From Endomicrobiales bacterium (GTDB lineage: Bacteria; Elusimicrobiota; Endomicrobiia; Endomicrobiales; CAWCFT01): 64,000 nucleotides of DNA. This document shows positions 1 to 64,000 of this stretch, piece after piece. A program made the position numbers and the translations under genes. The stretch covers positions 59,473-123,472 of the forward strand of contig CAWCFT010000003.1 of NCBI GenBank assembly GCA_963794945.1. Reading direction: 5' to 3'. Position 1 is the first letter of the stretch, and each line of letters starts with the position of its first letter. The notes beneath the pieces are model-generated. The model made no database searches. It worked only from the letters and a program-made list of their open reading frames with translations, and had not been told where the DNA came from.

Positions 1-843
1 ATGCCGGGCGCAGGTGTTGAAAAATCAACAAAAAGTGAAATAGCTCCGGAACCGGCGATAAAAATCAACGCAAGCGCAAAAGAAGAGCAGAAGGCGCCAA
101 GCTTAAATTTGCTGCCGCTCAAAATTATTTTTAGTAATTCTGGGAACGCAAAGTCACTGGATGACAATGAATCTCACCCGAGCGTAACCGTCAAGCAGCC
201 TGTGCCTGAAGTCAAGCAGGAACAGACTAAGCCGCCAGAACCTGTTATAAAAGAAGAACAAAAGCCTGTACCAGCGCCCATTGAAGAAAAACCGCAGGAA
301 ACAGAAGAAACAATAAATACTCCGCCTCCTGTTCCAGTGCCAGAGCAAAAGCCGTTAGTTCAAGAAGAAGAGAAACAGGCGCCGGCCGCTCCGGTAAAAG
401 AAACACAGGAAAATGTGGCCCAGCCTGAGCCGGTAAATAGCGCCGAGCCCGAAGTTAAAGAAAAAGAGGAACAGAAAAGCGTTATTGAGAAGAAGGCGGA
501 GCCTGTCGAAGTGGAGCCGGCCCCCACGGCACCGGCAAAGGTGCCCGCACCGGTTCCTGCACTCATCCCGGCTCCCGTGAAGAGTGCGGCCAGCGTTGCA
601 GGCGTTAAAATTGACAAACAGGCAAAGAAAAAATTATTTCTAGAGCATAAAAAGTCGCAACAGGCAAAAGCCGAAAACCAGCGCCAGGCCAGGATGCATA
701 CGGTTGTCGTTGGGGACAACCTGCAGTCGCTGGCCGAAAAATATTATGGTGATAAATCCATGTGGGTAAAATTATACGACGCAAATAAAGATAAGTTAGA
801 GAAAGGCACGCTGGAAGCAGGCCAAACAATTTTGATCCCATAA
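1..843 (+). CDS. LysM domain protein with long Pro/Glu/Lys-rich linker (probably 5'-truncated by window edge)
   Basis: C-terminal LysM motif HTVVVGDNLQSLAEKYYGD...LYDANKD...LEAGQTILIP after a low-complexity PEPV/EEQK region. Confidence 0.85.
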   Translation: MPGAGVEKSTKSEIAPEPAIKINASAKEEQKAPSLNLLPLKIIFSNSGNAKSLDDNESHPSVTVKQPVPEVKQEQTKPPEPVIKEEQKPVPAPIEEKPQETEETINTPPPVPVPEQKPLVQEEEKQAPAAPVKETQENVAQPEPVNSAEPEVKEKEEQKSVIEKKAEPVEVEPAPTAPAKVPAPVPALIPAPVKSAASVAGVKIDKQAKKKLFLEHKKSQQAKAENQRQARMHTVVVGDNLQSLAEKYYGDKSMWVKLYDANKDKLEKGTLEAGQTILIP

Positions 844-863
844 ATTTCAGAACCGTTTTACAT

Positions 864-2952
864 ATGGGCCCATTAAACCGGGCGGAGGCTATAATGGACG
901 AATTTAAAGACATCGATACCGAACTCATGAGGCTCAAGGAAGAGCTCAACTCAAAACATGAAGATTTCAGTCACGTGAAATTCCCATCGTCCGGTGATTA
1001 CTGGCGTTCGCGCCTTGATGAAGAAAGGGTGCTCTGGGATAAAAAAGTTGTGCTTGGCAGCGAAGAGAGAAAGGCGCTCGAGAAGAAGCTAAACGAGCAG
1101 GAAGAGCTCCTTTCGCGCTACAACCAGAGCGTCAGGGAAATGGAAAGAAAGATAGAGAACGATACAAAACTCTGGGAGGACCGCCTAAGGATCAAAGAAG
1201 CCGACATAATGATCGAAAAAAGCCGGCTACAAAGCGAAGCCAGGGTCAAAGAGATCGAGCTCGAAAGGCAGAGCCTCATGAAACACGTAACCGAGCTCTC
1301 TCTTAAAATATCAGAACTGCGCGACGACCAGGCAGCAGAGATAGAAATACTGAACATGCATGCGAAGCAAGACGCCGACCTTTATGAACAAAAACTCAAG
1401 GTTGCTGCGGCCGAATCCGACGCGCTGAAGAACAGGATGTCCGATGCGGAGAGCGTACTGAAAGCCCGTATATCGGAACTTGAAAAGCTTAAAGAAGAGT
1501 ACAGGGTAAGGCTTGAGGCAGCGGAAAAGAAGGCCGAAGAGGAAGCACGAGCAAGGTTCGCAAGCGATGAAGCGGCGTCAAAAACAAGAGCTAAGTCGGA
1601 AGAAGACAAGATCCAGATAAGAAAATCATTTGAAACCACAACTATTAAATTCGCCGGTATCATCAATAAAGATGTGGGTGCCCTGGCCGGCCTTTCCGGC
1701 ATTGCCGCCGATCACGAGCTAAAAAAAGAGACACTACTTATCATTAAAGGTTTGACCGGAAAACTGCAGTCGGAGTTGGGCGGGTTCGAGAAAGAACTTA
1801 ACTTAAAATTCGATGTGGACGACAATTTCAAAGCCGCTATCATCATGAGTGAAGATGAAGCCGCCTACTGGGAAGCGGCCCTCTCCGGCACGCGCGTGAC
1901 GATGGAAAAACTCGGCGTAAAATCGAATGTCAAAAAGTCGATTCCCGCTTTGAAACCGTGCGTTTGTGTCGTTTCGTTAAAAAAAATCAAGGCGGCGAGA
2001 ACGATCAAAGCCAGGTGGCCATTCGTCCCGGTTATAATATATGGAGAACTCCCCGAGAAACGCAAGGCAAAACTTGAAAAGGGCGGTTTCATAACGGTAT
2101 CTTCATACGGAACAGCGGACGATATGTACCAGTCGCTTTGCGACGCTGCAAAGAACAGCGCTGCCCAGCCGGACTACTGGGGCAAAGTAAAAATTAAAAG
2201 CAGGTGGGTCCTGCCTACTATGTACGCGGCCGCGACTATGTTGCTTGCCGGCCGGCTTCATTTACATGAACAACCCTGCCCTGCTCGAAAGGTTCGGCAG
2301 GGTGGCATCCTACAGCGTGCCTTACAGCCAGCCTTCCAATATAACATTTGACGGCGCATACCTCTGGGGCTGCGATTGGTACGGCCAGAGCATATACAAA
2401 CATGACACAACCCAGGGGCTGAAGCTCCTTAGGATATTCTGTTTTCCCGGCAAGCATTTTACGGCTATAACCTGGGCCGGCGGCTACCTCTGGAGCGCGG
2501 ACGCTTGGGAAAATAAGATATACAAACACAACACGGACGATAACTTCACCGTGCTTGAGACCTTCTCTACGCCCGGCACCGCAATAAGCGGCCTCGCTTT
2601 CGACGGGAAAAACCTATGGTCGTGCGATTCCTCGGCTGGCATGATATACCGCCACACAATCGACGCCAACCTTACCGTTGAGGACGCTTTCGAGAGCCCC
2701 GGCGCGAGCCCGTCAGGGTTGTTCTTCGATGGGAAAAATCTCTGGAGCGTCGATTCAAAGATAAACAGGATATTCCGCCACAAGATGGATGCTACCCTCA
2801 GCGTTGAGAAGTCGTTCATCCCGCCGCTTTACGACCAGAAGAATTACAACCTCAGCGGTATCGCCATAAAGAACAACAAGTTCTACGTGTGTTCAGAAAA
2901 GCTTGGAAAAGTATTTAGTTTTCCCGCGGAGAAAATGGAAGAGGTAAAGTGA
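864..2952 (+). CDS. Coiled-coil protein with TM helix and C-terminal beta-propeller; ORFs 864-2351 and 2245-2952 joined across a frameshift near 2250
   Basis: About 250 aa heptad-rich region; hydrophobic segment WVLPTMYAAATMLLAG continues as AGFIYMNN in the other frame; repeated blades (SNITFDGAYLWGCD, TAITWAGGYLWSAD, SGLAFDGKNLWSCD, SGLFFDGKNLWSVD). Confidence 0.7.
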
Positions 2953-2993
2953 GCGCCTGCGGCGAGGCGTTTAAACCATAAATATTCAAATAT

Positions 2994-3035
2994 AATAAAA
3001 AAGCCCCGAGTCTCAAGACCGCGGGCTTTTTTATT
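2994..3035. terminator. Bidirectional intrinsic terminator between convergent genes
   Basis: AATAAAAAAGCCC...GGGCTTTTTTATT hairpin with A and T tails. Confidence 0.85.
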
Positions 3036-3056
3036 TATAGTCAGTTAAGGAATATG

Positions 3057-3424
3057 CTATTTCGCTTTACGGCCCGCCTTCGCCAGAATTACTTTCCTTG
3101 CGCCGAACCATATTTTTTCTAGCGCGAAAGTGTCCCTCGATTCCTTGTTCATTACATGCACCACAAGACCGCCATAGTCGATAACGGCCCAGTGCGGCGA
3201 GCCTATCCCGTCCCGGTGCGACGGCAGTATATCGTGTTCGTCGCGGAATGTCCTGTAAATACCGTCCGCTATCGCCCTTATCTGCGGCGAGGATTCCCCG
3301 TGACAATCAGGAAGTAATCCGCGATAGTCGTCAGCCGCGCGACGTTAAGCAAAACGGGTTTCAGCGCTTTCTTTGAGTCCGCGATCTCGTAAGCTTTCCG
3401 TGCGAGTTTAAGGTACTTGCTCAT
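3057..3424 (-). CDS. rsfS: Ribosome silencing factor RsfS (Iojap), frameshift near 3297
   Basis: Manual translation MSKYLKLARKAYEIADSKKA...TTIADYFLIVTG/SSPQIRAIAD...HWAVIDYGGLVVHVMNKESRDTFALEKIW; typical position downstream of nadD-yqeK. Confidence 0.9.
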
Positions 3425-3430
3425 AGTTGT

Positions 3431-4365
3431 TTAGTATGACTGCTTCGCGTTCGTCAGGCGTTGCCTGTCACGTTCCTCCTGTTGGTGTCGTATGTTCTTT
3501 ATGGCTTCCGCGAGCTGGCTTGAGACGGTTGTGACGAGAAGCAGATGGCTGCTCCTGAATGCTCCCGCCGCGGATTTGCTCCACAGCAGAATAAAACCCA
3601 TCAGCGCCGAATCCTTTGTTATGGGCGAAACAAGCAGCGATTTCGCGCCTTCTAAAATACTCTCGCCGAGCGGGCTTATGCTTTCAGGTGAAGCGAGGAG
3701 CGTGCCCGTCGCCTTCTGCTTTAACAAAACCGCCAGAGGGCTTGCCGGGGAGACCTCTCTGGCGTCAGGGGGTGCGCGGCCGGATCAAATTCGTCGTTGA
3801 ACTCGTTGTAAATGTAACCGCCCCGTCCTCTGCTTCCGGTATGGCGAGCAGCACCTCATCGAGTATGTTCTTAAGCATATCGCTTTCTTTCTTGTCGCCG
3901 GATATTATCTTGCCCGTGTGATAAATGGTCGCGAGCTCTCTCGAGGTCTCGGTCCAGCCTGTCCATCGTCACCTGCAGAAGGCCCGAAAGCACGCGAAGC
4001 CCGGCCCTGGGCTCGTTTGAAATGAACCTTACGAAATCGCCCCGCTCTATCTTCCACAGGGCCGAGTCCGTCATTGAAACGGCGCCTGCAGTCCTCGGCG
4101 AATCCGAGAAAAAGGCCATCTCGCCGAAAACGCTTCCCGGCCCAAGCACCGCCAGCGTTTTCTCGTGGCCTGGCCCCAGCTTCTTGGATATAGAGATTTC
4201 TCCCGAGCTTACTATAAAAAACGAATCCGCCGCGCGCCCCTGCGGGAATATCTCGGCGCCGGCGCTGAATTTTACTTCTTTCAGCATTTCTGATATTTTC
4301 AAAAAAAGGTTCTCTTCCAGGCCGCGGAAAACGAAAACAGTCCTCAAAAGCGCAAGTTTGTCCAT
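3431..4365 (-). CDS. Cyclic-nucleotide-binding domain protein with C-terminal GAF-like domain (frameshifted near 3945)
   Basis: cNMP motif GPGSVFGEMAFFSDSPRTA; 3' part SLLVSPITKDSALMGFILLWSKSAAGAF...LLVTTVSSQLAEAIKN is GAF-like. Confidence 0.75.
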
Positions 4366-4386
4366 CTTATTCCCTCCGGTACCTGC

Positions 4387-5461
4387 TTACAACGCTCCGC
4401 TAGAGCCTCTGCCGCCGCTGCGGATAAACTCCGGGTCGTGCGCCTTCGCCGCCGCGTCTTCGGGCGAAACCAGGCCTTCCTGAACAAGTGTAAGGAGCGC
4501 CCTGTCGAGGCTCACCATGCCGAACTTAGAGCCAGTCATAATCGCCGAATATATCTGGTGCGATTTGCCTTCTCGCACCAGGTTCGCTATCGCCGGCGTC
4601 ACAACCATGACCTCTCTGGCGGCCACCCTGCCAATGCCGTCGGCTTTCGGCAGCAGTATCTGCGAGACCACCCCTTTGAGCGTAGTCGAAAGCATAACGC
4701 GCACCTGCTGCTGCTGGTGCGGCGGAAAAACGTCTATTATCCTGTCAATGGTCTGCGCGGCGTCGGTTGTGTGCAGCGTGCCGAACACAAGGTGCCCGGT
4801 CTCGGCTATGGTCAGCGCCGCGGATATCGTCTCGAGGTCCCGCATCTCGCCTATAAGCACTATGTCGGGGTCTTCCCTCAGCGCTGACTTAAGCGCGTTA
4901 GGAAAACTCTTTGTCTGCAGGCCTATCTCTCTCTGGCGGACGATGCACTTGAGGTTGTCATAGACATACTCTATCGGGTCTTCTATCGTAAGTATGTGTT
5001 CTTCGCGTTTCTGGTTGATAAGGTTTAAAAGGCAGGCAAGCGTTGTAGATTTGCCCGATCCCGTGGGCCCGGTCACAAGCACGAGGCCCCTCGGCAGGTC
5101 GGTGAACTGGATTATGGCCGGTGTCAGCTTCAGCTCGTCCGGCGAAGGTATTTTCGGCGAGATCACCCTCAGCACCGCTTCGGTGCCGTTCTTCTGCAGG
5201 AAAACGTTGATCCTGAAACGGGATATTCCTGGCACCGAGAAAGAGCAGTCCAGCTCCATGTTCTCTTCGAATTTTGACCTCTGCTCCGTTGTCAACAGCG
5301 AGTAGATGAGCCTCTTGGATTCTTCAGCGGCAACCACCGAAAATTCTTCAAGCTGGCCTCACGCTGCCCCTCACGCGGACCACCGGCGGCCGCCCAATGA
5401 CCATATGGATGTCTGAAGCCCCTCTTTGAACAGCTGTTTTCAGTATCTCAGCCATTTCCAT
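4387..5461 (-). CDS. pilT: Type IV pilus retraction ATPase PilT (frameshift near 5355)
   Basis: N-terminus MEMAEILKTAVQRGASDIHM; Walker A GPTGSGKSTT; EDPIE; ALREDPD; GHLVFGTLHT; AIANLVRE. Confidence 0.93.
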
Positions 5462-5480
5462 ACAGAACCTCCATCAAACC

Positions 5481-5574
5481 AGTGATAGTGTTAAGCGGTA
5501 AGTAAGGGCAGGCTGAATTAACATTTAAAGGGCTCTGTTTGTAACTTATCCCTTAACCCTTACCACTTGCCCCT
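5481..5574. repeat. Heptamer-periodic inverted repeat element
   Basis: Left arm agtgata gtgttaa gcggtaa; right arm cttatcc cttaacc cttacca cttgccc; shares gtgttaagcggtaag with the element at 41995. Confidence 0.7.
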
Positions 5575-5586
5575 AAGGAACTATTT

Positions 5587-6760
5587 CTATTTAACATCGC
5601 AGTCTTCGCCGAGGGTGACGGAAATATCAACATAGCGTTTGTTGTCGTAAGCGGGTAACCACTTCGCCGCAGGAGAGTATGTCCGCTATCCTCTGCGCCG
5701 AGCGCAGGTCGCCGGTAAGGTCTTTTATAAGAGTTTTCTTCTGCCTTGTGGCGTAAGTGCCGTAGTTGATGACGTCGAACCCCTGGTTGCGCAGTATCCA
5801 GGTCACCTTTTCGGCCAGCTTCACCTTGCTCGAAGCGTTCCAAACCTCTATGCGCGCCCTCGGACCCTGCGCGGCCGCGGCCGCGGTAGACGTCGAGCAG
5901 AGTATCTTGTCAAAAAGCCCCGAGCAGTTTTCCGCGTCAACTTCCCACATCAGGTCTTTGCGCGGAGCGCCGGGCAGCTGGGCCAGGCGTATGTCGTTAG
6001 TGCGCAGGTCCTTAAGCTCGGCCATGCACGTTAGCATGTCCCAGAACGAAAGGTTGGTCTTAACTTCCTGAAAGATTATGTTTGCCAGCTGGGGTATGCG
6101 CACTATAAGGACGGGGTTCCTAAACTTCGAAAGGACGGACTTAAGGAACCTCTGCTGGCGGAACACCCTGCCAAGGTCACCGGATTTACCGCGGTACCGC
6201 ACAAACTCAAGCGCGCCTTTGCCGTCCAGATGGTGCTTGCCCGCCTCAAAATGTATGTGGAGGTCCTGCGCGTTGTCGTCGTAGTTCATAGGCTCTTCTA
6301 TCTCGATGTCCGCGCCGCCGATAAGGTCGATAAACTTCTTAAAACCCGCGTAGTTTAACTGCACGTAATAAGGTATGTTCACCCTGCCGCCCAAAAGCTC
6401 TTCAACTGCCAGGCAGGTCTGCCTGCAGGCGTAGTGGTCGTCTTTCTTTGCGCGGTAGGCTGAAGCGTAAACCTCGTTTATGCGTGAAATGTGGTATCCA
6501 GTGGGAGAGAAATGCGTGTCGCGCGGAATGGAAACAAGGTTAAGGAACCTGTTCTTTGGGCTGTAATTGACGTAGACCAGCGTGTCGGAGTGCCGCGCGT
6601 AGTCTACCCAGTCTGTTCCTATAAGCAGGCCGTTGATGGGTTTGCCGTCCCTAACCAGCCTCGCTATGGGGCTCGTAACCGTTAAGTATATCGAGGCCGC
6701 AACTATCGCGACCACCGCCATCAGTATTATCTGGCCTTTGTTGAGCTTAAGATAGGACAT
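5587..6760 (-). CDS. LCP (LytR-CpsA-Psr) family protein with C-terminal LytR_C domain (frameshift near 5650)
   Basis: N-terminal TM; LLIGTD, HSDT, SIPRDT, FVRYR, GDLGRVFRQQ motifs; C-terminal RIEVWNAS...VDISVTLGED. Confidence 0.9.
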
Positions 6761-6762
6761 TC

Positions 6763-7338
6763 TTATTCCTCTATTATGGAGTTCCAGGCCGCCGCCGCGC
6801 AAGGGTGCAGCCAAGCTCTCTTCTTTATCACGTAATATATCTTATTCGCCATCGCTTTCCGCACGGCGGTATCAATTTTTGAATAAGCGAGCCTGCGCAG
6901 TTTGTTTACGCCCGGGTACCTGCGGTCGAACGACACCGCATCGGAAATATATATTATCTTGCCAAGCAGGCTCATGTGCTGCGCGCCCAGCGTGTGCGTT
7001 TCTATGGCGCGCAGTATATCGGGGTCAGTTATGCCGAACTCCCGTTTCGCTATGTCGGCGCTTATGTAGCCGTGAAGAAGCGACGGGTTGTGCTTTATAA
7101 CAAGTTCTTTCTCGGGCACTTTCAAACGGTATCTGGCCGCGTACTTTACCATGCCTTTTTTATCAAGGCTCTTGCCCGCGTCGTGCAAAAGAGCCGCAAG
7201 CTCGGCTTTTTGTTCCTGCACGCCGTACTTCGCGGCCAGGTTTTTTGCTATCCTGCATGTCCCGAGCGTGTGTTTGAACCGGCTGCTGCGCAGGCGTTTT
7301 TCTAAATATTCGATTATTCTTTCAGTTAGGTCTTTCAC
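6763..7338 (-). CDS. yqeK: HD-family Ap4A hydrolase YqeK
   Basis: RFKHTLG, LLHDAGK, LLHG, HTLG, IYISD motifs; directly downstream of nadD. Confidence 0.9.
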   Translation of the reverse strand: MKDLTERIIEYLEKRLRSSRFKHTLGTCRIAKNLAAKYGVQEQKAELAALLHDAGKSLDKKGMVKYAARYRLKVPEKELVIKHNPSLLHGYISADIAKREFGITDPDILRAIETHTLGAQHMSLLGKIIYISDAVSFDRRYPGVNKLRRLAYSKIDTAVRKAMANKIYYVIKKRAWLHPCAAAAWNSIIEE

Positions 7339-7921
7339 TGTATACGCCGTTCCCCGATATTATTTTAGCGACCTGAGCCGCCACCAGCCCTTTTAACGGC
7401 ATGCCTTTGGAAGCAAGCCCGCGTATCTGCGTGGAGGAAACCGCCGGTATCTTTCCCCGCAGGAACTTCACGTAACCGCCGGCGGATCTCTTGGCCGGGA
7501 CTTTGATACCGCGCCTCTTGCCTGCGATAAATACCAGCTGTTTAGTCAGCCTGCCGATATTTTTCCAGGTTTTTAGTTCGGCCAGCGAATCCATGCCGAT
7601 GATAAAAAATAGCTTGGCGCCCGGGTAAAGTTTCTTAAAATGGCCGACGGTTTGGTATGTGTAGGTTGCGGGTTTTCTGCCGGTCTCGTAGCGGCTTATG
7701 GCGAAATATTTGTAAGGCTTTACCGCTGCGGAAAGCATCTTAAGTCGTACACCGGCCGGCGCGAGGTTTTTTTTAAGCTTGTGCGGCGGGCATTTCGCCG
7801 GGATAAAGATAACTTTGTCCAGCCTGAACTCGTCCCGGGCCGCCTTCGCGAGCCCGATGTGCCCGTTGTGCACGGGGTCGAACGAGCCGCCGAATAAACC
7901 GATCCTTAAATTGCATTTCAT
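7322..7921 (-). CDS. nadD: Nicotinate-nucleotide adenylyltransferase
   Basis: GLFGGSFDPVHNGH, PPHK, FIIGMDS, VSSTQIR. Confidence 0.95.
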   Translation of the reverse strand: MKCNLRIGLFGGSFDPVHNGHIGLAKAARDEFRLDKVIFIPAKCPPHKLKKNLAPAGVRLKMLSAAVKPYKYFAISRYETGRKPATYTYQTVGHFKKLYPGAKLFFIIGMDSLAELKTWKNIGRLTKQLVFIAGKRRGIKVPAKRSAGGYVKFLRGKIPAVSSTQIRGLASKGMPLKGLVAAQVAKIISGNGVYSERPN

Positions 7922-7977
7922 GTAAAAATATTCCTGCTAAAGTCTATCAAAAAGCTGCCCTAAAATCAAACGTTTCC

Positions 7978-8006
7978 TTGAATAATGCGTTAAAAAGAGA
8001 TAGAAT
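7978..8006 (+). promoter_or_regulatory. Sigma70-type promoter
   Basis: TTGAAT-N17-TAGAAT. Confidence 0.55.
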
Positions 8007-8061
8007 TTGCTTACCATGGGGCGAGAAAGAACCTTTACCGGGGAATTCCGTTTATAATTAC

Positions 8062-8103
8062 AAGTCCACATTGCGCCTTGCGCGCGGTGTGGCTTTTTGT
8101 TTT
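8062..8103 (+). terminator. Intrinsic terminator upstream of the NHL gene
   Basis: 11-bp stem CCACATTGCGC/GCGCGGTGTGG (two G-U pairs) followed by CTTTTTGTTTT. Confidence 0.65.
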
Positions 8104-8150
8104 ACGATGTATCGCATTTTGCGATACCATAATGAGGAATGGGTTAATGT

Positions 8151-9225
8151 ATGCACGCAAATAAAAAAATCACATTAATAGGTATTGTTTTAAGCGTGGT
8201 GTCCATCGGGTTTGTCTATGGAGACTACACCATATCTACTTTCGCGGGTAATGGGAACCGGGGGTATTCGGGCGACGGGGGGCAGGGCCGATACTGCTGA
8301 ACTCAACGGGCCTTCCGGCTTAGCGGTAGATACTTCAGGGTATGTTTACATTGCGGATTTCGGCAATAACGTGATAAGGAAAGTAAACCCCAGGGGCGTC
8401 ATATCAACTATAGCAGGCAGCGGCGCGCGTGGTTATTCAGGCGACGCCAGTACAGCAACATTGGCCCAGCTTAACGGCCCTTCCGCTGTGGCTGTGGATG
8501 CTTTGGGTAATGTTTACATAGCCGACAGCGGCAACAACGTAATAAGGAAAGTGGACACCTCGGGCGTCATAACTACTATTGCCGGCACCGGCACGGCGGG
8601 TTATTTAGGCAAAAGGGGCCCCGCCACATCAATTGAACTTGACGACCCTTCCGGCGTAGCGGTAGACGCCTCGGGCAATGTCTACATAGCCGACAGCAAC
8701 AACAGCATGGTAAGGAAAGTAAACACCTCTGGCATGATGTCCACTTTTGCCGGCAACGGTAACCGCGGCGATTACGGCAACAACTGCAATGCAGGTTCGG
8801 CTGAACTTAACTCGCCCCGCGGCATAGCGGTAGACGCTTCCGGCAATGTCTATATAGCTGAAGAATTAAGCCAGCGGATAAGGAAGGTTAACACTTCAGG
8901 CATCATATCAACTATTGCCGGAAATGGGAGAAGCGGCTATTCAGGCGACGGCGGCAGCGCGGTTTCGGCAAAACTTAATACACCCCTCGGTGTTGCGGTA
9001 GACGCCGCGGGCAATATCTATATCGCCGACGTTGGCAATAATAGGATAAGGAAAGTAGACACTTCCGGCATAATTTCAACCGTAGCTGGTAACGGCACGC
9101 GCGGCTATTCGGGAGACGGCGACGCCGCCTCTTCAGCCCAGCTCAATTCTCCCCGCGGGGTGGCAGTAGACGCTTCGGGGAATATTTATATAGCTGATAT
9201 TGGGAATGACAGGATAAGGAAATAA
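8151..9225 (+). CDS. Secreted NHL-repeat beta-propeller protein (frameshift near 8286)
   Basis: Signal-like MHANKKITLIGIVLSVVSIGFVYG, then six ~56-aa repeats (LNxPxGVAVDASGNxYIADxxNxxIRKV...GYSGDGG). Confidence 0.9.
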
Positions 9226-9341
9226 AGACTACAGAGGAAGCAATAAAATAGAAAAAGAAGAGCATCGAAAGTCATGCGTCATAAGATACAAATTGTGGCA
9301 AAACCTAAGTAATCAATATCTGTGTCATTAGGCAATCCGGA

Positions 9342-11147
9342 TTGCGTAAGATGAGATCATTATCTAAAATTAACTTCATTACCTTTGCTGTTTTTTTTAT
9401 TTTACAGTTAACCGCCTGTTCAACCTTGCCGCCTTTGAAGAAGGGATCTGTTTCTGATGAAAAATATTCCGCCGCGATAGAATCGATAAGGAAAGATATA
9501 CGCAGCGAGATGAAGAAGCATCATGTTGTAGGGCTCAGCATTGCAGTGGTGGACGACCAGAAGATAGTTTGGTCGGAAGGGTTCGGGTATGCTTCAAAAA
9601 CGCAGAAAGTACCGGCTACGGCAGACACTATTTACCGCATTGGATCGGTTAGCAAACTATTTACAGCTACAGCGGTTATGCAGCTTTCGGACCGTGGAGA
9701 GATCGATATTGATAAACCCCTGAAAGCATACCTTCCGGAGTTCAACATAAAAAGCAGGTTTACCGATACCGCGCCTATCACTGTGCGTTCCGTTCTAACC
9801 CATCACGCTGGATTACCGAGGGACTATTTAAAAGGGTGGTTCACGCAGACTTCAACGGGGGCCGTGCAGTCCTGGCAGAACCTCGCGGGTGATGTCGGCA
9901 GTGAATATGTGTTGTTCCCTCCAAAATTCGTTTACGCTTATTCTAACCTCGGGTTCTCGCTTCTTGGGCGGGCGGTGGCGCGAGTTAGCGGGCAGGATTA
10001 CGACAAGTTTATCTCTTCTAACATTTTTACTCCTCTGGGCATGAACCACTCTTCGGTAATGTACAAACCGGAGTTTAAAGCCTATTATTCGGAAGGATAT
10101 TTCGGCAAGCGGGAAGTGAAGAACGCCGACATACACATGCGAGATATGAGCGCCGGGGCTCTGCTCTCCAGCGCTAACGACATGGCCCAATTCATTAAAA
10201 TGGTGTTCGCGGACGGCGCCTCAGGGCAGGGTGCTATCCTTAAACCTGGAACGCTTAAAGAAATGCTTACCCCGCAAAACACGTCCGTTAAACTCGACGG
10301 TAAAATTCACGGCGGCCTCGCTTACGGGCTGAGCGGCATAAAGGAGCTTGACTATGTTTTTACCGCGACGCACGGCGGGTATCTGCCTCCATTCCACAGC
10401 ATGGTCATTATGGCGCCGGACCAGAAACTGGGAGTGGTAGTGCTTGTCAACACCGACGGCAGCAACCCTAACAAGCTGGCTGTTAAAATGCTTTCTACGA
10501 TGATCGAGGCAAAAACCGGCTTGAAAGCCCCGGAAAAAACAAAGGCCGTGCTGAAAGTAGTGCCGCTGTCGAAACAGGAGCAGGGCCTTTACCGTGCATA
10601 TTTCGGAGCCTACAACCTTTTAGGGGAAGACGGCAGTTTGCTTGAGATCGAGCCGTCGGCCAAGGATCTTGCTGTAAAAGTTGATGGTCGCAGGACAATT
10701 CATCTTATACCCACAGGAAAAAACGCCTTTTACTTTAAGGTAAACCTTTTGAGCGTTTTTCCGGTAAGGTTGAAAAATAAAAACCTGAACATTGATTTTA
10801 TCGATGATAACACCGCGGTGGTGCGCTCGCTCGGCGTACCGTACATGATAATAGAGCGCGTGGCCAAGGCTCCTCTTCCCGAAACATGGAAAAAGCGGTG
10901 GGCAAATATGGGTTAACCAACCCAGACCTGAATTTCCCGATAAAAAGCAAGGCAGCGGAATTATGCTGGGACGATAAACACAGTGTTCTCTTTATTAGAT
11001 GGGGCTGGCAAAAAACTCCCCTTAAAACCGTTTTCGGACGATAACGCGGTGATGTACGGGATGGGCGCTACTATCCGCGCTGAAAAACGCGGAGGAGAAG
11101 AACACTTGACGTTTTCGGGGTTTGATTTTGCCAAAGGCAGAAAGTAG
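9342..11147 (+). CDS. Serine hydrolase, class C beta-lactamase/PBP family lipoprotein (frameshift near 10905)
   Basis: Lipobox LTAC; SxxK (GSVSK); LTHHAG; YSN; HGG; C-terminal extension continues in another frame to a stop at 11147. Confidence 0.88.
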
Positions 11148-11286
11148 TGCAATAAATGGTGTCAGCTGTAAAGTAATAAGTCAAGGAAAGCCAACTTGAC
11201 AACTTAAGGAATACGACTAAATTATATATTGTTAAAAATTAGGAAGCAAAAATAATTTTCAAGAATAATTTTCAAGGAGGCAGTTT

Positions 11287-11494
11287 ATGACACTTTTTAG
11301 AGATTATACTTTTCACTGGTGGCAGTTTAGTTTGTTGAAGTTATGTATATTGGCGCTGGGGATACTGGTGGGTAGTTACTGGCACGAGTATTTCCATGGC
11401 TGGCGGCGTTATAGCCCTGCTTTGGGCGGTGTTTATTTTGATAGCTGCATATCTCTTGGCCGTTGTATTTAAAAAAATGAAAAGCGCGCAATAA
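11287..11494 (+). CDS. Small two-TM membrane protein (frameshift near 11403)
   Basis: RBS AAGGAGG; MTLFRDYTFHWWQFSLLKLCILALGILVG continues as GVIALLWAVFILIAAYLLAVVFKK in another frame. Confidence 0.6.
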
Positions 11495-11521
11495 TACTTA
11501 AAAAATAAGGGGAGACGCAAA

Positions 11522-11887
11522 ATGAACAAAAAAGTCATGATAGTTGACGATGAACTTGATGTGAGGGATACAGTCGTTCGCAATCTTACGCTAAGAGGGC
11601 TGGAGGCTGTGTCCGCGTCCGGATATGAGGAATGCCTCGAACACCTTAAAGGCGGTTTTACGGGTGTCATCTTCATGGACCTGATCATGCCGAAGAAAGA
11701 CGGCTGGGATACGATACGCGAAATAGTAAAGCGCGGGTACGATAGTAAAGTCGTTATCGCTCTTCTTACCGCGAGCCTCGACCCCACCCCCGCCAAATCG
11801 GAAGGCCTGGTAAAATACGTAGCGGATTATGTGCACAAACCAACTGACCTTAACGAGATATTTGATACTGCAAAAAAGTATCTCTGA
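11522..11887 (+). CDS. Single-domain response regulator (CheY-like)
   Basis: VMIVDDE, FMDLIMPKKDG, LTA, KP motifs. Confidence 0.9.
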   Translation: MNKKVMIVDDELDVRDTVVRNLTLRGLEAVSASGYEECLEHLKGGFTGVIFMDLIMPKKDGWDTIREIVKRGYDSKVVIALLTASLDPTPAKSEGLVKYVADYVHKPTDLNEIFDTAKKYL

Positions 11888-11893
11888 CTTGTG

Positions 11894-12135
11894 TAATTCC
11901 GCCCAGCTTGCCGGGCAGTTACCTTGGGTTGGTAGTGCCCTAAAGGGTACTTCCAAAAGATATTCTAATAGTTGGTTGTCTTTGCGGGCGAAGCAGCTTG
12001 CCCGCCTGTATGTAGTGGCGGGAAGCAATCTCAAACAATATTGAAAGCGAACATCGAGATCGCCACGGCCATCTGCGATGGCCTCGCGAAGACAATCATT
12101 TGATACCGCCCAGTATGCAGGGCGGAGGTTTATTA
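11894..12135. repeat. ~240-bp structured intergenic element, copy A
   Basis: Homologous to 19614-19853 in the same orientation; multiple hairpins with compensatory changes between copies. Confidence 0.9.
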
Positions 12136-12151
12136 GTAAAGGAGCAAGTTT

Positions 12152-12727
12152 ATGGAGATCACGCAAGAACTAAGAAGTATAGTCAGCCCAGGCAAGACGG
12201 CGTTGTTGGTTTGGGACGTGCAGAACAGGCTGGTTAGCTCTATTTTTAACCGCGATGAGTTTTTGGCAAATACCAACAAGCTTATTGCCAGGGCTCGGGA
12301 GAAGGGGGTACCTGTAATATTTTCTAAGTCCACTCCCCTGCCGGACAAGTTCGCGTCGCCGGTTATGAAGTTTATCTGGCGGGAGCGTTTCAAGAAAATG
12401 GCGCAGGCGCCAAACGGGCAAGACCTGACTATTCCGGCGCTTGAAAATGATATTGTGATACCTAAAAATACCGCCAGTATGTTCGTCGGCACCAACTTTG
12501 AGCTTATACTCAGGAACGCCGGGCTTACAACCATTGTTTTTACCGGTATAGCCACTGAGTTTGGCGTGGAATCCAGCGCGCGCGACGCGTCAAACAGGGG
12601 CTTTTTTCCGGTTATCGCGACCGACGCTGTGTCCTCGTTTGACCAGGAAGCCCACAAGCGTTCGCTTGCGAACATGGCCAACATGATGATACTTTTAAGT
12701 AGTGATGAGATCGTTAAGCTGTGGTAA
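12152..12727 (+). CDS. Isochorismatase-family hydrolase
   Basis: ALLVWDVQN, IPKNTASMF, TGIATEFGVESSARDA, ATDAVSS. Confidence 0.9.
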   Translation: MEITQELRSIVSPGKTALLVWDVQNRLVSSIFNRDEFLANTNKLIARAREKGVPVIFSKSTPLPDKFASPVMKFIWRERFKKMAQAPNGQDLTIPALENDIVIPKNTASMFVGTNFELILRNAGLTTIVFTGIATEFGVESSARDASNRGFFPVIATDAVSSFDQEAHKRSLANMANMMILLSSDEIVKLW

Positions 12728-12799
12728 GTCCTGTTAGAGCGGTATAAACGAAAATACAGTCTCGGCATGGAGTCACCTATGAAAGAAAAAGTCAAGGTG

Positions 12800-13015
12800 A
12801 CAAAAAGTATCTCCGCAGTAGTTTCTAACTACTGATCTGTTCTGTTAAACAAGTTCTTTGGCCGTTCGCCCGCTTTGTATCGTAAGAAGCTCCGAAAATA
12901 TCCGGACTTCAGTCACCTATTGGCAGCTCTGCACTTGGCGGACTGCATGATAGAATCGGGCGACGCCCCTCCGCTAATCAGACTTGTTGAAGCTGTCAGC
13001 CTTGCGGCGGACACT
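12800..13015 (-). ncRNA. Putative bridge RNA/seekRNA in the IS 3' non-coding end (boundaries approximate)
   Basis: Hairpin-rich; contains AAGTCTGA and CATGCAGTC matching the reconstructed target flanks and ATAGGTGA matching the donor junction. Confidence 0.7.
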
Positions 13016-14041
13016 TCAGGCACCATTGAGCGCGAGGGACGCCGTAGTCCGTATATAATATGGCCGCTTATCTTTCAAAACTCGATACACAATTTTCAAT
13101 AAATCTCTGGCAAGAGCCACTCGCGCCACGTTGGGCGCTTTCCGTTTGGCTATAGCTTCATACTTTTCTGTTCGTTCAACGCTGCTCTTTGAAAAATGGT
13201 GAACTGCCTCAATCAATATCCACTGTAGGTGTTTACGCCGATTCTTATTTAAAGAACCGTGATATTCTTTGTCGGCGCTCTGGAATGTTCTCGGTGCAAG
13301 GCCTGCGTACGCGCAGAGGCGGTTAAATGTTGTAAAACGGCTAATATCGCCTATCTCGCTTTTAATAAGCAACGCACCAAAACTGCCTATCCCAGGAATA
13401 CTTTCAAGATTCCGCGCGTCGGGATCACTTTCGGCTATTGCATGTAGTTGCCACCCGATACGGTTTTCACGCGCATTCAAAGCGCCTATTTGCTCAATCC
13501 AGTTTTCTGCGGCAATCCGGCACGGTTCAGATAATTTGTTCACCGCAATACTATTCAATTGCTTCATTGAAGTATAGTCACCCGTTGACATCTGTCCATG
13601 GCGATCAAGCAGTGACTTTAACCGTGCTGTGTTCCGCGTTCGTTCACTGACAATGCTCATCCGGCAATGCAATAGTTCTTTAATAGCTCGTATCTTCTTG
13701 TCTGGCAGCTCTACTGTAGGTAAATAGCCCTTACGGAGCACATCGGCTATAAGCCGGGCATCTATCTTGTCTGTTTTCTTGTTTCGTTTTGTAAATGCTT
13801 TCAGCTCGTACGAATTCGCCAGGTATACTTTATCAGCATATTCTTCGGCGAGATCAACGAAATAGTACCAATTGTAAGTCGTTTCAACTGCAAGCGTAAA
13901 TGGTCGTGGGAGCGTTTTATAATATGATCGCAACACTTCTGGCAAATTTGCTATACTCTGGCTGTCAATCCGTTTGCCCTGCTCGTTCGTCACGTAAAAC
14001 CAAGAACGCTCTTTGTGCAAGTCTACACCAACATAATTCAT
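13016..14041 (-). CDS. IS110 family transposase/recombinase (DEDD RuvC-like plus Tnp20 domain)
   Basis: YVGVDLHK, AVETT, KTDKIDA, SIPGIG, AYAGLAPRTFQSA; RBS GAGGAGG before the ATG at 14041. Confidence 0.95.
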   Translation of the reverse strand: MNYVGVDLHKERSWFYVTNEQGKRIDSQSIANLPEVLRSYYKTLPRPFTLAVETTYNWYYFVDLAEEYADKVYLANSYELKAFTKRNKKTDKIDARLIADVLRKGYLPTVELPDKKIRAIKELLHCRMSIVSERTRNTARLKSLLDRHGQMSTGDYTSMKQLNSIAVNKLSEPCRIAAENWIEQIGALNARENRIGWQLHAIAESDPDARNLESIPGIGSFGALLIKSEIGDISRFTTFNRLCAYAGLAPRTFQSADKEYHGSLNKNRRKHLQWILIEAVHHFSKSSVERTEKYEAIAKRKAPNVARVALARDLLKIVYRVLKDKRPYYIRTTASLALNGA

Positions 14042-14146
14042 GGCAACCTCCTCGTTTTGTCTTATTGCTCGATACAATAAGTTTAACAAAACTAGATGGA
14101 GGTTGCTTTCATATTATCAGGCTTAGCGTAGAGGTAATGGAAAAAC

Positions 14147-14551
14147 ATGAAGAATAATATAGCTATACTTCGCATTAGTTATTGGTTCGGAGCTATTCTC
14201 GATGGCATTATGGTCATTCCGATGTTATTTCCAAATATTGGCGGAATAATGTTTGGAATAAATAATTTTCATCCGGGTAATGATTATAAGTACGCAATGA
14301 TGATAGGCGCTTCATTAATGTTGGGTTGGGCTATCTTGCTGTTATGGGCCGACAGGAAACCGCTTGAACGTAAAGGTGTAATCCTGATAACCATGTTTCC
14401 GGTTGTAACAGGCATGATACTGTCCGGTGTCTATGCTGTAAGTACCGGGCTGATAAGAATAGAAAAGATGGCCCCGACCTGGATACTTCAAGCGGTTCTT
14501 CTGCTATTATTTATGTACGGTTATTTTTCGGCTTGCAAAGAGACTGCATAA
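14147..14551 (+). CDS. Four-TM membrane protein of unknown function
   Basis: Four hydrophobic segments; GASLMLGWAILLLWADRKPLERKG. Confidence 0.75.
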   Translation: MKNNIAILRISYWFGAILDGIMVIPMLFPNIGGIMFGINNFHPGNDYKYAMMIGASLMLGWAILLLWADRKPLERKGVILITMFPVVTGMILSGVYAVSTGLIRIEKMAPTWILQAVLLLLFMYGYFSACKETA

Positions 14552-14573
14552 ATTCAGATAAAAAGAGGCACAT

Positions 14574-14975
14574 ATGAAACTTAGAATTGAAATTCCAAAG
14601 GGGCGGGGGCTGGAATACAAAATTGCCGTGGCCACGCTTAAAAAGGCTGACATCTATCAAATAACCACAACCAAAAACGGGACATTTCATAGCGGCGACT
14701 TCGATACTATCAATGATGAACTTTTCGTTGTGTGCCTGTTTTGTTCCATGCTGGATACCTCGCGCTTCTTTGTAGAAGGCAAGCCCAGCTCCAACGTAGA
14801 GGCGCTCAGTTTTTTAAGGGAGCAGGTGTTCAAAGGCGGGGATGAAAAAGGGATGTGGAGCCTGGATGTAAATATAGACTTTAAAAAAGGCATCACGTCG
14901 TGTTTCGTTGGCCGCAAGAAAACAGGTGATGAGCTTCTGCAGGAGATAAAGGCTCAGATCAATCGCCTTAAGTAA
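14574..14975 (+). CDS. Hypothetical protein
   Basis: RBS AGAGG, 133-aa ORF, co-oriented with neighbours. Confidence 0.6.
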   Translation: MKLRIEIPKGRGLEYKIAVATLKKADIYQITTTKNGTFHSGDFDTINDELFVVCLFCSMLDTSRFFVEGKPSSNVEALSFLREQVFKGGDEKGMWSLDVNIDFKKGITSCFVGRKKTGDELLQEIKAQINRLK

Positions 14976-15003
14976 GTTGCCGGTCTGGTTGTGCCCCCCT
15001 GCT

Positions 15004-15093
15004 TGTCATATCGAATCCCGCTGTTGCGGGTGAGAGATCTGTTGTTCGCACGGCAGAAGATTTCTCTCCCGCCCTGGCGGGATCGAAATGACA
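15004..15093. repeat. REP-like palindromic element (GTCAT...ATGAC family)
   Basis: Ends TGTCATATCG and CGAAATGACA are inverted; reverse complement matches 21755-21790 at 35/36 nt. Confidence 0.85.
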
Positions 15094-15121
15094 GAAGTGG
15101 CTTGGCTTAACCCGTTAAACC

Positions 15122-15676
15122 ATGAACTACATATTCGTCCTCATCATCTACCTCATCTGGTTCATCGTTGCCGTATACCTTACAATCGCCGCGCTAGGCG
15201 CGAAGCCCGAACCCAACAGGCGCCTGGGCCAGAGCTTTGGCCTGCTGTTCGGCATCATAGCCGCCTTCCTCATTCCCCGCCTGCACGTATTCAACTTTCT
15301 TAGATATCCCGCGCCAGGCAATGTTGTAACCGGCATAGGCGCAGCGCTGTGCGCCCTGGGCATGGCCCTGCTGGTTTGGGGGCGGCAAAGCCTTGGCAGG
15401 AACTGGAGCCAAACCGTATCTGTTAAGCAGAAGCCGGAACTTGTAACTTCCGGGCCTTACCATTGGGTGCATCACCCCATATACGCGGGCGGACTTGTGG
15501 CGAGCCTGGGCTCTGCTGTAGCCTGCCGCGGAGGCTGGATATTCCTTTTTTTAATTCTGGGGTCCATATTTATATTGCGGATATTCGCGGAAGACAGGCT
15601 GATGGCCAGCCAATTCCCTAGCGATTACCCGGCCTACAAGAAGCGCACCTGGGCGCTTATACCGTTCATTTGGTAG
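15122..15676 (+). CDS. Isoprenylcysteine carboxyl methyltransferase family membrane protein
   Basis: LGRNWS, LVTSGPYHWVHHPIYAG, EDRLM...YPAYKKRT..LIPF. Confidence 0.9.
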   Translation: MNYIFVLIIYLIWFIVAVYLTIAALGAKPEPNRRLGQSFGLLFGIIAAFLIPRLHVFNFLRYPAPGNVVTGIGAALCALGMALLVWGRQSLGRNWSQTVSVKQKPELVTSGPYHWVHHPIYAGGLVASLGSAVACRGGWIFLFLILGSIFILRIFAEDRLMASQFPSDYPAYKKRTWALIPFIW

Positions 15677-15863
15677 GGCAATAGCCCGCAGGCAAGACAG
15701 CAATTAATATTGTAAATTCAATCAGTTCTACGAATTGTTATTGAATGCGTGATAAAATCTTGACAAAACTACGACAAAAACTAAATAAATTTGTGACAAA
15801 AACGTAATAAGATAGTAACAAGATTTTAACAAGACATGAAGATCGATCAAAAGGAGGGTTTAC

Positions 15864-16481
15864 ATGGCTGAAATGAAGGGCATCGGAATGGTTAAGAAGA
15901 GCGATATATTGCTCAGAGGTATCAAGAACAGGCCATTGATAGAAGACATGCTAAAGCAGTTAAAAGATAATAAAGACCCGGAATATGTTTATGAAATAGA
16001 AACAGCGGCAGCAACGAAAGAAGAGGTTCAAAAAGACTTAAGGGAGTTGAAATACGATTTAAGTAAACTTTGCAAGAGCAGCGAGACCGGCAAGATAGTG
16101 TTCACTATAACCGATTGCGGCAATAACAAGTTCTGCATATCTGCGGCTATAAACAACAAACCTAACAAACCAAAGCCGGCAAATAAAAAAAAGAGCGATC
16201 ATGAAAAGGTTCCGCAAACCGTTGCGCAGCCCGTTCAAAAGCAGCCGCAAACTGTTCAAGAATATAAAGAGCAGATGCTGAAACAGGTTGAAGAAACGCC
16301 TGTCCAGGCATTACCTGTATTTTTAACGCAGCAACAAACCATGCTTGCGGTACAACAACAACAGCTTTCTGTGCCGGATATAAAAGAAGAGGACGCGGCA
16401 AAGGCCAAAGAAAAGATACAAGCGCTTCAGGAAATAATTGAAGCAATCAAATTAAAGCAAGCACGAAATCCTAATATCTAA
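15864..16481 (+). CDS. Hypothetical protein with Gln-rich C-terminal half
   Basis: Strong RBS AAGGAGG; 205-aa ORF. Confidence 0.65.
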   Translation: MAEMKGIGMVKKSDILLRGIKNRPLIEDMLKQLKDNKDPEYVYEIETAAATKEEVQKDLRELKYDLSKLCKSSETGKIVFTITDCGNNKFCISAAINNKPNKPKPANKKKSDHEKVPQTVAQPVQKQPQTVQEYKEQMLKQVEETPVQALPVFLTQQQTMLAVQQQQLSVPDIKEEDAAKAKEKIQALQEIIEAIKLKQARNPNI

Positions 16482-16799
16482 ATCCGAAAAAATATTCAAA
16501 ACTCAAATATAGTTGTTTTGTCTTTTTTGAATTTGTCTATTGGTCTGCCACGTTAAACCCCCCAAGCTCCTGCTTGGTGATGGATTGGCGGTCGCCGAAG
16601 GCGAAACTTAGGTTGTTGGCGTAGTAAAAGAAGCCGTCTGCTCCTGCTGGCGGAGTTTCACCTGTTTGATATTGTTTAGGAATTCGGTATTCGTGCCTAG
16701 AAATTGCTTGTTAAAGCTCTGGAGCTGCAATGGCAAGGTAATTCGGTATGGAGGCAAGAAGTTGGTTAAAACGTTAAGTATCATCAGCCCAGCTGCCCC

Positions 16800-16849
16800 T
16801 TGACAAACCCCGGCATTTTGATTAAAATATATTTGTAATACAATGTATT
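16800..16849 (+). promoter_or_regulatory. TA operon promoter with putative operator palindrome
   Basis: TTGACA-N17-TAAAAT (16800-16828); AATACA-A-TGTATT (16837-16849). Confidence 0.7.
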
Positions 16850-16865
16850 TCATTGAGGTGAAATT

Positions 16866-17087
16866 ATGAAGAGCGTATTTTCGATAAGGTTGACCGAGTT
16901 TGAGAGAAAAGAGCTCGGCCAGATAAGCAAAGAAGATAAATCCCCCGTGGGGAAATTGATAAGAGAATCTATAGACCGGTTTATAGCGGTTAAAAGGTTC
17001 AGACAGTTAAGAAAAAAGGGAATGGCTTTCGCGGAAAAGAAGGGAATTTATACGGATGAAGACGCCTTCAAGGCCTTTGAAAGATGA
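16866..17087 (+). CDS. Ribbon-helix-helix (CopG-like) antitoxin
   Basis: SVFSIRL...LIRESIDRF...GIYTDED; overlaps the PIN gene (ATGA). Confidence 0.8.
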   Translation: MKSVFSIRLTEFERKELGQISKEDKSPVGKLIRESIDRFIAVKRFRQLRKKGMAFAEKKGIYTDEDAFKAFER

Positions 17088-17482
17088 GGATCGTAATAGA
17101 TTCAAACGTTCTTTTTTCCGCTTTTGTCGCCAGAGGTATCTGCGCTGAGATAGTCGAATCGGTATTAATGAGGCACGATTTGATAATATGCGAAGAGATA
17201 CTGGCTGAACTGAAAAGAAATCTGTCTAAAAAAGCCGGCGCGCCCGGCTCAGTAATTGAAGAATACATTAAGTTGCTGAAAATGTATTCGGTTGTCCATA
17301 AGCCCTGTAGTGTTGAAATTAATGCCTGCAGGGATAAGGATGACTTAATGGTTCTTGGCACGGCGGACGCCGGCAATGCCGATGTTATTATTACAGGCGA
17401 TAATGACCTTCTGTCGGTAAAAACTTACAAAAACATTAACATACTGAGCCCAAGGGACTCAATAAAACTTTTAAAAACATAA
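17084..17482 (+). CDS. PIN-domain toxin of a putative type II TA system
   Basis: RIVIDSNVLFSA, CRDKDDLMVL, IITGDNDLL. Confidence 0.9.
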   Translation: MRIVIDSNVLFSAFVARGICAEIVESVLMRHDLIICEEILAELKRNLSKKAGAPGSVIEEYIKLLKMYSVVHKPCSVEINACRDKDDLMVLGTADAGNADVIITGDNDLLSVKTYKNINILSPRDSIKLLKT

Positions 17483-17646
17483 AACATTCCTTTGTTCCTG
17501 TTTGTCAATCTTAAATACCCAGCCAATAACCCAGCATCTCCCGTCTATTATTTAAATCATTTTACTTTGAAAGAGCTTATTATATTTGGTATAATTTTTG
17601 AGGCTTTGGGAAAAATGATTATCTTCCGTATAAAAGGGGAATCCGA

Positions 17647-18767
17647 ATGAAAAACATTTATATTTTAGCGCTCGCGCTGGTATTTCTCTCGCGGCTCCTG
17701 CGCACGCGGGCAGAATATATACTGTAGCCGTGGCCGATTTTGAAGCCCAGAACATGTCGGGGTACGATTCCATGGCGATAAGCGAGTTTTTCAGGAGCGG
17801 GATGGTCAACGCCGGCCTCTGCAGGATAATCAGCCGGGGCAGTATGGAAACCGTGCTAGCAGAGCAAAGATTCCAAATGAGCGGCTGCACCGAGCAGGAC
17901 TGTGTGGTTAAAATGGGCAAGCTGTTGAATGCCGAAAAAATAATTTCCGGAAAGATAGTGAGCTTTAACGAGGAATACTACATAAACGCAAAAGTAATAG
18001 ATGTCGAAACAGGAGAGATACAGTATTCGGAACAGATTAAGTGCAAAGACAAAGCCGAAATGCCAAAAAAAGCCGAGGAACTCGCGTGGACGGTCTCGGA
18101 ATGCGTATCAAAAAAGAAACCATTTTTTAGGGAAATTCAAGAAGGACGTAAAAAATTTGCTATTTATGCCTGTGGGGTAACACCATTTATAAGTATTCCA
18201 GCAACTACTCAAAAATTTGTCGGTACACAAGATATGAACGTCAAAATTGACGGCTCGCAATTTCCATTGCTCAATAGTGGGGTAGGTATCAAGATATTGC
18301 CATGGAAAAATATCTGCGCAGATATATCAGTTATGAATGATTTGACACAATATATTAATGTCAATCAAAAATCGCTGTCTAATTCATTCTCAAATAATGC
18401 AACCGCTTCTTTCAAGAATTGCAATACATTGTACAATTTATCTTATATTTTTCTTCCAGAGAATAGATTGAGCTATACGGTTGGAGGTGGTATCGATAAG
18501 GCGGCTATGAGTTGGGGATATGATTCCTTCAACTCGAACAACGGTTACTGGTTAAGGCTTTTGGATAGCCACCTTGAAACTATATACTTCCTTAGCATTG
18601 GGGTTGAATATAAATTGTATGATAGTATAAGTGTTTCATTAAGCTCGTTATATTTGGTAAATAATTACAATACAATCGATTTAAATGGGGGCGGTAACAT
18701 ATTAGAGCTCAAACCGCAGTCGCCTTTAGTTTTTAAACTTTCAGCTGCTTACCACTTCAATTTCTAA
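17647..18767 (+). CDS. Secreted CsgG/HfaB-like domain protein with C-terminal beta-barrel-like region (frameshift in signal peptide near 17685)
   Basis: VAVADF...RIISRGSMETVLAEQRFQMSGCT..CVVKMGKLLNAEKIISG..VIDVETGEI; C-terminus ends YHFNF. Confidence 0.75.
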
Positions 18768-18846
18768 TTTTTTTGAAAATACACAGAGCATATTTTAATC
18801 TGTGTAACCTTTTTTGTTATCTGAATATTCAAGGCCGCGAAGCGGC

Positions 18847-19587
18847 CTAAATCTCTTCGATGTACTTTTTCTCTATCCAGCCTTTAAGGCCTTCGCTCTT
18901 TAGGCCCACAGCAATCCAATCGTCTTTCGCGCCGAGTATCATCAGTTTGCGGCCTTCGGGGAGGGTGAAACCAACCGAGTTCTCGCTGCCCGGGCCGTTG
19001 CGCACGTTTGCGGGGCCAGCTATAACTATCGCCTCGTGATTTAAAACTTCCTGATTGATCTTAATAACCAGCCAGCCTGCAAATACAACCACAAGTGAGA
19101 CCAGGACGATATTCAATATAAGTATGCCCTGCTGTTTTAGAATAGTATAAAATATTATCCCAAATATGAGCAGGAAGAATAGTGCCGAACAAAGCACTGT
19201 CAGCTCGTTTAGCGATATAAGGTTGTTGAGAGCCGTGAACATTATTTCGGGGAACGGCTCACCCGGTTCTTTTACCAGCGTGCGCATGAAGTTGAGGTTG
19301 AAACGTATGTCGGAGTCGCGGGGTTTGAGCCTTGCCGCCCGCTCGTACATGAGCACTGCCCTGCCTGTCCTCTGCGTCCTGTAATACGAGTTCCCGAGGT
19401 TATAGTAGAGCGCCGCGTTTACGCCGCTCTGCGCGAGTATGCTTTCATATATATCGGCGGCTTTGTTGAACTGCCCCTTGGAATAAAGGCCGTTTGCCTG
19501 GTTAAAAAGCGCAAGAGGGCTATCCTGCGACGCGAAAGCGCCCGCCGCGCAAAGTATAAAAGTGAACATAAATAATAAACGTTTCAT
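18847..19587 (-). CDS. batE: BatE-like TPR plus SH3 protein
   Basis: Signal peptide, TPR (YYNLGNSYY), two TM, SH3-like VRNGPG...GWI; last gene of the bat operon. Confidence 0.8.
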   Translation of the reverse strand: MKRLLFMFTFILCAAGAFASQDSPLALFNQANGLYSKGQFNKAADIYESILAQSGVNAALYYNLGNSYYRTQRTGRAVLMYERAARLKPRDSDIRFNLNFMRTLVKEPGEPFPEIMFTALNNLISLNELTVLCSALFFLLIFGIIFYTILKQQGILILNIVLVSLVVVFAGWLVIKINQEVLNHEAIVIAGPANVRNGPGSENSVGFTLPEGRKLMILGAKDDWIAVGLKSEGLKGWIEKKYIEEI

Positions 19588-19613
19588 GATAAGGCCTTGA
19601 CCTCTATTTTGCA

Positions 19614-19853
19614 TAATTCCACCCAGGTTGCTAGGCAGTTGTATTGATTTGGTTGCGCTCTAAAGGGCGCTCCCAAAAGATATTCTAATAGTTGGTCATC
19701 TTTGCGAGCGAAGCAGCTTGCCCGCCTGTATGTAGTGGCGGGAAGCAATCTCAAAATACTTAAAACGAACATCGAGATCGCCACGGTCATCTGCGATGAC
19801 CTCGCGAAGACAATCATTTGATACCACCCTGCTTGCTGCGCGTAGGTTCATTA
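19614..19853. repeat. ~240-bp structured intergenic element, copy B
   Basis: Homologous to 11894-12135. Confidence 0.9.
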
Positions 19854-19915
19854 AATACTTCTAAGAACTGTAATCAATGTAATCTCTGCAAAAATCTGTG
19901 TAATCGTTTTTCCGC

Positions 19916-21718
19916 TTAACGCATCTCTTTTTCCAGTCTGCCTATAACGTCCCCCGCCTCTTCAAATATCGCGCGCATCATTTCCGGCGTAACGCTTGTG
20001 GGCGCGAAGCGCACAAGGTTGCACTCGTCAAGTATCTTCGATACTTTTGAAATAGTATCAGCTTCAACTTTTTTGGATAACAGAATCTCGCTTATAGAGA
20101 CCGTTACAAGGCCGTCGGCCGAGACGTTCGTTTTATTGGCTATAAATTCCAAGAGGGCCCTTGAGATGGCGTTATAGTAGTCAGCGGGCGAGGCGTTAGA
20201 TGCCAGCATCGCTTTGGCTTTCTTCAAATACTTTTTGGCCGTGGACGAAGCGCGCAGGCGCCTTGCGAAAGCTACGTCTCCCGAAAGCTTTTCCTGCCAT
20301 TTTACGTAGCCCAAAAATACGCCCAGCAGGCAAAGAGGAAAAACGTTTACCGCGATAAACCAGGGTTTTTCGTAAAGGATGCCGCCGGAGGCCTTCCAGG
20401 AGTTCAGCGATTTTATGTAGCGTATGTCGCTCTGCATGACGTGGATATCATTCTTTATCCCGAGCATGGCCGCGCTTACGGACTGGCCTGCAGCCGCGGG
20501 CTTTACGTCAAGCGGCATGTCCGGTGTGGAAACCGTGCGGTAGGCTCTCAGCTGGGGGTCAAAATACGAGAAAGCTATGGGCCTGATATTCTTCTGCCCT
20601 GCCGTGAGCGGGACGATGATGGTCTTGAACTCTTTCGAGCCTTTTAATATGTCGCCGTCCTTGTTTATGTTAAGCGAGTTGACTGTTTCGTACTTTTTGA
20701 AATCCTGCCAGTCGGGCAGGACGGGGTCGGGCACGGTTTTTATATTGCCGGTGCCGGAGATGGTTAAGGAAAGAGTAACGGGCTCGTTGGCGCGGACAAA
20801 CTTTTTGTCGAGGGAAGCCGATATCTTGAACTGCCCCACGGCGCCGGAAAAACCGGCCGGCTTGCCGTTCTCGGGCAGGGGCAGGACGTTTATTGTCACA
20901 GGGTTCGTGTGGACTACCTGGGTTTTGCCGCCGGAAAAAAAGCTCGAGAAGAAGGCGTCGCCGGCTTCGTTCTGGCTGAAATCTTCAACGCTGCACTGCA
21001 GCGCGCCCGCGCCGAGGTCGAACCTACCGGACTTGGTGGGGAACAAAAGTGTTTTTACTTCGGTCACCAGGTACTGTATGCCGTTTATGGTGGAATAGTA
21101 GCTCTTGGGCGCGGTGTCCTCTGTCCAGAAGCCGCTGAAGTTGGCCGGGGTGTACTGCGGGTTGGCAAGCAGGCGGATGCGCCTGTAGAACTTGAAAGTA
21201 TAGTTTACCTGCTCGCTTACGTATGCCGTGCTCTTGTCTACGCCCGCCGTTATGAATAGGTTCCGTCCCGCGTCGGTCGCCTGCACCCCGCTGTTGCCGC
21301 TGCCGGACGCCTGGGCCTGTTTAGGCGCTTTACCCGCGGGAAGTACTTCCACCTGTATGGGCTCGGTACGGTACGTTTTGCCGTCTTTCTCGAGAGTTAT
21401 TGGCTGTATCGTGTATTTACCTGTATTTTTCGGGGCGAGTGTGTAGCGGTATATTATTGAGCTGGACATTTGCCCGTTCATTATGGACATGCTCTGCGAC
21501 CGGCCGGAAGAATAGACCGTGAAATTGCCCATGTCCGGTATTGTGGGGTTGGGCAGGTTTGCCATGTTGCCTGAGACTGTGAGCTCGAGCACTATCTGGT
21601 CGTCAAGGGAGATGGAATTCTTGTCTACCGACGCCGATATGGCAATGCCGTCCGCGAAAAGCGGCATGGCGTTAAGCAACAATATTAAGGAAAACGCAGC
21701 GATAAAAAGTTTTTTCAT
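19916..21718 (-). CDS. batD: BatD family protein
   Basis: Signal peptide, Ig-like BatD repeats (ISASVDK...; FSGAVGQF), C-terminal TM; operon context. Confidence 0.88.
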   Translation of the reverse strand: MKKLFIAAFSLILLLNAMPLFADGIAISASVDKNSISLDDQIVLELTVSGNMANLPNPTIPDMGNFTVYSSGRSQSMSIMNGQMSSSIIYRYTLAPKNTGKYTIQPITLEKDGKTYRTEPIQVEVLPAGKAPKQAQASGSGNSGVQATDAGRNLFITAGVDKSTAYVSEQVNYTFKFYRRIRLLANPQYTPANFSGFWTEDTAPKSYYSTINGIQYLVTEVKTLLFPTKSGRFDLGAGALQCSVEDFSQNEAGDAFFSSFFSGGKTQVVHTNPVTINVLPLPENGKPAGFSGAVGQFKISASLDKKFVRANEPVTLSLTISGTGNIKTVPDPVLPDWQDFKKYETVNSLNINKDGDILKGSKEFKTIIVPLTAGQKNIRPIAFSYFDPQLRAYRTVSTPDMPLDVKPAAAGQSVSAAMLGIKNDIHVMQSDIRYIKSLNSWKASGGILYEKPWFIAVNVFPLCLLGVFLGYVKWQEKLSGDVAFARRLRASSTAKKYLKKAKAMLASNASPADYYNAISRALLEFIANKTNVSADGLVTVSISEILLSKKVEADTISKVSKILDECNLVRFAPTSVTPEMMRAIFEEAGDVIGRLEKEMR

Positions 21719-21754
21719 AGTTACATTTCAAGCTGATTGAAAAATCCTCTATTG

Positions 21755-21843
21755 TGTCATTTCGATCCCGCCAGGGCGGTAGAGAAATCTTGCTTTATAT
21801 CCGAGACAAGATCCCTCTCCGCATCTGGCGGATCGGGATGATA
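21755..21843. repeat. REP-like palindromic element (GTCAT...ATGAC family)
   Basis: TGTCATTTCGATCCCGCCAGGGCGG.AGAGAAATCT shared with 15004-15093. Confidence 0.85.
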
Positions 21844-21957
21844 TCTTTGGATAGATTTTTCAATATCCTCAATCTACAAAATATTCAACCCCAAATCAAG
21901 AAGCGCCTTCTTATATTTTAGAAATTAGGATTTCGATATTAGATATTGCCTTTAATG

Positions 21958-22614
21958 CTACCAGTCCTCATCCGTTTTGGGCTGCTCGGGCTGCTTCATT
22001 TTCCGCTTGTCGGCGCCCATTTTTTCCTGGTCGTTGTAGTACTGCAGTATCCTCTGGGCGTCTTCCTTGGACATTTGGTTCTTGTTCTTATCTTTTTTAT
22101 CTTTGTCGTCCTGTTTGCCGGCGCCGGCGTTCTGCTTTTTGTCCTTGTCGTTATCTTTGCCGTTCTTGTTCTTGTCGTTCTTCTGTTTCGGCATGTTCTT
22201 GTTGTTCAAGAGGTATTCGAGGTTGTACTTGGCGTCCATGTCCCTGGGGTTTAGCTCGAGGCATTTTATGTAATTTTTGATAGCTTCATCCGGCTTTTGC
22301 TGGGCGTAAGCGTTGTTGCCCATGTTGTAGTAGACCTTGCTGCGGAGCATCTTGTCCTTGGTGTTGAGCGCCTTCGTATATTCTGTGTTAGATTCGTCGT
22401 AACTGCCGGTCTTGTGCAGAGCGTCGCCGATGTTGTAGTACACAATGGGGTTATCCGGCGCGGCCATCTGCGCCTCCCTGTATTTATCGAGCGACTTATC
22501 GTACTCGCTGCTTTTGTAAAGGCTGTTGCCGGAAAGGACGTTACCATAAGCCGTGGCAAAGGCATTCCGCGAGAAGAGAATTAGGAGTGTTGACAAAATT
22601 AAGTATTTTTTCAT
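21958..22614 (-). CDS. batC: BatC-like TPR protein
   Basis: TPRs (YYNIGDALHK, YYNMGNNAY, DAKYNLE), Lys/Asp-rich linker, MSKEDAQRIL, C-terminal DW. Confidence 0.85.
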   Translation of the reverse strand: MKKYLILSTLLILFSRNAFATAYGNVLSGNSLYKSSEYDKSLDKYREAQMAAPDNPIVYYNIGDALHKTGSYDESNTEYTKALNTKDKMLRSKVYYNMGNNAYAQQKPDEAIKNYIKCLELNPRDMDAKYNLEYLLNNKNMPKQKNDKNKNGKDNDKDKKQNAGAGKQDDKDKKDKNKNQMSKEDAQRILQYYNDQEKMGADKRKMKQPEQPKTDEDW

Positions 22615-22662
22615 ATCTGTTCCAATAAAGAAGTCATTTCTGTGAAAGCAGCAGCTCCATAT

Positions 22663-22757
22663 AATCCCTTCTCCCCTTGCGGGAGAAGGTGGGGATGAGG
22701 GGGGGGGGTACTAACTTTCACCCTCACCTCAATCCTCTCCCGTCAAGGGAGAGGATT
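22663..22757. repeat. REP-like element of the CCCTCTCCC...GGGAGAGG type
   Basis: Hairpins CCTTCTCCC-CTTGC-GGGAGAAGG and CCTCTCCC-GTCAA-GGGAGAGG in a larger inverted arrangement. Confidence 0.8.
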
Positions 22758-22799
22758 CAAACAAAAACAACCGATATCGCATAGCTGCAATGCAATGGT

Positions 22800-23804
22800 T
22801 TAATTGTCTCTCCTCTTTGTTTCTGGTATAAAATATTCAGCCAGCAGAAGCAGGAGCCCCAGGAAAAGGAAATACTGGTAGCGGTCCTCCAGCTGCCTGT
22901 TGAGCCGGGAAGACACCTTGCTTTTCTCAAGGCCGCTTATCCCGTCCACTATCCTTATCACGTCAACGTTACCGCCCTCGGCCCTAAAATATTCGCCGCC
23001 GGTGGTGGATGCTATCTTAGAAAGGAGAGTTTCGTCCATCTTTGACATCACAACTTCGCCCTTTTTGTTCTTCTTGTAGCCGGCGAACTTGCCGGCCTCG
23101 TCTTTTAGAGGTATAGGCTCGCCGTTAACGCTGCCGTAGCCTATGGTGAATATCTTGACCCCCTGGCTGCGGGCGAGGTCTGCCGCGCCGAGCGGGTCGG
23201 AATCGTGGTCCTCGCCGTCGGTCAGGAGCACTATGGCCTTTGAGCCCGGGGCGGATTTTGAAAGCCCCTTGAGCCCCAGCCTTATGGCGCCGCCGATGGA
23301 CGTGCCAGGCATGGGTATGAGGTTCGTGTCCATGATCTCCAGGAAAAGGTTAACGCTCGCTATATCAAGCGTGAGCGGGCACTGCCAGAAAGGGACACCA
23401 GCGAAAGCTATTATGCCCACCCGGTTGCCGCTCAGCTGGTTTATAAGCATCGCGAGCGTGCTCTTGGCTTTATCGAGCCGGCTGGGCTTAATATCTTCGG
23501 CCAGCATGCTCTTTGAGACGTCCACCGCTATGACGACATCAGAGGCTTTCTGTTTTACTTCGACGAGCTTCGAACCGAACTGCGGCCGCGCGAGCGAGAA
23601 TATTATGAAGAACAGCGCGAGGAGCAGTATCACCGCTTTCAATTTCTGGAGCGACGGGTTTGCCGATGATATCTTGCCTAGCATCTTGTCTTCGGCGAAA
23701 GCCAGCAGAGCTTTCTTCTTTGCCCTGAAAGAGAACATGAAAAAGACCGCGAGCGCCGGCACCGCGAGCAGAAAGAATAAAATGTTTTGGTTAGCGAAAT
23801 TCAT
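22800..23804 (-). CDS. batB: BatB-like vWA domain protein
   Basis: LARPQFG, MIDAS DVSKSM, LLTDGED. Confidence 0.88.
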   Translation of the reverse strand: MNFANQNILFFLLAVPALAVFFMFSFRAKKKALLAFAEDKMLGKISSANPSLQKLKAVILLLALFFIIFSLARPQFGSKLVEVKQKASDVVIAVDVSKSMLAEDIKPSRLDKAKSTLAMLINQLSGNRVGIIAFAGVPFWQCPLTLDIASVNLFLEIMDTNLIPMPGTSIGGAIRLGLKGLSKSAPGSKAIVLLTDGEDHDSDPLGAADLARSQGVKIFTIGYGSVNGEPIPLKDEAGKFAGYKKNKKGEVVMSKMDETLLSKIASTTGGEYFRAEGGNVDVIRIVDGISGLEKSKVSSRLNRQLEDRYQYFLFLGLLLLLAEYFIPETKRRDN

Positions 23805-23819
23805 GGTTAAACCTTATTA

Positions 23820-23891
23820 TAAGATTAAAAATTATAAGATTTCGAAAATTAAGTCGTCAATCTTAAATCTTCATAATTTTCAATCTTCAAT
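23820..23891. repeat. Heptamer-periodic inverted repeat element (AT-rich)
   Basis: aagatta aaattat aagattt versus aatctta aatcttc aattttc aatcttc. Confidence 0.65.
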
Positions 23892-23899
23892 TGTCTTTA

Positions 23900-24892
23900 T
23901 TAAGGCAGTTTCCTCAGCCAGAAACTGGACAAAAATATTTCCAGGCCGAACAACAAGAACGCCGGCCAGAGAAAATACATAAAGTGTTCTATGTAGCTAG
24001 TGTATTTAAGCGATTTTATCTCGGTTTTTTCCATGCTGTTTATGGTCTTGATGATGTTCTCCAGCGAGGCGCTGTCCGTGGCCCTGAAATACCTGCCGCC
24101 TGTTGCTTCGGCTATCTTGAGAAGCGTGTCTTCGTCCAGCTCCTGCTCCGGGATCTTAACGTAGTGCTTGCCCCACATGTCTTCTACGGGGTAAAGCGCG
24201 CCGCCCGGCGCCCCCGTGCCGATAGTGTATATCTTTACACCCAGCGCGCCGGCCGCCTGCGCCGCGGTTATTGGGTCGATCTCGCCCGCGTTGTTGCGCC
24301 CGTCCGTAAGCAGTATCATCACCTTGCTTTTGCCCGGGCTGTCCTTAAGGCGGTTTGTGGCCGTTGCAATAGCCGAGCCGATGGCCGTGCCGTCGCCGCC
24401 GGTCATGTTGACCTCAACCTGGTCGATGAAGTTCATCACGGCTTCGTGGTCGATCGTAAGAGGGCACTGCGTGAAAGCAAGGCCTGAAAATATGACCACG
24501 CCTATCCTGTCGTATTTCCTTCCTTCAACGAACTCTTTGGCGACCCTCTTGGCCGCTTCTATCCGGTTGGCGGGCTTAAAATCTATAGCCAGCATGCTTG
24601 AAGATGTGTCGAGCACCATCATAATGTCTATACCCTGGTTGTATATCTCCTCGGTATTCTGCCCGGACTGGGGCCGCGCCATTGCCACCAGCAAAAGCGT
24701 GACAGCCATGAGCCTTAACACCTTGGGGAGAAAAGCGAGCTTTACCCTGGGCGACGGGTTTATGCCTTCAAAGCCCTGCCCGGGAAACGTTATAACAGAG
24801 TTATCGTTCCGCGAACGGTATTTTTCTTTTAGAAAAACCGCTATCGCTATTATTATCAATAAAAAAAGGTAAATTGGGTTAGCGAATCTCAT
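23900..24892 (-). CDS. batA: BatA-like vWA domain protein
   Basis: MRFANP, MARPQ, MIDAS DTSSSM, GTAIGSAI, LLTDGRNN. Confidence 0.9.
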   Translation of the reverse strand: MRFANPIYLFLLIIIAIAVFLKEKYRSRNDNSVITFPGQGFEGINPSPRVKLAFLPKVLRLMAVTLLLVAMARPQSGQNTEEIYNQGIDIMMVLDTSSSMLAIDFKPANRIEAAKRVAKEFVEGRKYDRIGVVIFSGLAFTQCPLTIDHEAVMNFIDQVEVNMTGGDGTAIGSAIATATNRLKDSPGKSKVMILLTDGRNNAGEIDPITAAQAAGALGVKIYTIGTGAPGGALYPVEDMWGKHYVKIPEQELDEDTLLKIAEATGGRYFRATDSASLENIIKTINSMEKTEIKSLKYTSYIEHFMYFLWPAFLLFGLEIFLSSFWLRKLP

Positions 24893-24902
24893 AGAAATTC
24901 CT

Positions 24903-24983
24903 GTTTCGAGTTACGGGTTTTGAGTTCCTGGTTAGGAGCCTAAAGTCTTTAAACACGAAACTCGAAACTTATAACGCGAAACT
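24903..24983. repeat. Heptamer-periodic inverted repeat element
   Basis: gtttcga gttacgg gttttga gttcctg ... aaacacg aaactcg aaactta taacgcg aaact. Confidence 0.75.
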
Positions 24984-25887
24984 ATATTTCAACTATCTGT
25001 TTCGCCTTGTCAAAATCTTCCCAGACCGTCTTTTCGTCAGGTTTATATTTGGCGAATTTCACTAGGTCGCACTCTTCAAAAAATTCCTTTATGAAGACCA
25101 GCGCTTTCTTGTCCGGCTCGGCTGCGCGCAGCAGCTGGTATATCTCGCCCGTGGTCTTGTCCAGCGTGTCTATGGAATAGACCGCGCCGAGGTATTTGCG
25201 GATTATGTCGGTCAGTGCGATATAGAATTCTTTTTTCCTCTCTTCTTTGACAAGGCCGGAATTCTTAAGTTTTTCGAGCTCTTCCATCGCTATCTCGTAA
25301 GGCGGCACCGCGGGTATAACCGGGCCCGCGGGAAGCTGGGGCAGTGATTTCCTGTATTTCTGGTACCAGTACCATGCGCCAAAACCGATACCGGCGATGA
25401 TGATGATTATAAGGAGATAGACTCCTGCCGGTATCCTGAGGCTGAGCGGCGGTTTTATGTCCCGCAGCGCAGGCGGGCCTTTAACCAGGCCCATCACGCT
25501 TTCTATCGTTATGGGAATTGCCTGCGTTGTCGCGGTGAACGTGGAGTTGGCGGCGTCAAAAAAGTTGAAAGTTATTTCCGGGACCGGTATCTGGCCGGTA
25601 GTAAAAACAGCGAGGGTATAGTTGAGCTTTGTGACAAGGTTGCCTTTTGTCTCCTGGGAAACTTTTACGTCTCTGACTTCCCAGGGCCCTATCTCTTCTT
25701 GTTTTTCCGGGATGGCGGGCTTATAACCGGCCGGGCAGGTGAGCGTGACGGTAAGGGCCAATGGATCGCCGATAGTAATTTGGGCCTTGTCCGCCTTCGC
25801 GGCCGCGGAAACGTTTGCGTCGTCCGCGTACAATGCCGCGGCACCCAAAAGAAGCGGTATGGTTAATGTCAAAAATATTTTGCGCAT
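24982..25887 (-). CDS. BatD-like/DUF4381-type membrane protein of the moxR-bat operon
   Basis: Signal peptide, Ig-like domain, LRDIKPP, TM, PPYEIAMEEL, FYIALTDIIRKYL, DLVKFAK. Confidence 0.8.
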   Translation of the reverse strand: MRKIFLTLTIPLLLGAAALYADDANVSAAAKADKAQITIGDPLALTVTLTCPAGYKPAIPEKQEEIGPWEVRDVKVSQETKGNLVTKLNYTLAVFTTGQIPVPEITFNFFDAANSTFTATTQAIPITIESVMGLVKGPPALRDIKPPLSLRIPAGVYLLIIIIIAGIGFGAWYWYQKYRKSLPQLPAGPVIPAVPPYEIAMEELEKLKNSGLVKEERKKEFYIALTDIIRKYLGAVYSIDTLDKTTGEIYQLLRAAEPDKKALVFIKEFFEECDLVKFAKYKPDEKTVWEDFDKAKQIVEI

Positions 25888-25905
25888 ATTATATTATAAA
25901 GGAGT

Positions 25906-26784
25906 TTAGCTTAGCCTCTTTTCCCTGCGTTTAAAGAACTGTATGAGCGGCTTTATGTAAGACTCGCCAGTCGAAACTGAAATGGAGTCAACGCCAGCCT
26001 TTACAAAAAGCCTCTTGAGGCTCTCGCTGCGGGCCGCTTTGCGTTTCAAGTATTCGCCTATAAAGAACCTGTCGGACGCGTCAATGTCCATGCGCCTGCC
26101 GGTCTCGGGGTCCTCGATGCTGACCATGCCGATCGGAGGAATGTCGGCCTCACGGGGGTCCTGGAACTTTACCGCAATTAGATCGTGTTTCCTGCTGGTT
26201 ATCCTCAGGGCGGGTTCGAAATCCTTGTCCTCAAAATCAGAAAGGAGGAAGACCACCGCCTTCCTGCGCCAGAGCTCGTTTAAGTACTGCATTGCGAGCG
26301 TGAGGTCGGTGCCTTTACCGCTGGGCTTGAAATACAACGCCTCGCGGATCAGCCTCAATATGTGGTTCCTTCCCTTTTTGGGCCGGATAACTTTTTCTAT
26401 ACGGTCTGTGAACATTATCATGCCGACGCGGTCGTTGTTCCTGATCGCCGAGAAGGCTATGACTGAGGCGAGCTCGGCCGTGAGCTCGGATTTGAACTTG
26501 TCCTTTGTGCCGAACTTCTGCGACGCAGAAACGTCAACAAGAAGGATGACGGTGAGCTCCCTTTCCTCTGTGAACTTCTTTATGAAAGGGCGCCCGTAGC
26601 GGGCCGTGACGTTCCAGTCTATGGAGCGCACATCGTCGCCCGGCATGTACTCGCGCACTTCGGCGAACTCCATGCCTCGGCCCTTGAAGACGCTGGAATA
26701 CTGGCCGGCGAATATCTCGTTAACGAGCTTGCCAGAACGGATCTCTATTTTGCGGACTTGAGCGAGTATTTCTTTTGGGATCAT
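25906..26784 (-). CDS. DUF58 domain protein
   Basis: KGRGMEFAEVREYMPGDDVRSIDWNVTAR, EERE, DVSASQ, LSDF. Confidence 0.93.
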   Translation of the reverse strand: MIPKEILAQVRKIEIRSGKLVNEIFAGQYSSVFKGRGMEFAEVREYMPGDDVRSIDWNVTARYGRPFIKKFTEERELTVILLVDVSASQKFGTKDKFKSELTAELASVIAFSAIRNNDRVGMIMFTDRIEKVIRPKKGRNHILRLIREALYFKPSGKGTDLTLAMQYLNELWRRKAVVFLLSDFEDKDFEPALRITSRKHDLIAVKFQDPREADIPPIGMVSIEDPETGRRMDIDASDRFFIGEYLKRKAARSESLKRLFVKAGVDSISVSTGESYIKPLIQFFKRREKRLS

Positions 26785-26796
26785 TGTAAAACCTCA

Positions 26797-26873
26797 GTTA
26801 TAAACTTTAAGCTATAAGCTGTAAGAAATTCAAAGACTTTTCTTATAACTTACAGCTTACCGCTTATAGCTTG
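26797..26873. repeat. Heptamer-periodic inverted repeat element
   Basis: gttataa actttaa gctataa gctgtaa ... cttataa cttacag cttaccg cttatag. Confidence 0.8.
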
Positions 26874-26875
26874 TG

Positions 26876-27871
26876 TCACGGAACTTCAACACCGTCGAAT
26901 ATCTGTTTGATTATGTCTTCTGACGTCATTTCTTCGGCTTCGGCTTCGTACGACAGAAGCACGCGGTGGCGCAGGACGTCGAGGCCGATTATCTTCACGT
27001 CTTCAGGGGTAACGTAGCCGCGGCCCTGCAGGAACGCGTAGGCCTTGGAAGCGAGCGTGAGGTAAATTGTCGCACGGGGAGAAGCGCCGAAAGCTATAAG
27101 GGGTTTTAGGTCCTTTAAGTTGTAGTTCTCGGGTTCCCTGGTCGCGAACACTATGTCAACTATGTAATTTTTCACTTTCTCGTCTACGTATATCTCTTTG
27201 ACCGTGTCCTGGGCCTTTCTTATGTCTTCCGGGGTGATCACGGGTTTTATCTTTATATCCTGGCCGGAAGTCATTCTTTCTAGTATCTGTTTTTCTTCCT
27301 GCTTGTTGGGGTAGGTGATCTTAAGCTTGAGCATGAAACGGTCAACCTGCGCTTCGGGCAGCGGGTAAGTGCCTTCCTGCTCGATGGGGTTCTGCGTGGC
27401 TAGCACAAGGAACGGGCTGGGAAGGGGGAAAGTTGTGTCGCCGATGGTAACCTGGTTTTCCTGCATCGCTTCAAGGAGAGCGCTCTGCACCTTGGCGGGC
27501 GCGCGGTTAATTTCGTCGGCTAAAATGAGGTTGGCGAAAATGGGGCCCTTTTTCACCGAGAAAGTAGCGTCTTTCGGGCTGTAGACAAGCGTGCCGATGA
27601 TATCCGCCGGTAGGAGGTCGGGCGTAAACTGCAGCCTCTGGAATTTAGTTTGTATGGCGGACGAAAGTGTTTTTACCGCGAGCGTTTTCGCGAGGCCCGG
27701 CACGCCTTCCAAAAGTATGTGCCCGTTGGACAGGAGGCCGATGAGCATGCGCTCGACAACGTAAGACTGGCCCACTATCACTTGGCTTATCTCGTTGGTA
27801 AGCTGGACTATGAAAGTACTTTCCTTCTTTACCTTCTCATTGATCTCCCTGATGTCCCTTGATTCAACCAT
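26876..27871 (-). CDS. moxR: MoxR family AAA+ ATPase
   Basis: LLEGVPGLAKT, QFTPDLLPADI, DEINRA, ATQNPIEQEGTYPLPEAQVDRF, GASPRA. Confidence 0.95.
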   Translation of the reverse strand: MVESRDIREINEKVKKESTFIVQLTNEISQVIVGQSYVVERMLIGLLSNGHILLEGVPGLAKTLAVKTLSSAIQTKFQRLQFTPDLLPADIIGTLVYSPKDATFSVKKGPIFANLILADEINRAPAKVQSALLEAMQENQVTIGDTTFPLPSPFLVLATQNPIEQEGTYPLPEAQVDRFMLKLKITYPNKQEEKQILERMTSGQDIKIKPVITPEDIRKAQDTVKEIYVDEKVKNYIVDIVFATREPENYNLKDLKPLIAFGASPRATIYLTLASKAYAFLQGRGYVTPEDVKIIGLDVLRHRVLLSYEAEAEEMTSEDIIKQIFDGVEVP

Positions 27872-27903
27872 GGTTTCCTCCTGGTAACGATCTTTTTTTG
27901 AAA

Positions 27904-27934
27904 ATTATATATAAAATTTTTAAATTCTTGTCAA
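27904..27934 (-). promoter_or_regulatory. Sigma70-type promoter of the moxR-bat operon
   Basis: TTGACA followed at 17-19 nt by TATATA/TATAAT. Confidence 0.6.
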
Positions 27935-28122
27935 GAGTTTCTGTTTAAAATCAATATCAAGCGCTAAAAAACTAATTTTACCGTCAATCAGTGCAGTCCA
28001 CCCGGTTTGCATTTTTAGACACTGTATCATGCGGAAAAGTTTCAGCGCGGTTGGGCTGGCAACACAAAACAGCGAAGTGCAGGTTGGGTAAAGCGCAAGT
28101 AACTCTTGCGAAAGGTGAACGG

Positions 28123-29387
28123 TCAAGACCGGATCTCACCGTTGCCATAGACTTTATATTTTGTGCTGGTAAGCTCTTTAAGCCCCATGGTGCCCCGGGC
28201 GTGCAGCTTCTGTGTGGATATGCCTATCTCCGAGCCGAAACCGAAAATGCCGCCGTCGTGGAGCCTTGTTGACGCGTTGTGCATGACAGCCGCGGAGTCC
28301 ACCTCATTTAGGAATCTCTCGGCAGCGGTTTTGTCCTGGGTTACTATGGCATCGGAATGGCCCGAGCCGTGTTTGTTTATATGGTTGATAGCCTCGTCAA
28401 GCGAGCCCACGACCTTGATGGAGATTATCATGGCGAGGTATTCCTCAGACCAGTCTTCCTCAACGGCCGGTATAACGTTCGGGACGAGCTTTTTTGTTAC
28501 AGGGCAGCGCGCACTTCTACGCCGGCTTTCTTGTAGTCGGTGCATGCGGCCGGCAAAAATTTATCAGCTATGTCCTTGTGGACGAGAAGCGTTTCCATAG
28601 CGTTGCAGACGCCCGGCCTTTGGCACTTGGCGTTGAACGCGATCTTCCTTGCCATCTCTATGTTTGCCGCTTTGTCAACGTAGGTGTGGCAGAGGCCCTT
28701 GCCGTGCGAAAGCACCGGCACGGTAGCGTTTTCACGCACGAAACGTATCATCTCTTCCCCGCCGCGCGGGATGACGAGGTCTATGAACTGGTCGAGCTTT
28801 ATCATCTCAAGTATGGCCTTGCGGTCGGTTGTCTCAATGAACTCGATGGCTCCTTCTGGAAGGCCTGCGGCGTAGGCTGCCGGAGCGATAGTTTTTATCA
28901 GCATATGGTTTGAGTTTATGGCTTCAGAGCCGCCCCTGAGTATCACGGCGTTGCCGGATTTAAGGCAAAGGCCTGCGGCTTCTACCGTTACGTTCGGGCG
29001 CGATTCGTATACCATGGCCACGACGCCAAGCGGCACGCGAACTTTCTGTATATGAATGCCTGCCGGAGGGGTCCAGTCGGCTATTATTTCACCGATGGGG
29101 TCGGCAAGGGCGGCGATATCCCTAAGAGCCCTGGCCATATCCTGGATCCTGCTCTCATCTAGTTTGAGCCGGTCTAAAAGCGCGTCATTTAAGCCTGCTT
29201 CTTTTGCGGCTTCAACATCTATCTCGTTGTGGAATATTATATCGTCTTTGCCTTTGATGAGGGCTTCTGCCATCGCTACCAGTATCTTGTTCTTTGTTTC
29301 AGTAGGCACAAGCGAAAGCTTCCTGGAAGCGATCTTCGCTCTCATGGCGTGAGTAACAACTACCTGCTTGATCTCTTTTTCTTCCAT
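28123..29387 (-). CDS. proA: Gamma-glutamyl phosphate reductase (frameshift near 28505)
   Basis: [67 protein letters not shown]. Confidence 0.95.
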
Positions 29388-29406
29388 AAATCACTCCCCA
29401 AAATTT

Positions 29407-29510
29407 TGTCATCCGCCAATGATTTGTGGCGGATCCACTTCGTTAATCTATTATCGATGCATTATAACAGCATATGTTCTGGACCCCCGATTGAACCCTC
29501 GGGGATGACA
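29407..29510. repeat. REP-like palindromic element (GTCAT...ATGAC family)
   Basis: TGTCATCCGCC...GGCGGATCCA ... TGGACCCCCGA...TCGGGGATGACA. Confidence 0.7.
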
Positions 29511-29523
29511 GTCTAATTTTTAA

Positions 29524-31470
29524 TCAATTGTTAACTTTACGATTCTTGATCCAGTTCAAAAGCCCGCCCGCGAAAAGTATATCTTTTTGCCTGGGAGTCA
29601 GGTCGTAAGCGAGCACGGTCTCTTCCCTGCCGAGCCGGTTCTTGTTGCTTATCACGGCGTTTATGGTCCCCTTGCCGGGCTTAATGTTTCCGGAAACAGA
29701 CGGCATCTCAAAAACCGAGCCCTGGGTTATATAATCGAAGTCAGCCGCGTTGATAAATGTCAGGGGCAAAATTCCGAAGTTGATAAGGTTGGCGAGGTGT
29801 ATCCTCGCGAACGATTTCGCCACAACCGCGCGCACGCCCAGGTATTTTGGAGCGAGAGCCGCGTGTTCCCTTGACGAGCCCTGCCCGTAATTCTCACCGG
29901 CCACTATGACCCCGGACTTAGCGTTCTTCGCGCGTTTAGCGAAATCCTTATCAACCGCCGCGAAAGTATATTCCGATATCGCGGGCAGGTTCGAGCGCAG
30001 CGGCAGTATTTTTGAGCCAGCCGGCAGTATGTGGTCGGTGGATATATTGTCGCCGAGCTTGATCAGGACCTCTGAATTGAAACTCTTTTCGAGCGGCGCG
30101 AACTCGGGCAGTGGCTTTATGTTCGGGCCGCGCGATATTTCGATCTTAGAGCCGTTCTTGGAAGGCAATATAAACAGTTTGTCGGCATCGGTAAAGCTTT
30201 TCGGGAGCTTTATTTTTGGGTAAGCTCCAAAAAAATCTCTCGGATCGGTTATTTTTCCGGAGAGGGCTGCCGCGGCCGCGACTTCGGGAGAGCACAAGTA
30301 GACCTTCGCGTCTTTTGTGCCGGACCTTCCCTCGAAATTACGGTTGAATGTCCGCAAGGACACAGCTCCGCTGGAAGGAGCCTGGCCCATGCCTATGCAG
30401 GGACCGCACGCGCACTCGAGCACTCTCGCGCCGCTCATGATGATGTCGGCCAGAGCCCCGGAATCGGCCAGCATGGACATAACCTGCCTGGAGCCCGGAG
30501 ATATAACGAGGCTAACGTCGGGGTGAACCTTTTTGCCTTTCAGAACCGCCGCCACAAGCAGCATATCTTTCAGAGACGAATTTGTGCAGGAGCCTATCGC
30601 TACCTGCTGAACGGCGGTACCCGCGACTTCACTGACCTTTTTGACGTTGTCCGGGCTGTGGGGCAGAGCTATCAGAGGCTCAAGCATTGAGAGGTCGATC
30701 GTTATCTCCTCATCGTACTCCGAGCCTTCTTCGGCAATCAATTCGTTATAGTTTTTAACGCGTCCCTGGGAGGCGAGAAAATCTCTTGTTATATCATCTG
30801 ACGGGAATATAGTGGTCGTTGCTCCAAGCTCCGTGCCCATGTTGGTGATCGTCGCGCGCTCCGGCACCGAAAGCGTTTTGACGCCGGGCCCAGCGAACTC
30901 AAATATCTTGCCTCTTCCGCCCTTGACCGATAAGCGGCGAAGTAGCTCAAGTATAATATCTTTCGCGCTTACCCACGCACTCAGTTTCCCTTTGAGCGTG
31001 ACCTTTACGACCTTAGGCATCGTGATAAAGAACGGCTCGCCTGCCATAGCGCAGGCCACGTCAAGCCCGCCCGCACCGAACGCAAGCATGCCTATTCCGC
31101 CGCCTGTTGGCGTGTGCGAGTCGGAACCTATAAGCGTTTTGCCGGGTATGCCGAAACGCTCCAGGTGCAGCTGGTGACATATACCGTTGCCGGCCGGAGA
31201 AAATATTACACCGTATTTCGCTGCCGCCGACTGCAGGTAGCGGTGGTCGTCCGCATTCTCAAAACCGTTCTGTAGGGTGTTGTGGTCAACGTAGCTTACC
31301 GAAAGCTCTGTCTTTACTTTAGGCACGCCCATAGCCTCGAACTGGAGATAGGCCATGGTTCCGGTCGCGTCCTGTGTGAGGGTTTGGTCTATCTTGAGGC
31401 CCACTTCTTCGCCTATGTTCATTTTTCCTGAAACAAGGTGCGCGGATATGATCTTTCTGGTGATGTTCAT
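29524..31470 (-). CDS. Aconitate hydratase (~650-aa type)
   Basis: QDATGTM, GICHQ, GSDSHT, IGSCTN, CGPCIGMG, TFNRNF, NYGQGSSREHAA. Confidence 0.93.
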   Translation of the reverse strand: MNITRKIISAHLVSGKMNIGEEVGLKIDQTLTQDATGTMAYLQFEAMGVPKVKTELSVSYVDHNTLQNGFENADDHRYLQSAAAKYGVIFSPAGNGICHQLHLERFGIPGKTLIGSDSHTPTGGGIGMLAFGAGGLDVACAMAGEPFFITMPKVVKVTLKGKLSAWVSAKDIILELLRRLSVKGGRGKIFEFAGPGVKTLSVPERATITNMGTELGATTTIFPSDDITRDFLASQGRVKNYNELIAEEGSEYDEEITIDLSMLEPLIALPHSPDNVKKVSEVAGTAVQQVAIGSCTNSSLKDMLLVAAVLKGKKVHPDVSLVISPGSRQVMSMLADSGALADIIMSGARVLECACGPCIGMGQAPSSGAVSLRTFNRNFEGRSGTKDAKVYLCSPEVAAAAALSGKITDPRDFFGAYPKIKLPKSFTDADKLFILPSKNGSKIEISRGPNIKPLPEFAPLEKSFNSEVLIKLGDNISTDHILPAGSKILPLRSNLPAISEYTFAAVDKDFAKRAKNAKSGVIVAGENYGQGSSREHAALAPKYLGVRAVVAKSFARIHLANLINFGILPLTFINAADFDYITQGSVFEMPSVSGNIKPGKGTINAVISNKNRLGREETVLAYDLTPRQKDILFAGGLLNWIKNRKVNN

Positions 31471-31622
31471 TTAAGGTCCTTTAGTTGTATTGCGAGCATA
31501 AAACAGGGTTGTACCCGCTCTATTGGGTTATATTTTATCAAATTATCCGTGTCAAGACAACACGACGAATTGCCTGGGGATGAATAGATTACAGAGGGCA
31601 GGGGGAATGAAAAAGTGAGGAT

Positions 31623-32632
31623 TTACAGTTTTAAGGTAAGGGAAATACGATTTGTGGCGTCAAACCCGTTCGTGGTGACGTAAGCGTAGTCGATGCGGAC
31701 TACATTGTGTGAAAGATCCCTGTTATTGGAGGCTTCTTTCCACCATGAATCGTCGCTGTTGCCTCCGCCGAAAGATATCGGCGTAAGAATTCCTATGCCC
31801 GCCGTGAAGCCTCCCGCGGACGAAGTGTTGTATCCGGCGCGCAGAGTGAAAACATCGCTTACGGCGTATTCCGTGCCTAGGTGCATGCAGGTGTCGGAAT
31901 CAACAGGTTGTTCTCCGTCAACGGCCACGCAGAACTTTTTTGTTACGTTATATGCCAGCCCTGCCCTGACGTCCATGGGAAGCTTATTGTCGAAATCAAG
32001 CCCCAAGTCATTTACCGTGGTTTTAAGGCTTGCGCCTATGTTCTGCCCGGAAATACCAAAACGGAGGTTTGGTGAAAGTTTTAAAGCAAGCCGCAATCGC
32101 AGGCGATACCGGTGCTGCTGTCGCTGCCGAGGTTCTGCTGTATATCTTTTGCCATGAAGCCGAAAGACATTGTAGGGGTTATGTTCAGCGCGACGCCCGC
32201 GCCTATCACAAGCCCGCTCGGGCTAATGCTGCCGGCGCTGTTGCCCTGGGCATCCCTCGCGTCGACAGAACCCAGCGAAATCGATGTAGCGTTGACAAGT
32301 ATCGAGCTTGCCCTCTTCGGCCCGAAAGGGATCGCAAGGGCCGCGTAAGTTGCGGATATATCCTCGATAAAACTGTTGTAAGCTGCGGTAAACTGCGGCC
32401 CGCCAAGCGCCACCGGGCCCGCGGGGTTCCACCACGCGCATTCGACGTCGCTGCTTTGCCCCACGAACGCGCCGCCCATGCCCTGCGCCCTCGCGCCCTG
32501 GTCCATCCTCAAGAAAACAGCGGTAGCGGTACCGCTCTGGTCACTGGCAAAAAGATTCAGCGGGACAGCCGAAAGAACGATCGCCGTTATCGCGGACAAG
32601 GCAGTTAATTTTGTGATCTTTGTGATATCCAT
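31623..32632 (-). CDS. PorV/PorQ-like outer-membrane beta-barrel (frameshift near 32090)
   Basis: AVFLRMDQGARAQGMGGAF...WWNPAG; LPMDVRAGLAY; FTLRAGY; RIDYAY...NRISLTLKL. Confidence 0.8.
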
Positions 32633-32649
32633 AGTTTTTTAAACCGCGG

Positions 32650-34900
32650 CTATTGTATTATTATAAGCTTCTGGAACTTAGGCGTACTCGAGACCGACGG
32701 GGACGACAGCCTATAAAGGTAAACGCCTGTCGCCAGCTTGCTGCCGGATTGGTTGACGAGAGCCCAGGTTTTTGTCTGTGCTCCGGATTGCGTTACGCTC
32801 CAGCTATCCTGATAGAGCTGTTCTCCGAGTATATTGTAAACCTCAAGCTTTATAGTTGCGGGCGCGTTGATAGTGTAGGCGAACGTTACAAAGTTGGCGC
32901 CCCTGACAGGGTTAGGATAGGCGAAAGTAGATTGCGCAAACGCCGTGGAAACACCCGTGGCGGAGATGTTAACGGTGAAATTATATATGGTTGCGGAAGC
33001 TGTGTTGCCATTCGTGTCCACAGGAACTATTTTAACCGTATATACGCCGTTCGTTGACTGCTGGGGAAATGTTAATGTGACCGTATTCGAGCCGTTGTTG
33101 GAGACTGTCACCGGAATTGTATTTGTTGTTGGCCCCGTAAGGGTTACCTGTGAGTTCGTAAGGCTGATGCCGGGTCCGCCGGTGTCGCTCATCTGCACGG
33201 AAAGAGTGGCAAAAGGCTGGGTCAGTACGACTCCGCCAGTAAGCGCAAGGCTAGTGCCGCCGGCGGATATTCCTGAGATTGTTGGTGGTGTTGTGACTGT
33301 GCCTGTTTGGGAAGCTGTGCGGTCAATTGTGACGTTTCCTGTGATGACCCTGTCGTTTCCGGAATTGTCTATGGCATGGTTGCCGGAATCATCGGTTCCG
33401 GATATGGCAAAGACATAGTTATTGTTAGGCAGTGAAACACCTGTGTCATCAAAGCCATTCCATGTTTCAGTTTGAGAGCCTGCTGTTCTTTGAAATACAA
33501 AAACTTTTTTTAGGTTTGAAGCAACATAAGGGACAGGGTCTCCAGCGACGTAGGTATAGGTGGAAGCACCATTCAGGTAATTCATAGAGCCGGATACGGA
33601 CGCCATGTAAAAAGTCGTTCCCGGTGTGCATATTACTATTTTAATAGTCGCGCCGCCATCATCGGAGCTCGCTCCCGCAAGGGTGTACTTTATATTCGCA
33701 AGCGGGATAGTTTGGGTTATGCCTGTAGAGGCAACGTCAACAATACGCAGGACGTCGTATGCAATAACGCCTCCAGCAGTTATCGCTGCACCATTTCCAT
33801 CTAGACTATTATAGGCGTCAAAAGTGAAAGAATAAAGGCCATTTGGCACAATAAGCCCTGAATCATTTCTGCCGTCCCACATTTCTTCATTAGCATTCTG
33901 GTCCCATTTGCCCGGATTGGAATCAGCACTTCCGTCTCCGTCAACTCTCGGGACCGTGCTTACTATCACCCTAACTTCTGAGCCGGTTTGGTCGAAAATT
34001 TTCCACGTCGCATAAGCGTTATCGCTTAAATAATAGTCATAATAAAAAGGTGCTCCGTAACTTAACTGACTAGTGCCTAACATAGTATATTCAAGCCCTT
34101 TACCGGCGTTAGTGTGAACTACGCTGACTGTTGTAGCTTTTTGAAAAGTAGCTCCGATTGAGGTATTTGCGTTACCGCTTCCATCGATCGCAGTCGCCGT
34201 AAGAATATATGTGCCGTTGCGTTTATCCCCGTTGTGCACATAAATGGTGCCGTCCCATTGAAAAGTAGTCGTGGCTGAATAGTTTGATGAACTAACCACA
34301 ACATTTAATGGAACTGTAGGGGTTTGGAGGAAAATGGATTCTGGAGAAACAGATGTTTGTATGTCAATGCCGACATAAGCAGGCGGGAATATTGGGTCGC
34401 CATATTGGCCTCTGACAGTTATTGTATAGGTCATAACGCTACCGTCAGGAGTAATAACATTGCTTGTCACTCCTCCAACCTTAGAAGTGACACTTGTAAC
34501 GACGGGTTTTTCAACTGTACAGGTGACAAATTGCTGGTTTGATATATCCTGGCCGCCGTTGCCGTCATCGATACCTATTCTCACGTAATATATCTGACCG
34601 CTGGCCCCATTCAGCCATGTGGCGTTCTGGTTGATATGAGGTGTACCAACACAAGGCGCGGTTCTGCGTGGCAATTGCCGCAGCTTGGCATTGCGCAAAG
34701 GTAAAGCTATTCATAGAAGTAGTGGAAATAAAAATTAAATATGTTGCGGCAACATTATTAGTGGATGTGTTCCAAAAGAAAACTATTGGCCCGGAGTAGT
34801 TTACAGCCGCATCAAATTGGGGGGCAATGACTGCAAATGAAATAGCAGGTATTAAGGAGAGGAAAAGGAAAGTAAACAAAAGTCTACAAAATTTTCCCAT
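32650..34900 (-). CDS. Secreted FlgD-Ig-repeat protein with T9SS-CTD-like C-terminus (frameshift near 34660)
   Basis: Signal peptide MGKFCRLLFTFLFLSLIPAISFA; repeated WDG/WNG...NG.Y motifs; C-terminal FAYPNPV...LEVYNILGE...LATGVYLYRL. Confidence 0.8.
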
Positions 34901-35109
34901 AAGTAACACCAATATAATAAAACATTGTTCAAATGTCAAGGCTTTTGGCAAAAAATAGCAGGCAAGAATTAATAAGACAGGGTTGCGATTCCCAAAACAT
35001 TTTCTATGCAAGGCAGAAAAATCGGACATCGCGATAGGTTTGACTTGAAAAGACGTTTTTGTTTTGCACTATACTATTATACTGCGTCATGTTCTTTAGT
35101 CTATAGTTA

Positions 35110-35571
35110 TTATAATGTTGACTTTTTAAGTCTTTTTAAATCTTTGATGTCTTTGTCCCTGCCGAAATATTCTTTCAATTTAATCAAATCTTCTTTTGAA
35201 ATGAAATGCGCCACTGTCCCTTTAAAGGTTCCGGTTTGTTTATGGGAATAAGCATCTTCAAATGAAAGCTTTTCCTGCGAGTTGAAAATATCTATTCTGT
35301 TTGGCTCTTTGCCTATAAAGAATATCTCTTTATCACCCAACAGTTCTGCCTTGTCGATTTCCAGCCCGCAGAATTCCTTGATCGCTTTAGCGCAACGTTC
35401 GGCGTTAGGCTCGGTTTTCCTTATCCAAAAATCAATATCTTGAGTTTCTCTAGGAATTTTTGTGTGAAATATGGTAGAGTACGCCCCTATAACAAGATAA
35501 TCTACCTTATTAATATTTAGAAGGTCTATGAACTCTTTATAGTCATTCTCAACTTGTTTTTCTTCTACCAT
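35110..35571 (-). CDS. Nucleotidyltransferase-like protein
   Basis: YLVIGAYS..H..PRETQDIDF; DLIKLK..GRDKDIKDL. Confidence 0.75.
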   Translation of the reverse strand: MVEEKQVENDYKEFIDLLNINKVDYLVIGAYSTIFHTKIPRETQDIDFWIRKTEPNAERCAKAIKEFCGLEIDKAELLGDKEIFFIGKEPNRIDIFNSQEKLSFEDAYSHKQTGTFKGTVAHFISKEDLIKLKEYFGRDKDIKDLKRLKKSTL

Positions 35572-35758
35572 GGGTGTTCCTGTCTATCCGTGCCGGCTCA
35601 TTACTGCAAAAGAAACCTTTTCTTGCGGTTCTGATCTTGCCCAATACATTAAGGGCTGTCTCGAAATCCTTTGCCACATTTAAGGATTCCACTTCTTCAT
35701 GAGTGCCAGTCCCGTAAAGTATTTCGCGGTTGTTTTTAACGACCTTATTTAATTTCAT
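35549..35758 (-). CDS. Small hypothetical protein overlapping the NTase gene (possible partner)
   Basis: 69-aa ORF overlapping the NTase start; TTGAAA...TAAAAA-like promoter upstream. Confidence 0.5.
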   Translation of the reverse strand: MKLNKVVKNNREILYGTGTHEEVESLNVAKDFETALNVLGKIRTARKGFFCSNEPARIDRNTHGRRKTS

Positions 35759-35824
35759 GATATTTTTATACCATATCCTTGTATATATTTCAAGGCTCGG
35801 CGTGAAAAATAGAGGCGCAGAAAA

Positions 35825-38439
35825 TCACGCTTTATTGGTTTTATTAAAAACTATCGTCTCGCCCGAGTAGTCGCGTTTGAGGTCGGCGGCGACTTCATCG
35901 CCTTCTTTAAACTCTCCGGAAATTATTTTTGTGGAGAGCGGGTTAAGTATCAGTTTCTGGAGAACGCGCTTGAGCTGGCCTCGCGCCGAAGGCTGGGTCG
36001 TAGCCTTCTTTCGCTATAAAGTTCCGGGCGCTTTTCGAAAGAATCAGTGTTATTTTCCTTTCACCGAGACGTTTTTCTATAAGTTTAAGCTGTATGTCTA
36101 TTATACCCTGAAGCTCGTCGGCTCCCAGCCGCCTGAATATAATGGTTTCATCTATGCGGTTTAGGAACTCGGGTTTGAAATGGGCGCTCAGCGCTTCGAG
36201 GACACGTTTTTTTATCTCGTTATAATCTGTGCTTTCCTGTATCCAGTTGGAGCCAATGTTGGACGTCATTATCACAACGGTGTTTTTGAAATCTACGGTC
36301 CTGCCCTGGCCGTCTGTCAGCCTGCCGTCATCAAGTATCTGCAGGAAAATGTTAAAGACCTCCGCGCTCGCTTTTTCTATTTCATCAAAAAGGATGACAG
36401 AATAAGGCCTGCGCCGCACAGCCTCGGTAAGCTGGCCGCCTTCTTCGAAGCCCACGTAGCCGGGAGGGGCGCCTATGAGCCGGGCAACCGAGTGTTTTTC
36501 CATGTATTCCGACATATCGATGCGTATGAGGTTCTTTTCATCATTAAACAGTATCTCTGCAAGGGCTTTGGCGAGCTCGGTCTTGCCCACGCCGGTTGGC
36601 CCAAGGAATATGAACGAGCCTATGGGCTTGTTGGGGTCAGAAAGGCCCGAGCGGGAACGGCGTATGGCATCGGATATATGTGTAACGGCCTCGTCCTGGC
36701 CCACTACACGCTCGTGAATGCGCTCTTCAAGCTTCAATAGCTTGGCCACCTCGCCTTCCATCATTCTTGAAACGGGTATGCCGGTCCACTTGCTTACAAC
36801 CTCAGCTATATCTTCCTCATCAACTTCCTCTTTGAGCATCTTAGTTTCTTTCTGGAACTCTTCAAGTTTATTGTTGAGTTTATCTATAGTTTTCTGGTTT
36901 TCGGGTATCTTGCCGTAGCGGATCTCGGCCACTTTGTCGAGGTTGCCGTTGCGTTCGGCTTTAGTCTCTTCAAGTTTGAGGCCTTCGGCCTCTTCTTTTA
37001 AAGAGCGAATCTCCGAAATGACTTCTTTTTCCTTTTTCCAATGGGTTTTCATCACGGCCGAGTTCTTTTTAAGCTCCTCAAGCTCCTTTTCCATTACAGC
37101 AAGACGCTCTTTGGAGGCCACATCGGTCTCTTTTTTAACGGCTTGGCGCTCAATTTCCAGCTGACGTATCTTCCTTTCCGCTTCGTCCAGTTCGGCCGGC
37201 ATGGAATCTATCTCTATGCGCAGCCTGGCAAGCCGCCTCATCAATTAAGTCTATAGCCTTATCCGGCAGGAACCTGTCGGCTATATATCTTGAGCTGAGC
37301 GTTGCCGCGGCCACCAGCGCGGTATCCTTTATCCTAACACCGTGATGGACCTCGTAACGTTCCTTTAGGCCGCGGAGTATGGCTATTGTGTCAGGAACGG
37401 AAGGCTCGCCTACATATATAGTTTGGAACCGGCGTTCCAGAGCAGCATCCTTTTCTATGTGTTTACGGTATTCGTCAAGTGTTGTAGCCCCCACCATGCG
37501 GAGTTCGCCCCTGGCAAGCATGGGTTTGAGCATGTTGGCGGCGTTTACCGCCCCTTCAGCCGCGCCGGCGCCTACTATTGTGTGGAGCTCATCAATAAAT
37601 AAAATGACCATGCCTTCCGCTGATTGTATCTCTTTGAGCACGGCTTTCAGCCTGTCTTCGAACTCGCCGCGGTATTTCGCGCCTGCCACAAGCGAACCCA
37701 AATCTAGCGATATAACCCGCTTATCTTTAAGGGTTTCGGGTATGTCCCCTGAAACTATGCGTTGGGCAAGGCCCTCAACAATAGCTGTTTTACCCACGCC
37801 CGGTTCACCTATCAGGACGGGATTGTTCTTCGTGCGCCTGGCCAGCACTTGTATGGTGCGGCGTATTTCGTCATCACGACCTATAACTGGGTCCAGTTTG
37901 CCGCGTTTGGCGAGGTTTGTCAGGTCGCGTGAGTATTTCTCAAGGGCCTGGTATTTTGCTTCTGGGTTCTGGTTCGTTATGGTTTGGGTGCCTCTGATGT
38001 CTACAAGAGCCTTGAGCACCGCATCCCGGCTTACGCCGTTCTTTTTTAAAACTGCCGCGGCATAGGATGAACCCTCTTCAATTACTGCCAGCAGAAAATG
38101 TTCAGTAGAGGTAAACTCATCTTTGAGTTTTTTCGCTTCTTTTTCCGCTATCGAAAAGGCCTTATTGAGGCTGTTGGAAACGTAAACCGAGCCGCCACTG
38201 ACCTTTGGTTTTTTAGCTAACTCGTTAGTAAGCTCGGTTGCCACAGCTTCAGAAAGCGGCGTTCCGCTCTGGAGCGGGGAAACCCGGTCAATAATAGTTT
38301 TAACAACGCCATCGGCCTGCCGAATAAGGGCTAAAAGCAGATGTTCGGGAAGTATTTCCTGGTGGCCGAGGTTTGTCGCGACGTTTTGCATATCGCTGAG
38401 AGCTTCCTGCGCTTTGATGGTAAGTTTGTTTGTGTTCAT
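35825..38439 (-). CDS. clpB: Chaperone ClpB (frameshifts near 37225 and 35978)
   Basis: [22 protein letters not shown]-domain coiled coil, [21 protein letters not shown](L)KR. Confidence 0.95.
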
Positions 38440-38467
38440 GTGGTTACCCCCTAAAATGGGTTCTTAA

Positions 38468-38494
38468 TTGGCACTCTTTTACACTGAGTGCTAA
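38468..38494. promoter_or_regulatory. CIRCE element (HrcA operator)
   Basis: TTGGCACTC-N9-GAGTGCTAA, upstream of clpB. Confidence 0.93.
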
Positions 38495-38522
38495 TTATAA
38501 CACAGAATTTAATTCTTGTCAA
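38494..38522 (-). promoter_or_regulatory. Consensus sigma70 promoter of clpB
   Basis: TTGACA-N17-TATAAT abutting CIRCE. Confidence 0.9.
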
Positions 38523-38677
38523 GAGATGTAGAGCTAAGAGTTGGTCAAAACTCATTTTACCGTTTTAGAGTTTGGGACAAAACAGCAAAAATACGCACCT
38601 GTATTCCATAGGGATCACAGGTGTGTTTTTAAATAAGCTTGGGAACATATTTTTATGCTTTGACGAAACGAAGCTTG

Positions 38678-39322
38678 CTAAAAAGCACCGCTTATGCTCT
38701 GACCGTTTACCGTCCCCGAGACAGTCGCGTTGTCGCTCGAGTCTACCATAACAGTGACATCCATACTAATGGTAGTTGATATACCGCCGCCTGAAAATGT
38801 CAGGCCTGAAGTGGTAATTGTCATGGAATAAAGGGTTGCGCCGGTCGTATTAAAATTACCGGTGATGGTGACGGTCCCGTTCATTGTATATACTGACCCG
38901 CCGCTGGTCCATTTAAAAGATTGCATCGCTTCGGTGACCGAAAAAGAAAAGTTGCTGCTGGAGATTATAGTGTAAGAGCCGCTTACGACTACCTGTCCGC
39001 CGCTTGGGCCGCTTACAGTAGTAGAAGGTATGGGTGAGCTGCGGCGTATCGCTTTTTGGATCGCTCCAAATTTAGCCGGACTCAGTCCGGCCTTCGCAAG
39101 AGCGGTTGAAAATTCTGAGAAGACTTCACTGACAACCGCAACGCTCTGTGAGTTTGAGATACTTGACCCATTCCCCGGGTTGCCGTTGCCAGTTGTTGTC
39201 GTACCATGGTTCCCGGAATAAACATACGTTCCGATCAGTTTTTGATTGGTTTTATTGTCTCCGCAGCCGATAAAAGCGACGGCTGCAGCGAGGGCTATGC
39301 AAATATATAAGTATTTCTTCAT
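38678..39322 (-). CDS. Lipoprotein of unknown function (beta-rich, Ser/Thr/Gly-rich)
   Basis: Lipobox FIGC; RBS AGGAG. Confidence 0.75.
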   Translation of the reverse strand: MKKYLYICIALAAAVAFIGCGDNKTNQKLIGTYVYSGNHGTTTTGNGNPGNGSSISNSQSVAVVSEVFSEFSTALAKAGLSPAKFGAIQKAIRRSSPIPSTTVSGPSGGQVVVSGSYTIISSSNFSFSVTEAMQSFKWTSGGSVYTMNGTVTITGNFNTTGATLYSMTITTSGLTFSGGGISTTISMDVTVMVDSSDNATVSGTVNGQSISGAF

Positions 39323-39343
39323 GGTTTTTTCACTCTCCTTTTA

Positions 39344-40206
39344 TTATATGTTTACCAGATAGGTTACTCCAGCGATTATCCTGTAATCGAACACCCTGTA
39401 TTGCTCTTCGCCAAGCGAAAGGTCAACGCCAAGTTTTGTCTTCCAATTGCCCGTGTTGTAGCTGGCCGTCGAGCACGAGGTCGGTTCGGTCACCTGAACT
39501 TCCAGACTGGGAAACGCCGTCGTACGAAGACTCGGACAGGCTGTTGTAATAAAGTTCCGCGCCCCAGTTGATGCGCGCCCACATTTTCTCGGCTCCTACG
39601 CCAAGGGTGAGCACATCGCCGGGCTGCTGCTTAATGCCGTTTTCATCATTAAATGAGCCTTTGATGTCATAGGCTAGGTTGATGTTCAGGATGCACGGCC
39701 CGAGGTCTTTTCTAGCCGCAAGCAGAGGGATAATGTCAGTGCCTTGCTTGAAATGACCGGGGAGCTTGGTGCTTGAGGCACCGGTTGTAAGGGATAATGA
39801 CAGTTTGCCGGCAACATTCCAACCGCTCCACATGCCGCTGTATTTGCCGCTGATTATTGAATCGGCGAGGCCCGCGTCGTTGGTGGTTGTGTCGGATCCG
39901 GTAAGCTGAGTTTCACTGCTGATGGAGCTGTAAGGAATGATTATGGCAGTTTCTATTGCTGGTGAGAAAGCGTAACGCGCAAAAATGGATTCAACCATGT
40001 CCGTGTACGTTATCGTCGCTACGGTATTGCCGGCGCTGTTTGTAAGCTTTGTTCTGGTCATACCCGTAAAAAATATCTCCCAACCCAATTTCCAGAATCC
40101 CCGGTTTCTGGACATTTCCGGCCTGCTCAAGTACGAGAGGCTCGGCCATCAGGTACCGCGATATTGCTGTTAAAAGCACAACTAAAACTAATAGCATTTT
40201 GCGCAC
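39344..40206 (-). CDS. Outer-membrane beta-barrel (MetA-pathway/transporter-like), frameshifts near 40148 and 39463
   Basis: Signal peptide; IIIPY, AGLADSIISGKY, SLTTG; restored C-terminus RIIAGVTYLVNI. Confidence 0.6.
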
Positions 40207-40397
40207 GATGACCCCCTTTTTATTTTTCAGCCTTGCAATTTCGGTTTATTCCGGCTGAAGATTTGTATAAATGTATTTTAAATAACTATTGATTTTATTG
40301 TCAAAAAAAAACAATCAAAAACAGAAAAAACCACCGATTAAGGTAGTTTTAGGAAGAAAAAAGTCAGGGGAAAGTATTTAAGCGAAGATAGAAGGTG

Positions 40398-41128
40398 TTA
40401 TTTTTTGAGGTTTTTCGACCAGTCTTCAAATTCTTTTTTTATTTCTTCTTTCTTTTCGTCAAGGTATTTATCAATGTGGGCGATCACGCCTTCTTTTGAT
40501 TCCACTTTCTTGAGGCGTTCTTCGAGTTTTTCCTGCTCCTTAATAACGAAGCGTATGGCGTCAGCTATCGGGTCCGGCAGTTTGCCATGTTCGAGTTGTT
40601 CTATCTCTGCCGCGCTAAAGCCGAGGCCCACGCGGGCTGGCACGCCTACAGCTGTCGCTCCCGCGGGTACATCATGAATAACTACCGAGCCCGCGCCGAT
40701 GCGCGAGTTGGTTCCCAGTGTTATCGCTCCAAGAACTATAGCGTTCGAACCGACCACAACATTGTTGCCCAAGGTCGGATGGCGTTTCTTTTTCTCAGTG
40801 ACGTGCCGCCAAGAACGACACCCTTGTATATCAGCACATCATCGCCTATCTCAGCGGTTTCGCCTATCACAACACCCATGCCATGATCGATGAAGAAGCG
40901 CCTGCCTATTGTCGCTCCGGGGTGTATCTCTATGCCGGTCAGGAAGCGGGCGAAATGAGAAACGAGCCGGCCAAAAAGGAAAAACTTTGCTTTGTAAAGA
41001 GAATGGGCAAGCCGATGGAACCACAGTGCGTGCAGGCCTGGGTAGCAAGTCACTACCTCGAGCCACGATCTCGCTGCCGGGTCCATGTGAAATATAGTTG
41101 ATATGTCTTCTCTGATAGTTTTAAACAT
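40398..41128 (-). CDS. cysE: Serine O-acetyltransferase (frameshift near 40795)
   Basis: [44 protein letters not shown]. Confidence 0.93.
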
Positions 41129-41203
41129 ATTGTTATTCTACCATATTTGCGGTCAAATGTGCAGATAGCGGCCGACTGAACTTTAGTGAGGAAGTGCCGC
41201 ACT

Positions 41204-41920
41204 TTATAAGAAGCGGCCTATAAGTGCTACTATTATGACACCGGCAAAAAACGAAACGGCGTTCCCGTTGTGCCTGATCTTGTGCGATTCCGGTAGCAGG
41301 TTTGACGCGGCCAGGTATAAGAACGAGCCAGCTGTCAGGGCTATAAGTATCCCAAAAGCCTCGTGCGGCAGGTTGCGCAGAAATAAGTACGAAGCGATAG
41401 CGCCAATGGGCGTAAGCAAGGCGATAATTACGGAGAAAATAAGTATTTTCCTGCGCGGCGTTCCGGCGTGTGTGAGTATGCCGGTTATAGTTATTCCGTC
41501 CGGCAGTTTGTGAAGTATTATTGCAACGGAAGTTAAAGCGCCCAATGCCATGCCTCCCGTGAAGCCAACACTTACTATTACGCCGTCAAGCAGTGAGTGG
41601 ATAGAGAACCCGACCGTTGAAAGGACTCCGAGGTGCGTTTTGCACTCTTCGTCGTGGCAGGGGTGTACCATTATTATGTTCTGCAAAATATAAAAAATAA
41701 GGAACCCGCCGAACACCATCAGCCATGAGTTGTGGTAAGCGGATGCTGCTTCAGGTATGAGGTCGAGGAAAGCGATCGCAAGCATAACTCCCGCGCCGAA
41801 GCTGATAAGAAAGATCGAATTTTCATGCGCCCAGTGCGCAAAATAAAATACTATAGCCGTCCCGATAAGGGCGGACATGCCGGCGAACGACGAGAAGATG
41901 AGAATATCGGATAAATTCAT
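41204..41920 (-). CDS. ZIP family metal transporter
   Basis: FGAGVML, HPCHDEEC, IHSLLDG, HKLPDG, AGSFLY, LLPE. Confidence 0.9.
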   Translation of the reverse strand: MNLSDILIFSSFAGMSALIGTAIVFYFAHWAHENSIFLISFGAGVMLAIAFLDLIPEAASAYHNSWLMVFGGFLIFYILQNIIMVHPCHDEECKTHLGVLSTVGFSIHSLLDGVIVSVGFTGGMALGALTSVAIILHKLPDGITITGILTHAGTPRRKILIFSVIIALLTPIGAIASYLFLRNLPHEAFGILIALTAGSFLYLAASNLLPESHKIRHNGNAVSFFAGVIIVALIGRFL

Positions 41921-41994
41921 GTTTCAGCCTATTGGTTAGTGGTGAGACAGGCATAATACTAACAAATTACAATAGGTATTTCAACACATACATC

Positions 41995-42071
41995 AGTGAT
42001 AGGGGTAAGTGTTAAGCGGTAAGAAAAATCAAGGTCTTTGAAATTTAACTTATCTCTTCCTACTTATCGCT
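41995..42071. repeat. Heptamer-periodic inverted repeat element
   Basis: agtgata ggggtaa gtgttaa gcggtaa ... cttatct cttccta cttatcg; same family as 5481. Confidence 0.7.
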
Positions 42072-42116
42072 AGATGTATGTAAAAGTTTGCCAAACGCTC
42101 TTAAAAAAAGCTACAA

Positions 42117-42500
42117 TTGACAAACAATGAAGAAAAAAAGATCCTCGTTATCGAAGATGACAGAGCAGTATCTGAGCTTCTGGTCCATGTTCTTGCAGGC
42201 TACGATTATATCGTTGAGGCAGCCTATAACGGGGTGGAAGGGCTTAGCAAAGCAAAAACCTTTGGGCCCGAGCTGGTAATCCTAGATGTCAATATGCCCG
42301 TAATGAACGGTTGGCAGCTTATCGAGGCTCTAAAATCTTCTCCTAAGACAGGTAAGATATCCATCATAATGTGCACCGAACATTCACTTATGAAAGACGT
42401 AGAGCAGGCGCTTTCTTTGGGCGCTTCGGGTTATATTACAAAACCATTTTCGGCCAGCCGGGTGCTGTCAAAAGTCATGGACGTGCTGGGACCGGATTGA
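42117..42500 (+). CDS. Single-domain response regulator
   Basis: ILVIEDD, LDVNMPVMNG, YITKPF. Confidence 0.88.
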   Translation: MTNNEEKKILVIEDDRAVSELLVHVLAGYDYIVEAAYNGVEGLSKAKTFGPELVILDVNMPVMNGWQLIEALKSSPKTGKISIIMCTEHSLMKDVEQALSLGASGYITKPFSASRVLSKVMDVLGPD

Positions 42501-42650
42501 AACAACAGGCCAAACGCCAACGTTTTTGTAATATTTCAGGCCAATTTCAACAGTTTTTCACATGCAGAATCTAATATAATAATGCGGGAGGAGCCGCGCA
42601 ATTTCGGCAGGCAGCGATGCCGGATATTTTTCTTTTTCTAAAAATGAAAA

Positions 42651-42684
42651 AAGTATTGCAATACTTGGTAAAATCGTGAATAAT
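42651..42684 (+). promoter_or_regulatory. Putative promoter with perfect 16-bp palindrome over the -35 box
   Basis: AAGTATTGCAATACTT (42651-42666); TTGCAA-N17-AATAAT. Confidence 0.5.
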
Positions 42685-42694
42685 TAAATACACC

Positions 42695-43201
42695 ATGGCA
42701 AACAAAAAAATAACTTTTATCATCGCCGCATGCCTGATTGTCAACAATTCCGTTTTCGCTGGCAGTTTTGAGATGCCGGTAGATACAAGCGCGCCTGTAA
42801 TCCAAACCGCGGTTTTCCAGCTGGCTTCTCTTGTGAGATTGCCGTTTACTATAACGAACAATCTCATACAGCAGGAAGCGCCTCTCGCTCCGGGGTTCAA
42901 CAAGGCCAGTAGTGACCGAGGCGATAAAGGCCAGAAGAACAGCAGCAAGGACCAGAACAGTAAAAAGGACTGTAATTTCTTCTTTTCCAGCCCTCTAAAC
43001 GAGATGAAACCCAACCTGAAGACAGATGGCCCCGCAAAGGCCGCTATTAGTGTTCAAATTGACCTCATCCGAAGTACGGGAACGTTATGGCTTAGCCTTA
43101 TATTCTACTGGCTGGGGTTCAAGTATATTTTTCTGCTGGCCTGTCTCATGTCATTATCTAAAAGTAATTTGCCATGGGAGATAAGGGATATCTCTGCCTA
43201 A
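42695..43201 (+). CDS. Hypothetical protein with signal peptide and C-terminal TM, directly upstream of the giant gene
   Basis: MANKKITFIIAACLIVNNSVFA; hydrophobic LWLSLIFYWLGFKYIFLLACLMSL. Confidence 0.65.
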   Translation: MANKKITFIIAACLIVNNSVFAGSFEMPVDTSAPVIQTAVFQLASLVRLPFTITNNLIQQEAPLAPGFNKASSDRGDKGQKNSSKDQNSKKDCNFFFSSPLNEMKPNLKTDGPAKAAISVQIDLIRSTGTLWLSLIFYWLGFKYIFLLACLMSLSKSNLPWEIRDISA

Positions 43202-43238
43202 AAGCCCGATCCAAACTCACGGACCGGGTTTTTTTATT
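43201..43238 (+). terminator. Intrinsic terminator-like hairpin just before the giant gene
   Basis: AAAGCCCGATCC-aaactcac-GGACCGGGTTTTTTA. Confidence 0.65.
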
Positions 43239-43259
43239 GTATCTAAACGGTTCAAAATT

Positions 43260-46200
43260 ATGAAAGCACAGTTTAACTTAATCTCTAAATCAGCTTCTTC
43301 ACTTGCGGGTGCCATTTTTTCCGCTGGTAAAGAACTATTTCGCGTGACTCCCGCGAGGATTAAAAAGTGTGTGGCAGTTGTCACACTTGGGTGCTTTGTT
43401 TTTACCTCGGTGGGAAGCCAGGCGCTCCAGGCCGCAGTGGATTTCAAGGCGCTCAATGACACAGATAAAGAACGCAGGCAGACCTTTGAAGATTTTATCA
43501 TTCCACAGAGCTACGGAAGGATAACCGATGCCTGGCACCCGGAAACGGGCGGGACGAACAAGCTTGTCGTAAATATCCAGGATCTGCACTGCCACCCCGA
43601 AGTGCAGAAGAATATATCGAAGATACTCTCCTCTCTTGATGAGAAATACAAACTTAAGAACGTCTACGTGGAAGGCGGCTACGGCAGCATAAATACTTCC
43701 TGGTTGTGCGGTATAGGCAACCGAGACCTCAAAAAACAGATACTGGAAAACCTTGTTGACCAGGGAAGACTGACCGGCAGCGAATATTATTCTGTAATTT
43801 CCAGCAGGCCTGACCTGCTCAAGGGCCTAGAAGACGAATCTGTCCATAAGGCGAATTTAGTAAGGCTGGGCAAAATACTCGCAAAGAAAGATATCTATAA
43901 CGCGAAAATAAAGGAGCTCAATAAAGACCTTGAGTTCATGAAAGCAAAGTACCTTGGCGCAAAGAACCTGAGTTTCAACGAGCTCCTTGAAAAACACCGC
44001 TCCAGCGAGATACCTGCAGACAAGTATTATAAGATGCTTGCCTGGTATGTTAAAAAGATCAATGAAAACCCCGATAAGTACAATAACATCCTGCCTGTCA
44101 GCATGGATAACTACCCGAACATCAGCACATTCATTGAGCTCAACCGCATAGCCAAACAGATGAATTACAGGGACCTCACCCGGCAGATGCAGCAGTACAT
44201 GCAGTTCCTCAGGTCAAACCTGCCCTACAACACTTATAATTCTCTTATTGAAAAGACTGATAATTTCAAGAAAATGGATGAGCTATATATCTATCTCGCC
44301 AGGCTCACAAAAGATAACAATATTAACCTTGACGCCAAATTCCCGGAACTGAAAAAACTGTTCGATTACACCGAGAAGAGCCAGGACATAAACCCCATAA
44401 AACTTATCGATGAAGACAAACGGCTGGTTGAAGAGATAAGGGTGGGACTGTCGCGCAACACAAGCGAACTCGATGTGTCTTTTCTAGCGGATTTCTATTC
44501 TTACTTCCAGGATTTCCTGTTCAACAAGCTTTCTGCCGACGATTATGAATATTTCATTCAGAGGTTCGATAAGTTCAAGTCGACCTGGGGCAAGTACACG
44601 TTCAAGAACAGGATCTCGAACCTCAACGACGATTTCAAGCTCCTTAACGATTTCTACCACGCGAACTGCCTCAGGAATGGTTATTTCATAGATAACATAG
44701 CTGAGCTGAATAATTCAGTTCAAAGTAAAGACGTAAAAACCCCGAACCCCGAACCTTCAACCTTGCGCACAACTATCCCAGAGTTATTAAAAAACTCTGA
44801 AATCGTTGTAATAGTTACCGGCGGTTTCCATACCGAAGGCATCAAAGGTTTGCTCAGAGAAAAGAAAATATCGTACGTTACCATAACACCGAACGTTACC
44901 CAGGATACAAGGCTTTCCACAGAGACCTATTCAAAACTTGTCAAAGACCAGGCGGCAGCTATAGAAAAGCTTAAAACCGGCCAGTTCATGGGGGCGATAC
45001 TCAACAATTCTCTGGCACTGGAGCTCGCTTCCAATATGTCATCACGCGAGATGTTCGAGCTCGCCATAAGGGCCGCAAACAGGGCGATCAAACAGGCCGG
45101 GCCAGCCGACAGGGTAACAATAGTTGAAGAAATAGAACACAATACCGGAGCAAAGGCTGCTTTCGATGCCAATAGCGGGGTCATTACATTCGATAACGGA
45201 GCTCAGGTAAAACTGGAAGAAAACAATGGCGTGATAGAAGCTAAGGGGATAAAACTCGTCAGCACTGTGTCTAATGCGGTTACCGAGGCTACGGAAGAGC
45301 TGGTAAACGTGAATGAACTGGAATATGAGGTGATCAAAGGCGATGCCTATCATATTTTCGAGAAAATATTAAAAATCGCGTCAGAACATTACCTGTTGTT
45401 TGGAAACGGCTTGATATACGAGCTAGAAAATGACCCTTCGCTAAAGCCTCTTGAAAAAATAGACGGAATCGAAAAAGAGATATTAAGCAGGCTCCCGGAC
45501 TTTGCCCAGCGCATAATAGCCGAACGCGAAAGAAGGAATATCGACCTAAATAATGAAGTTGGCCGTTCAGTTTGGCTTAAAGCCCTTCTGGCGGTTGACT
45601 TGCTTAGAGAGTATATTGTGCCTGTCGCAGGCATAAGCGGCACGGAAAATAATGGGATATCGACGCTTGACACCATATTCAACGTACTGAACGGCAAGGA
45701 AATTACCTCTGCCACCGATGGGGCCGGATACACCCTTCTCCTGCAAAAAAGCAAAGTGAACCCAAATGCCATCAAAGTAAGGTTTAGGAGAGATAGCGAC
45801 GGCGCGATATCTAACCTTGCTGTCTTGCTGAGCGTGAAAGACGGCATGTTCGACTTCGACGCGCTTTTAGGGTTGGTTGATTTTAATTCCGGGAACCATC
45901 CGGAAAATTCAAGCATGGTGAACCTTGCAGGACAGAGGCTCGTCCCGCAGATTTTTGACCATCTCTCTCAGTGCCTGCCCGAAGGCACGGTTACTTCACC
46001 GATATCTGTTAATAATACGGCAACTCTGGAATTTATAGCCGAGTCATGTTACATAAAAGACGGCAAGCTGATGTATATACCGGAAATATTAGTTGACAAT
46101 AATGTCACTCATAAGGAGCCGGATGCCGCCCGAGACCTTACAGTTGTCGCGACAAAGGATGAAGAGGGCCGTAACCCTTCGAAATATATATCGGTATCCA

Positions 46201-49200
46201 ACATACTCGCCCAAACACAGATAGGCCGCCTTATGCGCCACGCCGGCTTTACCGAGTTTTATATTACTTCCCCGGGCCAGCGTGCAGAGGAATTATATTA
46301 CTTTAAAAGCATAGTCGGTTCAAAAAGCGCTAAATCCGGCAAAGACATTATGGATACAAAAAGCATAAAACTTACCGCGGTTAAAACTCCGGCAATTTCC
46401 GGAGGCGCTAATGCCACTGATAAACTGTTTGAAGACACAAGTATGCTTCTTAAAGAATATGACAAGGGAGAAAACAGCCGGATATCCGGGTTTATCCCTC
46501 AGTGGAATGAGATCGTAAGAAGGCTGAAAAGTTCTCATCAAAGAAATAACCCCTCAGTTACAATATACGGCCATACACGAATTACTTTAACCAATATAGA
46601 GCCTGTGCTGGAATCGCTTATAAACAGTGGCATGATAAAGCCGGAAGACAAAAAAGAGGCCGCGAGTTTATTGCGCATTGTGATGCTGCTCCATGACATA
46701 GCAAAACCTCTCCTTAAAAACGGGGAAAACCATGAAGAAGCGTCTGCCATTGAAGCCGCGGGTATTCTTGCCGGCAAATATCCCAAAGACAAGCTGGATC
46801 TGATAACGAAATTAATAAAATACCACGCGTACCTGGGCATGCCGAACGATTATGAAGACATAATAAAAACTTTCGGGGAATTTTCAGACAAGGAAATACC
46901 TATTTTGCTGGCGGTATGGCTTTGTGATGTTTCAGGCAGGCCGTTTGTCGGCGGCAGGATGAATACCGATATGCAGACAAAAAAGGTAGAGGCATGGTTA
47001 AACGCGCGCAAAGGCATTGACGCGCCCAAAAACCTTAACTATATTAAAAATATCGCGAATAATACTAAGGTTATAAATTCTGCTACATCTTCATTTTCAT
47101 GGCTGGAACGCGATAAGATATGCAGTAAGCTTTATGATAAACTTGGCAGCGGCCTGTGGGAAAATAACTATGACAAAGAAACGATCAGCGCGCTGGTAAA
47201 AGACAGCCCCTTGAGCGCCGGTGAACAGACACTTGCTTTGGGGGTCAATATTCAGGCATGCATTGATGAGGCGCTTTTAGCCGCGGGCATCACTCAGGCG
47301 CAGGAGCTGCAGGAGCTGGCGGTTGCTGTTGAACAGGCTATGGTATCAAGCACGAAACAGAATGCAAAAACAGATGGTTTTAATAAATTTAGTACCAAGC
47401 TTTTGCTTAGTGTAGTTGACCTTAATGAAGAATTTGAAAAAAGCGAATTAACTGATGTTATATCGCTGGAAGAATTAAAACAACATTCAGCAGGTGTATG
47501 CACAATCAATGAATTTTTGGAAAAAGTTAGCCAGGGACAGATTAAAGGCATAGGGCCTTTAAGGGAAATAACAGATGATGCATTTGCACTTAATTATGTC
47601 GAAGGCATAGAGCAAGATGGCGCTAAAGGGTATGCGCTGGGTTTAGCAAGTGTCTATTATGATGCCTTATGTCTTGCGTGCGGGATGAAGCATTACAGAT
47701 TTTTAACCAAAGCATTCTGGAAGACACGCAGCCTTAATAAAATCGGGCCTGATAAATGGATAGAAAATCAGATGAGTTTTCTAATGGATGAAATGAAAGG
47801 GCAGAATGAGAGTTGTGTGGTATTTGTCCCTAGTTCAATAAATCATTACAAAAAAGAAAGAACCAGTAATGAGATATTATGGTTATTGCGTGCAAATAAT
47901 AGAGATAAAATAAAAAATATATATTTCGTATTCGGTACTTACAGTGCATTCGGCAAAGAAATGCTTTTAAATTCTGACAATTCGGCAATAACTATCAAAC
48001 TTAGTGAGAAATTTGCCAATGAAATATACACCGAATATAAATCAAAGACAGATGTAATGATAAATCATTCTGCAGGAAAAAATAGTGAAGTTTCTTTTAT
48101 TGAGCAGGCATTGGTTTTAAGCCCAAAACAGCTTGAAAAAGCCGCGGGTTTTGGGGATCTTGAGCAAGCCCTGAATGCCCAGACAGGCAAGAAGGTGGTC
48201 ACCTACAAATCAAACGGCCCGGCGGGCAGTATGCTGATAGGCGGTAAGGCGTTTGGCTTCGCGAGCTATAACCCAACAAGTGATGAATATATGGTGAGCG
48301 AAGGCTTCTGGGAACATTTCCAAACAGATGCCGAGCGCGGCGCGGTGCTCCAGCATGAGAAGAACGAGTATGACTGGTTGAAATCTAACCCGGGAAAGAC
48401 ATTTGAGGATTACCATGATTATCTGAAATATGAAGTAGAAAAAGCAAATAAGAATATAGTATTTTTTGAAAATCATAATGACATACTTCCCTACCTGAAA
48501 GAAATAACAAAACAAAATAAGCCGCCTTTAGTCATTAATTTTGACGCTCACAGGGATTTCAACGGGGCCGTGCCCGCGCTATTTTGGATAAACGTAGCAA
48601 AGCAAACGCTGGTTGCCCAGAACGTCATAACCTGCCCGCGAAATTGGGATGACCAGAGCGAATTAATAGCCAAACTGATAAAAAAGGCGCAGAACGCCGA
48701 TGTGCCAATTGTGATCAGTTTCTGTTTTGATTATTTTTCGTTGGGGCACGATAAGCCGGGGCAGTCGTTTGCTGGTTCGTACCATCATTCAATAGAACAG
48801 GTTCAAGCCGATATAAACAAGATAAAAGATTTTCTTGAAAAGAACGGTGTTCATCCGGCCTCGGTACTGTCATCCATTTCAAGGCCTTATCTTTATTCTG
48901 CCAAGGCAGATGACAAATATGTGCGGCTTGTGGAAGCTGAGATACAAAATCAATTTATAACGCGTTCAGACACCGCGATAAACGAAGAGCTGGCGGTTCT
49001 GAACAGAGCCGAAAGCCTGCTTAATTCCGCGTTAAAAGACTGGCAATTCCACAAAACCCCGCAGATATCTGAAATCCTTTCCCAAATAATCCCCGGTATT
49101 GAACTTGCTGAAAATATAACAATAAATCACATAGTCAACGCGGAAGCCGAAAGACTACAAAAACAACTGAACGAGGCCAGTTTTCAGAAGCATGATATTA

Positions 49201-52200
49201 TTAATAAGTTCACCCCATTGGGCGACTGGCTCAAAACTCTTGGCATTGACTTCAATGTAGACAGGATTGGGGATTATATATTTAAAGACCAGGTTCTTGC
49301 TGGATACGAAGCCGCATATAATAATTTCAAGAAAAATCCAGGAAGAATAACGCAAAAACAGTACGCTGAAGCTACCCGGCATTTGCTTGAAAAGATGATA
49401 ACGCTCAGAAAAGACGTGCACTCTGTCGAGGCCGGTAAGGTCCGAACCCAGTGCCTGGAACTGCTTGATACCGTTATCATGACACTCTCGAATTCTATCG
49501 ATACTATTGAAATGCGGGATTTAGACCTGGCCCAGGCCCTGCCCATGATAGTTGATGAAAAGCGCGGTGAATATGAAAAGGATAATGTATCTATCAATAT
49601 TTCAATGGGCAGTATTTCGAGCCTGCCTGTTAAAAGTAATCAACTCATCATTGACCGTATCATTGACAATCTTATAAGGAATTCAATTACGGCCTTTAAG
49701 ACTGATCAGCCGGGAGACTACCTGGCTAACGGCAGAATACTGAACGTCAAGCTCAGTTTTAAAAATAACAGCGCAGTAATAGAATACGATGACAACGGCC
49801 CCGGCATTCCCCAAGAATTTCTGGGTAAGATATTCAAGGAGAGGGTAACTACTACCGATTCCGGCGAAGGTACTCATATAATCGCCGCGTTCGTTAAGAA
49901 AATGAACGGCACAATAGCGGCTGAAAACAAAACAAACGGTACCGGCGCCAGGTTCATCATTGCTATTCCATTTGTTTCCCAAGAAACAAGCAATGAAAAT
50001 ATTGATAATTCCAAGCCTTCAAATATTGATATTCCTGAAAAAGGCTTTTTTGACCTTTATGGCGAAACTACCGGGAAAACGGAAATATTGCGGCAGCAAG
50101 GCAAACAAAGAAGGGAATTTTTGAATTTATTCAGAAGCATGTTCCCTGCAGGTGTAAAACAAACAGTTTTCTACCCTCTCTCCCGCGGGGATATTTCAAC
50201 GGCGCTCGAAATGACCAATGCCGACACATTCATTTTCGCTGATAAGCTTCCTTTTATATATACGGGCAGTAACCCAGATAATGAGGATTACGCCGCTTAT
50301 TTGAATTATATTAGAAAATCCGGTTGGTCTGAAACGAAATTTAATACGCGCAATCAAATGGGCGCATTTGACTTTATCTGTTGCGAGCTGGAAAGGGTTT
50401 ATGGGGTTGACCGCAGCAGAATAACTGTTACTGCCGAAATACACGCGCCGGGTTCCGTTCCGACATTACATGAATGGAGTGCGGACGACCGCAATGGCCT
50501 TATGGACGCCTATGGGAATATCAACAGTAACCGGTTCGTTATCAAATTCCCTTTGAACGGCAGTGAAAAAACCATTATCTATCACAATGTAACCCTGCCT
50601 TATGAAGGCCAAACAATGAGCCCTGAGGATGAAGATAATTTTACACCACCTGGAAAAAGATTTAAAGGAAAACGGGCCGGTTAATTGCGCTATTTTTAAA
50701 GCTTTTTATTTCAATGATGGTAAAGGCGATAAGAACCGAATGTCTTCGCGTTATCTTGATATGATAGCCAGAAGCCTGACGCAAATGGCATCATTGTTTG
50801 TAGTGATAATGATTATGAGTACAATTGGAAGCCTTATAAAAACAAAGCATTGAGTAAGCTGGGATTTCTTAACCCGCTGATAAGAAAGATTCGCAGTTAT
50901 GAGCGAAACGGTATTTATTTTTCATATAACGAATTGCCGACTCAGGTAATAATGAAGTCAAAGTCAAATACTGCACAAATTCAGCCGTTTGGATTTTTAA
51001 ATAAAGCAGTTGAACAAGGAATAAATAATGATCTAACTCTGCACTTTGATGCCAAAGGTGTTAAGACGCTTATGCGTATATACAGCGAGGCTGTGGCCGC
51101 TGGTGTCACGCATGAAGCTATTATGGATGGAATACGAAAAATCAACGCGTCCAACACGAACGAAGTTGTTGACTGGACACAGTTTGCCGGCGCGGCAGAA
51201 CATCTTATGCAGGATGGAAAAAGTATAAGCCTTCTAGCGTTCAACGAATCTAATGAAGTTATCGGTTATCTGGTCGCGCGTGAAAAAGGTAATATTAATT
51301 TCATTGCGGTTGACCGTAAATATCAAAAGTCAAACGTTGGCAAACAAATGTTCAGCGAATTTGTAAAAGAGGCTCAAGCGCGCGGTTTACGGCAGGTGTC
51401 GGTTGACTATCGCGATAACCGTGAAGAAGCGGCATTTTACCGCTCGCTTGAAAAGCAGTATCCGGTCATTGAGAAAAATACAGGCGGGAAATACTTTAAC
51501 GGTGACCCGATGACGGTGGTCGCATACAATATCGAAAATATTTCTATTCCTGCTGCCACGCGGGAAAACAGCGGCAATAATCCGGACACAGATAAACTTA
51601 ATAGGGAAGAAACGGGGAATGTTAAGCCGGGCATAAATATTCCTCAGAAAAACCTCTTTGACCTCTTCGGCGAAACTACCGGAAAAACTGAATTATTGCG
51701 GCAACAAGGCAAACAAAGAAGGGAATTTTTAAATTTGTTCAGAAGCATGTTACCTACAGGCGTAAAACAAACAGTTTTTTACCCTCTCTCCCGCGGGGAT
51801 ATTTCAACGGCGCTCGAAATGACCAATGCCGACACATTCATTTTCGCTGATAAGCTTCCTTTTATATATCCTGACAGTAACCTTGATGATGAGGATTACG
51901 CCGCTTACCTAAATTATCTTAGAAGGATCGGATGGTCAAGAACAAAATTTAACACGCGCCACAAAATGGGGGCGTTTGACTTTATCTGCTGCGAGCTGGA
52001 AAGGGTTTATGGGGTTGACCGCGGTAAAATAACCCTTACTGCCGAAATGAACGCACCCGGATCCGCTTCAGCACCGCAAATATGGAAAGCGGACGACCGC
52101 AAGGGTCTTATGGATGCCTGCGTTCATGGCAACATTAACCGGTTCGTTATCAAATTCCCCTTAAACGGCAGTGAAAAAACCATTATCTATCACAATTTTA

Positions 52201-55200
52201 CTCTGCCGTATGAAGGCCAGAAAATGAGCCCTGAGGATGAAAATAATTTTAACCGCCTGGAAAAAGACTTAAAGGAAAACGGGCCGGTCACTTGCACTAT
52301 CTTTAAGGCTTTTTATTTTAATGAAGTTATTTCCGACAAAAATAAACTATCTTCGCGCTATCTGGATATGATCACCGAAAACCTTGCCGCGAACGGCATT
52401 ATCGTTTGCAGCGACAAGGACAATGAATACAATTGGAAGCCTTACAAAGTATTGAACGAACTGGGCTTATTTGATCCATTGATAAGAAAAATACGCGGCT
52501 ATGAAGATAATGGTATTTACTTTTCATATAAAGAATTTCCTGTTCAGGTAATGATAAAACGTGAAGCCGCACAAGTTCAGCCGTCCGGGTTTTTAGATAA
52601 ACTGGTGAGTAAAGTATGGCAGCCTATTCAGGAACAGCAAGTCAAGCTTGAAACCAATATCGAGCCGGTTCAAAAACAAAAAATAGATAAACAAAAATTG
52701 AATGAAATTGATAAAGATGAAATTGCGCACTTTATTGATAAAACAAAGGGCGGCAATGGATTATTTAATTACTCAAATGAAAGCTTAATAAAAGCCATTG
52801 TTTCAGGCCCGAAAGCCTATATGCTCAAATTCGGTTATACTGCGGCAAGGCTTTTTGCTGAGTATGGAATTCTTATCGTTTTCATTCCTGTATTTTTATT
52901 CCAGCACAGTTTAATAACGGCAGGCATCAGCGCTTTGGCATTTGCGTCTATAATTTCGCTTATCAGTATGATAAATGTCAAAGGCATAATGTTCCCGTTA
53001 GTAAATAAGATAAGCATATTTGAGAAATATAATGAAAATATGAGGCGCATGGCATTGACTCATGAACTTACCCATCTTAGTATGCGAGCGTTAGGAAAAA
53101 CAGCTTATGTTGCCAGCTATATGCACACAATAAGATTAATGGAATTGGGTTCAGTGCCGGCTATGTCATATTTTAAAGCCATGGAAATTGTCCGCAACGT
53201 ACCATTAGAAAATGTTCAGGGATATATATCGGGTATAGATACGCCAAAAAGCAAAGCATGGCGCTGGTTTTTCGAATTTAACGGCGAACCATCATATGGC
53301 CGCAAGCATGGTACATTGCTGGCAATAATTGCCGTTGATATCCTGAAGGATCTAGACAAAGCATATATTGTCGGCACGTATCTTGCCGCCGGGAAATCAT
53401 TTAGTGAAGCATTAAAGTTGGTGAATTATAAAATAAAAAGTGAAGTAAAATCTAAAAACAAACCCCACGCCGGTTTCTGGGCCGAGATGCTTGGGGGATT
53501 TTTCGCTCCCAGTGATAATGCCAGGACAGCAAGGCTTAAGGCGCTGGCAGGCAGCAGGCAAACGCCTGTAAATTTTATTAAGAAGATCGTTGACATTGGC
53601 GGCAGCAAGGTGCCTGTGCATTTTACGGAAACTTTCCGGAAACGTTTGGAAAATCAAGGTAAAACAATGCAGGGCTTTATTAATGAGAGTATATCCATCC
53701 GCGGCCCGGACTATGCCAAGCGTCTTGAAACAGGCCTTAAAAACAAACCCTACCTTATAATAGATACGCTTGCCAAAACCCCCAACCTGTACGGCAACTG
53801 CTTAAATGACGGATACATGTATGTAAACGAGAACGCGTCGGAAGAACTGGATGTGCTGGGTGTGTCCCACGAACTGATGCACGAGGCCGGCCTGTTCAAC
53901 GAGTCCCCGGAAAGCGAATTAGACCTTCAAAAACTTGACCAGGAAATCCTTGCCAAGCGCCCGGATCTTCTGGAAGTTATAGATAATCTTTCCGCAACCG
54001 GAGTAGTTAAGTTAATAGAACATGACGCCAATGCCCAGAGCAAGCCTGATATTAATCCCGCGATAGGGAATCCCCCGGCGCTTACCGAAAGGGCCGCCAC
54101 AACAGATAAAAGCCTGGCCGAAATTCCCCAAAATAGATCATCTGGGTATAGATACACCCCGACCAAATGGGACCTGCGGCAGGTTAAACAGTATCTGCAA
54201 TATGCCAATAAAAAAATACCCTGGAGAAAATTCATTAAGGATGACCCGGAAGGAGCCGTGAAACTGCTTTCTGAGATCGCGAAAGAATCTAAGATTGAAG
54301 ACAATGACCCCGGCCAGTTGATGGAGCAAGATTTTAATAAACTAATTTCGCTATGGGGTTATCCCCAGCGGAGTTACTATTCTTTGATGACGGCTGTTTC
54401 TACGTTAAAAAAGCTTAAGCAACAATTGGGCATCGTTGATACCAGTTGGAAGCGCCGGAATGATAAAAACCAGACAGAGAAGCCAAAGAAGAACAGTGAT
54501 AATAACGCTACTGACCTTAAATGGGACCTGCAGAAGGTAAAACAATGCTTGCAGTTTGACTATAAAAAAATACGCTGGAGAAAATTTCTGAAAGATGACC
54601 CGAAAGGAGCCGTGGAACTGCTTACTGAGATCGCAAAAGAATTGAATATTGAAGGCAATGACCCCGGCCGGTTGACCGAACTGAACTTTAAAACAAAAAT
54701 TTCGCTATGGGGATACCCCCCGCGTAGCTACAATGCGCTGAGTTCAGCTATTACGTTAAAGAGACTTAAAGAAAAACTGGGCATCGTTGATACCAGTTGG
54801 AAGTACGGGAAAGAAAGGTATGATAAAAAGTTAGGCGGGAATGCGCAGGATATTCCCCAGGGCGGCATTCTGAAGAGGCCCCGGCCTCAAAAGAAACCAG
54901 CATCAATCCGGCAGGGCAGGAGGCCGGTGCCAACAATACCAAAGGCTCAGGCAAAAGCGCAAACGGCGGCATAACTTTGAAATGGCTTCGGCCTATCTCG
55001 ATTTTGGCCATGTTTATTCCATATTTTGCGAATGCGCAGGCATGGAGAGGACAGAACGCTGAAGCATTTTTGAATACTGATATTCTCGTGAGTGAATATA
55101 CCGAAAGAAACCTACAATCAGAGCAGCGCGCGCATGATTCTATCTTGGAGGCGAACTTACCTAAGTGGAGAAACCTCATTATAGCCGGTCCCGAATCGCC

Positions 55201-58200
55201 GGAATACAACTGCATAGCGTTGAGTATCGGCAGGACAGATTGTGTATTAGATCCCGCGGAGACGCTAGAAGCCGCGGACGTTTTCTACCGCTGTTTTGGC
55301 TATAGTGTTTGCCAGCAAAAGGGCGCGGCTGTAGCAGTTTTCGCGGACGGCGAAATACCCCAGCACGCGGCAGTTTGCCTAGGCAACGGTATGTATGAAA
55401 GCAAATTAGGTGCCTGGGAGCTGGTAATTCACAAGCTGAGTGATTTTATAGGAACCCCCTATGGGCAGGTAGCGCGTTTCTACAGCAAGGATGACGCGCC
55501 TGCCGAAGCCCGGGTAGCGTATTGCCTTAAGGCGCTGAAAGAGGCGCAGAAAAATAGTGCTGCCGCCGCGGAGAGCATTCTTGGGGTGCTCATGGAAGCG
55601 GCTCTTGTAGGCAATGATGTTGCGTTCCAAACACTCAAAGCAGTCGCAGATTCAACTCTTGAACCGTTCGGGGTTGATGTTTGGAAGAAGCTGGCCGGTA
55701 AACTGCGGGAGACAGATGTTTCAAAAACACCTGAGGGCCTTGAGGGCATTAACATACCAGAATCCGGATTTATGAGTTTGTCCGCTGAACATGCTGAAGC
55801 AATGTTAAAAGGTTTGGGGTATACTGAGATAAACAACTTGGATTGGATGAAACTTTTACTCAGAAGCACCCTTAAAAAAGCAGGCATACAGGGGTTCACC
55901 AGCGATAATCAGCTGCATATACTCTCGGGCCATCAGCTTGAAAACGGAAAGGAATTGGCCGCGTTCGCTTATGATGCTAAAGGAACGCCTCACTTGTATA
56001 TTCATATATCTTTACTGATTAAACACACTAAGGAACTGCCTGAGGGAGAACGCATACTGAACCGATCAATACGCCCTGTGCTTCGCAAAGCGATGACGCG
56101 CGAACAACTGGCCTCACCGCGAGGGAAGCTAACATTGGCCGGCGCTGACTGTTCGGAAGTTTTGACTGGGCTGCGCTGATAGAAGAGGCGGTTTATGCTA
56201 ACCCGATGTTCACAATACCGCATGAAACCCTGCCTGACATAAGCTATAATAGCGCTGATTTTTTACTGCGCGCGCTGGGATTCAGCGAAACCGATGATTA
56301 TCTTCATCTCATTAAATCTATTATAAAGAACTTCGGCCTTTATGGAGAGATAGAGTCCGCGGAACAGATACATATTCTTCGCGGATCTATAGAGAATGGC
56401 CAGGATTGGAATGATGAACATCAGTTTGTCACCTTCGTTAAAGATACGGACGGCAATGTCCACATTTACATACACGAAGAGTTTCTCAAAGCTTGGGACA
56501 GAAAGGGCCTGCTTTCAAGCGCGCTTGCCCTGGCCATAGCCCACGAATATATTGAATATAAGCTGATAAATGAACATAAAAAAAACCCTGCCGAAGCTCA
56601 CGATGAAGTTGAAGCTATGGGCCTGAGCATAATATGGTTGGATAAGCAGGTTGCGGATGGAGCCTCTAATCACGAAATCCAGGATAGAATAACACAAATC
56701 GTAAGAAATTGGTTAGGTAAAACCGAAGAAGATATTGTTGAAAATACAGTGAATTCTGCGGAAATAGGTTCAGTTAATTCAGGGCCTGATGCCGATGCCG
56801 GTTCGGCTGGCGCCAATTTAACTCCTGAAGACATAATGGATATGGTCAGGAATGCCGGCAATCAAGAAGATAAATTATTAAAAGTTATTGAAAAAATAAA
56901 GAACAGCCCACCCATTTTATCCAGCACTAAAGTTAATATAAAATCAGTAACGGAAGCGCGCAAATACATTAACTTGATAGTAAGGGCGCTCATCGCTAAT
57001 ATTATACCTACAAGCCCGGATGAACAGGACAGGCGATTATCCATTGCCTGCGCATTCGTTCTTGAGAAAATAACCAATGGCAATATGCGTATCCTAAAAG
57101 CCAACAGGAATGTTCACTACAAGATAGTTATGCCGGGAGATGACACAAGGCAGATCTCCAAACTACCGGACTTCGTTCCTAAAAACCCAACGCACCAATT
57201 GAGAGTTGTAATTTCAGCCCAGCAGTATCTGCTCACCCCGGCAAATGATAAAGAGGTTAACCGCGCCCCGGGCCTTTCCGAAACAGAATTGGTTAGATTG
57301 CAGCAGCCTGGCGCTGACAATGTTTCTGCCAATGCCAGTTTCTCGCAGCCGCCTGACATATTGTTGAGGGAACTGATAACCGAAATGAAGATGGCCCTGG
57401 TTGCCTTGCGCACCCGGCCTGACGGCGTGGTGGTATTCGGCAGTGTCCGCATTGATAAAGAAAGCCCTCTTTATAAATTAAGCGTTGAGTTGGGTGAAGA
57501 ACTGCACAATGCAGGTTATGCGATTATAACCGGCGGCGGGCCTTCAATGTCGGAAGGCCCGATGAAGGGAGCCGGAGGAAAGAACACATACGCGGTAAAT
57601 ATTGTCGTGCGCTGGGAGCAAAAGCTCAATCCCTTTGTTGAAAATGCGATAACCTGTAAACATTTTGTCACGCGCAAAATGATACTGAACAATAATACTA
57701 TCTGCGCCGTTTGTATGCCGGGCGGTTTCGGCACAATGGATGAATTGTTTGACGTTCGGCGCCTGGCGAGCCCATAGTTCTATTGGGCAAGGATTATTGG
57801 GAGCCTATCATTAAGTCAATAATCGATGCCTGGAAGCGTGAGGGATGGGCGGTAGATTCAGCTGATATGCCTTATATTACTGATGATGTATCCGATGCCG
57901 CGGCATATGTCAATTACGCGCGCAATAACAGGCAGGTCCCGCGGATGACTGAAAGCGCCATTGCCAAGGCGATCTATGAGCTCGAAGCCGGCATGGCATG
58001 GCTGAAACAATTTCCAAGCGCTGTAACGATATTGGGCCATTCTTCGCCAAATAGCGCCGATATGCAAATTATGCGGGATACTCTTGAGGGCCTTGCCGGC
58101 CGAAAAGAGCCTGTATGCGTTTCCATGCCTGAGATTTACGAACTGGCGCGTGAAATTTATGGCAAATCCGGATATGAACGCCTGGTGCGCGGCGTCTTAT

Positions 58201-61200
58201 TGCAATCGCCTCAAAATTCAAGGCGCTACCAGAACGATAAACAGGTAATGCTGGTATCATCAGTGCAGAATTATCATGTGCTTGTAACTGAGAACTCGCA
58301 CGCCTTTCTCGCTTTGCCCGGACAGATAAAAACATTCAGTAATTTATTTGATATTCTGGAAGTGATACACACCTATAAAATATCCCCACATCCGATAATC
58401 CTGATTGGCAAAGGTTTCTGGCAGCCGATTAAAGATATCATGACGAATAAAATGCTTAATGGCGTGCCAGGCAAGCAGTTGATCGACCAGTCCGACCCTG
58501 ATCTTCTGAAGGTTGCGGGCAGCGCCGAAGAAATATTTAATTATTTGTCAGCCGCAGGTAAACCGGAACAGAAAGAAAGCGCTTACCTTGGCAAAAATAC
58601 AATTGAACAAACCTCGCGAATACAGGCAGTCCTGCAAGGCCTTAAGCAGGCAAGCGCCGGCCAGGTTCAACTGCTTGCGCTGCTTTTTAGTATGTCAGTC
58701 AGTGCTTCCGACAAGATACTCGCGCTTTTAACCGGCAAAGGGCTGTCCGATGAAGAGCGCGCCGGGATCGCCGTGGAAGACGTGACAGATCAATTTGCCG
58801 GTATAACAACATTAATAGAGCAGGACACAGAACTGAAGCAGGCGCTGAATAAATCTTATATCACCGGCATCGAAGTATGGAAAACCCCGTATTCTATTTA
58901 CGGCAAAGACGCCTACGCGCTCGCTACTGTAGAAGCGCGGCGCTGAACATGAAAACGTGTTAATTATCGCTGAGCCGCTTGCCGCCTGCTTGATCCAAAA
59001 GTCGCCGCAGGAGCGAAAAAACCTTCTTAAAACCTTATTTGAGCACGAGAAGGATGAATGGACGGCATTGAATGACGAAACCGACCCTTTATACAGGGAT
59101 CTCGGCAGGTTCATAGAGTGGTTCAACAAGAAAAATGGACAAATAGCGGTGGAACTGCTTAACCGCGATTCCGGCGCTTTCCATGAATATATAGATTATC
59201 TTGCCAATTCCAAAAACAGCATAAACAGGGACTTCGGTATTGAGCACAAAGAGTTTATCGGCAGGGCTCCACCGCAGGCTGCATTACTGAAATTCGCGCA
59301 AAAACAGCGGACGCTGCGACGCAGCACGCGGTCAGCAGGCCATCCAGCGACGAAATACTGCTGGAGAATTATTTTAATGATCTGGAGAACTGTAACGGAA
59401 AATTATTCGAGCGTTTAGCGAAGAGGATGGAGAGGGAGCGCGCGGGCCTGCCCGCGGAGGACGTCCGCGCCGGGCGCGCCGCCGTTGTGCAGGAACTCCT
59501 TTCATTCATAGGTGAAAACGGCAAATTCGCACCCAAAAACTTTTCCCGCTACGGCTCCGCGGTAGAGGCAATAAACAAACAAGTACAGGCCGCGGTGAAC
59601 GCCATAAACTCCGACAATGAACCGGCCGGCACGACCATTCTAGTTGCCCTCGCATTTACAAACATCTACGGCATTCTTTCGGACATCGAACAGGAACGCC
59701 TTGCCCTGCTTAAGACGCTTAAGATTCCGCCTTTAATCAAAAAGAACGGCATGATAGAAACTCAGCAGACTCGATATATGAACCTTCCGGGCACGGACAG
59801 GCCGGTGCGCGCCCGTTCATATAACAAGAGTGAGACTGTATGGGAAGCCGGCTGGATGCTGGACCATATTATAGACAGTGAGATCGCCGAAGTGAGGCGT
59901 ATGCGCTCGCAAGCTGATGAGTTGGGCGAGATCGCGGCCCTGATCCGTGAACGGCTTACAGCCGGCGGCGCAACAAAGCTTAACGATGAGGATAAAGCGG
60001 TTATCCGAGCGCGGATACAGTCGCTTATCGCGGGTGGTGTTCAGCACCCGCTGGACACATCAAAAGTATCCGCGCGCAGAATGCTTATTACGGCGCTCGA
60101 AATTCTTTCCACAACGGAGCACGCGCCAACAGCGCTCTCGCACATAGAAGGCGCCCGGCAGAACGCTCAGCAGAGAGAACAGACAGCGCGCGTTATTATC
60201 GCGAAACTGCAGGAAGGGCGGATAAAGGCGTTTCGAGACAGGATCAGAGAACGGGATAAATATGTAAAAGACAAAGCTGAATACGCGCGCAGCAGCTATA
60301 ATAAAATATACAACAGCATTACGCCCGGGCCGCTGAAATAGAACGGGCCAACGCGCTTGACGCGCTTAAAGACATTGCGAATTATCCTTGGATAAAAGGC
60401 GAGCCGGACTACCGCGATATATACGGGGTTCTTTTCGGGGACAACGGCCTGATTGCCGAAGCCGGCAAAAAAACCGAAAAAGAAATAAATGGAATTTATG
60501 ATAAGTTTCAGTATCTCATATCGTTCCCGAACAACGCGAACCAGCTTGACGAGCTTGTTGCCAGCTATCGGGATGCGCTTGTAGCTAAAGAACTCCAATC
60601 GGCCGTGCCTGTAGACCGGGCCGCCCTTTTTGAGGAAATATTCGCGTCTTTCGTTAGCAAATATCCCCGCGTGTTTGGCAGTGGTAATATCAACGCCGAA
60701 AAGAATCGCGCGCTCTGGCGGGCTAAGTTCTATCAGGCTGTTAACATTCCTCTTAAAATAAAAGGCCCTAAAAAAGCTTCTGAAAAAATCGCCAACCCGG
60801 CTTTTGATGCCGCGTCAACCTATATCAAACTGCTTTCATTTAAATCCATAGAAGATGTCATTGAAAGAAAGAGAGTTGTAAAAGACCTTGATACCAGCCT
60901 CGAAAACACACAAGCTTTACTTAAACAACTTAATTCAAACCCGGATAATCTAACCGCCTACCGCGATACGAAATCAGGAAAAGATATTTCTATTCACGCG
61001 CTGAAGCCTGCGAATTTCGCGAGGCTGATGGAAGCAATCATCGCGGACTATACCGCCCGCTTTTCGCTTGACGATGACGGCGCCGCTCTTTTGCGCGCTA
61101 GCGTTGCCGCAGAGCAAAACGGCAGCGGAAAACCGCCGTTGGATGATATCCGCGGCCTCATCGGTATATCAATTAAAACTTCCATAAGGCAGCTGCTTGA

Positions 61201-64000
61201 ACTTTCCGGGATAGAAAAACCGCTTCAGCTGATGCATGAGGTTGTTAATGCGGTTAAGAAAGTTGTTTCGCCAGATAAAAAAGAATTAAACACTGATGAG
61301 AGGCAGAAGTACAAACAGAACGAAGAAGCCCTCTCCAGGCTGACAGGCCTGAATGTGGCGACATATAAAGGCGGCGCATTTGGCATGAGCATGCCTCTCG
61401 GCGGCGGTGACTACGGATTTGCCGCTTATGACGACGTAAAAAATGAATACCAGGTTTCGGAAGGTTTCTGGGGCGTATATAAGACTGAGGCCGAACAGGC
61501 CGCCGCGTTAAAATACGTTCAGAACCAGAATAAATATCTTGCCGAGCACACTGAAAAGGCGCCTGAAGATTACATTACATTCGTGCATGAGCAGGCTCAG
61601 GATGGCAATATACACTATACAGATGAGGACGCCGCGATAGACGCCGCGTACAAAGCCCTCGGGCCGGCGTTATACGAAACGCGTTTTAGCTTGACTGACA
61701 GTTTAAGGGAAGCCATTTCTGCCGCCGGCTGCGCGCTTAGCGGTTTTGCTCCGGAATCTGAAGTTTCGGCCGGCCTTATCGCAGATAATATTTGGCATGC
61801 CAACCGCATAGCCAAAATAAAAAGGAACATTGTTCAGCGCCTTGAAACCGCGCGGAAGAATGGGAAATTCGGCAACTGTTTTGTGGCCATTGAATCTAAA
61901 ATGTTCGGGCTTTCAGGCGCCAAGGGCGGCGGCCAGGGCTTATATATGAAAGAACTGCCCAAAGTGCAGTCACAGGGAGGCATAGCGTCGTTTGTGGTCA
62001 CACCGTTGTTCTCGAACAGGATACGTTCAGTTTACGGCGACCTGAAAACATTCCTCCGCAAAACAGATTCAACCGTGCTTTTTGATATTTCAGTTCCGGT
62101 GGGCAACGGCAGTATACCGCTGAAGGTTATTCATTCCGATGACGGCGGCGTGCCAACCCTGTCTCTATATGACGAGTCAGGCCACTTCTTTAACGAATTA
62201 TATTCAAACCCGCACCCTGAGTCGCTCGGCGGATACCTAGAAACGATCCTGCTCTCGCAGGCAGCGCTTATCATACAGGACAAGCTTGGCGTCCAATTCG
62301 AATGTTTCCATTTTAACGACTGGCAGACAGCGCTGGGCCCCGTTTATATCAAGGAAAAGTATAGGAACAAAAAATGGCCGCTTGGCTTCAGGCCGGCCGC
62401 GGTATTTACAACCCATAACCTTGAATATCCGGGCGCTTATATGGGCAAGATGGAACTCGATTACGATCCGTTCATTGAATACCTGTTCAAACACGGTGTA
62501 CTTGGCATCCACCGGACCGAGAACGATCTCTGGATGAACAGCTATTACCCTGGTTACGGAAAGATAGTTGTTGAACTTTTCAAGCTCACTGGCTTAAGGA
62601 ACGAGCTTAGGGACGATATAGAAAATGGGCTTGAGTTCAATTCTCAGCCTTTTGAAGGCCGCCACGCACTGATGAAAGGCGGGTTCATTGATTCTGACCG
62701 GGTTGTTTTTGTAAGTGACGGGCACCGCGAAGAAGCCATGACACCGGCGCGCGGTTTCGGGTTTGACGGCCTGCTGCGCCGGCTTTCTTATAAAGTAAAA
62801 TCCATATACAACGGCATCATAGAAAACCAGCACGAAGCAAAAAGCCTCGATGCTCTTAAGGTTGATGGATTCACCTCGGAAATAGGCGATGACCCTATAG
62901 CTTGGAAAGATGCCAACAAAGCTGCGCTGCAGAAGAAGCTTAAGTTTGAGGTCAACTCGAACAACATTGTAATCAGCATGATAGGCAGGATGGTCAAGCA
63001 GAAAGGCTACGATGTGCTGTTCGCTCCCCTGTACGGCAAACCGCTTATAGAGCATTTACTCGATTACCGCGACCCGGTAACAGGCGGGAGGATACAGCTG
63101 GTAATACAGGGTGCAGCAGGCGATGATCTCGGTTTATGGGTGGAAGGCCAGCTCAAGGGGTACGAGACGCGCTACCCCGGACAGCTGAGTTATACTGACC
63201 ATGTAGATGCTGTGCTTGCAAAACAGATGCGGGCGGGGGCTGAGCTGGGAATAGTGCCTTCTGTAGACGCACCGGCGGAACTTGTTCCGCAGGAAAACGC
63301 GAAACTGGGCTGCCTTAACATATTAACAAACCGCGGCGGGCTTAAAGACTGCAAACGGGACAGTGGCAGCCCGTTCAGCCTGGTGTCAGGTTTTGAAAGC
63401 GGCGACAGTCACGAAGCGTTGTGGTCCCGTATTCAGGCGGCCAATGAAATATTGGATATAGTAAAAGGCTTCTTTCCAACACGGCGCGATAAGGCCGCCT
63501 ATGGAAAAATGCTTAAAGATATATTAAACAGCGGTTTCGACTGGCTCAAAGACGGCAAGGTTGCAAAGTATGAACAGCTTTACGGCGAAGCGATACGGCA
63601 GGCAAAAGAGGAATCCGGCTACATAGAACAGAACAAAAATGGGAAGCCGAACGAAGCCGATGACGTAAAGGCCGCTTCCTGGTTTGGCGGCAGGTGGCTT
63701 AAAAACGCGCATATATGGGAAACCTTGATATCTTTAGGCTTACCCGCCGCCTATGTAATTGTCAGGATTGCCCTGGCGCATTATGTTCCGTTCCAGGTAG
63801 TTGGAAATACGGCAAAACTATGGTATCTCGGGTTGTTTTCACTCAGCAACACGTTCGTAGCGCTTTTGATATTCAACTCAGGGCATTTACTGTCTCCTTT
63901 CGGGCGAAAGATGTTCCTGAAAAACGAGTTATATATAGTTATGGACAAAACATTTTACGCCGGCGCCGCGCTTTATGCCGGCCATAGGCGCGGCCGCTGT
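43260..64000 (+). CDS. Giant multidomain secreted protein (>6,900 aa, runs off the window), interrupted by about 8 apparent frameshifts
   Basis: Successive + strand ORFs abut or overlap, usually with the next frame already open upstream. Breaks near 50640 and 50775 are repaired by the internal duplicate copy, and the break near 57765 falls inside a LOG domain. The last frame is open from about 60330 to the window end. Confidence 0.75.

Follow-up and report, generated by a model that had tools for sequence, protein, structure and literature searches.

The RNA-guided mechanism used by insertion sequences of the IS110 family has been known since 2024, and the features in which the element reported here departs from it are modest. 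Its anatomy recalls the IS1111 seekRNA elements ISEc11, ISPa11, ISKpn4, and ISPst6 (Siddiquee et al. 2024, PMC11187229). Like them, it carries an RNA in the non-coding stretch 3' of the gene with the match to the top strand lying 5', its sub-terminal repeats stand 7 and 3 bases from the ends according to the IS1111 rule, it has a putative junction promoter, and its targets are of the repeat type; its protein, at 341 aa, falls within the IS1111 range of 330 to 350 (PMC11187229). The second point of reference is IS621 and ISCro4 (IS622), which share with our element a DEDD plus serine active site, two RNA loops, a 2-nt core, and what appears to be the same handshake logic (PMC11208160, PMC11208158, PMC13626964, 10.1101/2025.05.14.653916); related IS110 work was also drawn on (PMC12288879). 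Unlike in IS621 and ISCro4, the RNA here lies on the 3' side of the gene and has the opposite reading orientation on the DNA, the donor loop is multi-branched, and the core, instead of CT or GT, would be CA when put in the IS621 frame. A known IS1111-type element also homes into the end repeats of another mobile element; here, the host repeat is that of an HUH tyrosine transposase.

The window is the whole 64,000-nucleotide stretch of contig that we analyzed. On sequence evidence, positions 12774-14119 of its minus strand are an intact insertion sequence of the IS110 family, with IS1111-type ends and a 3' bridge or seek RNA whose guides can be read. It is intergenic, with an isochorismatase gene ending at 12727 and an open reading frame starting at 14147. 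Its basic features are as follows:

12774..14119, minus strand: insertion sequence including both copies of the TG core, 1,346 bp, with five copies in its own genome
14118..14119, minus strand: TG core at the left junction, found at both junctions of 5/5 own copies
12774..12775, minus strand: TG core at the right junction, found at both junctions of 5/5 own copies
14106..14112, minus strand: left copy of the sub-terminal inverted repeat, ATGAAAG, set 7 bases inside the element
12779..12785, minus strand: right copy of the sub-terminal inverted repeat, CTTTCAT, set 3 bases inside the element
13016..14041, minus strand: IS110-family DEDD recombinase, 341 aa, from Pfam, NCBIfam, and alignment to IS621 and ISCro4
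14047..14053, minus strand: ribosome-binding site GAGGAGG, assigned by sequence

A reading of the sequence alone had preceded this analysis and had suggested a search for further copies. A BLAST search with the element returned four more full copies in the same genome (G000), 98.5 to 98.9% identical to that of the window. The ends are sharp and common to all five: left junctions read target, TG, and ATAATATG, and right junctions read CATAGG, TG, and target. The ends given earlier, 12773 and 14119, were right to within one base, since A12773 is target DNA and the element ends at 12774. The GA or TGA core proposed with them did not survive, TG alone being common to both junctions. On the left, TG is followed by A in all five copies; on the right, it is followed by G in copy C1:172969 and, among orthologues, by G in L020 and L028 and by T in L061 and L067, and these five sites rule out a core that includes the A. 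Because the base after TG is not common to both junctions, we define the core as TG and the element as 12774-14119; under the 7+3 convention, it would be 12776-14119, without any duplication. Insertion is target specific, in a single orientation, with a short shared core and no true duplication at 5/5 own sites.

Excluding the cores, the non-coding ends measure 76 bp on the left and 240 bp on the right, 3' of the gene. Differences among the copies are confined to the coding sequence, and the 3' end is the same in 5/5. The reading frame is kept in two copies, that of the window and C1:143915, and in C1:172969, C1:137662, and C2:82260 it is broken by single-base indels in A runs, through real decay or assembly error. 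Between 13373 and 13895, 16 mid-gene positions of the window copy differ from C1:143915, changing four amino acids; 12 of these differences are unique to the window copy, and four are common to C1:172969. Such a pattern would be expected if copies had recombined with one another or with a sister element. The majority alleles at the divergent positions were found in other sequencing runs. The same genome has a second, unrelated IS110-family gene (C14:67004-67444; 406 aa, 27 to 30% identity). It has no orphan copies of the RNA, 5/5 matches being the five elements. An empty allele of the window's site was not found among 60 relatives, none of them of the same family or genus, and 4 of the 60 carry distant IS110 matches only.

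The recombinase contains the DEDD RuvC-like domain PF01548 (E = 1.4e-23) and Transposase_20, PF02371 (E = 4.1e-19), and scores 220.5 bits against NCBIfam model NF033542 (cut-off, 140). Alignment to IS621 and ISCro4 predicts catalytic residues D7, E53, D91, D94, and S255, all in the expected motifs. S255 lies in GLAPRTFQSA (motif G-x-x-P-x4-S), followed by Ala rather than the Gly of IS1111 proteins; among the best 120 of 642 homologues, Ser-Ala occurs in 74 and Ser-Gly in 20, with 22 pattern mis-hits. The protein is far from its described counterparts, at 25% identity to an ISEc11-family and 21% to an IS4321-family protein and with E values of only 7e-12 and 4e-15 against IS621 and ISCro4. In a 17-row tree, the window clade (100/100) stands apart from an ISEc11/IS4321 clade (100/100), in which branches are long and the deep ones unsupported; we therefore call the element IS1111-type in anatomy and do not assign it to the core IS1111 clade. 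Its sub-terminal repeat also differs from the usual 11 to 13 bp of IS1111 elements, being 7 bp (9 of 10) and inside the reported range of 7 to 17 (PMC11208160). One search yielded 642 homologues at E ≤ 1e-30, the close ones labelled Endomicrobiales, Scalindua, Dehalococcoidales, and Omnitrophota. Named relatives in plasmids and phages were none of them near (best identities, 35% and 28%), and an Rfam search at E ≤ 1 gave 0 matches. Pfam, NCBIfam, and the guide scans described below support what the sequence-only reading proposed, an intact IS110-family recombinase with a 3' RNA whose guides can be read against target and donor. Its label of a new programmable recombinase candidate is fair, yet the element is an ordinary one, given these 642 homologues and the 32,190 bridge RNAs already modelled in print (10.64898/2026.10.21.760802).

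Which parts of the RNA read the target was assessed by scoring every stretch of the element, on both strands, against the flanks of the five own sites, which have AAG[CT]C-TG-[AG][CT][AT]CC in common. The target halves and the guides assigned to them are the following:

14120..14126, minus strand: left half of the target site, CTAAGCC, by flank comparison
12766..12773, minus strand: right target half, ACTCCATG, with a worse fit to the top-strand guide than at any of the other four sites
12979..12986, minus strand: bottom-strand (left) target guide, CAAGTC plus TG, from the scan, shuffles, and permutations
13019..13027, minus strand: top-strand (right) target guide, AATGGTGC plus C, the codons Asn-Gly-Ala just before the TGA stop

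For the left flank, the top scorer of the whole element is CAAGTCTG (12986-12979), the same guide that had been picked from the sequence alone; its U pairs with both T and C sites via G.U wobble. All strings quoted in that reading do lie where it put them: AAGTCTGA at 12985-12978, CATGCAGTC at 12949-12941, ATAGGTGA at 12920-12913, and the arms GGGCG/CGCCC at 12968-12957. For the right flank, the best 8-mer is AATGGTGC (13027-13020), with scores of 5, 6.5, 5.5, 6.5, and 7 over the five sites (mean, 6.1 of 8), versus 7, 4.5, 3, 4.5, and 5 (mean, 4.8) for CATGCAGTC. In 1,000 dinucleotide shuffles of 13050-12800, the left score was reached by 7, the right by 44, and both by none.

The earlier layout, in which the guides follow the IS621 order, CATGCAGTC reads the right target, and the core is GA or TGA, now seems highly improbable. 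What speaks for it is the window's own right flank, which CATGCAGTC fits better than AATGGTGC does (7 versus 5 of 8) and to which it has an 8/9 match, a level that chance should reach, by our estimate, in roughly a few percent of 250-nt stretches. The flanks of the other insertions, against which that reading had itself proposed to hold its guides, refute the layout, and its predicted consensus site has 0 occurrences in the genome. As a right-target guide, CATGCAGTC is also rejected by its conservation: its CATGC is invariant across orthologues with differing targets, and its GCAG belongs to a conserved stem with a compensatory change. The IS621-like order fails as well, the top-strand guide lying 5' of the bottom-strand guide. 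Read on the other strand, the order we find is that of IS621, and the handshake positions (PMC11208158, PMC13626964) would then be taken, in each loop, by the two bases that follow the core-binding TG.

Orthologues offered a separate view of the guides. Genomes and metagenomes provided 18 loci, of which 16 (L017 to L032) were analyzed, L033 and L034 being short partial matches. The left guide variants AGGTG, AGGTT, AGACT, and AGATC change with the left flanks, and a right guide with GGGG goes with flank CCCC, one with GGTG with CACC. The left-target guide of the sequence-only reading thus holds both as top scorer and by covariation. The cognate pairing was reached by 2/5040 permutations for the bottom guide (7 classes over 17 elements; L017, L025, L030, and L031, with no guide or no left end, left out) and by 42/40320 for the top guide (8 classes over 18 sites; L028, with 4 bases of flank, and L023 and L025, with no right end, left out, and L026 kept though a probable assembly artefact), counts that overstate the case because the orthologues are kin and the top-guide signal is largely one split (GGTG versus GGGG). 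Later loci L060 and L062 fit their guides. Right-flank fits are poor in L018 (4.5) and L026 (4.0) and also in L061 and L067, so off-target or half-match insertion must be allowed. Half-match insertion has been reported for IS621 (10.64898/2026.08.31.748434) and may explain these poor right flanks.

Some orthologous loci show peculiarities of their own. In L017 (2245-2330), the bottom-strand guide arm is missing, apparently deleted between two GCTTCC repeats, and the insertion site is normal. The right end of L026 (2480-2539) is tandemly repeated three times at a contig end, probably as an assembly artefact. L064, L066, L069, and L070 hold degenerate RNA copies, in stretches without an intact transposase tail, which may be remnants.

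An alignment of 10 RNAs was folded with RNAalifold. The consensus has 47 pairs, 22 of them with two-sided changes; the guides stay unpaired, those for the target standing opposite each other in an internal loop. The RNA elements are the following:

13028..13043, minus strand: 5' arm of the outer stem of the target loop, located within the coding sequence and pairing with 12974-12962, with two-sided changes in orthologues
12962..12974, minus strand: 3' arm of the target-loop outer stem, holding the GGGCG noted earlier, from the consensus fold
12977..12978, minus strand: putative handshake dinucleotide AU of the target loop, which would match donor AT after strand exchange, by analogy with IS621
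12948..12956, minus strand: candidate top-strand (right) donor guide ATTCTATCA, the weakest assignment, 7/9 here
12923..12947, minus strand: inner hairpin of the donor loop (GCAG...CTGC), holding most of CATGCAGTC, positions 118-121 pairing with 140-143
12914..12920, minus strand: bottom-strand (left) donor guide, ATAGG plus TG, the only 7/7 match in the element body
12912..12913, minus strand: putative handshake dinucleotide AC of the donor loop, which would match target AC after strand exchange
12886..12910, minus strand: second hairpin of the donor multi-loop, its loop holding ATATTTTC, from the fold
12866..12872, minus strand: CGGGCGA, probable closing partner of TCGCCCG (12963-12957) and approximate 3' end of the RNA, from the centroid fold

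The GGGCG/CGCCC hairpin described from the sequence alone is absent from this 10-sequence consensus, in which GGGCG closes the target-binding stem. The pairing of CGGGCGA has a matched change in L022 and is absent from the RNAalifold consensus. The donor region runs in the order ATTCTATCA, hairpin, ATAGGTG, second hairpin; many IS1111 orthologues have been described with a donor part of multi-loop form (PMC11208160). Nothing in the element body but ATAGGTG matches the right end exactly, and the left-donor guide named earlier is retained. In L028, ATGGG occurs in both the donor guide and the right end; in L017, it occurs in the guide, but the end reads ATAGG. The right-donor candidates put forward before were dropped, ATATTTTC being the variable loop of a hairpin. 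For ATTCTATCA, the match is 9/9 in L019 and TATCA is invariant in 10/10 RNAs, with no covariation. In the right-donor scan, the best 9-mer lies in the coding sequence (8.0), and ATATTTTCG (7.5) exceeds ATTCTATCA (7.0); as the scan scores other stretches higher, this assignment rests on conservation. CATGCAGTC can be regarded as scaffold because of its overlap with an invariant stretch and with a stem, that of the inner hairpin, in which L019 has the compensatory change GCTG/CAGC.

These data bear on whether the donor loop guides at all. The target loop might be functional alone, with the protein recognizing the sub-terminal repeats and the donor-like stretches serving as scaffold or processing signals. 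In ISEc11, an 82-nt target-only RNA sufficed for movement (PMC11187229). Here, RNAalifold pairs TATC of the right-donor guide with a conserved downstream GATA, the donor covariation amounts to one event (L028), and L017 has a guide that differs from its end. Against this stand the exact ATAGGTG match followed by a target-matching AC, symmetric to the target loop, the 9/9 right-donor match in L019, and the matched change in L028. We consider a target-only RNA unlikely, and we proceed with a donor loop that would read the element's own ends.

In that reading, AU and AC would serve as handshake bases. The target-loop AU is invariant in 10/10 aligned RNAs, as is the donor-loop AC, and AC follows TG in 16/19 right flanks. 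This invariance is consistent with the role, although the target A could also reflect the consensus of the repeat. On exchange, Watson-Crick pairs would rise from 2 to 4 at 4/5 sites and stay at 2 at the fifth. As in IS621, where pairs go from 1 to 3, the target-loop AU faces donor AT, and exchange would bring a net gain of 2 pairs.

The joined ends of a circular form may make a promoter, whose boxes are as follows:

12790..12795, minus strand: -35 box TTGACT of the putative junction promoter, with spacing kept in orthologues
14111..14116, minus strand: -10 box TAATAT of the putative junction promoter, with the TG before it forming an extended -10

In the computed circle junction, 17 nt separate TTGACT from TAATAT, with the core TG acting as the extended -10. 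TTGAC lies at the same distance from the core in 19/19 right ends, though the search pattern allowed six spacings. A scan for internal promoters in the element showed no excess (3 found versus 2.5 expected). The circle joint did not occur in contigs of 4 public runs. One metatranscriptome contig spans 12785-12977; such contigs are silent on transcript ends, strand, or level. A public RNA run gave two matching contigs, one of which extends into flanking DNA, so that they cannot show a transcript.

Very probably, then, this is an RNA-guided insertion sequence that works like IS621 and whose DNA frame, as in IS1111 elements, is inverted with respect to the gene. Expression, circles, and activity of the element are all predicted. 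The element circle, joined at TG, would unite TTGACT and TG-A-TAATAT as a promoter, from which the recombinase and an RNA of about 180 nt at the 3' end of the transcript, starting some 30 nt before the stop codon, would be transcribed. Covariation shows that the first internal loop of the RNA reads the target: to the right of TG, the top strand pairs with the 5' strand of the loop, and to the left of TG, the bottom strand pairs with the 3' strand of the loop. The second, multi-branched loop would read the element's own joined ends likewise, as the left-donor match indicates in part. By analogy with IS621, a recombinase tetramer would cut on either side of the 2-nt core via Ser255 and exchange strands, and the gain in handshake pairs at four of the five sites would favor insertion. 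In sequence, the guides match the terminal inverted repeats of TIRYT genes and scattered intergenic copies of them, so most insertions fall between genes.

In TIRtrons, or TIRYT systems, the gene for a long Y1 transposase, whose C-terminus is DnaA-like, lies between inverted repeats that follow the consensus GGGGWSAS (Di Nocera 2013, PMC3733652; Quentin 2018, PMC6006769). Judged from the repeats below, the lineage of our element homes into the inverted repeats that flank TIRYT (TnpA-Y1 subclass 2.1) tyrosine-transposase genes. At C15:88240-89124, the own genome encodes a 294-aa REP-associated tyrosine transposase (NF047646, 88.2 bits; cut-off, 80) with a weak Bac_DnaA_C match, and inverted repeats carrying the target motif flank it on opposite strands, at 89180 and 88220. 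The locus has the TIRtron arrangement of a long Y1 gene and GGGGWSAS-like inverted repeats, one base off the consensus; unlike in described TIRtrons, the repeat reads GGTGTCAG. Among the best-scoring Y1 loci of five relatives' genomes and G000, the motif stands upstream of 8/18 and downstream of 5/18 long loci (two of them from G000), versus 0/13 and 1/13 for short IS200-like loci (three from G000). The repeats at the relatives' Y1 loci resemble the guides of the orthologues in sequence. Two further sites of the same type came from three loose contig ends in other runs. The available text of PMC3733652 (0 mentions of IS110 or IS1111) and of PMC6006769 does not report an IS110-family element in TIRtron repeats, and literature searches found no such report elsewhere.

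Five intact AAGCC-TG-ACACC sites are left unoccupied in the genome, compared with 0 to 2 in five shuffles, and most carry a longer common repeat; the empty sites have no common hairpin fold. At least 3/5 own sites (C1:143915, C1:137662, and C2:82260) also lie inside a longer TIR-type repeat. It might accordingly be DNA structure, or else the Y1 transposase, that selects the repeat in part (TIR ends could be single-stranded or bound by protein, for example), leaving the guides only to refine the selection; ISKpn4 and ISPa11 do target potentially folded sites (PMC11187229). We judge such a contribution quite unlikely, as the window site and C1:172969 have neither longer repeat context nor hairpin and yet fit the guides, and guide changes follow flank changes base by base. 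Guidance by the RNA remains our preferred account of target choice.

Two loci deserve mention for their repeats. At C1:137300-147200, target repeats in direct orientation alternate with single genes; a second Y1 transposase (C1:145821-146477) and two element copies lie nearby. In L032 (1055-1115), the left flank is a long palindrome with the target motif in both arms.

The RNA would start within the gene. Its top-strand target guide is the codons Asn-Gly-Ala, and the TGA stop that follows is part of an invariant scaffold, CTGAAG. Since the guide is the last three codons, retargeting rewrites the C-terminus of the protein. The transposase C-terminus is in frame up to the scaffold TGA at 16/16 loci (L020 and L032 are broken further upstream) and at the 4/4 later loci with a gene. 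Among the best 120 of the 642 homologues, classed by protein tail alone and ranked by a score that favors query-like tails and so weakens the count, 86 tails end in xL-x-G-V, which fits a stop at the same scaffold TGA, over 12 linker lengths. In that set, the tail stops at the first guide codon in 7, within the 5' stem in 16, and ahead of the RNA in 5; 1 reads past, and 5 end otherwise. These classes imply that the tail is dispensable and the frame mostly kept. In an ISEc11-family copy, more than 100 nt separate the stop from the target matches that follow it, whereas in the window element one match precedes the stop, and the ISPa11 and ISKpn4 RNAs were mapped downstream of the gene (PMC11187229). 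Durrant et al. took 3' flanks with 50 bases of coding sequence. No earlier report of the overlap between guide and coding sequence or of lineage-wide TIRtron targeting was found in our literature searches, which covered texts and part of the supplements; the overlap may be implicit in figures or other supplements.

A broader proposal, which we put forward tentatively and hold to be doubtful, is that of a bridge-recombinase lineage apart from the characterized IS1111 clade, present in several phyla, in which translation of the RNA's first arm and of one target guide yields the C-terminus, with the stop codon as scaffold. The frame would be kept over at least 12 linker lengths, translation termination would be coupled to release or folding of the guide RNA, and the lineage would be a parasite of TIRtron ends that tracks the drift of the repeats by guide changes. 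If so, a ribosome ending on the guide would keep the target loop unfolded until the protein is made, favoring loading in cis.

The element provides a natural 3'-encoded bridge RNA that can be read throughout, with all four guides, of which the right-donor guide is the weakest, together with both putative handshake pairs. In its light, the reversed order of the guides in IS1111 elements, a possible mechanistic difference in PMC11187229, looks like the IS621 geometry on the other strand. Cloning the non-coding end alone would probably omit a target guide, and mining intergenic sequence alone would likely truncate the RNA. The element further adds a TG/CA core to the different CT and GT cores in use so far and gives a name to an RNA-guided parasite of TIRtron ends.

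Two other regions of the window drew attention. At 16866-17482, a 73-aa open reading frame and an overlapping one of 132 aa look like what we take to be an antitoxin and PIN-domain toxin pair. At 8212-10916, a repeat-rich, presumably beta-propeller-like open reading frame accompanies one that we assume to be serine-hydrolase-like, with an SxxK motif.

Follow-up and report, generated by a model that had tools for sequence, protein, structure and literature searches.

In this work we have analysed a stretch of 64,000 nucleotides (the window) from an uncultivated Elusimicrobiota bacterium, and we propose that positions 43260 to 64000 of its + strand hold the first ~6,900 codons of one chromosomal gene. 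The overall explanation which we favour, with moderate confidence, is that of a single giant gene broken in the assembly, a member of a family with a TIKI-like head, whose product would be a tethered and processed chain of enzymes. The proposed layout is a canonical Sec signal peptide, a head of ~500 aa, a chain specific to each member and a conserved C-terminal tail. In the window gene the chain would comprise an HD domain, a histidine-kinase ATPase, GNAT, DUF7689, two LOG copies and a GlgA-like transferase, with enzyme and uncharacterised domains interspersed with transmembrane hairpins and HExxH motifs. All features given below lie on the + strand.

Nine open reading frames were found where the original prediction had placed them: 43260-50684, 50629-50853, 50850-54974, 54977-56179, 56206-57777, 57783-58946, 58957-59418, 59427-60341 and an open frame from about 60330 to 64000. 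They form a chain of ~6,938 codons which runs off the end of the window, and because contig C3 also ends at position 64000, the 3' end of the gene is missing and the window holds a 5' part of at least 6,900 codons. At each of the eight breaks the reading shifts to another frame, the old and the new frame both being open over the break, and no break is an in-frame stop; successive stop-to-stop frames overlap by 65, 94, 148, 31, 25, 14, 175 and 37 nt. The junction zones lie at 50620..50684 (frame 0 to 1), 50760..50853 (1 to 0), 54827..54974 (0 to 2), 56149..56179 (2 to 1), 57753..57777 (1 to 0), 58933..58946 (0 to 1), 59244..59418 (1 to 0) and 60305..60341 (0 to 2). At three of these eight there is direct evidence that one protein is being cut. 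A duplicated stretch of ~355 aa is intact in a single frame in its second copy (51540..52613), which aligns at 64-74% with the first copy (49959..51017); the latter runs from frame 0 to 1 and back to 0 through two compensating frame shifts, spanning the junctions at 50684 and 50853. The junction at 57777 cuts the first LOG/SLOG domain (57427..57830), with the PGGFGTMDE motif 5' of the break and PIVLLGKDYW 3' of it, and contig C6 has a paralogue in which a single frame extends across both sides. For the remaining five junctions we infer the same-protein reading, no close orthologue being present in the collections searched. Copies of a ~90-aa module (55754-56017 and 56215-56487) flank the fourth junction, and the frame-0 end at the third gave no match to the family tail profile. 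The overlapping frames, the duplicate, the cut LOG domain and the C6 paralogue thus bear out the prediction of a single giant gene joined through indels, and we have very little doubt that the nine ORFs are one gene. Could they instead be an operon of eight or nine separate abutting genes? Some ATG, GTG or TTG does occur near the beginning of each piece, but domains and the duplicated module are cut at three junctions, an SD-like motif is found at none of the eight candidate internal starts (against 517 of 1,396 long ORFs genome-wide), the last piece has its first start codon only after a 264-nt gap that is itself open frame, and in relatives a single frame can reach 12,027 aa. An operon of this kind is hardly credible, and the reading is already close to refuted.

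Is it possible that the frame shifts are real and that, within the giant family, the window copy is a pseudogene in decay? The window gene has more breaks (1 per ~2.4 kb) than its paralogue on contig C1 (1 in 24 kb), and with seven paralogues the loss of one could be cost-free. We also found one public short-read run, which comprises 13 small contigs, 12 with an identity of 99% or more; among the eight contigs listed, none has an indel relative to the window, which would suit real mutations, but none of them bridges a junction either. Decay accords poorly with the absence of in-frame stops from the eight breaks here, with their single occurrence among the 47 breaks of this genome's seven giant gene chains (the other 46 are frame shifts), and with the intact catalytic motifs of the broken gene. 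Moreover, splits of this kind also run through ordinary genes of the window, namely those for ClpB, an aldehyde dehydrogenase and a hexapeptide transferase. We therefore regard the pseudogene as improbable and assembly errors, rather than real mutations, as very likely. Under this proposal the eight or nine breaks would not be gene boundaries but single-base indels introduced by an error-prone assembly, probably from long reads, and it is similarly very probable that the locus is a single gene, no shorter than 6,900 codons, which the contig end truncates and assembly indels interrupt. The family tail closes four of the five chains of this genome that end within a contig.

That the window gene belongs to a large paralogous, unnamed family of Elusimicrobiota we consider virtually certain. 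The family is defined by a profile of the head (A2) built from 33 head sequences including the window copy, and the match of the window head to it (E 1.3e-221) is accordingly partly circular; the window head shares 27-53% identity with the other 32. Six paralogues in the same genome share it, giving seven copies in total, and genomes of relatives hold nine or more. The head is matched by 8,737 representative clusters at E<=0.001, and the family is present in 51 of 151 sampled genomes of the phylum. From a collection of genome contigs 163 relatives were recovered and 80 kept, 77 of which are named Elusimicrobia or Endomicrobia, and in 57 of these 80 loci the frame reaches the end of the locus without a break. 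Among the best 150 representatives, the head almost always starts at residue ~25-80. It had been predicted that homologues would share the N-terminal ~500-560 aa and differ in their cargo, and this was confirmed in all 12 relatives examined, as well as in 12 complete members.

The N-terminus had been described as an extended signal-like peptide; the signal peptide is upheld, but it is probably not extended. The probable true start is GTG 43344, in agreement with the six paralogues, whose starts all precede the hydrophobic core by a few residues (seven at most), while a start at ATG 43260 would add 28 residues. From GTG 43344 the sequence reads MTPARIKK, a hydrophobic core and ALQA/A (43344..43433), probably a canonical Sec-type signal peptide. 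The conserved head follows at 43434..44955, and its structure model (pLDDT 84.3, pTM 0.78) suggests a parallel-sheet alpha/beta core of the kind known from the TIKI/TraB-PrgY/Ere/ChaN superfamily, several members of which are extracytoplasmic. The apparent likeness extends to the order of conserved residues in the sequence: a His directly follows the first strand, a Glu stands 28 residues further on, and a conserved Arg precedes another His, which lies in a G-x-x-H-type motif. In the head these are His55 of an invariant Asp-Leu-His, the candidate catalytic motif (A2 positions 53-55, 43581..43589), Glu83 (43671..43673), Arg417 (44673..44675) and His469 of a GGFH motif (44829..44831), all four invariant across the 33 head sequences, with Asp53 at the first acidic site. 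According to PMC6254334, the superfamily site of TIKI/Ere combines a 2His/2Glu catalytic set with a basic residue that is conserved, and the His-to-Glu spacing of 28 is the same as in Bcr135 (H85/E113) and RRSP (H3902/E3930). The head differs from these proteins in a helical bundle of ~290 residues inserted into the core, in its Asp-x-His, where Asp takes the place of the first Glu of the set (the RRSP protease has E-x-H; PMC6254334), and in sequence, since the Pfam models of the TIKI, Ere and TraB families match none of the 33 heads at E<=10. The comparison weakly points to a TIKI/erythromycin-esterase/ChaN-like fold, which we hold to be somewhat probable. Since the Asp-x-His, Glu, Arg and His set is invariant, the head is probably an active hydrolase, either a protease or an esterase.

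Behind the head, Pfam or NCBIfam confirmed the histidine-kinase-type ATPase HATPase_c (49644..49973), the GNAT acetyltransferase (51192..51443), both LOG copies (the second at 58215..58544) and a glycogen/starch-synthase-like glycosyltransferase (Glyco_transf_5 and the C-terminal half of TIGR02095, 61880..63586). Normally cytoplasmic enzyme domains are thus strung together in a protein led by a signal peptide, as had been proposed. Other assignments fared less well. The HD domain (46617..46841) is marginal: the dipeptide is present at 46692, but the Pfam score of 19-21 bits is below the cut-off of 22. The stretch previously called papain-like corresponds to Pfam DUF7689 (55181..55483), an arginase/UPF0489-like domain was unsupported (E 0.12), and of the two methyltransferase-like copies the duplication stands, whereas their putative identity as methyltransferases comes from a weak Atlas lead only, found for the second copy. 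A module of ~90-110 aa at 48123..48455, with a second copy at 61310-61609, is present in other family members too. Two HExxH motifs were found, HELTH (53061..53075), right after the first transmembrane hairpin, and HELMH (53868..53882). Pfam metallopeptidase matches in the gene are faint (E 0.23-0.34), and no homologue of the HExxH region was detectable in the local sequence set. Across the family, 149 proteins contain 72 such motifs against 4.55 in shuffles, a 16-fold enrichment which may be a hint of processing.

How would such a chain be arranged in the cell? The topology was read from a crude Kyte-Doolittle hydropathy scan alone, which predicts one transmembrane hairpin of two adjacent hydrophobic segments at 52833..52985 and a second hairpin at 63722..63874. 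With at least two predicted hairpins, the protein would be at least membrane-tethered. We propose that Sec would take the N-terminus across the inner membrane, that the hairpins would keep the chain tethered, that the head hydrolase and/or the HExxH sites would cut it into working enzymes, and that the released enzymes may act at the cell envelope or on neighbouring cells. Export together with processing is a tentative proposal, to which we give less than an even chance, and the host delivery suggested in the original prediction is likewise hypothetical. It is also possible, if rather unlikely, that the enzymes are not exported and that the chain is a scaffold anchored in the inner membrane on its cytoplasmic face, with at most the head in the periplasm. 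HATPase_c, GNAT, LOG and the GlgA-like transferase need cytoplasmic cofactors, and outside the cell there would be little use for enzymes of the ATP, acetyl-CoA and ADP-glucose type. Lys and Arg abound in the hairpin flanks, and by the positive-inside rule the flanking enzymes would therefore be cytoplasmic. In the accessible part of an Omnitrophota preprint, 46% of long proteins are likewise read as TM-only with cytoplasmic domains (10.64898/2026.06.07.730766). Against a cytoplasmic scaffold, the scan detected no hydrophobic segment in the ~3,100 residues that separate the signal peptide from the first hairpin; hairpins keep the side of the chain, so with a working signal peptide the HD domain, the kinase-type ATPase and GNAT would lie outside. 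The signal-like N-terminus is, moreover, kept in every family member examined.

The original prediction had likened the chain to MARTX toxins and phage polyvalent proteins. MARTX toxins have glycine-rich repeats, export by a T1SS and an inositol-phosphate-activated cysteine protease domain. As in the window family, a giant protein carries an array of effector enzymes, which in MARTX is freed by a built-in protease, and a TIKI-family domain is a known MARTX effector, RRSP being a TIKI-family endopeptidase (PMC6254334). The window gene differs in its N-terminal Sec-type signal. Polyvalent proteins, in the accessible text of Iyer et al. 2017 (PMC5512222), also chain many unrelated enzyme domains, with HExxH zincin-type peptidases proposed to cut the chain; they are borne on mobile elements, delivered with DNA and mostly directed at DNA and restriction systems, and the term 'signal peptide' is absent from the main text. 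The window family shares the chain of unrelated enzymes with HExxH motifs, and one relative has LPD3, a polyvalent-associated domain. It is, in contrast to what that text describes, chromosomal, multi-copy, led by a Sec signal peptide instead of virion, T4SS or T1SS features, and composed of small-molecule and protein-modifying enzymes. Searches of 15 tiles gave no Pfam family for RTX-type repeats or the cysteine protease domain at E<=1 and no PHROG structural or PADLOC match; the likeness has therefore no hallmark in Pfam, PHROGs or PADLOC. The neighbours of the giant gene are ordinary chromosomal genes (a response regulator, a ZIP transporter, ClpB and a Bat/MoxR operon) and its PHROGs matches are a generic kinase, acetyltransferase and SLOG only, which argues against an origin from a mobile element. 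The family also has seven copies in this genome and at least nine in relatives, and it is a very remote prospect that the protein is a MARTX-type toxin or a polyvalent protein encoded by a phage or a conjugative element.

Closer parallels are found among the giant multi-enzyme proteins reported, in the accessible parts of the sources, from Omnitrophota (West-Roberts et al. 2023, 10.1101/2023.11.21.568195; 10.64898/2026.06.07.730766). There, too, very long single ORFs occur in small genomes of uncultivated bacteria, with signal peptides and/or TM helices (predicted in the window gene by the Kyte-Doolittle scan only), and the sequence is mostly unannotated; questions of cleavage, and of the membrane side on which the enzymes lie, arise in both cases. 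The Pfam repertoires, compared by description, have HATPase_c, GNAT, Lysine_decarbox/LOG, starch synthase, AAA_5 and PPDK_N in common, and in the window gene many distinct enzyme Pfams likewise tile one polypeptide. In Elusimicrobiota, an enrichment in proteins of >5,000 aa has been noted (PMC11573180; West-Roberts 2023, section 5; PMC12057145), and the window gene is one such giant gene of this phylum. The available portions of these surveys give counts only, call the proteins uncharacterised and describe no shared head, tail or HExxH enrichment. The earlier claim that such a cassette had not been functionally described is thus correct in part: giant multi-enzyme proteins and giant gene counts were already reported, whereas the family architecture of signal peptide, head, variable cargo and tail is absent from the papers that could be searched. 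The window family differs from the Omnitrophota proteins in its phylum and in being shorter (3-12 kaa, compared with up to 147 kaa), and while the accessible text of the Omnitrophota papers describes N-terminal C39 or S8 peptidases, the family has a TIKI-like head and an L-x-A-A type tail. In complete members this C-terminal tail reads ...[ILM]-L-x-A-[AG], and it was found in 37 of the 46 representatives that reach 3,000 aa or more, and in 15 of 23 closed relatives. An orphan copy of the tail was also observed close to the end of contig C11.

The nine plus-strand open reading frames of the giant gene lie exactly where the original prediction placed them, and its proposal that they join into one gene is borne out: all eight transitions between them are frame changes, none is an in-frame stop, and three of the junctions could be settled directly. 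Measured from stop to stop, the successive frames overlap by 65, 94, 148, 31, 25, 14, 175 and 37 nt. The chain amounts to about 6,938 codons and is still open where the window and contig C3 both end; the contig is part of a 2.9-Mb genome bin of 19 contigs and 86% completeness. Because the chain runs off this contig, the 3' end of the gene is missing. No continuation was found on another contig of the bin, and an open frame at the start of contig C13 was rejected as a candidate, since it looks like a different, repetitive protein. Two of the settled junctions, those at 50684 and 50853, fall within a module of about 355 aa which is present twice in the gene. At 51540-52613 this module is read in a single frame throughout, and the copy at 49959-51017 matches it with 64-74% identity when it is read in frame 0, then 1, then 0 again. 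The intact duplicate spans both breaks, which are therefore compensating shifts within one protein. An Atlas search with this module gave a weak methyltransferase lead and nothing more. The third settled junction, at 57777, interrupts a LOG domain: the TIGR00730 match covers positions 3-116 of 178 and stops at the junction, with the motif PGGFGTMDE before it and PIVLLGKDYW beyond it in the next frame, an order which we take to be the usual LOG layout. A paralogue on contig C6 covers both sides of this junction in one frame, its matches starting at 125718 and 125334 (a difference of 384, or 3 x 128).

That the remaining five junctions belong to the same gene is supported indirectly. A module of about 90 aa occurs on each side of junction 56179. 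When the pieces were checked for ribosome binding sites of their own, none of the eight candidate internal starts had a Shine-Dalgarno-like motif at -20 to -5, compared with 517 of 1,396 long ORFs genome-wide and 311 of 3,800 random 16-mers; the giant gene's own start also lacks one. The last piece has its first start codon 264 nt past the previous stop, and its frame is open through that stretch. The end of the third frame (...AQTAA) was not recognised by a profile of true C-terminal tails of the family. When all pieces were compared by tblastn and blastp with the loci of 80 relatives from other genomes and with 150 representative proteins, only the N-terminal module and the ~90-aa module matched, and no junction-bridging orthologue was found among proteins of 4,331-5,000 aa. 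The piece with the stretch first described as papain-like, which matches Pfam DUF7689, had no match among 60 genomes of the same order and only itself in a big protein collection; its single-sequence fold (pLDDT 50) was too poor for a structure search.

In our judgement a real giant gene has been fragmented by an ordinary assembly artefact, and we are confident that the breaks are assembly errors. Indel errors hit ordinary genes of this assembly too: ClpB (37150-38439 and 35943-37244), an aldehyde dehydrogenase (28497-29387, covering profile positions 37-295, and 28123-28545, covering 365-436) and a hexapeptide-repeat transferase (40736-41128 and 40398-40772) each come in two overlapping frames on the minus strand of the window. 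Could the window copy be a true pseudogene instead? Its breaks are dense, one per ~2.4 kb compared with one in 24 kb in the paralogue on contig C1. However, mutational decay should also yield nonsense codons, and the 47 breaks in the seven chains of the bin led by the same N-terminal module comprise 46 frame changes and one in-frame stop. Decay also sits poorly with the similar damage to the three ordinary genes, with the HD, kinase-ATPase, LOG and GlgA-like domains of the window gene, whose catalytic motifs are intact, and with the conserved family tail, which ends four of the five chains that stop inside a contig. In other assemblies the frame is unbroken to the end of the available DNA in 57 of the 80 relatives' loci (at least 3,850 aa in 22 of the 57), and whole genomes hold unbroken frames of 12,027, 11,603, 10,988 and 10,958 aa, with one of 9,030 aa in a single-contig genome. 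We consider a pseudogene unlikely. Alternative genetic codes and programmed frameshifting were both dropped, because the breaks shift the frame in both directions and housekeeping genes are also affected. One public read run, containing 0.08 of the sampled words, yielded 13 small contigs over 44001-64000; none of the eight contigs listed bridges a junction, so the run is uninformative on the breaks. Break-like ORF pairs number 36 per 100 kb in the bin outside the giants, 25 in the relatives' flanks and 25 inside giants, counts which fit a general error rate and are too noisy to prove uniformity. Annotators should repair, not interpret, the fragmentation of this gene.

The first ~560 residues are common to the window gene and six paralogues of the bin. 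The seven chains, of 5,190-11,954 codons each, together make up 6% of the bin (~181 kb). The paralogues with this head lie on C18 (15572-3, minus strand, and 24235-60098, plus), C6 (151541-122613, minus, and 151792-175773, plus), C4 (363064-331234, minus) and C1 (231764-207769, minus); the two on C6 are divergent, with starts 250 nt apart, and one of the six has an unbroken frame of 6,762 aa. The comparison also revises the extended signal-like peptide of the original prediction. All six paralogues start at most seven residues before a hydrophobic core ending in an A-x-A-type site. In the window the ATG at 43260 probably over-extends, and the GTG at 43344 (MTPARIKK, hydrophobic core, ALQA↓A) reproduces the paralogue layout, so the signal peptide is probably canonical. 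When one genome per prokaryote species was scanned with a pattern, 163 relatives came up, of which 80 were kept; by name 77 of these are Elusimicrobia or Endomicrobia, two belong to Candidatus genera whose titles give no phylum, and one goes under Bacteroidota. Searched with a profile built from 33 sequences of the conserved ~500-aa head, the representative proteins gave 8,737 matches at E<=0.001, of which 3,903 reach E<=1e-30; among the best 150, which are up to 7,833 aa long, the head is almost always N-terminal. The profile matches 51 of 151 sampled genomes of the phylum, 46 of 137 high-quality ones and 32 of 44 in one family of the same order. Genomes of ~2 Mb often have at least nine matches; in one genus, whose genomes are small, there are fewer or no matches. 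Behind the shared head the cargo differs in every relative examined, which supports the variable-cargo design that had been predicted. Twelve relatives carry APH, TPR, Metallophos, GH94, AAA_5, Glu dehydrogenase, cNMP-binding, GA modules, PPDK_N and LPD3, and twelve complete members carry LMWPc, Pkinase, MTS, HATPase_c_2 and HD within mostly unannotated sequence. No conserved upstream neighbour gene of the family was found. A module of ~90-110 aa at 48123-48455 and 61310-61609 of the window was also seen in the C4 and C18 paralogues and in the unrelated family members P0025, P0032, P0095 and L023.

The model of the head, built from the profile alignment (pLDDT 84.3, pTM 0.78), has an alpha/beta core in two parts, residues ~31-134 and 459-489, with a helical bundle (~138-430) between them. 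Foldseek gave no match in the PDB at E<=0.001, with EreC and Bcr135 among its weak top rows. In an all-against-representatives structural alignment the top 14 include chains which the available text of PMC6254334 lists as TIKI superfamily. The same text gives the catalytic set of RRSP, a MARTX effector, as E3900/H3902/E3930/H4030 plus R4001, and the catalytic residues of Bcr135 as H85/E113. All 33 head sequences share Asp53-x-His55, Glu83, Arg417 and His469 without exception, and the His-to-Glu spacing (His55 to Glu83) is 28 residues, as in both Bcr135 and RRSP. Pfam models of the TIKI superfamily matched none of the 33, Pfam scans returned weak helical matches only (e.g. DUF1722), and a profile search of solved-structure sequences gave chance-level rows only. 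On balance we lean towards a TIKI/Ere-type hydrolase.

Complete members end in a conserved tail (e.g. ILSAA, MLAAA, ILTAA, LLGAA, MLGAG), whose wide conservation is limited to the last ~40 residues. It was found in 67 of the best 150 representatives (including, by chance, the window's own first piece), in 37 of 46 representatives of at least 3,000 aa and in 15 of 23 closed frames in the relatives' loci; chains of the bin end in AILEAA, EILTAA, CLGAG and IITAG. An orphan tail (...NTMGIASAG) on the minus strand of C11, in an ORF ending at 161481, 1 kb from the end of the contig (162473), may belong to the window gene or to the contig-truncated minus-strand gene of C18. The family is also rich in HExxH motifs, with 72 in 149 proteins compared with 4.55 (maximum 7) in shuffles, a 16-fold excess. 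In the window gene the motif occurs at 53061 and 53868 (plus strand), in a region with no homologue in the local set; the first copy directly follows a hydrophobic hairpin. Hydropathy predicts such hairpins at ~52833-52985 and ~63722-63874 (plus strand); the stretch from the signal peptide to the first of them shows nothing similar. Most relatives also have hairpins. By eye, some family members (P0009, P0104) appear to contain membrane-embedded modules with His/Glu motifs, and in P0104 the stretch after the head resembles a CAAX/CPBP-type intramembrane protease.

From this architecture we infer that Sec would carry the N-terminus over the inner membrane, that the hairpins could hold the chain there, that the putative head hydrolase and/or the HExxH sites may cleave it into units, and that the released units might act at the envelope or on other cells. 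Is it possible that the enzymes remain on the cytoplasmic face? The cofactor needs of the cargo enzymes and the Lys/Arg-rich flanks of the hairpins suit this main rival, which we hold to be nearly as probable as export; the lack of a side-changing segment after the signal peptide, judged by hydropathy, counts against it. The available parts of the Omnitrophota papers note the same sidedness puzzle (West-Roberts 2023; 10.64898/2026.06.07.730766). A wider version of the export reading, which we regard as unlikely in its entirety, is that Elusimicrobiota give over several per cent of their small genomes to Sec-led giant polyproteins. In these, a conserved TIKI-type protease head and embedded zincin sites would cleave a freely shuffled chain of enzymes (kinases, phosphatases, acetyltransferases, nucleotide-processing and glycan enzymes), the resulting effectors would be set free at the cell surface or into neighbouring cells, and the conserved ...L-x-A-A end would serve as a sorting or degradation signal. 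If true, MARTX toxins and phage polyvalent proteins would have in this family a counterpart that is chromosomal and cellular.

The direct likeness to these two systems that had been suggested found no support in 15 tiles of the window gene: Pfam found no MARTX hallmarks, PADLOC gave no matches and PHROGs added nothing. In the available literature, phage and plasmid polyvalent proteins, which share the theme of many enzymes plus a zincin, differ in residing on mobile elements, and the term "signal peptide" is absent from the main text of PMC5512222 as available. Omnitrophota giants, as far as the available text describes them, have the same Pfam repertoire as the window gene, plus signal peptide and transmembrane features, and giant genes are reported as frequent in Elusimicrobiota in the accessible portions of PMC11573180, West-Roberts 2023 (section 5) and PMC12057145. 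The window gene is thus a variant of a known, functionally unexplained kind of giant multi-enzyme gene. The main text of the mBio 2024 paper on Endomicrobia is silent on giant proteins, and a search of the accessible literature found no description of the head, the tail or the TIKI link of Elusimicrobiota giants. The new handle is a head of probable hydrolase fold, as modelled, with a candidate Asp-His/Glu/Arg/His site, together with the conserved tail, the HExxH excess and the nine or more matches seen in single genomes of ~2 Mb. The ~500-aa domain opens the purpose and cleavage of the giants to experiment, and cultured relatives may do so too, provided that they bear the family. Elsewhere in the window, all on the minus strand, we observed a Bat/MoxR-type operon at 19916-27871 (BatD, two VWA/BatA proteins, DUF58 and a MoxR AAA_3 ATPase), a 682-aa protein at 32650-34698 with FlgD-Ig and a type IX secretion C-terminal sorting domain (Por_Secre_tail), and an IS110-family transposase at 13016-14089, which lies 29 kb upstream of the giant gene and is not adjacent to it.
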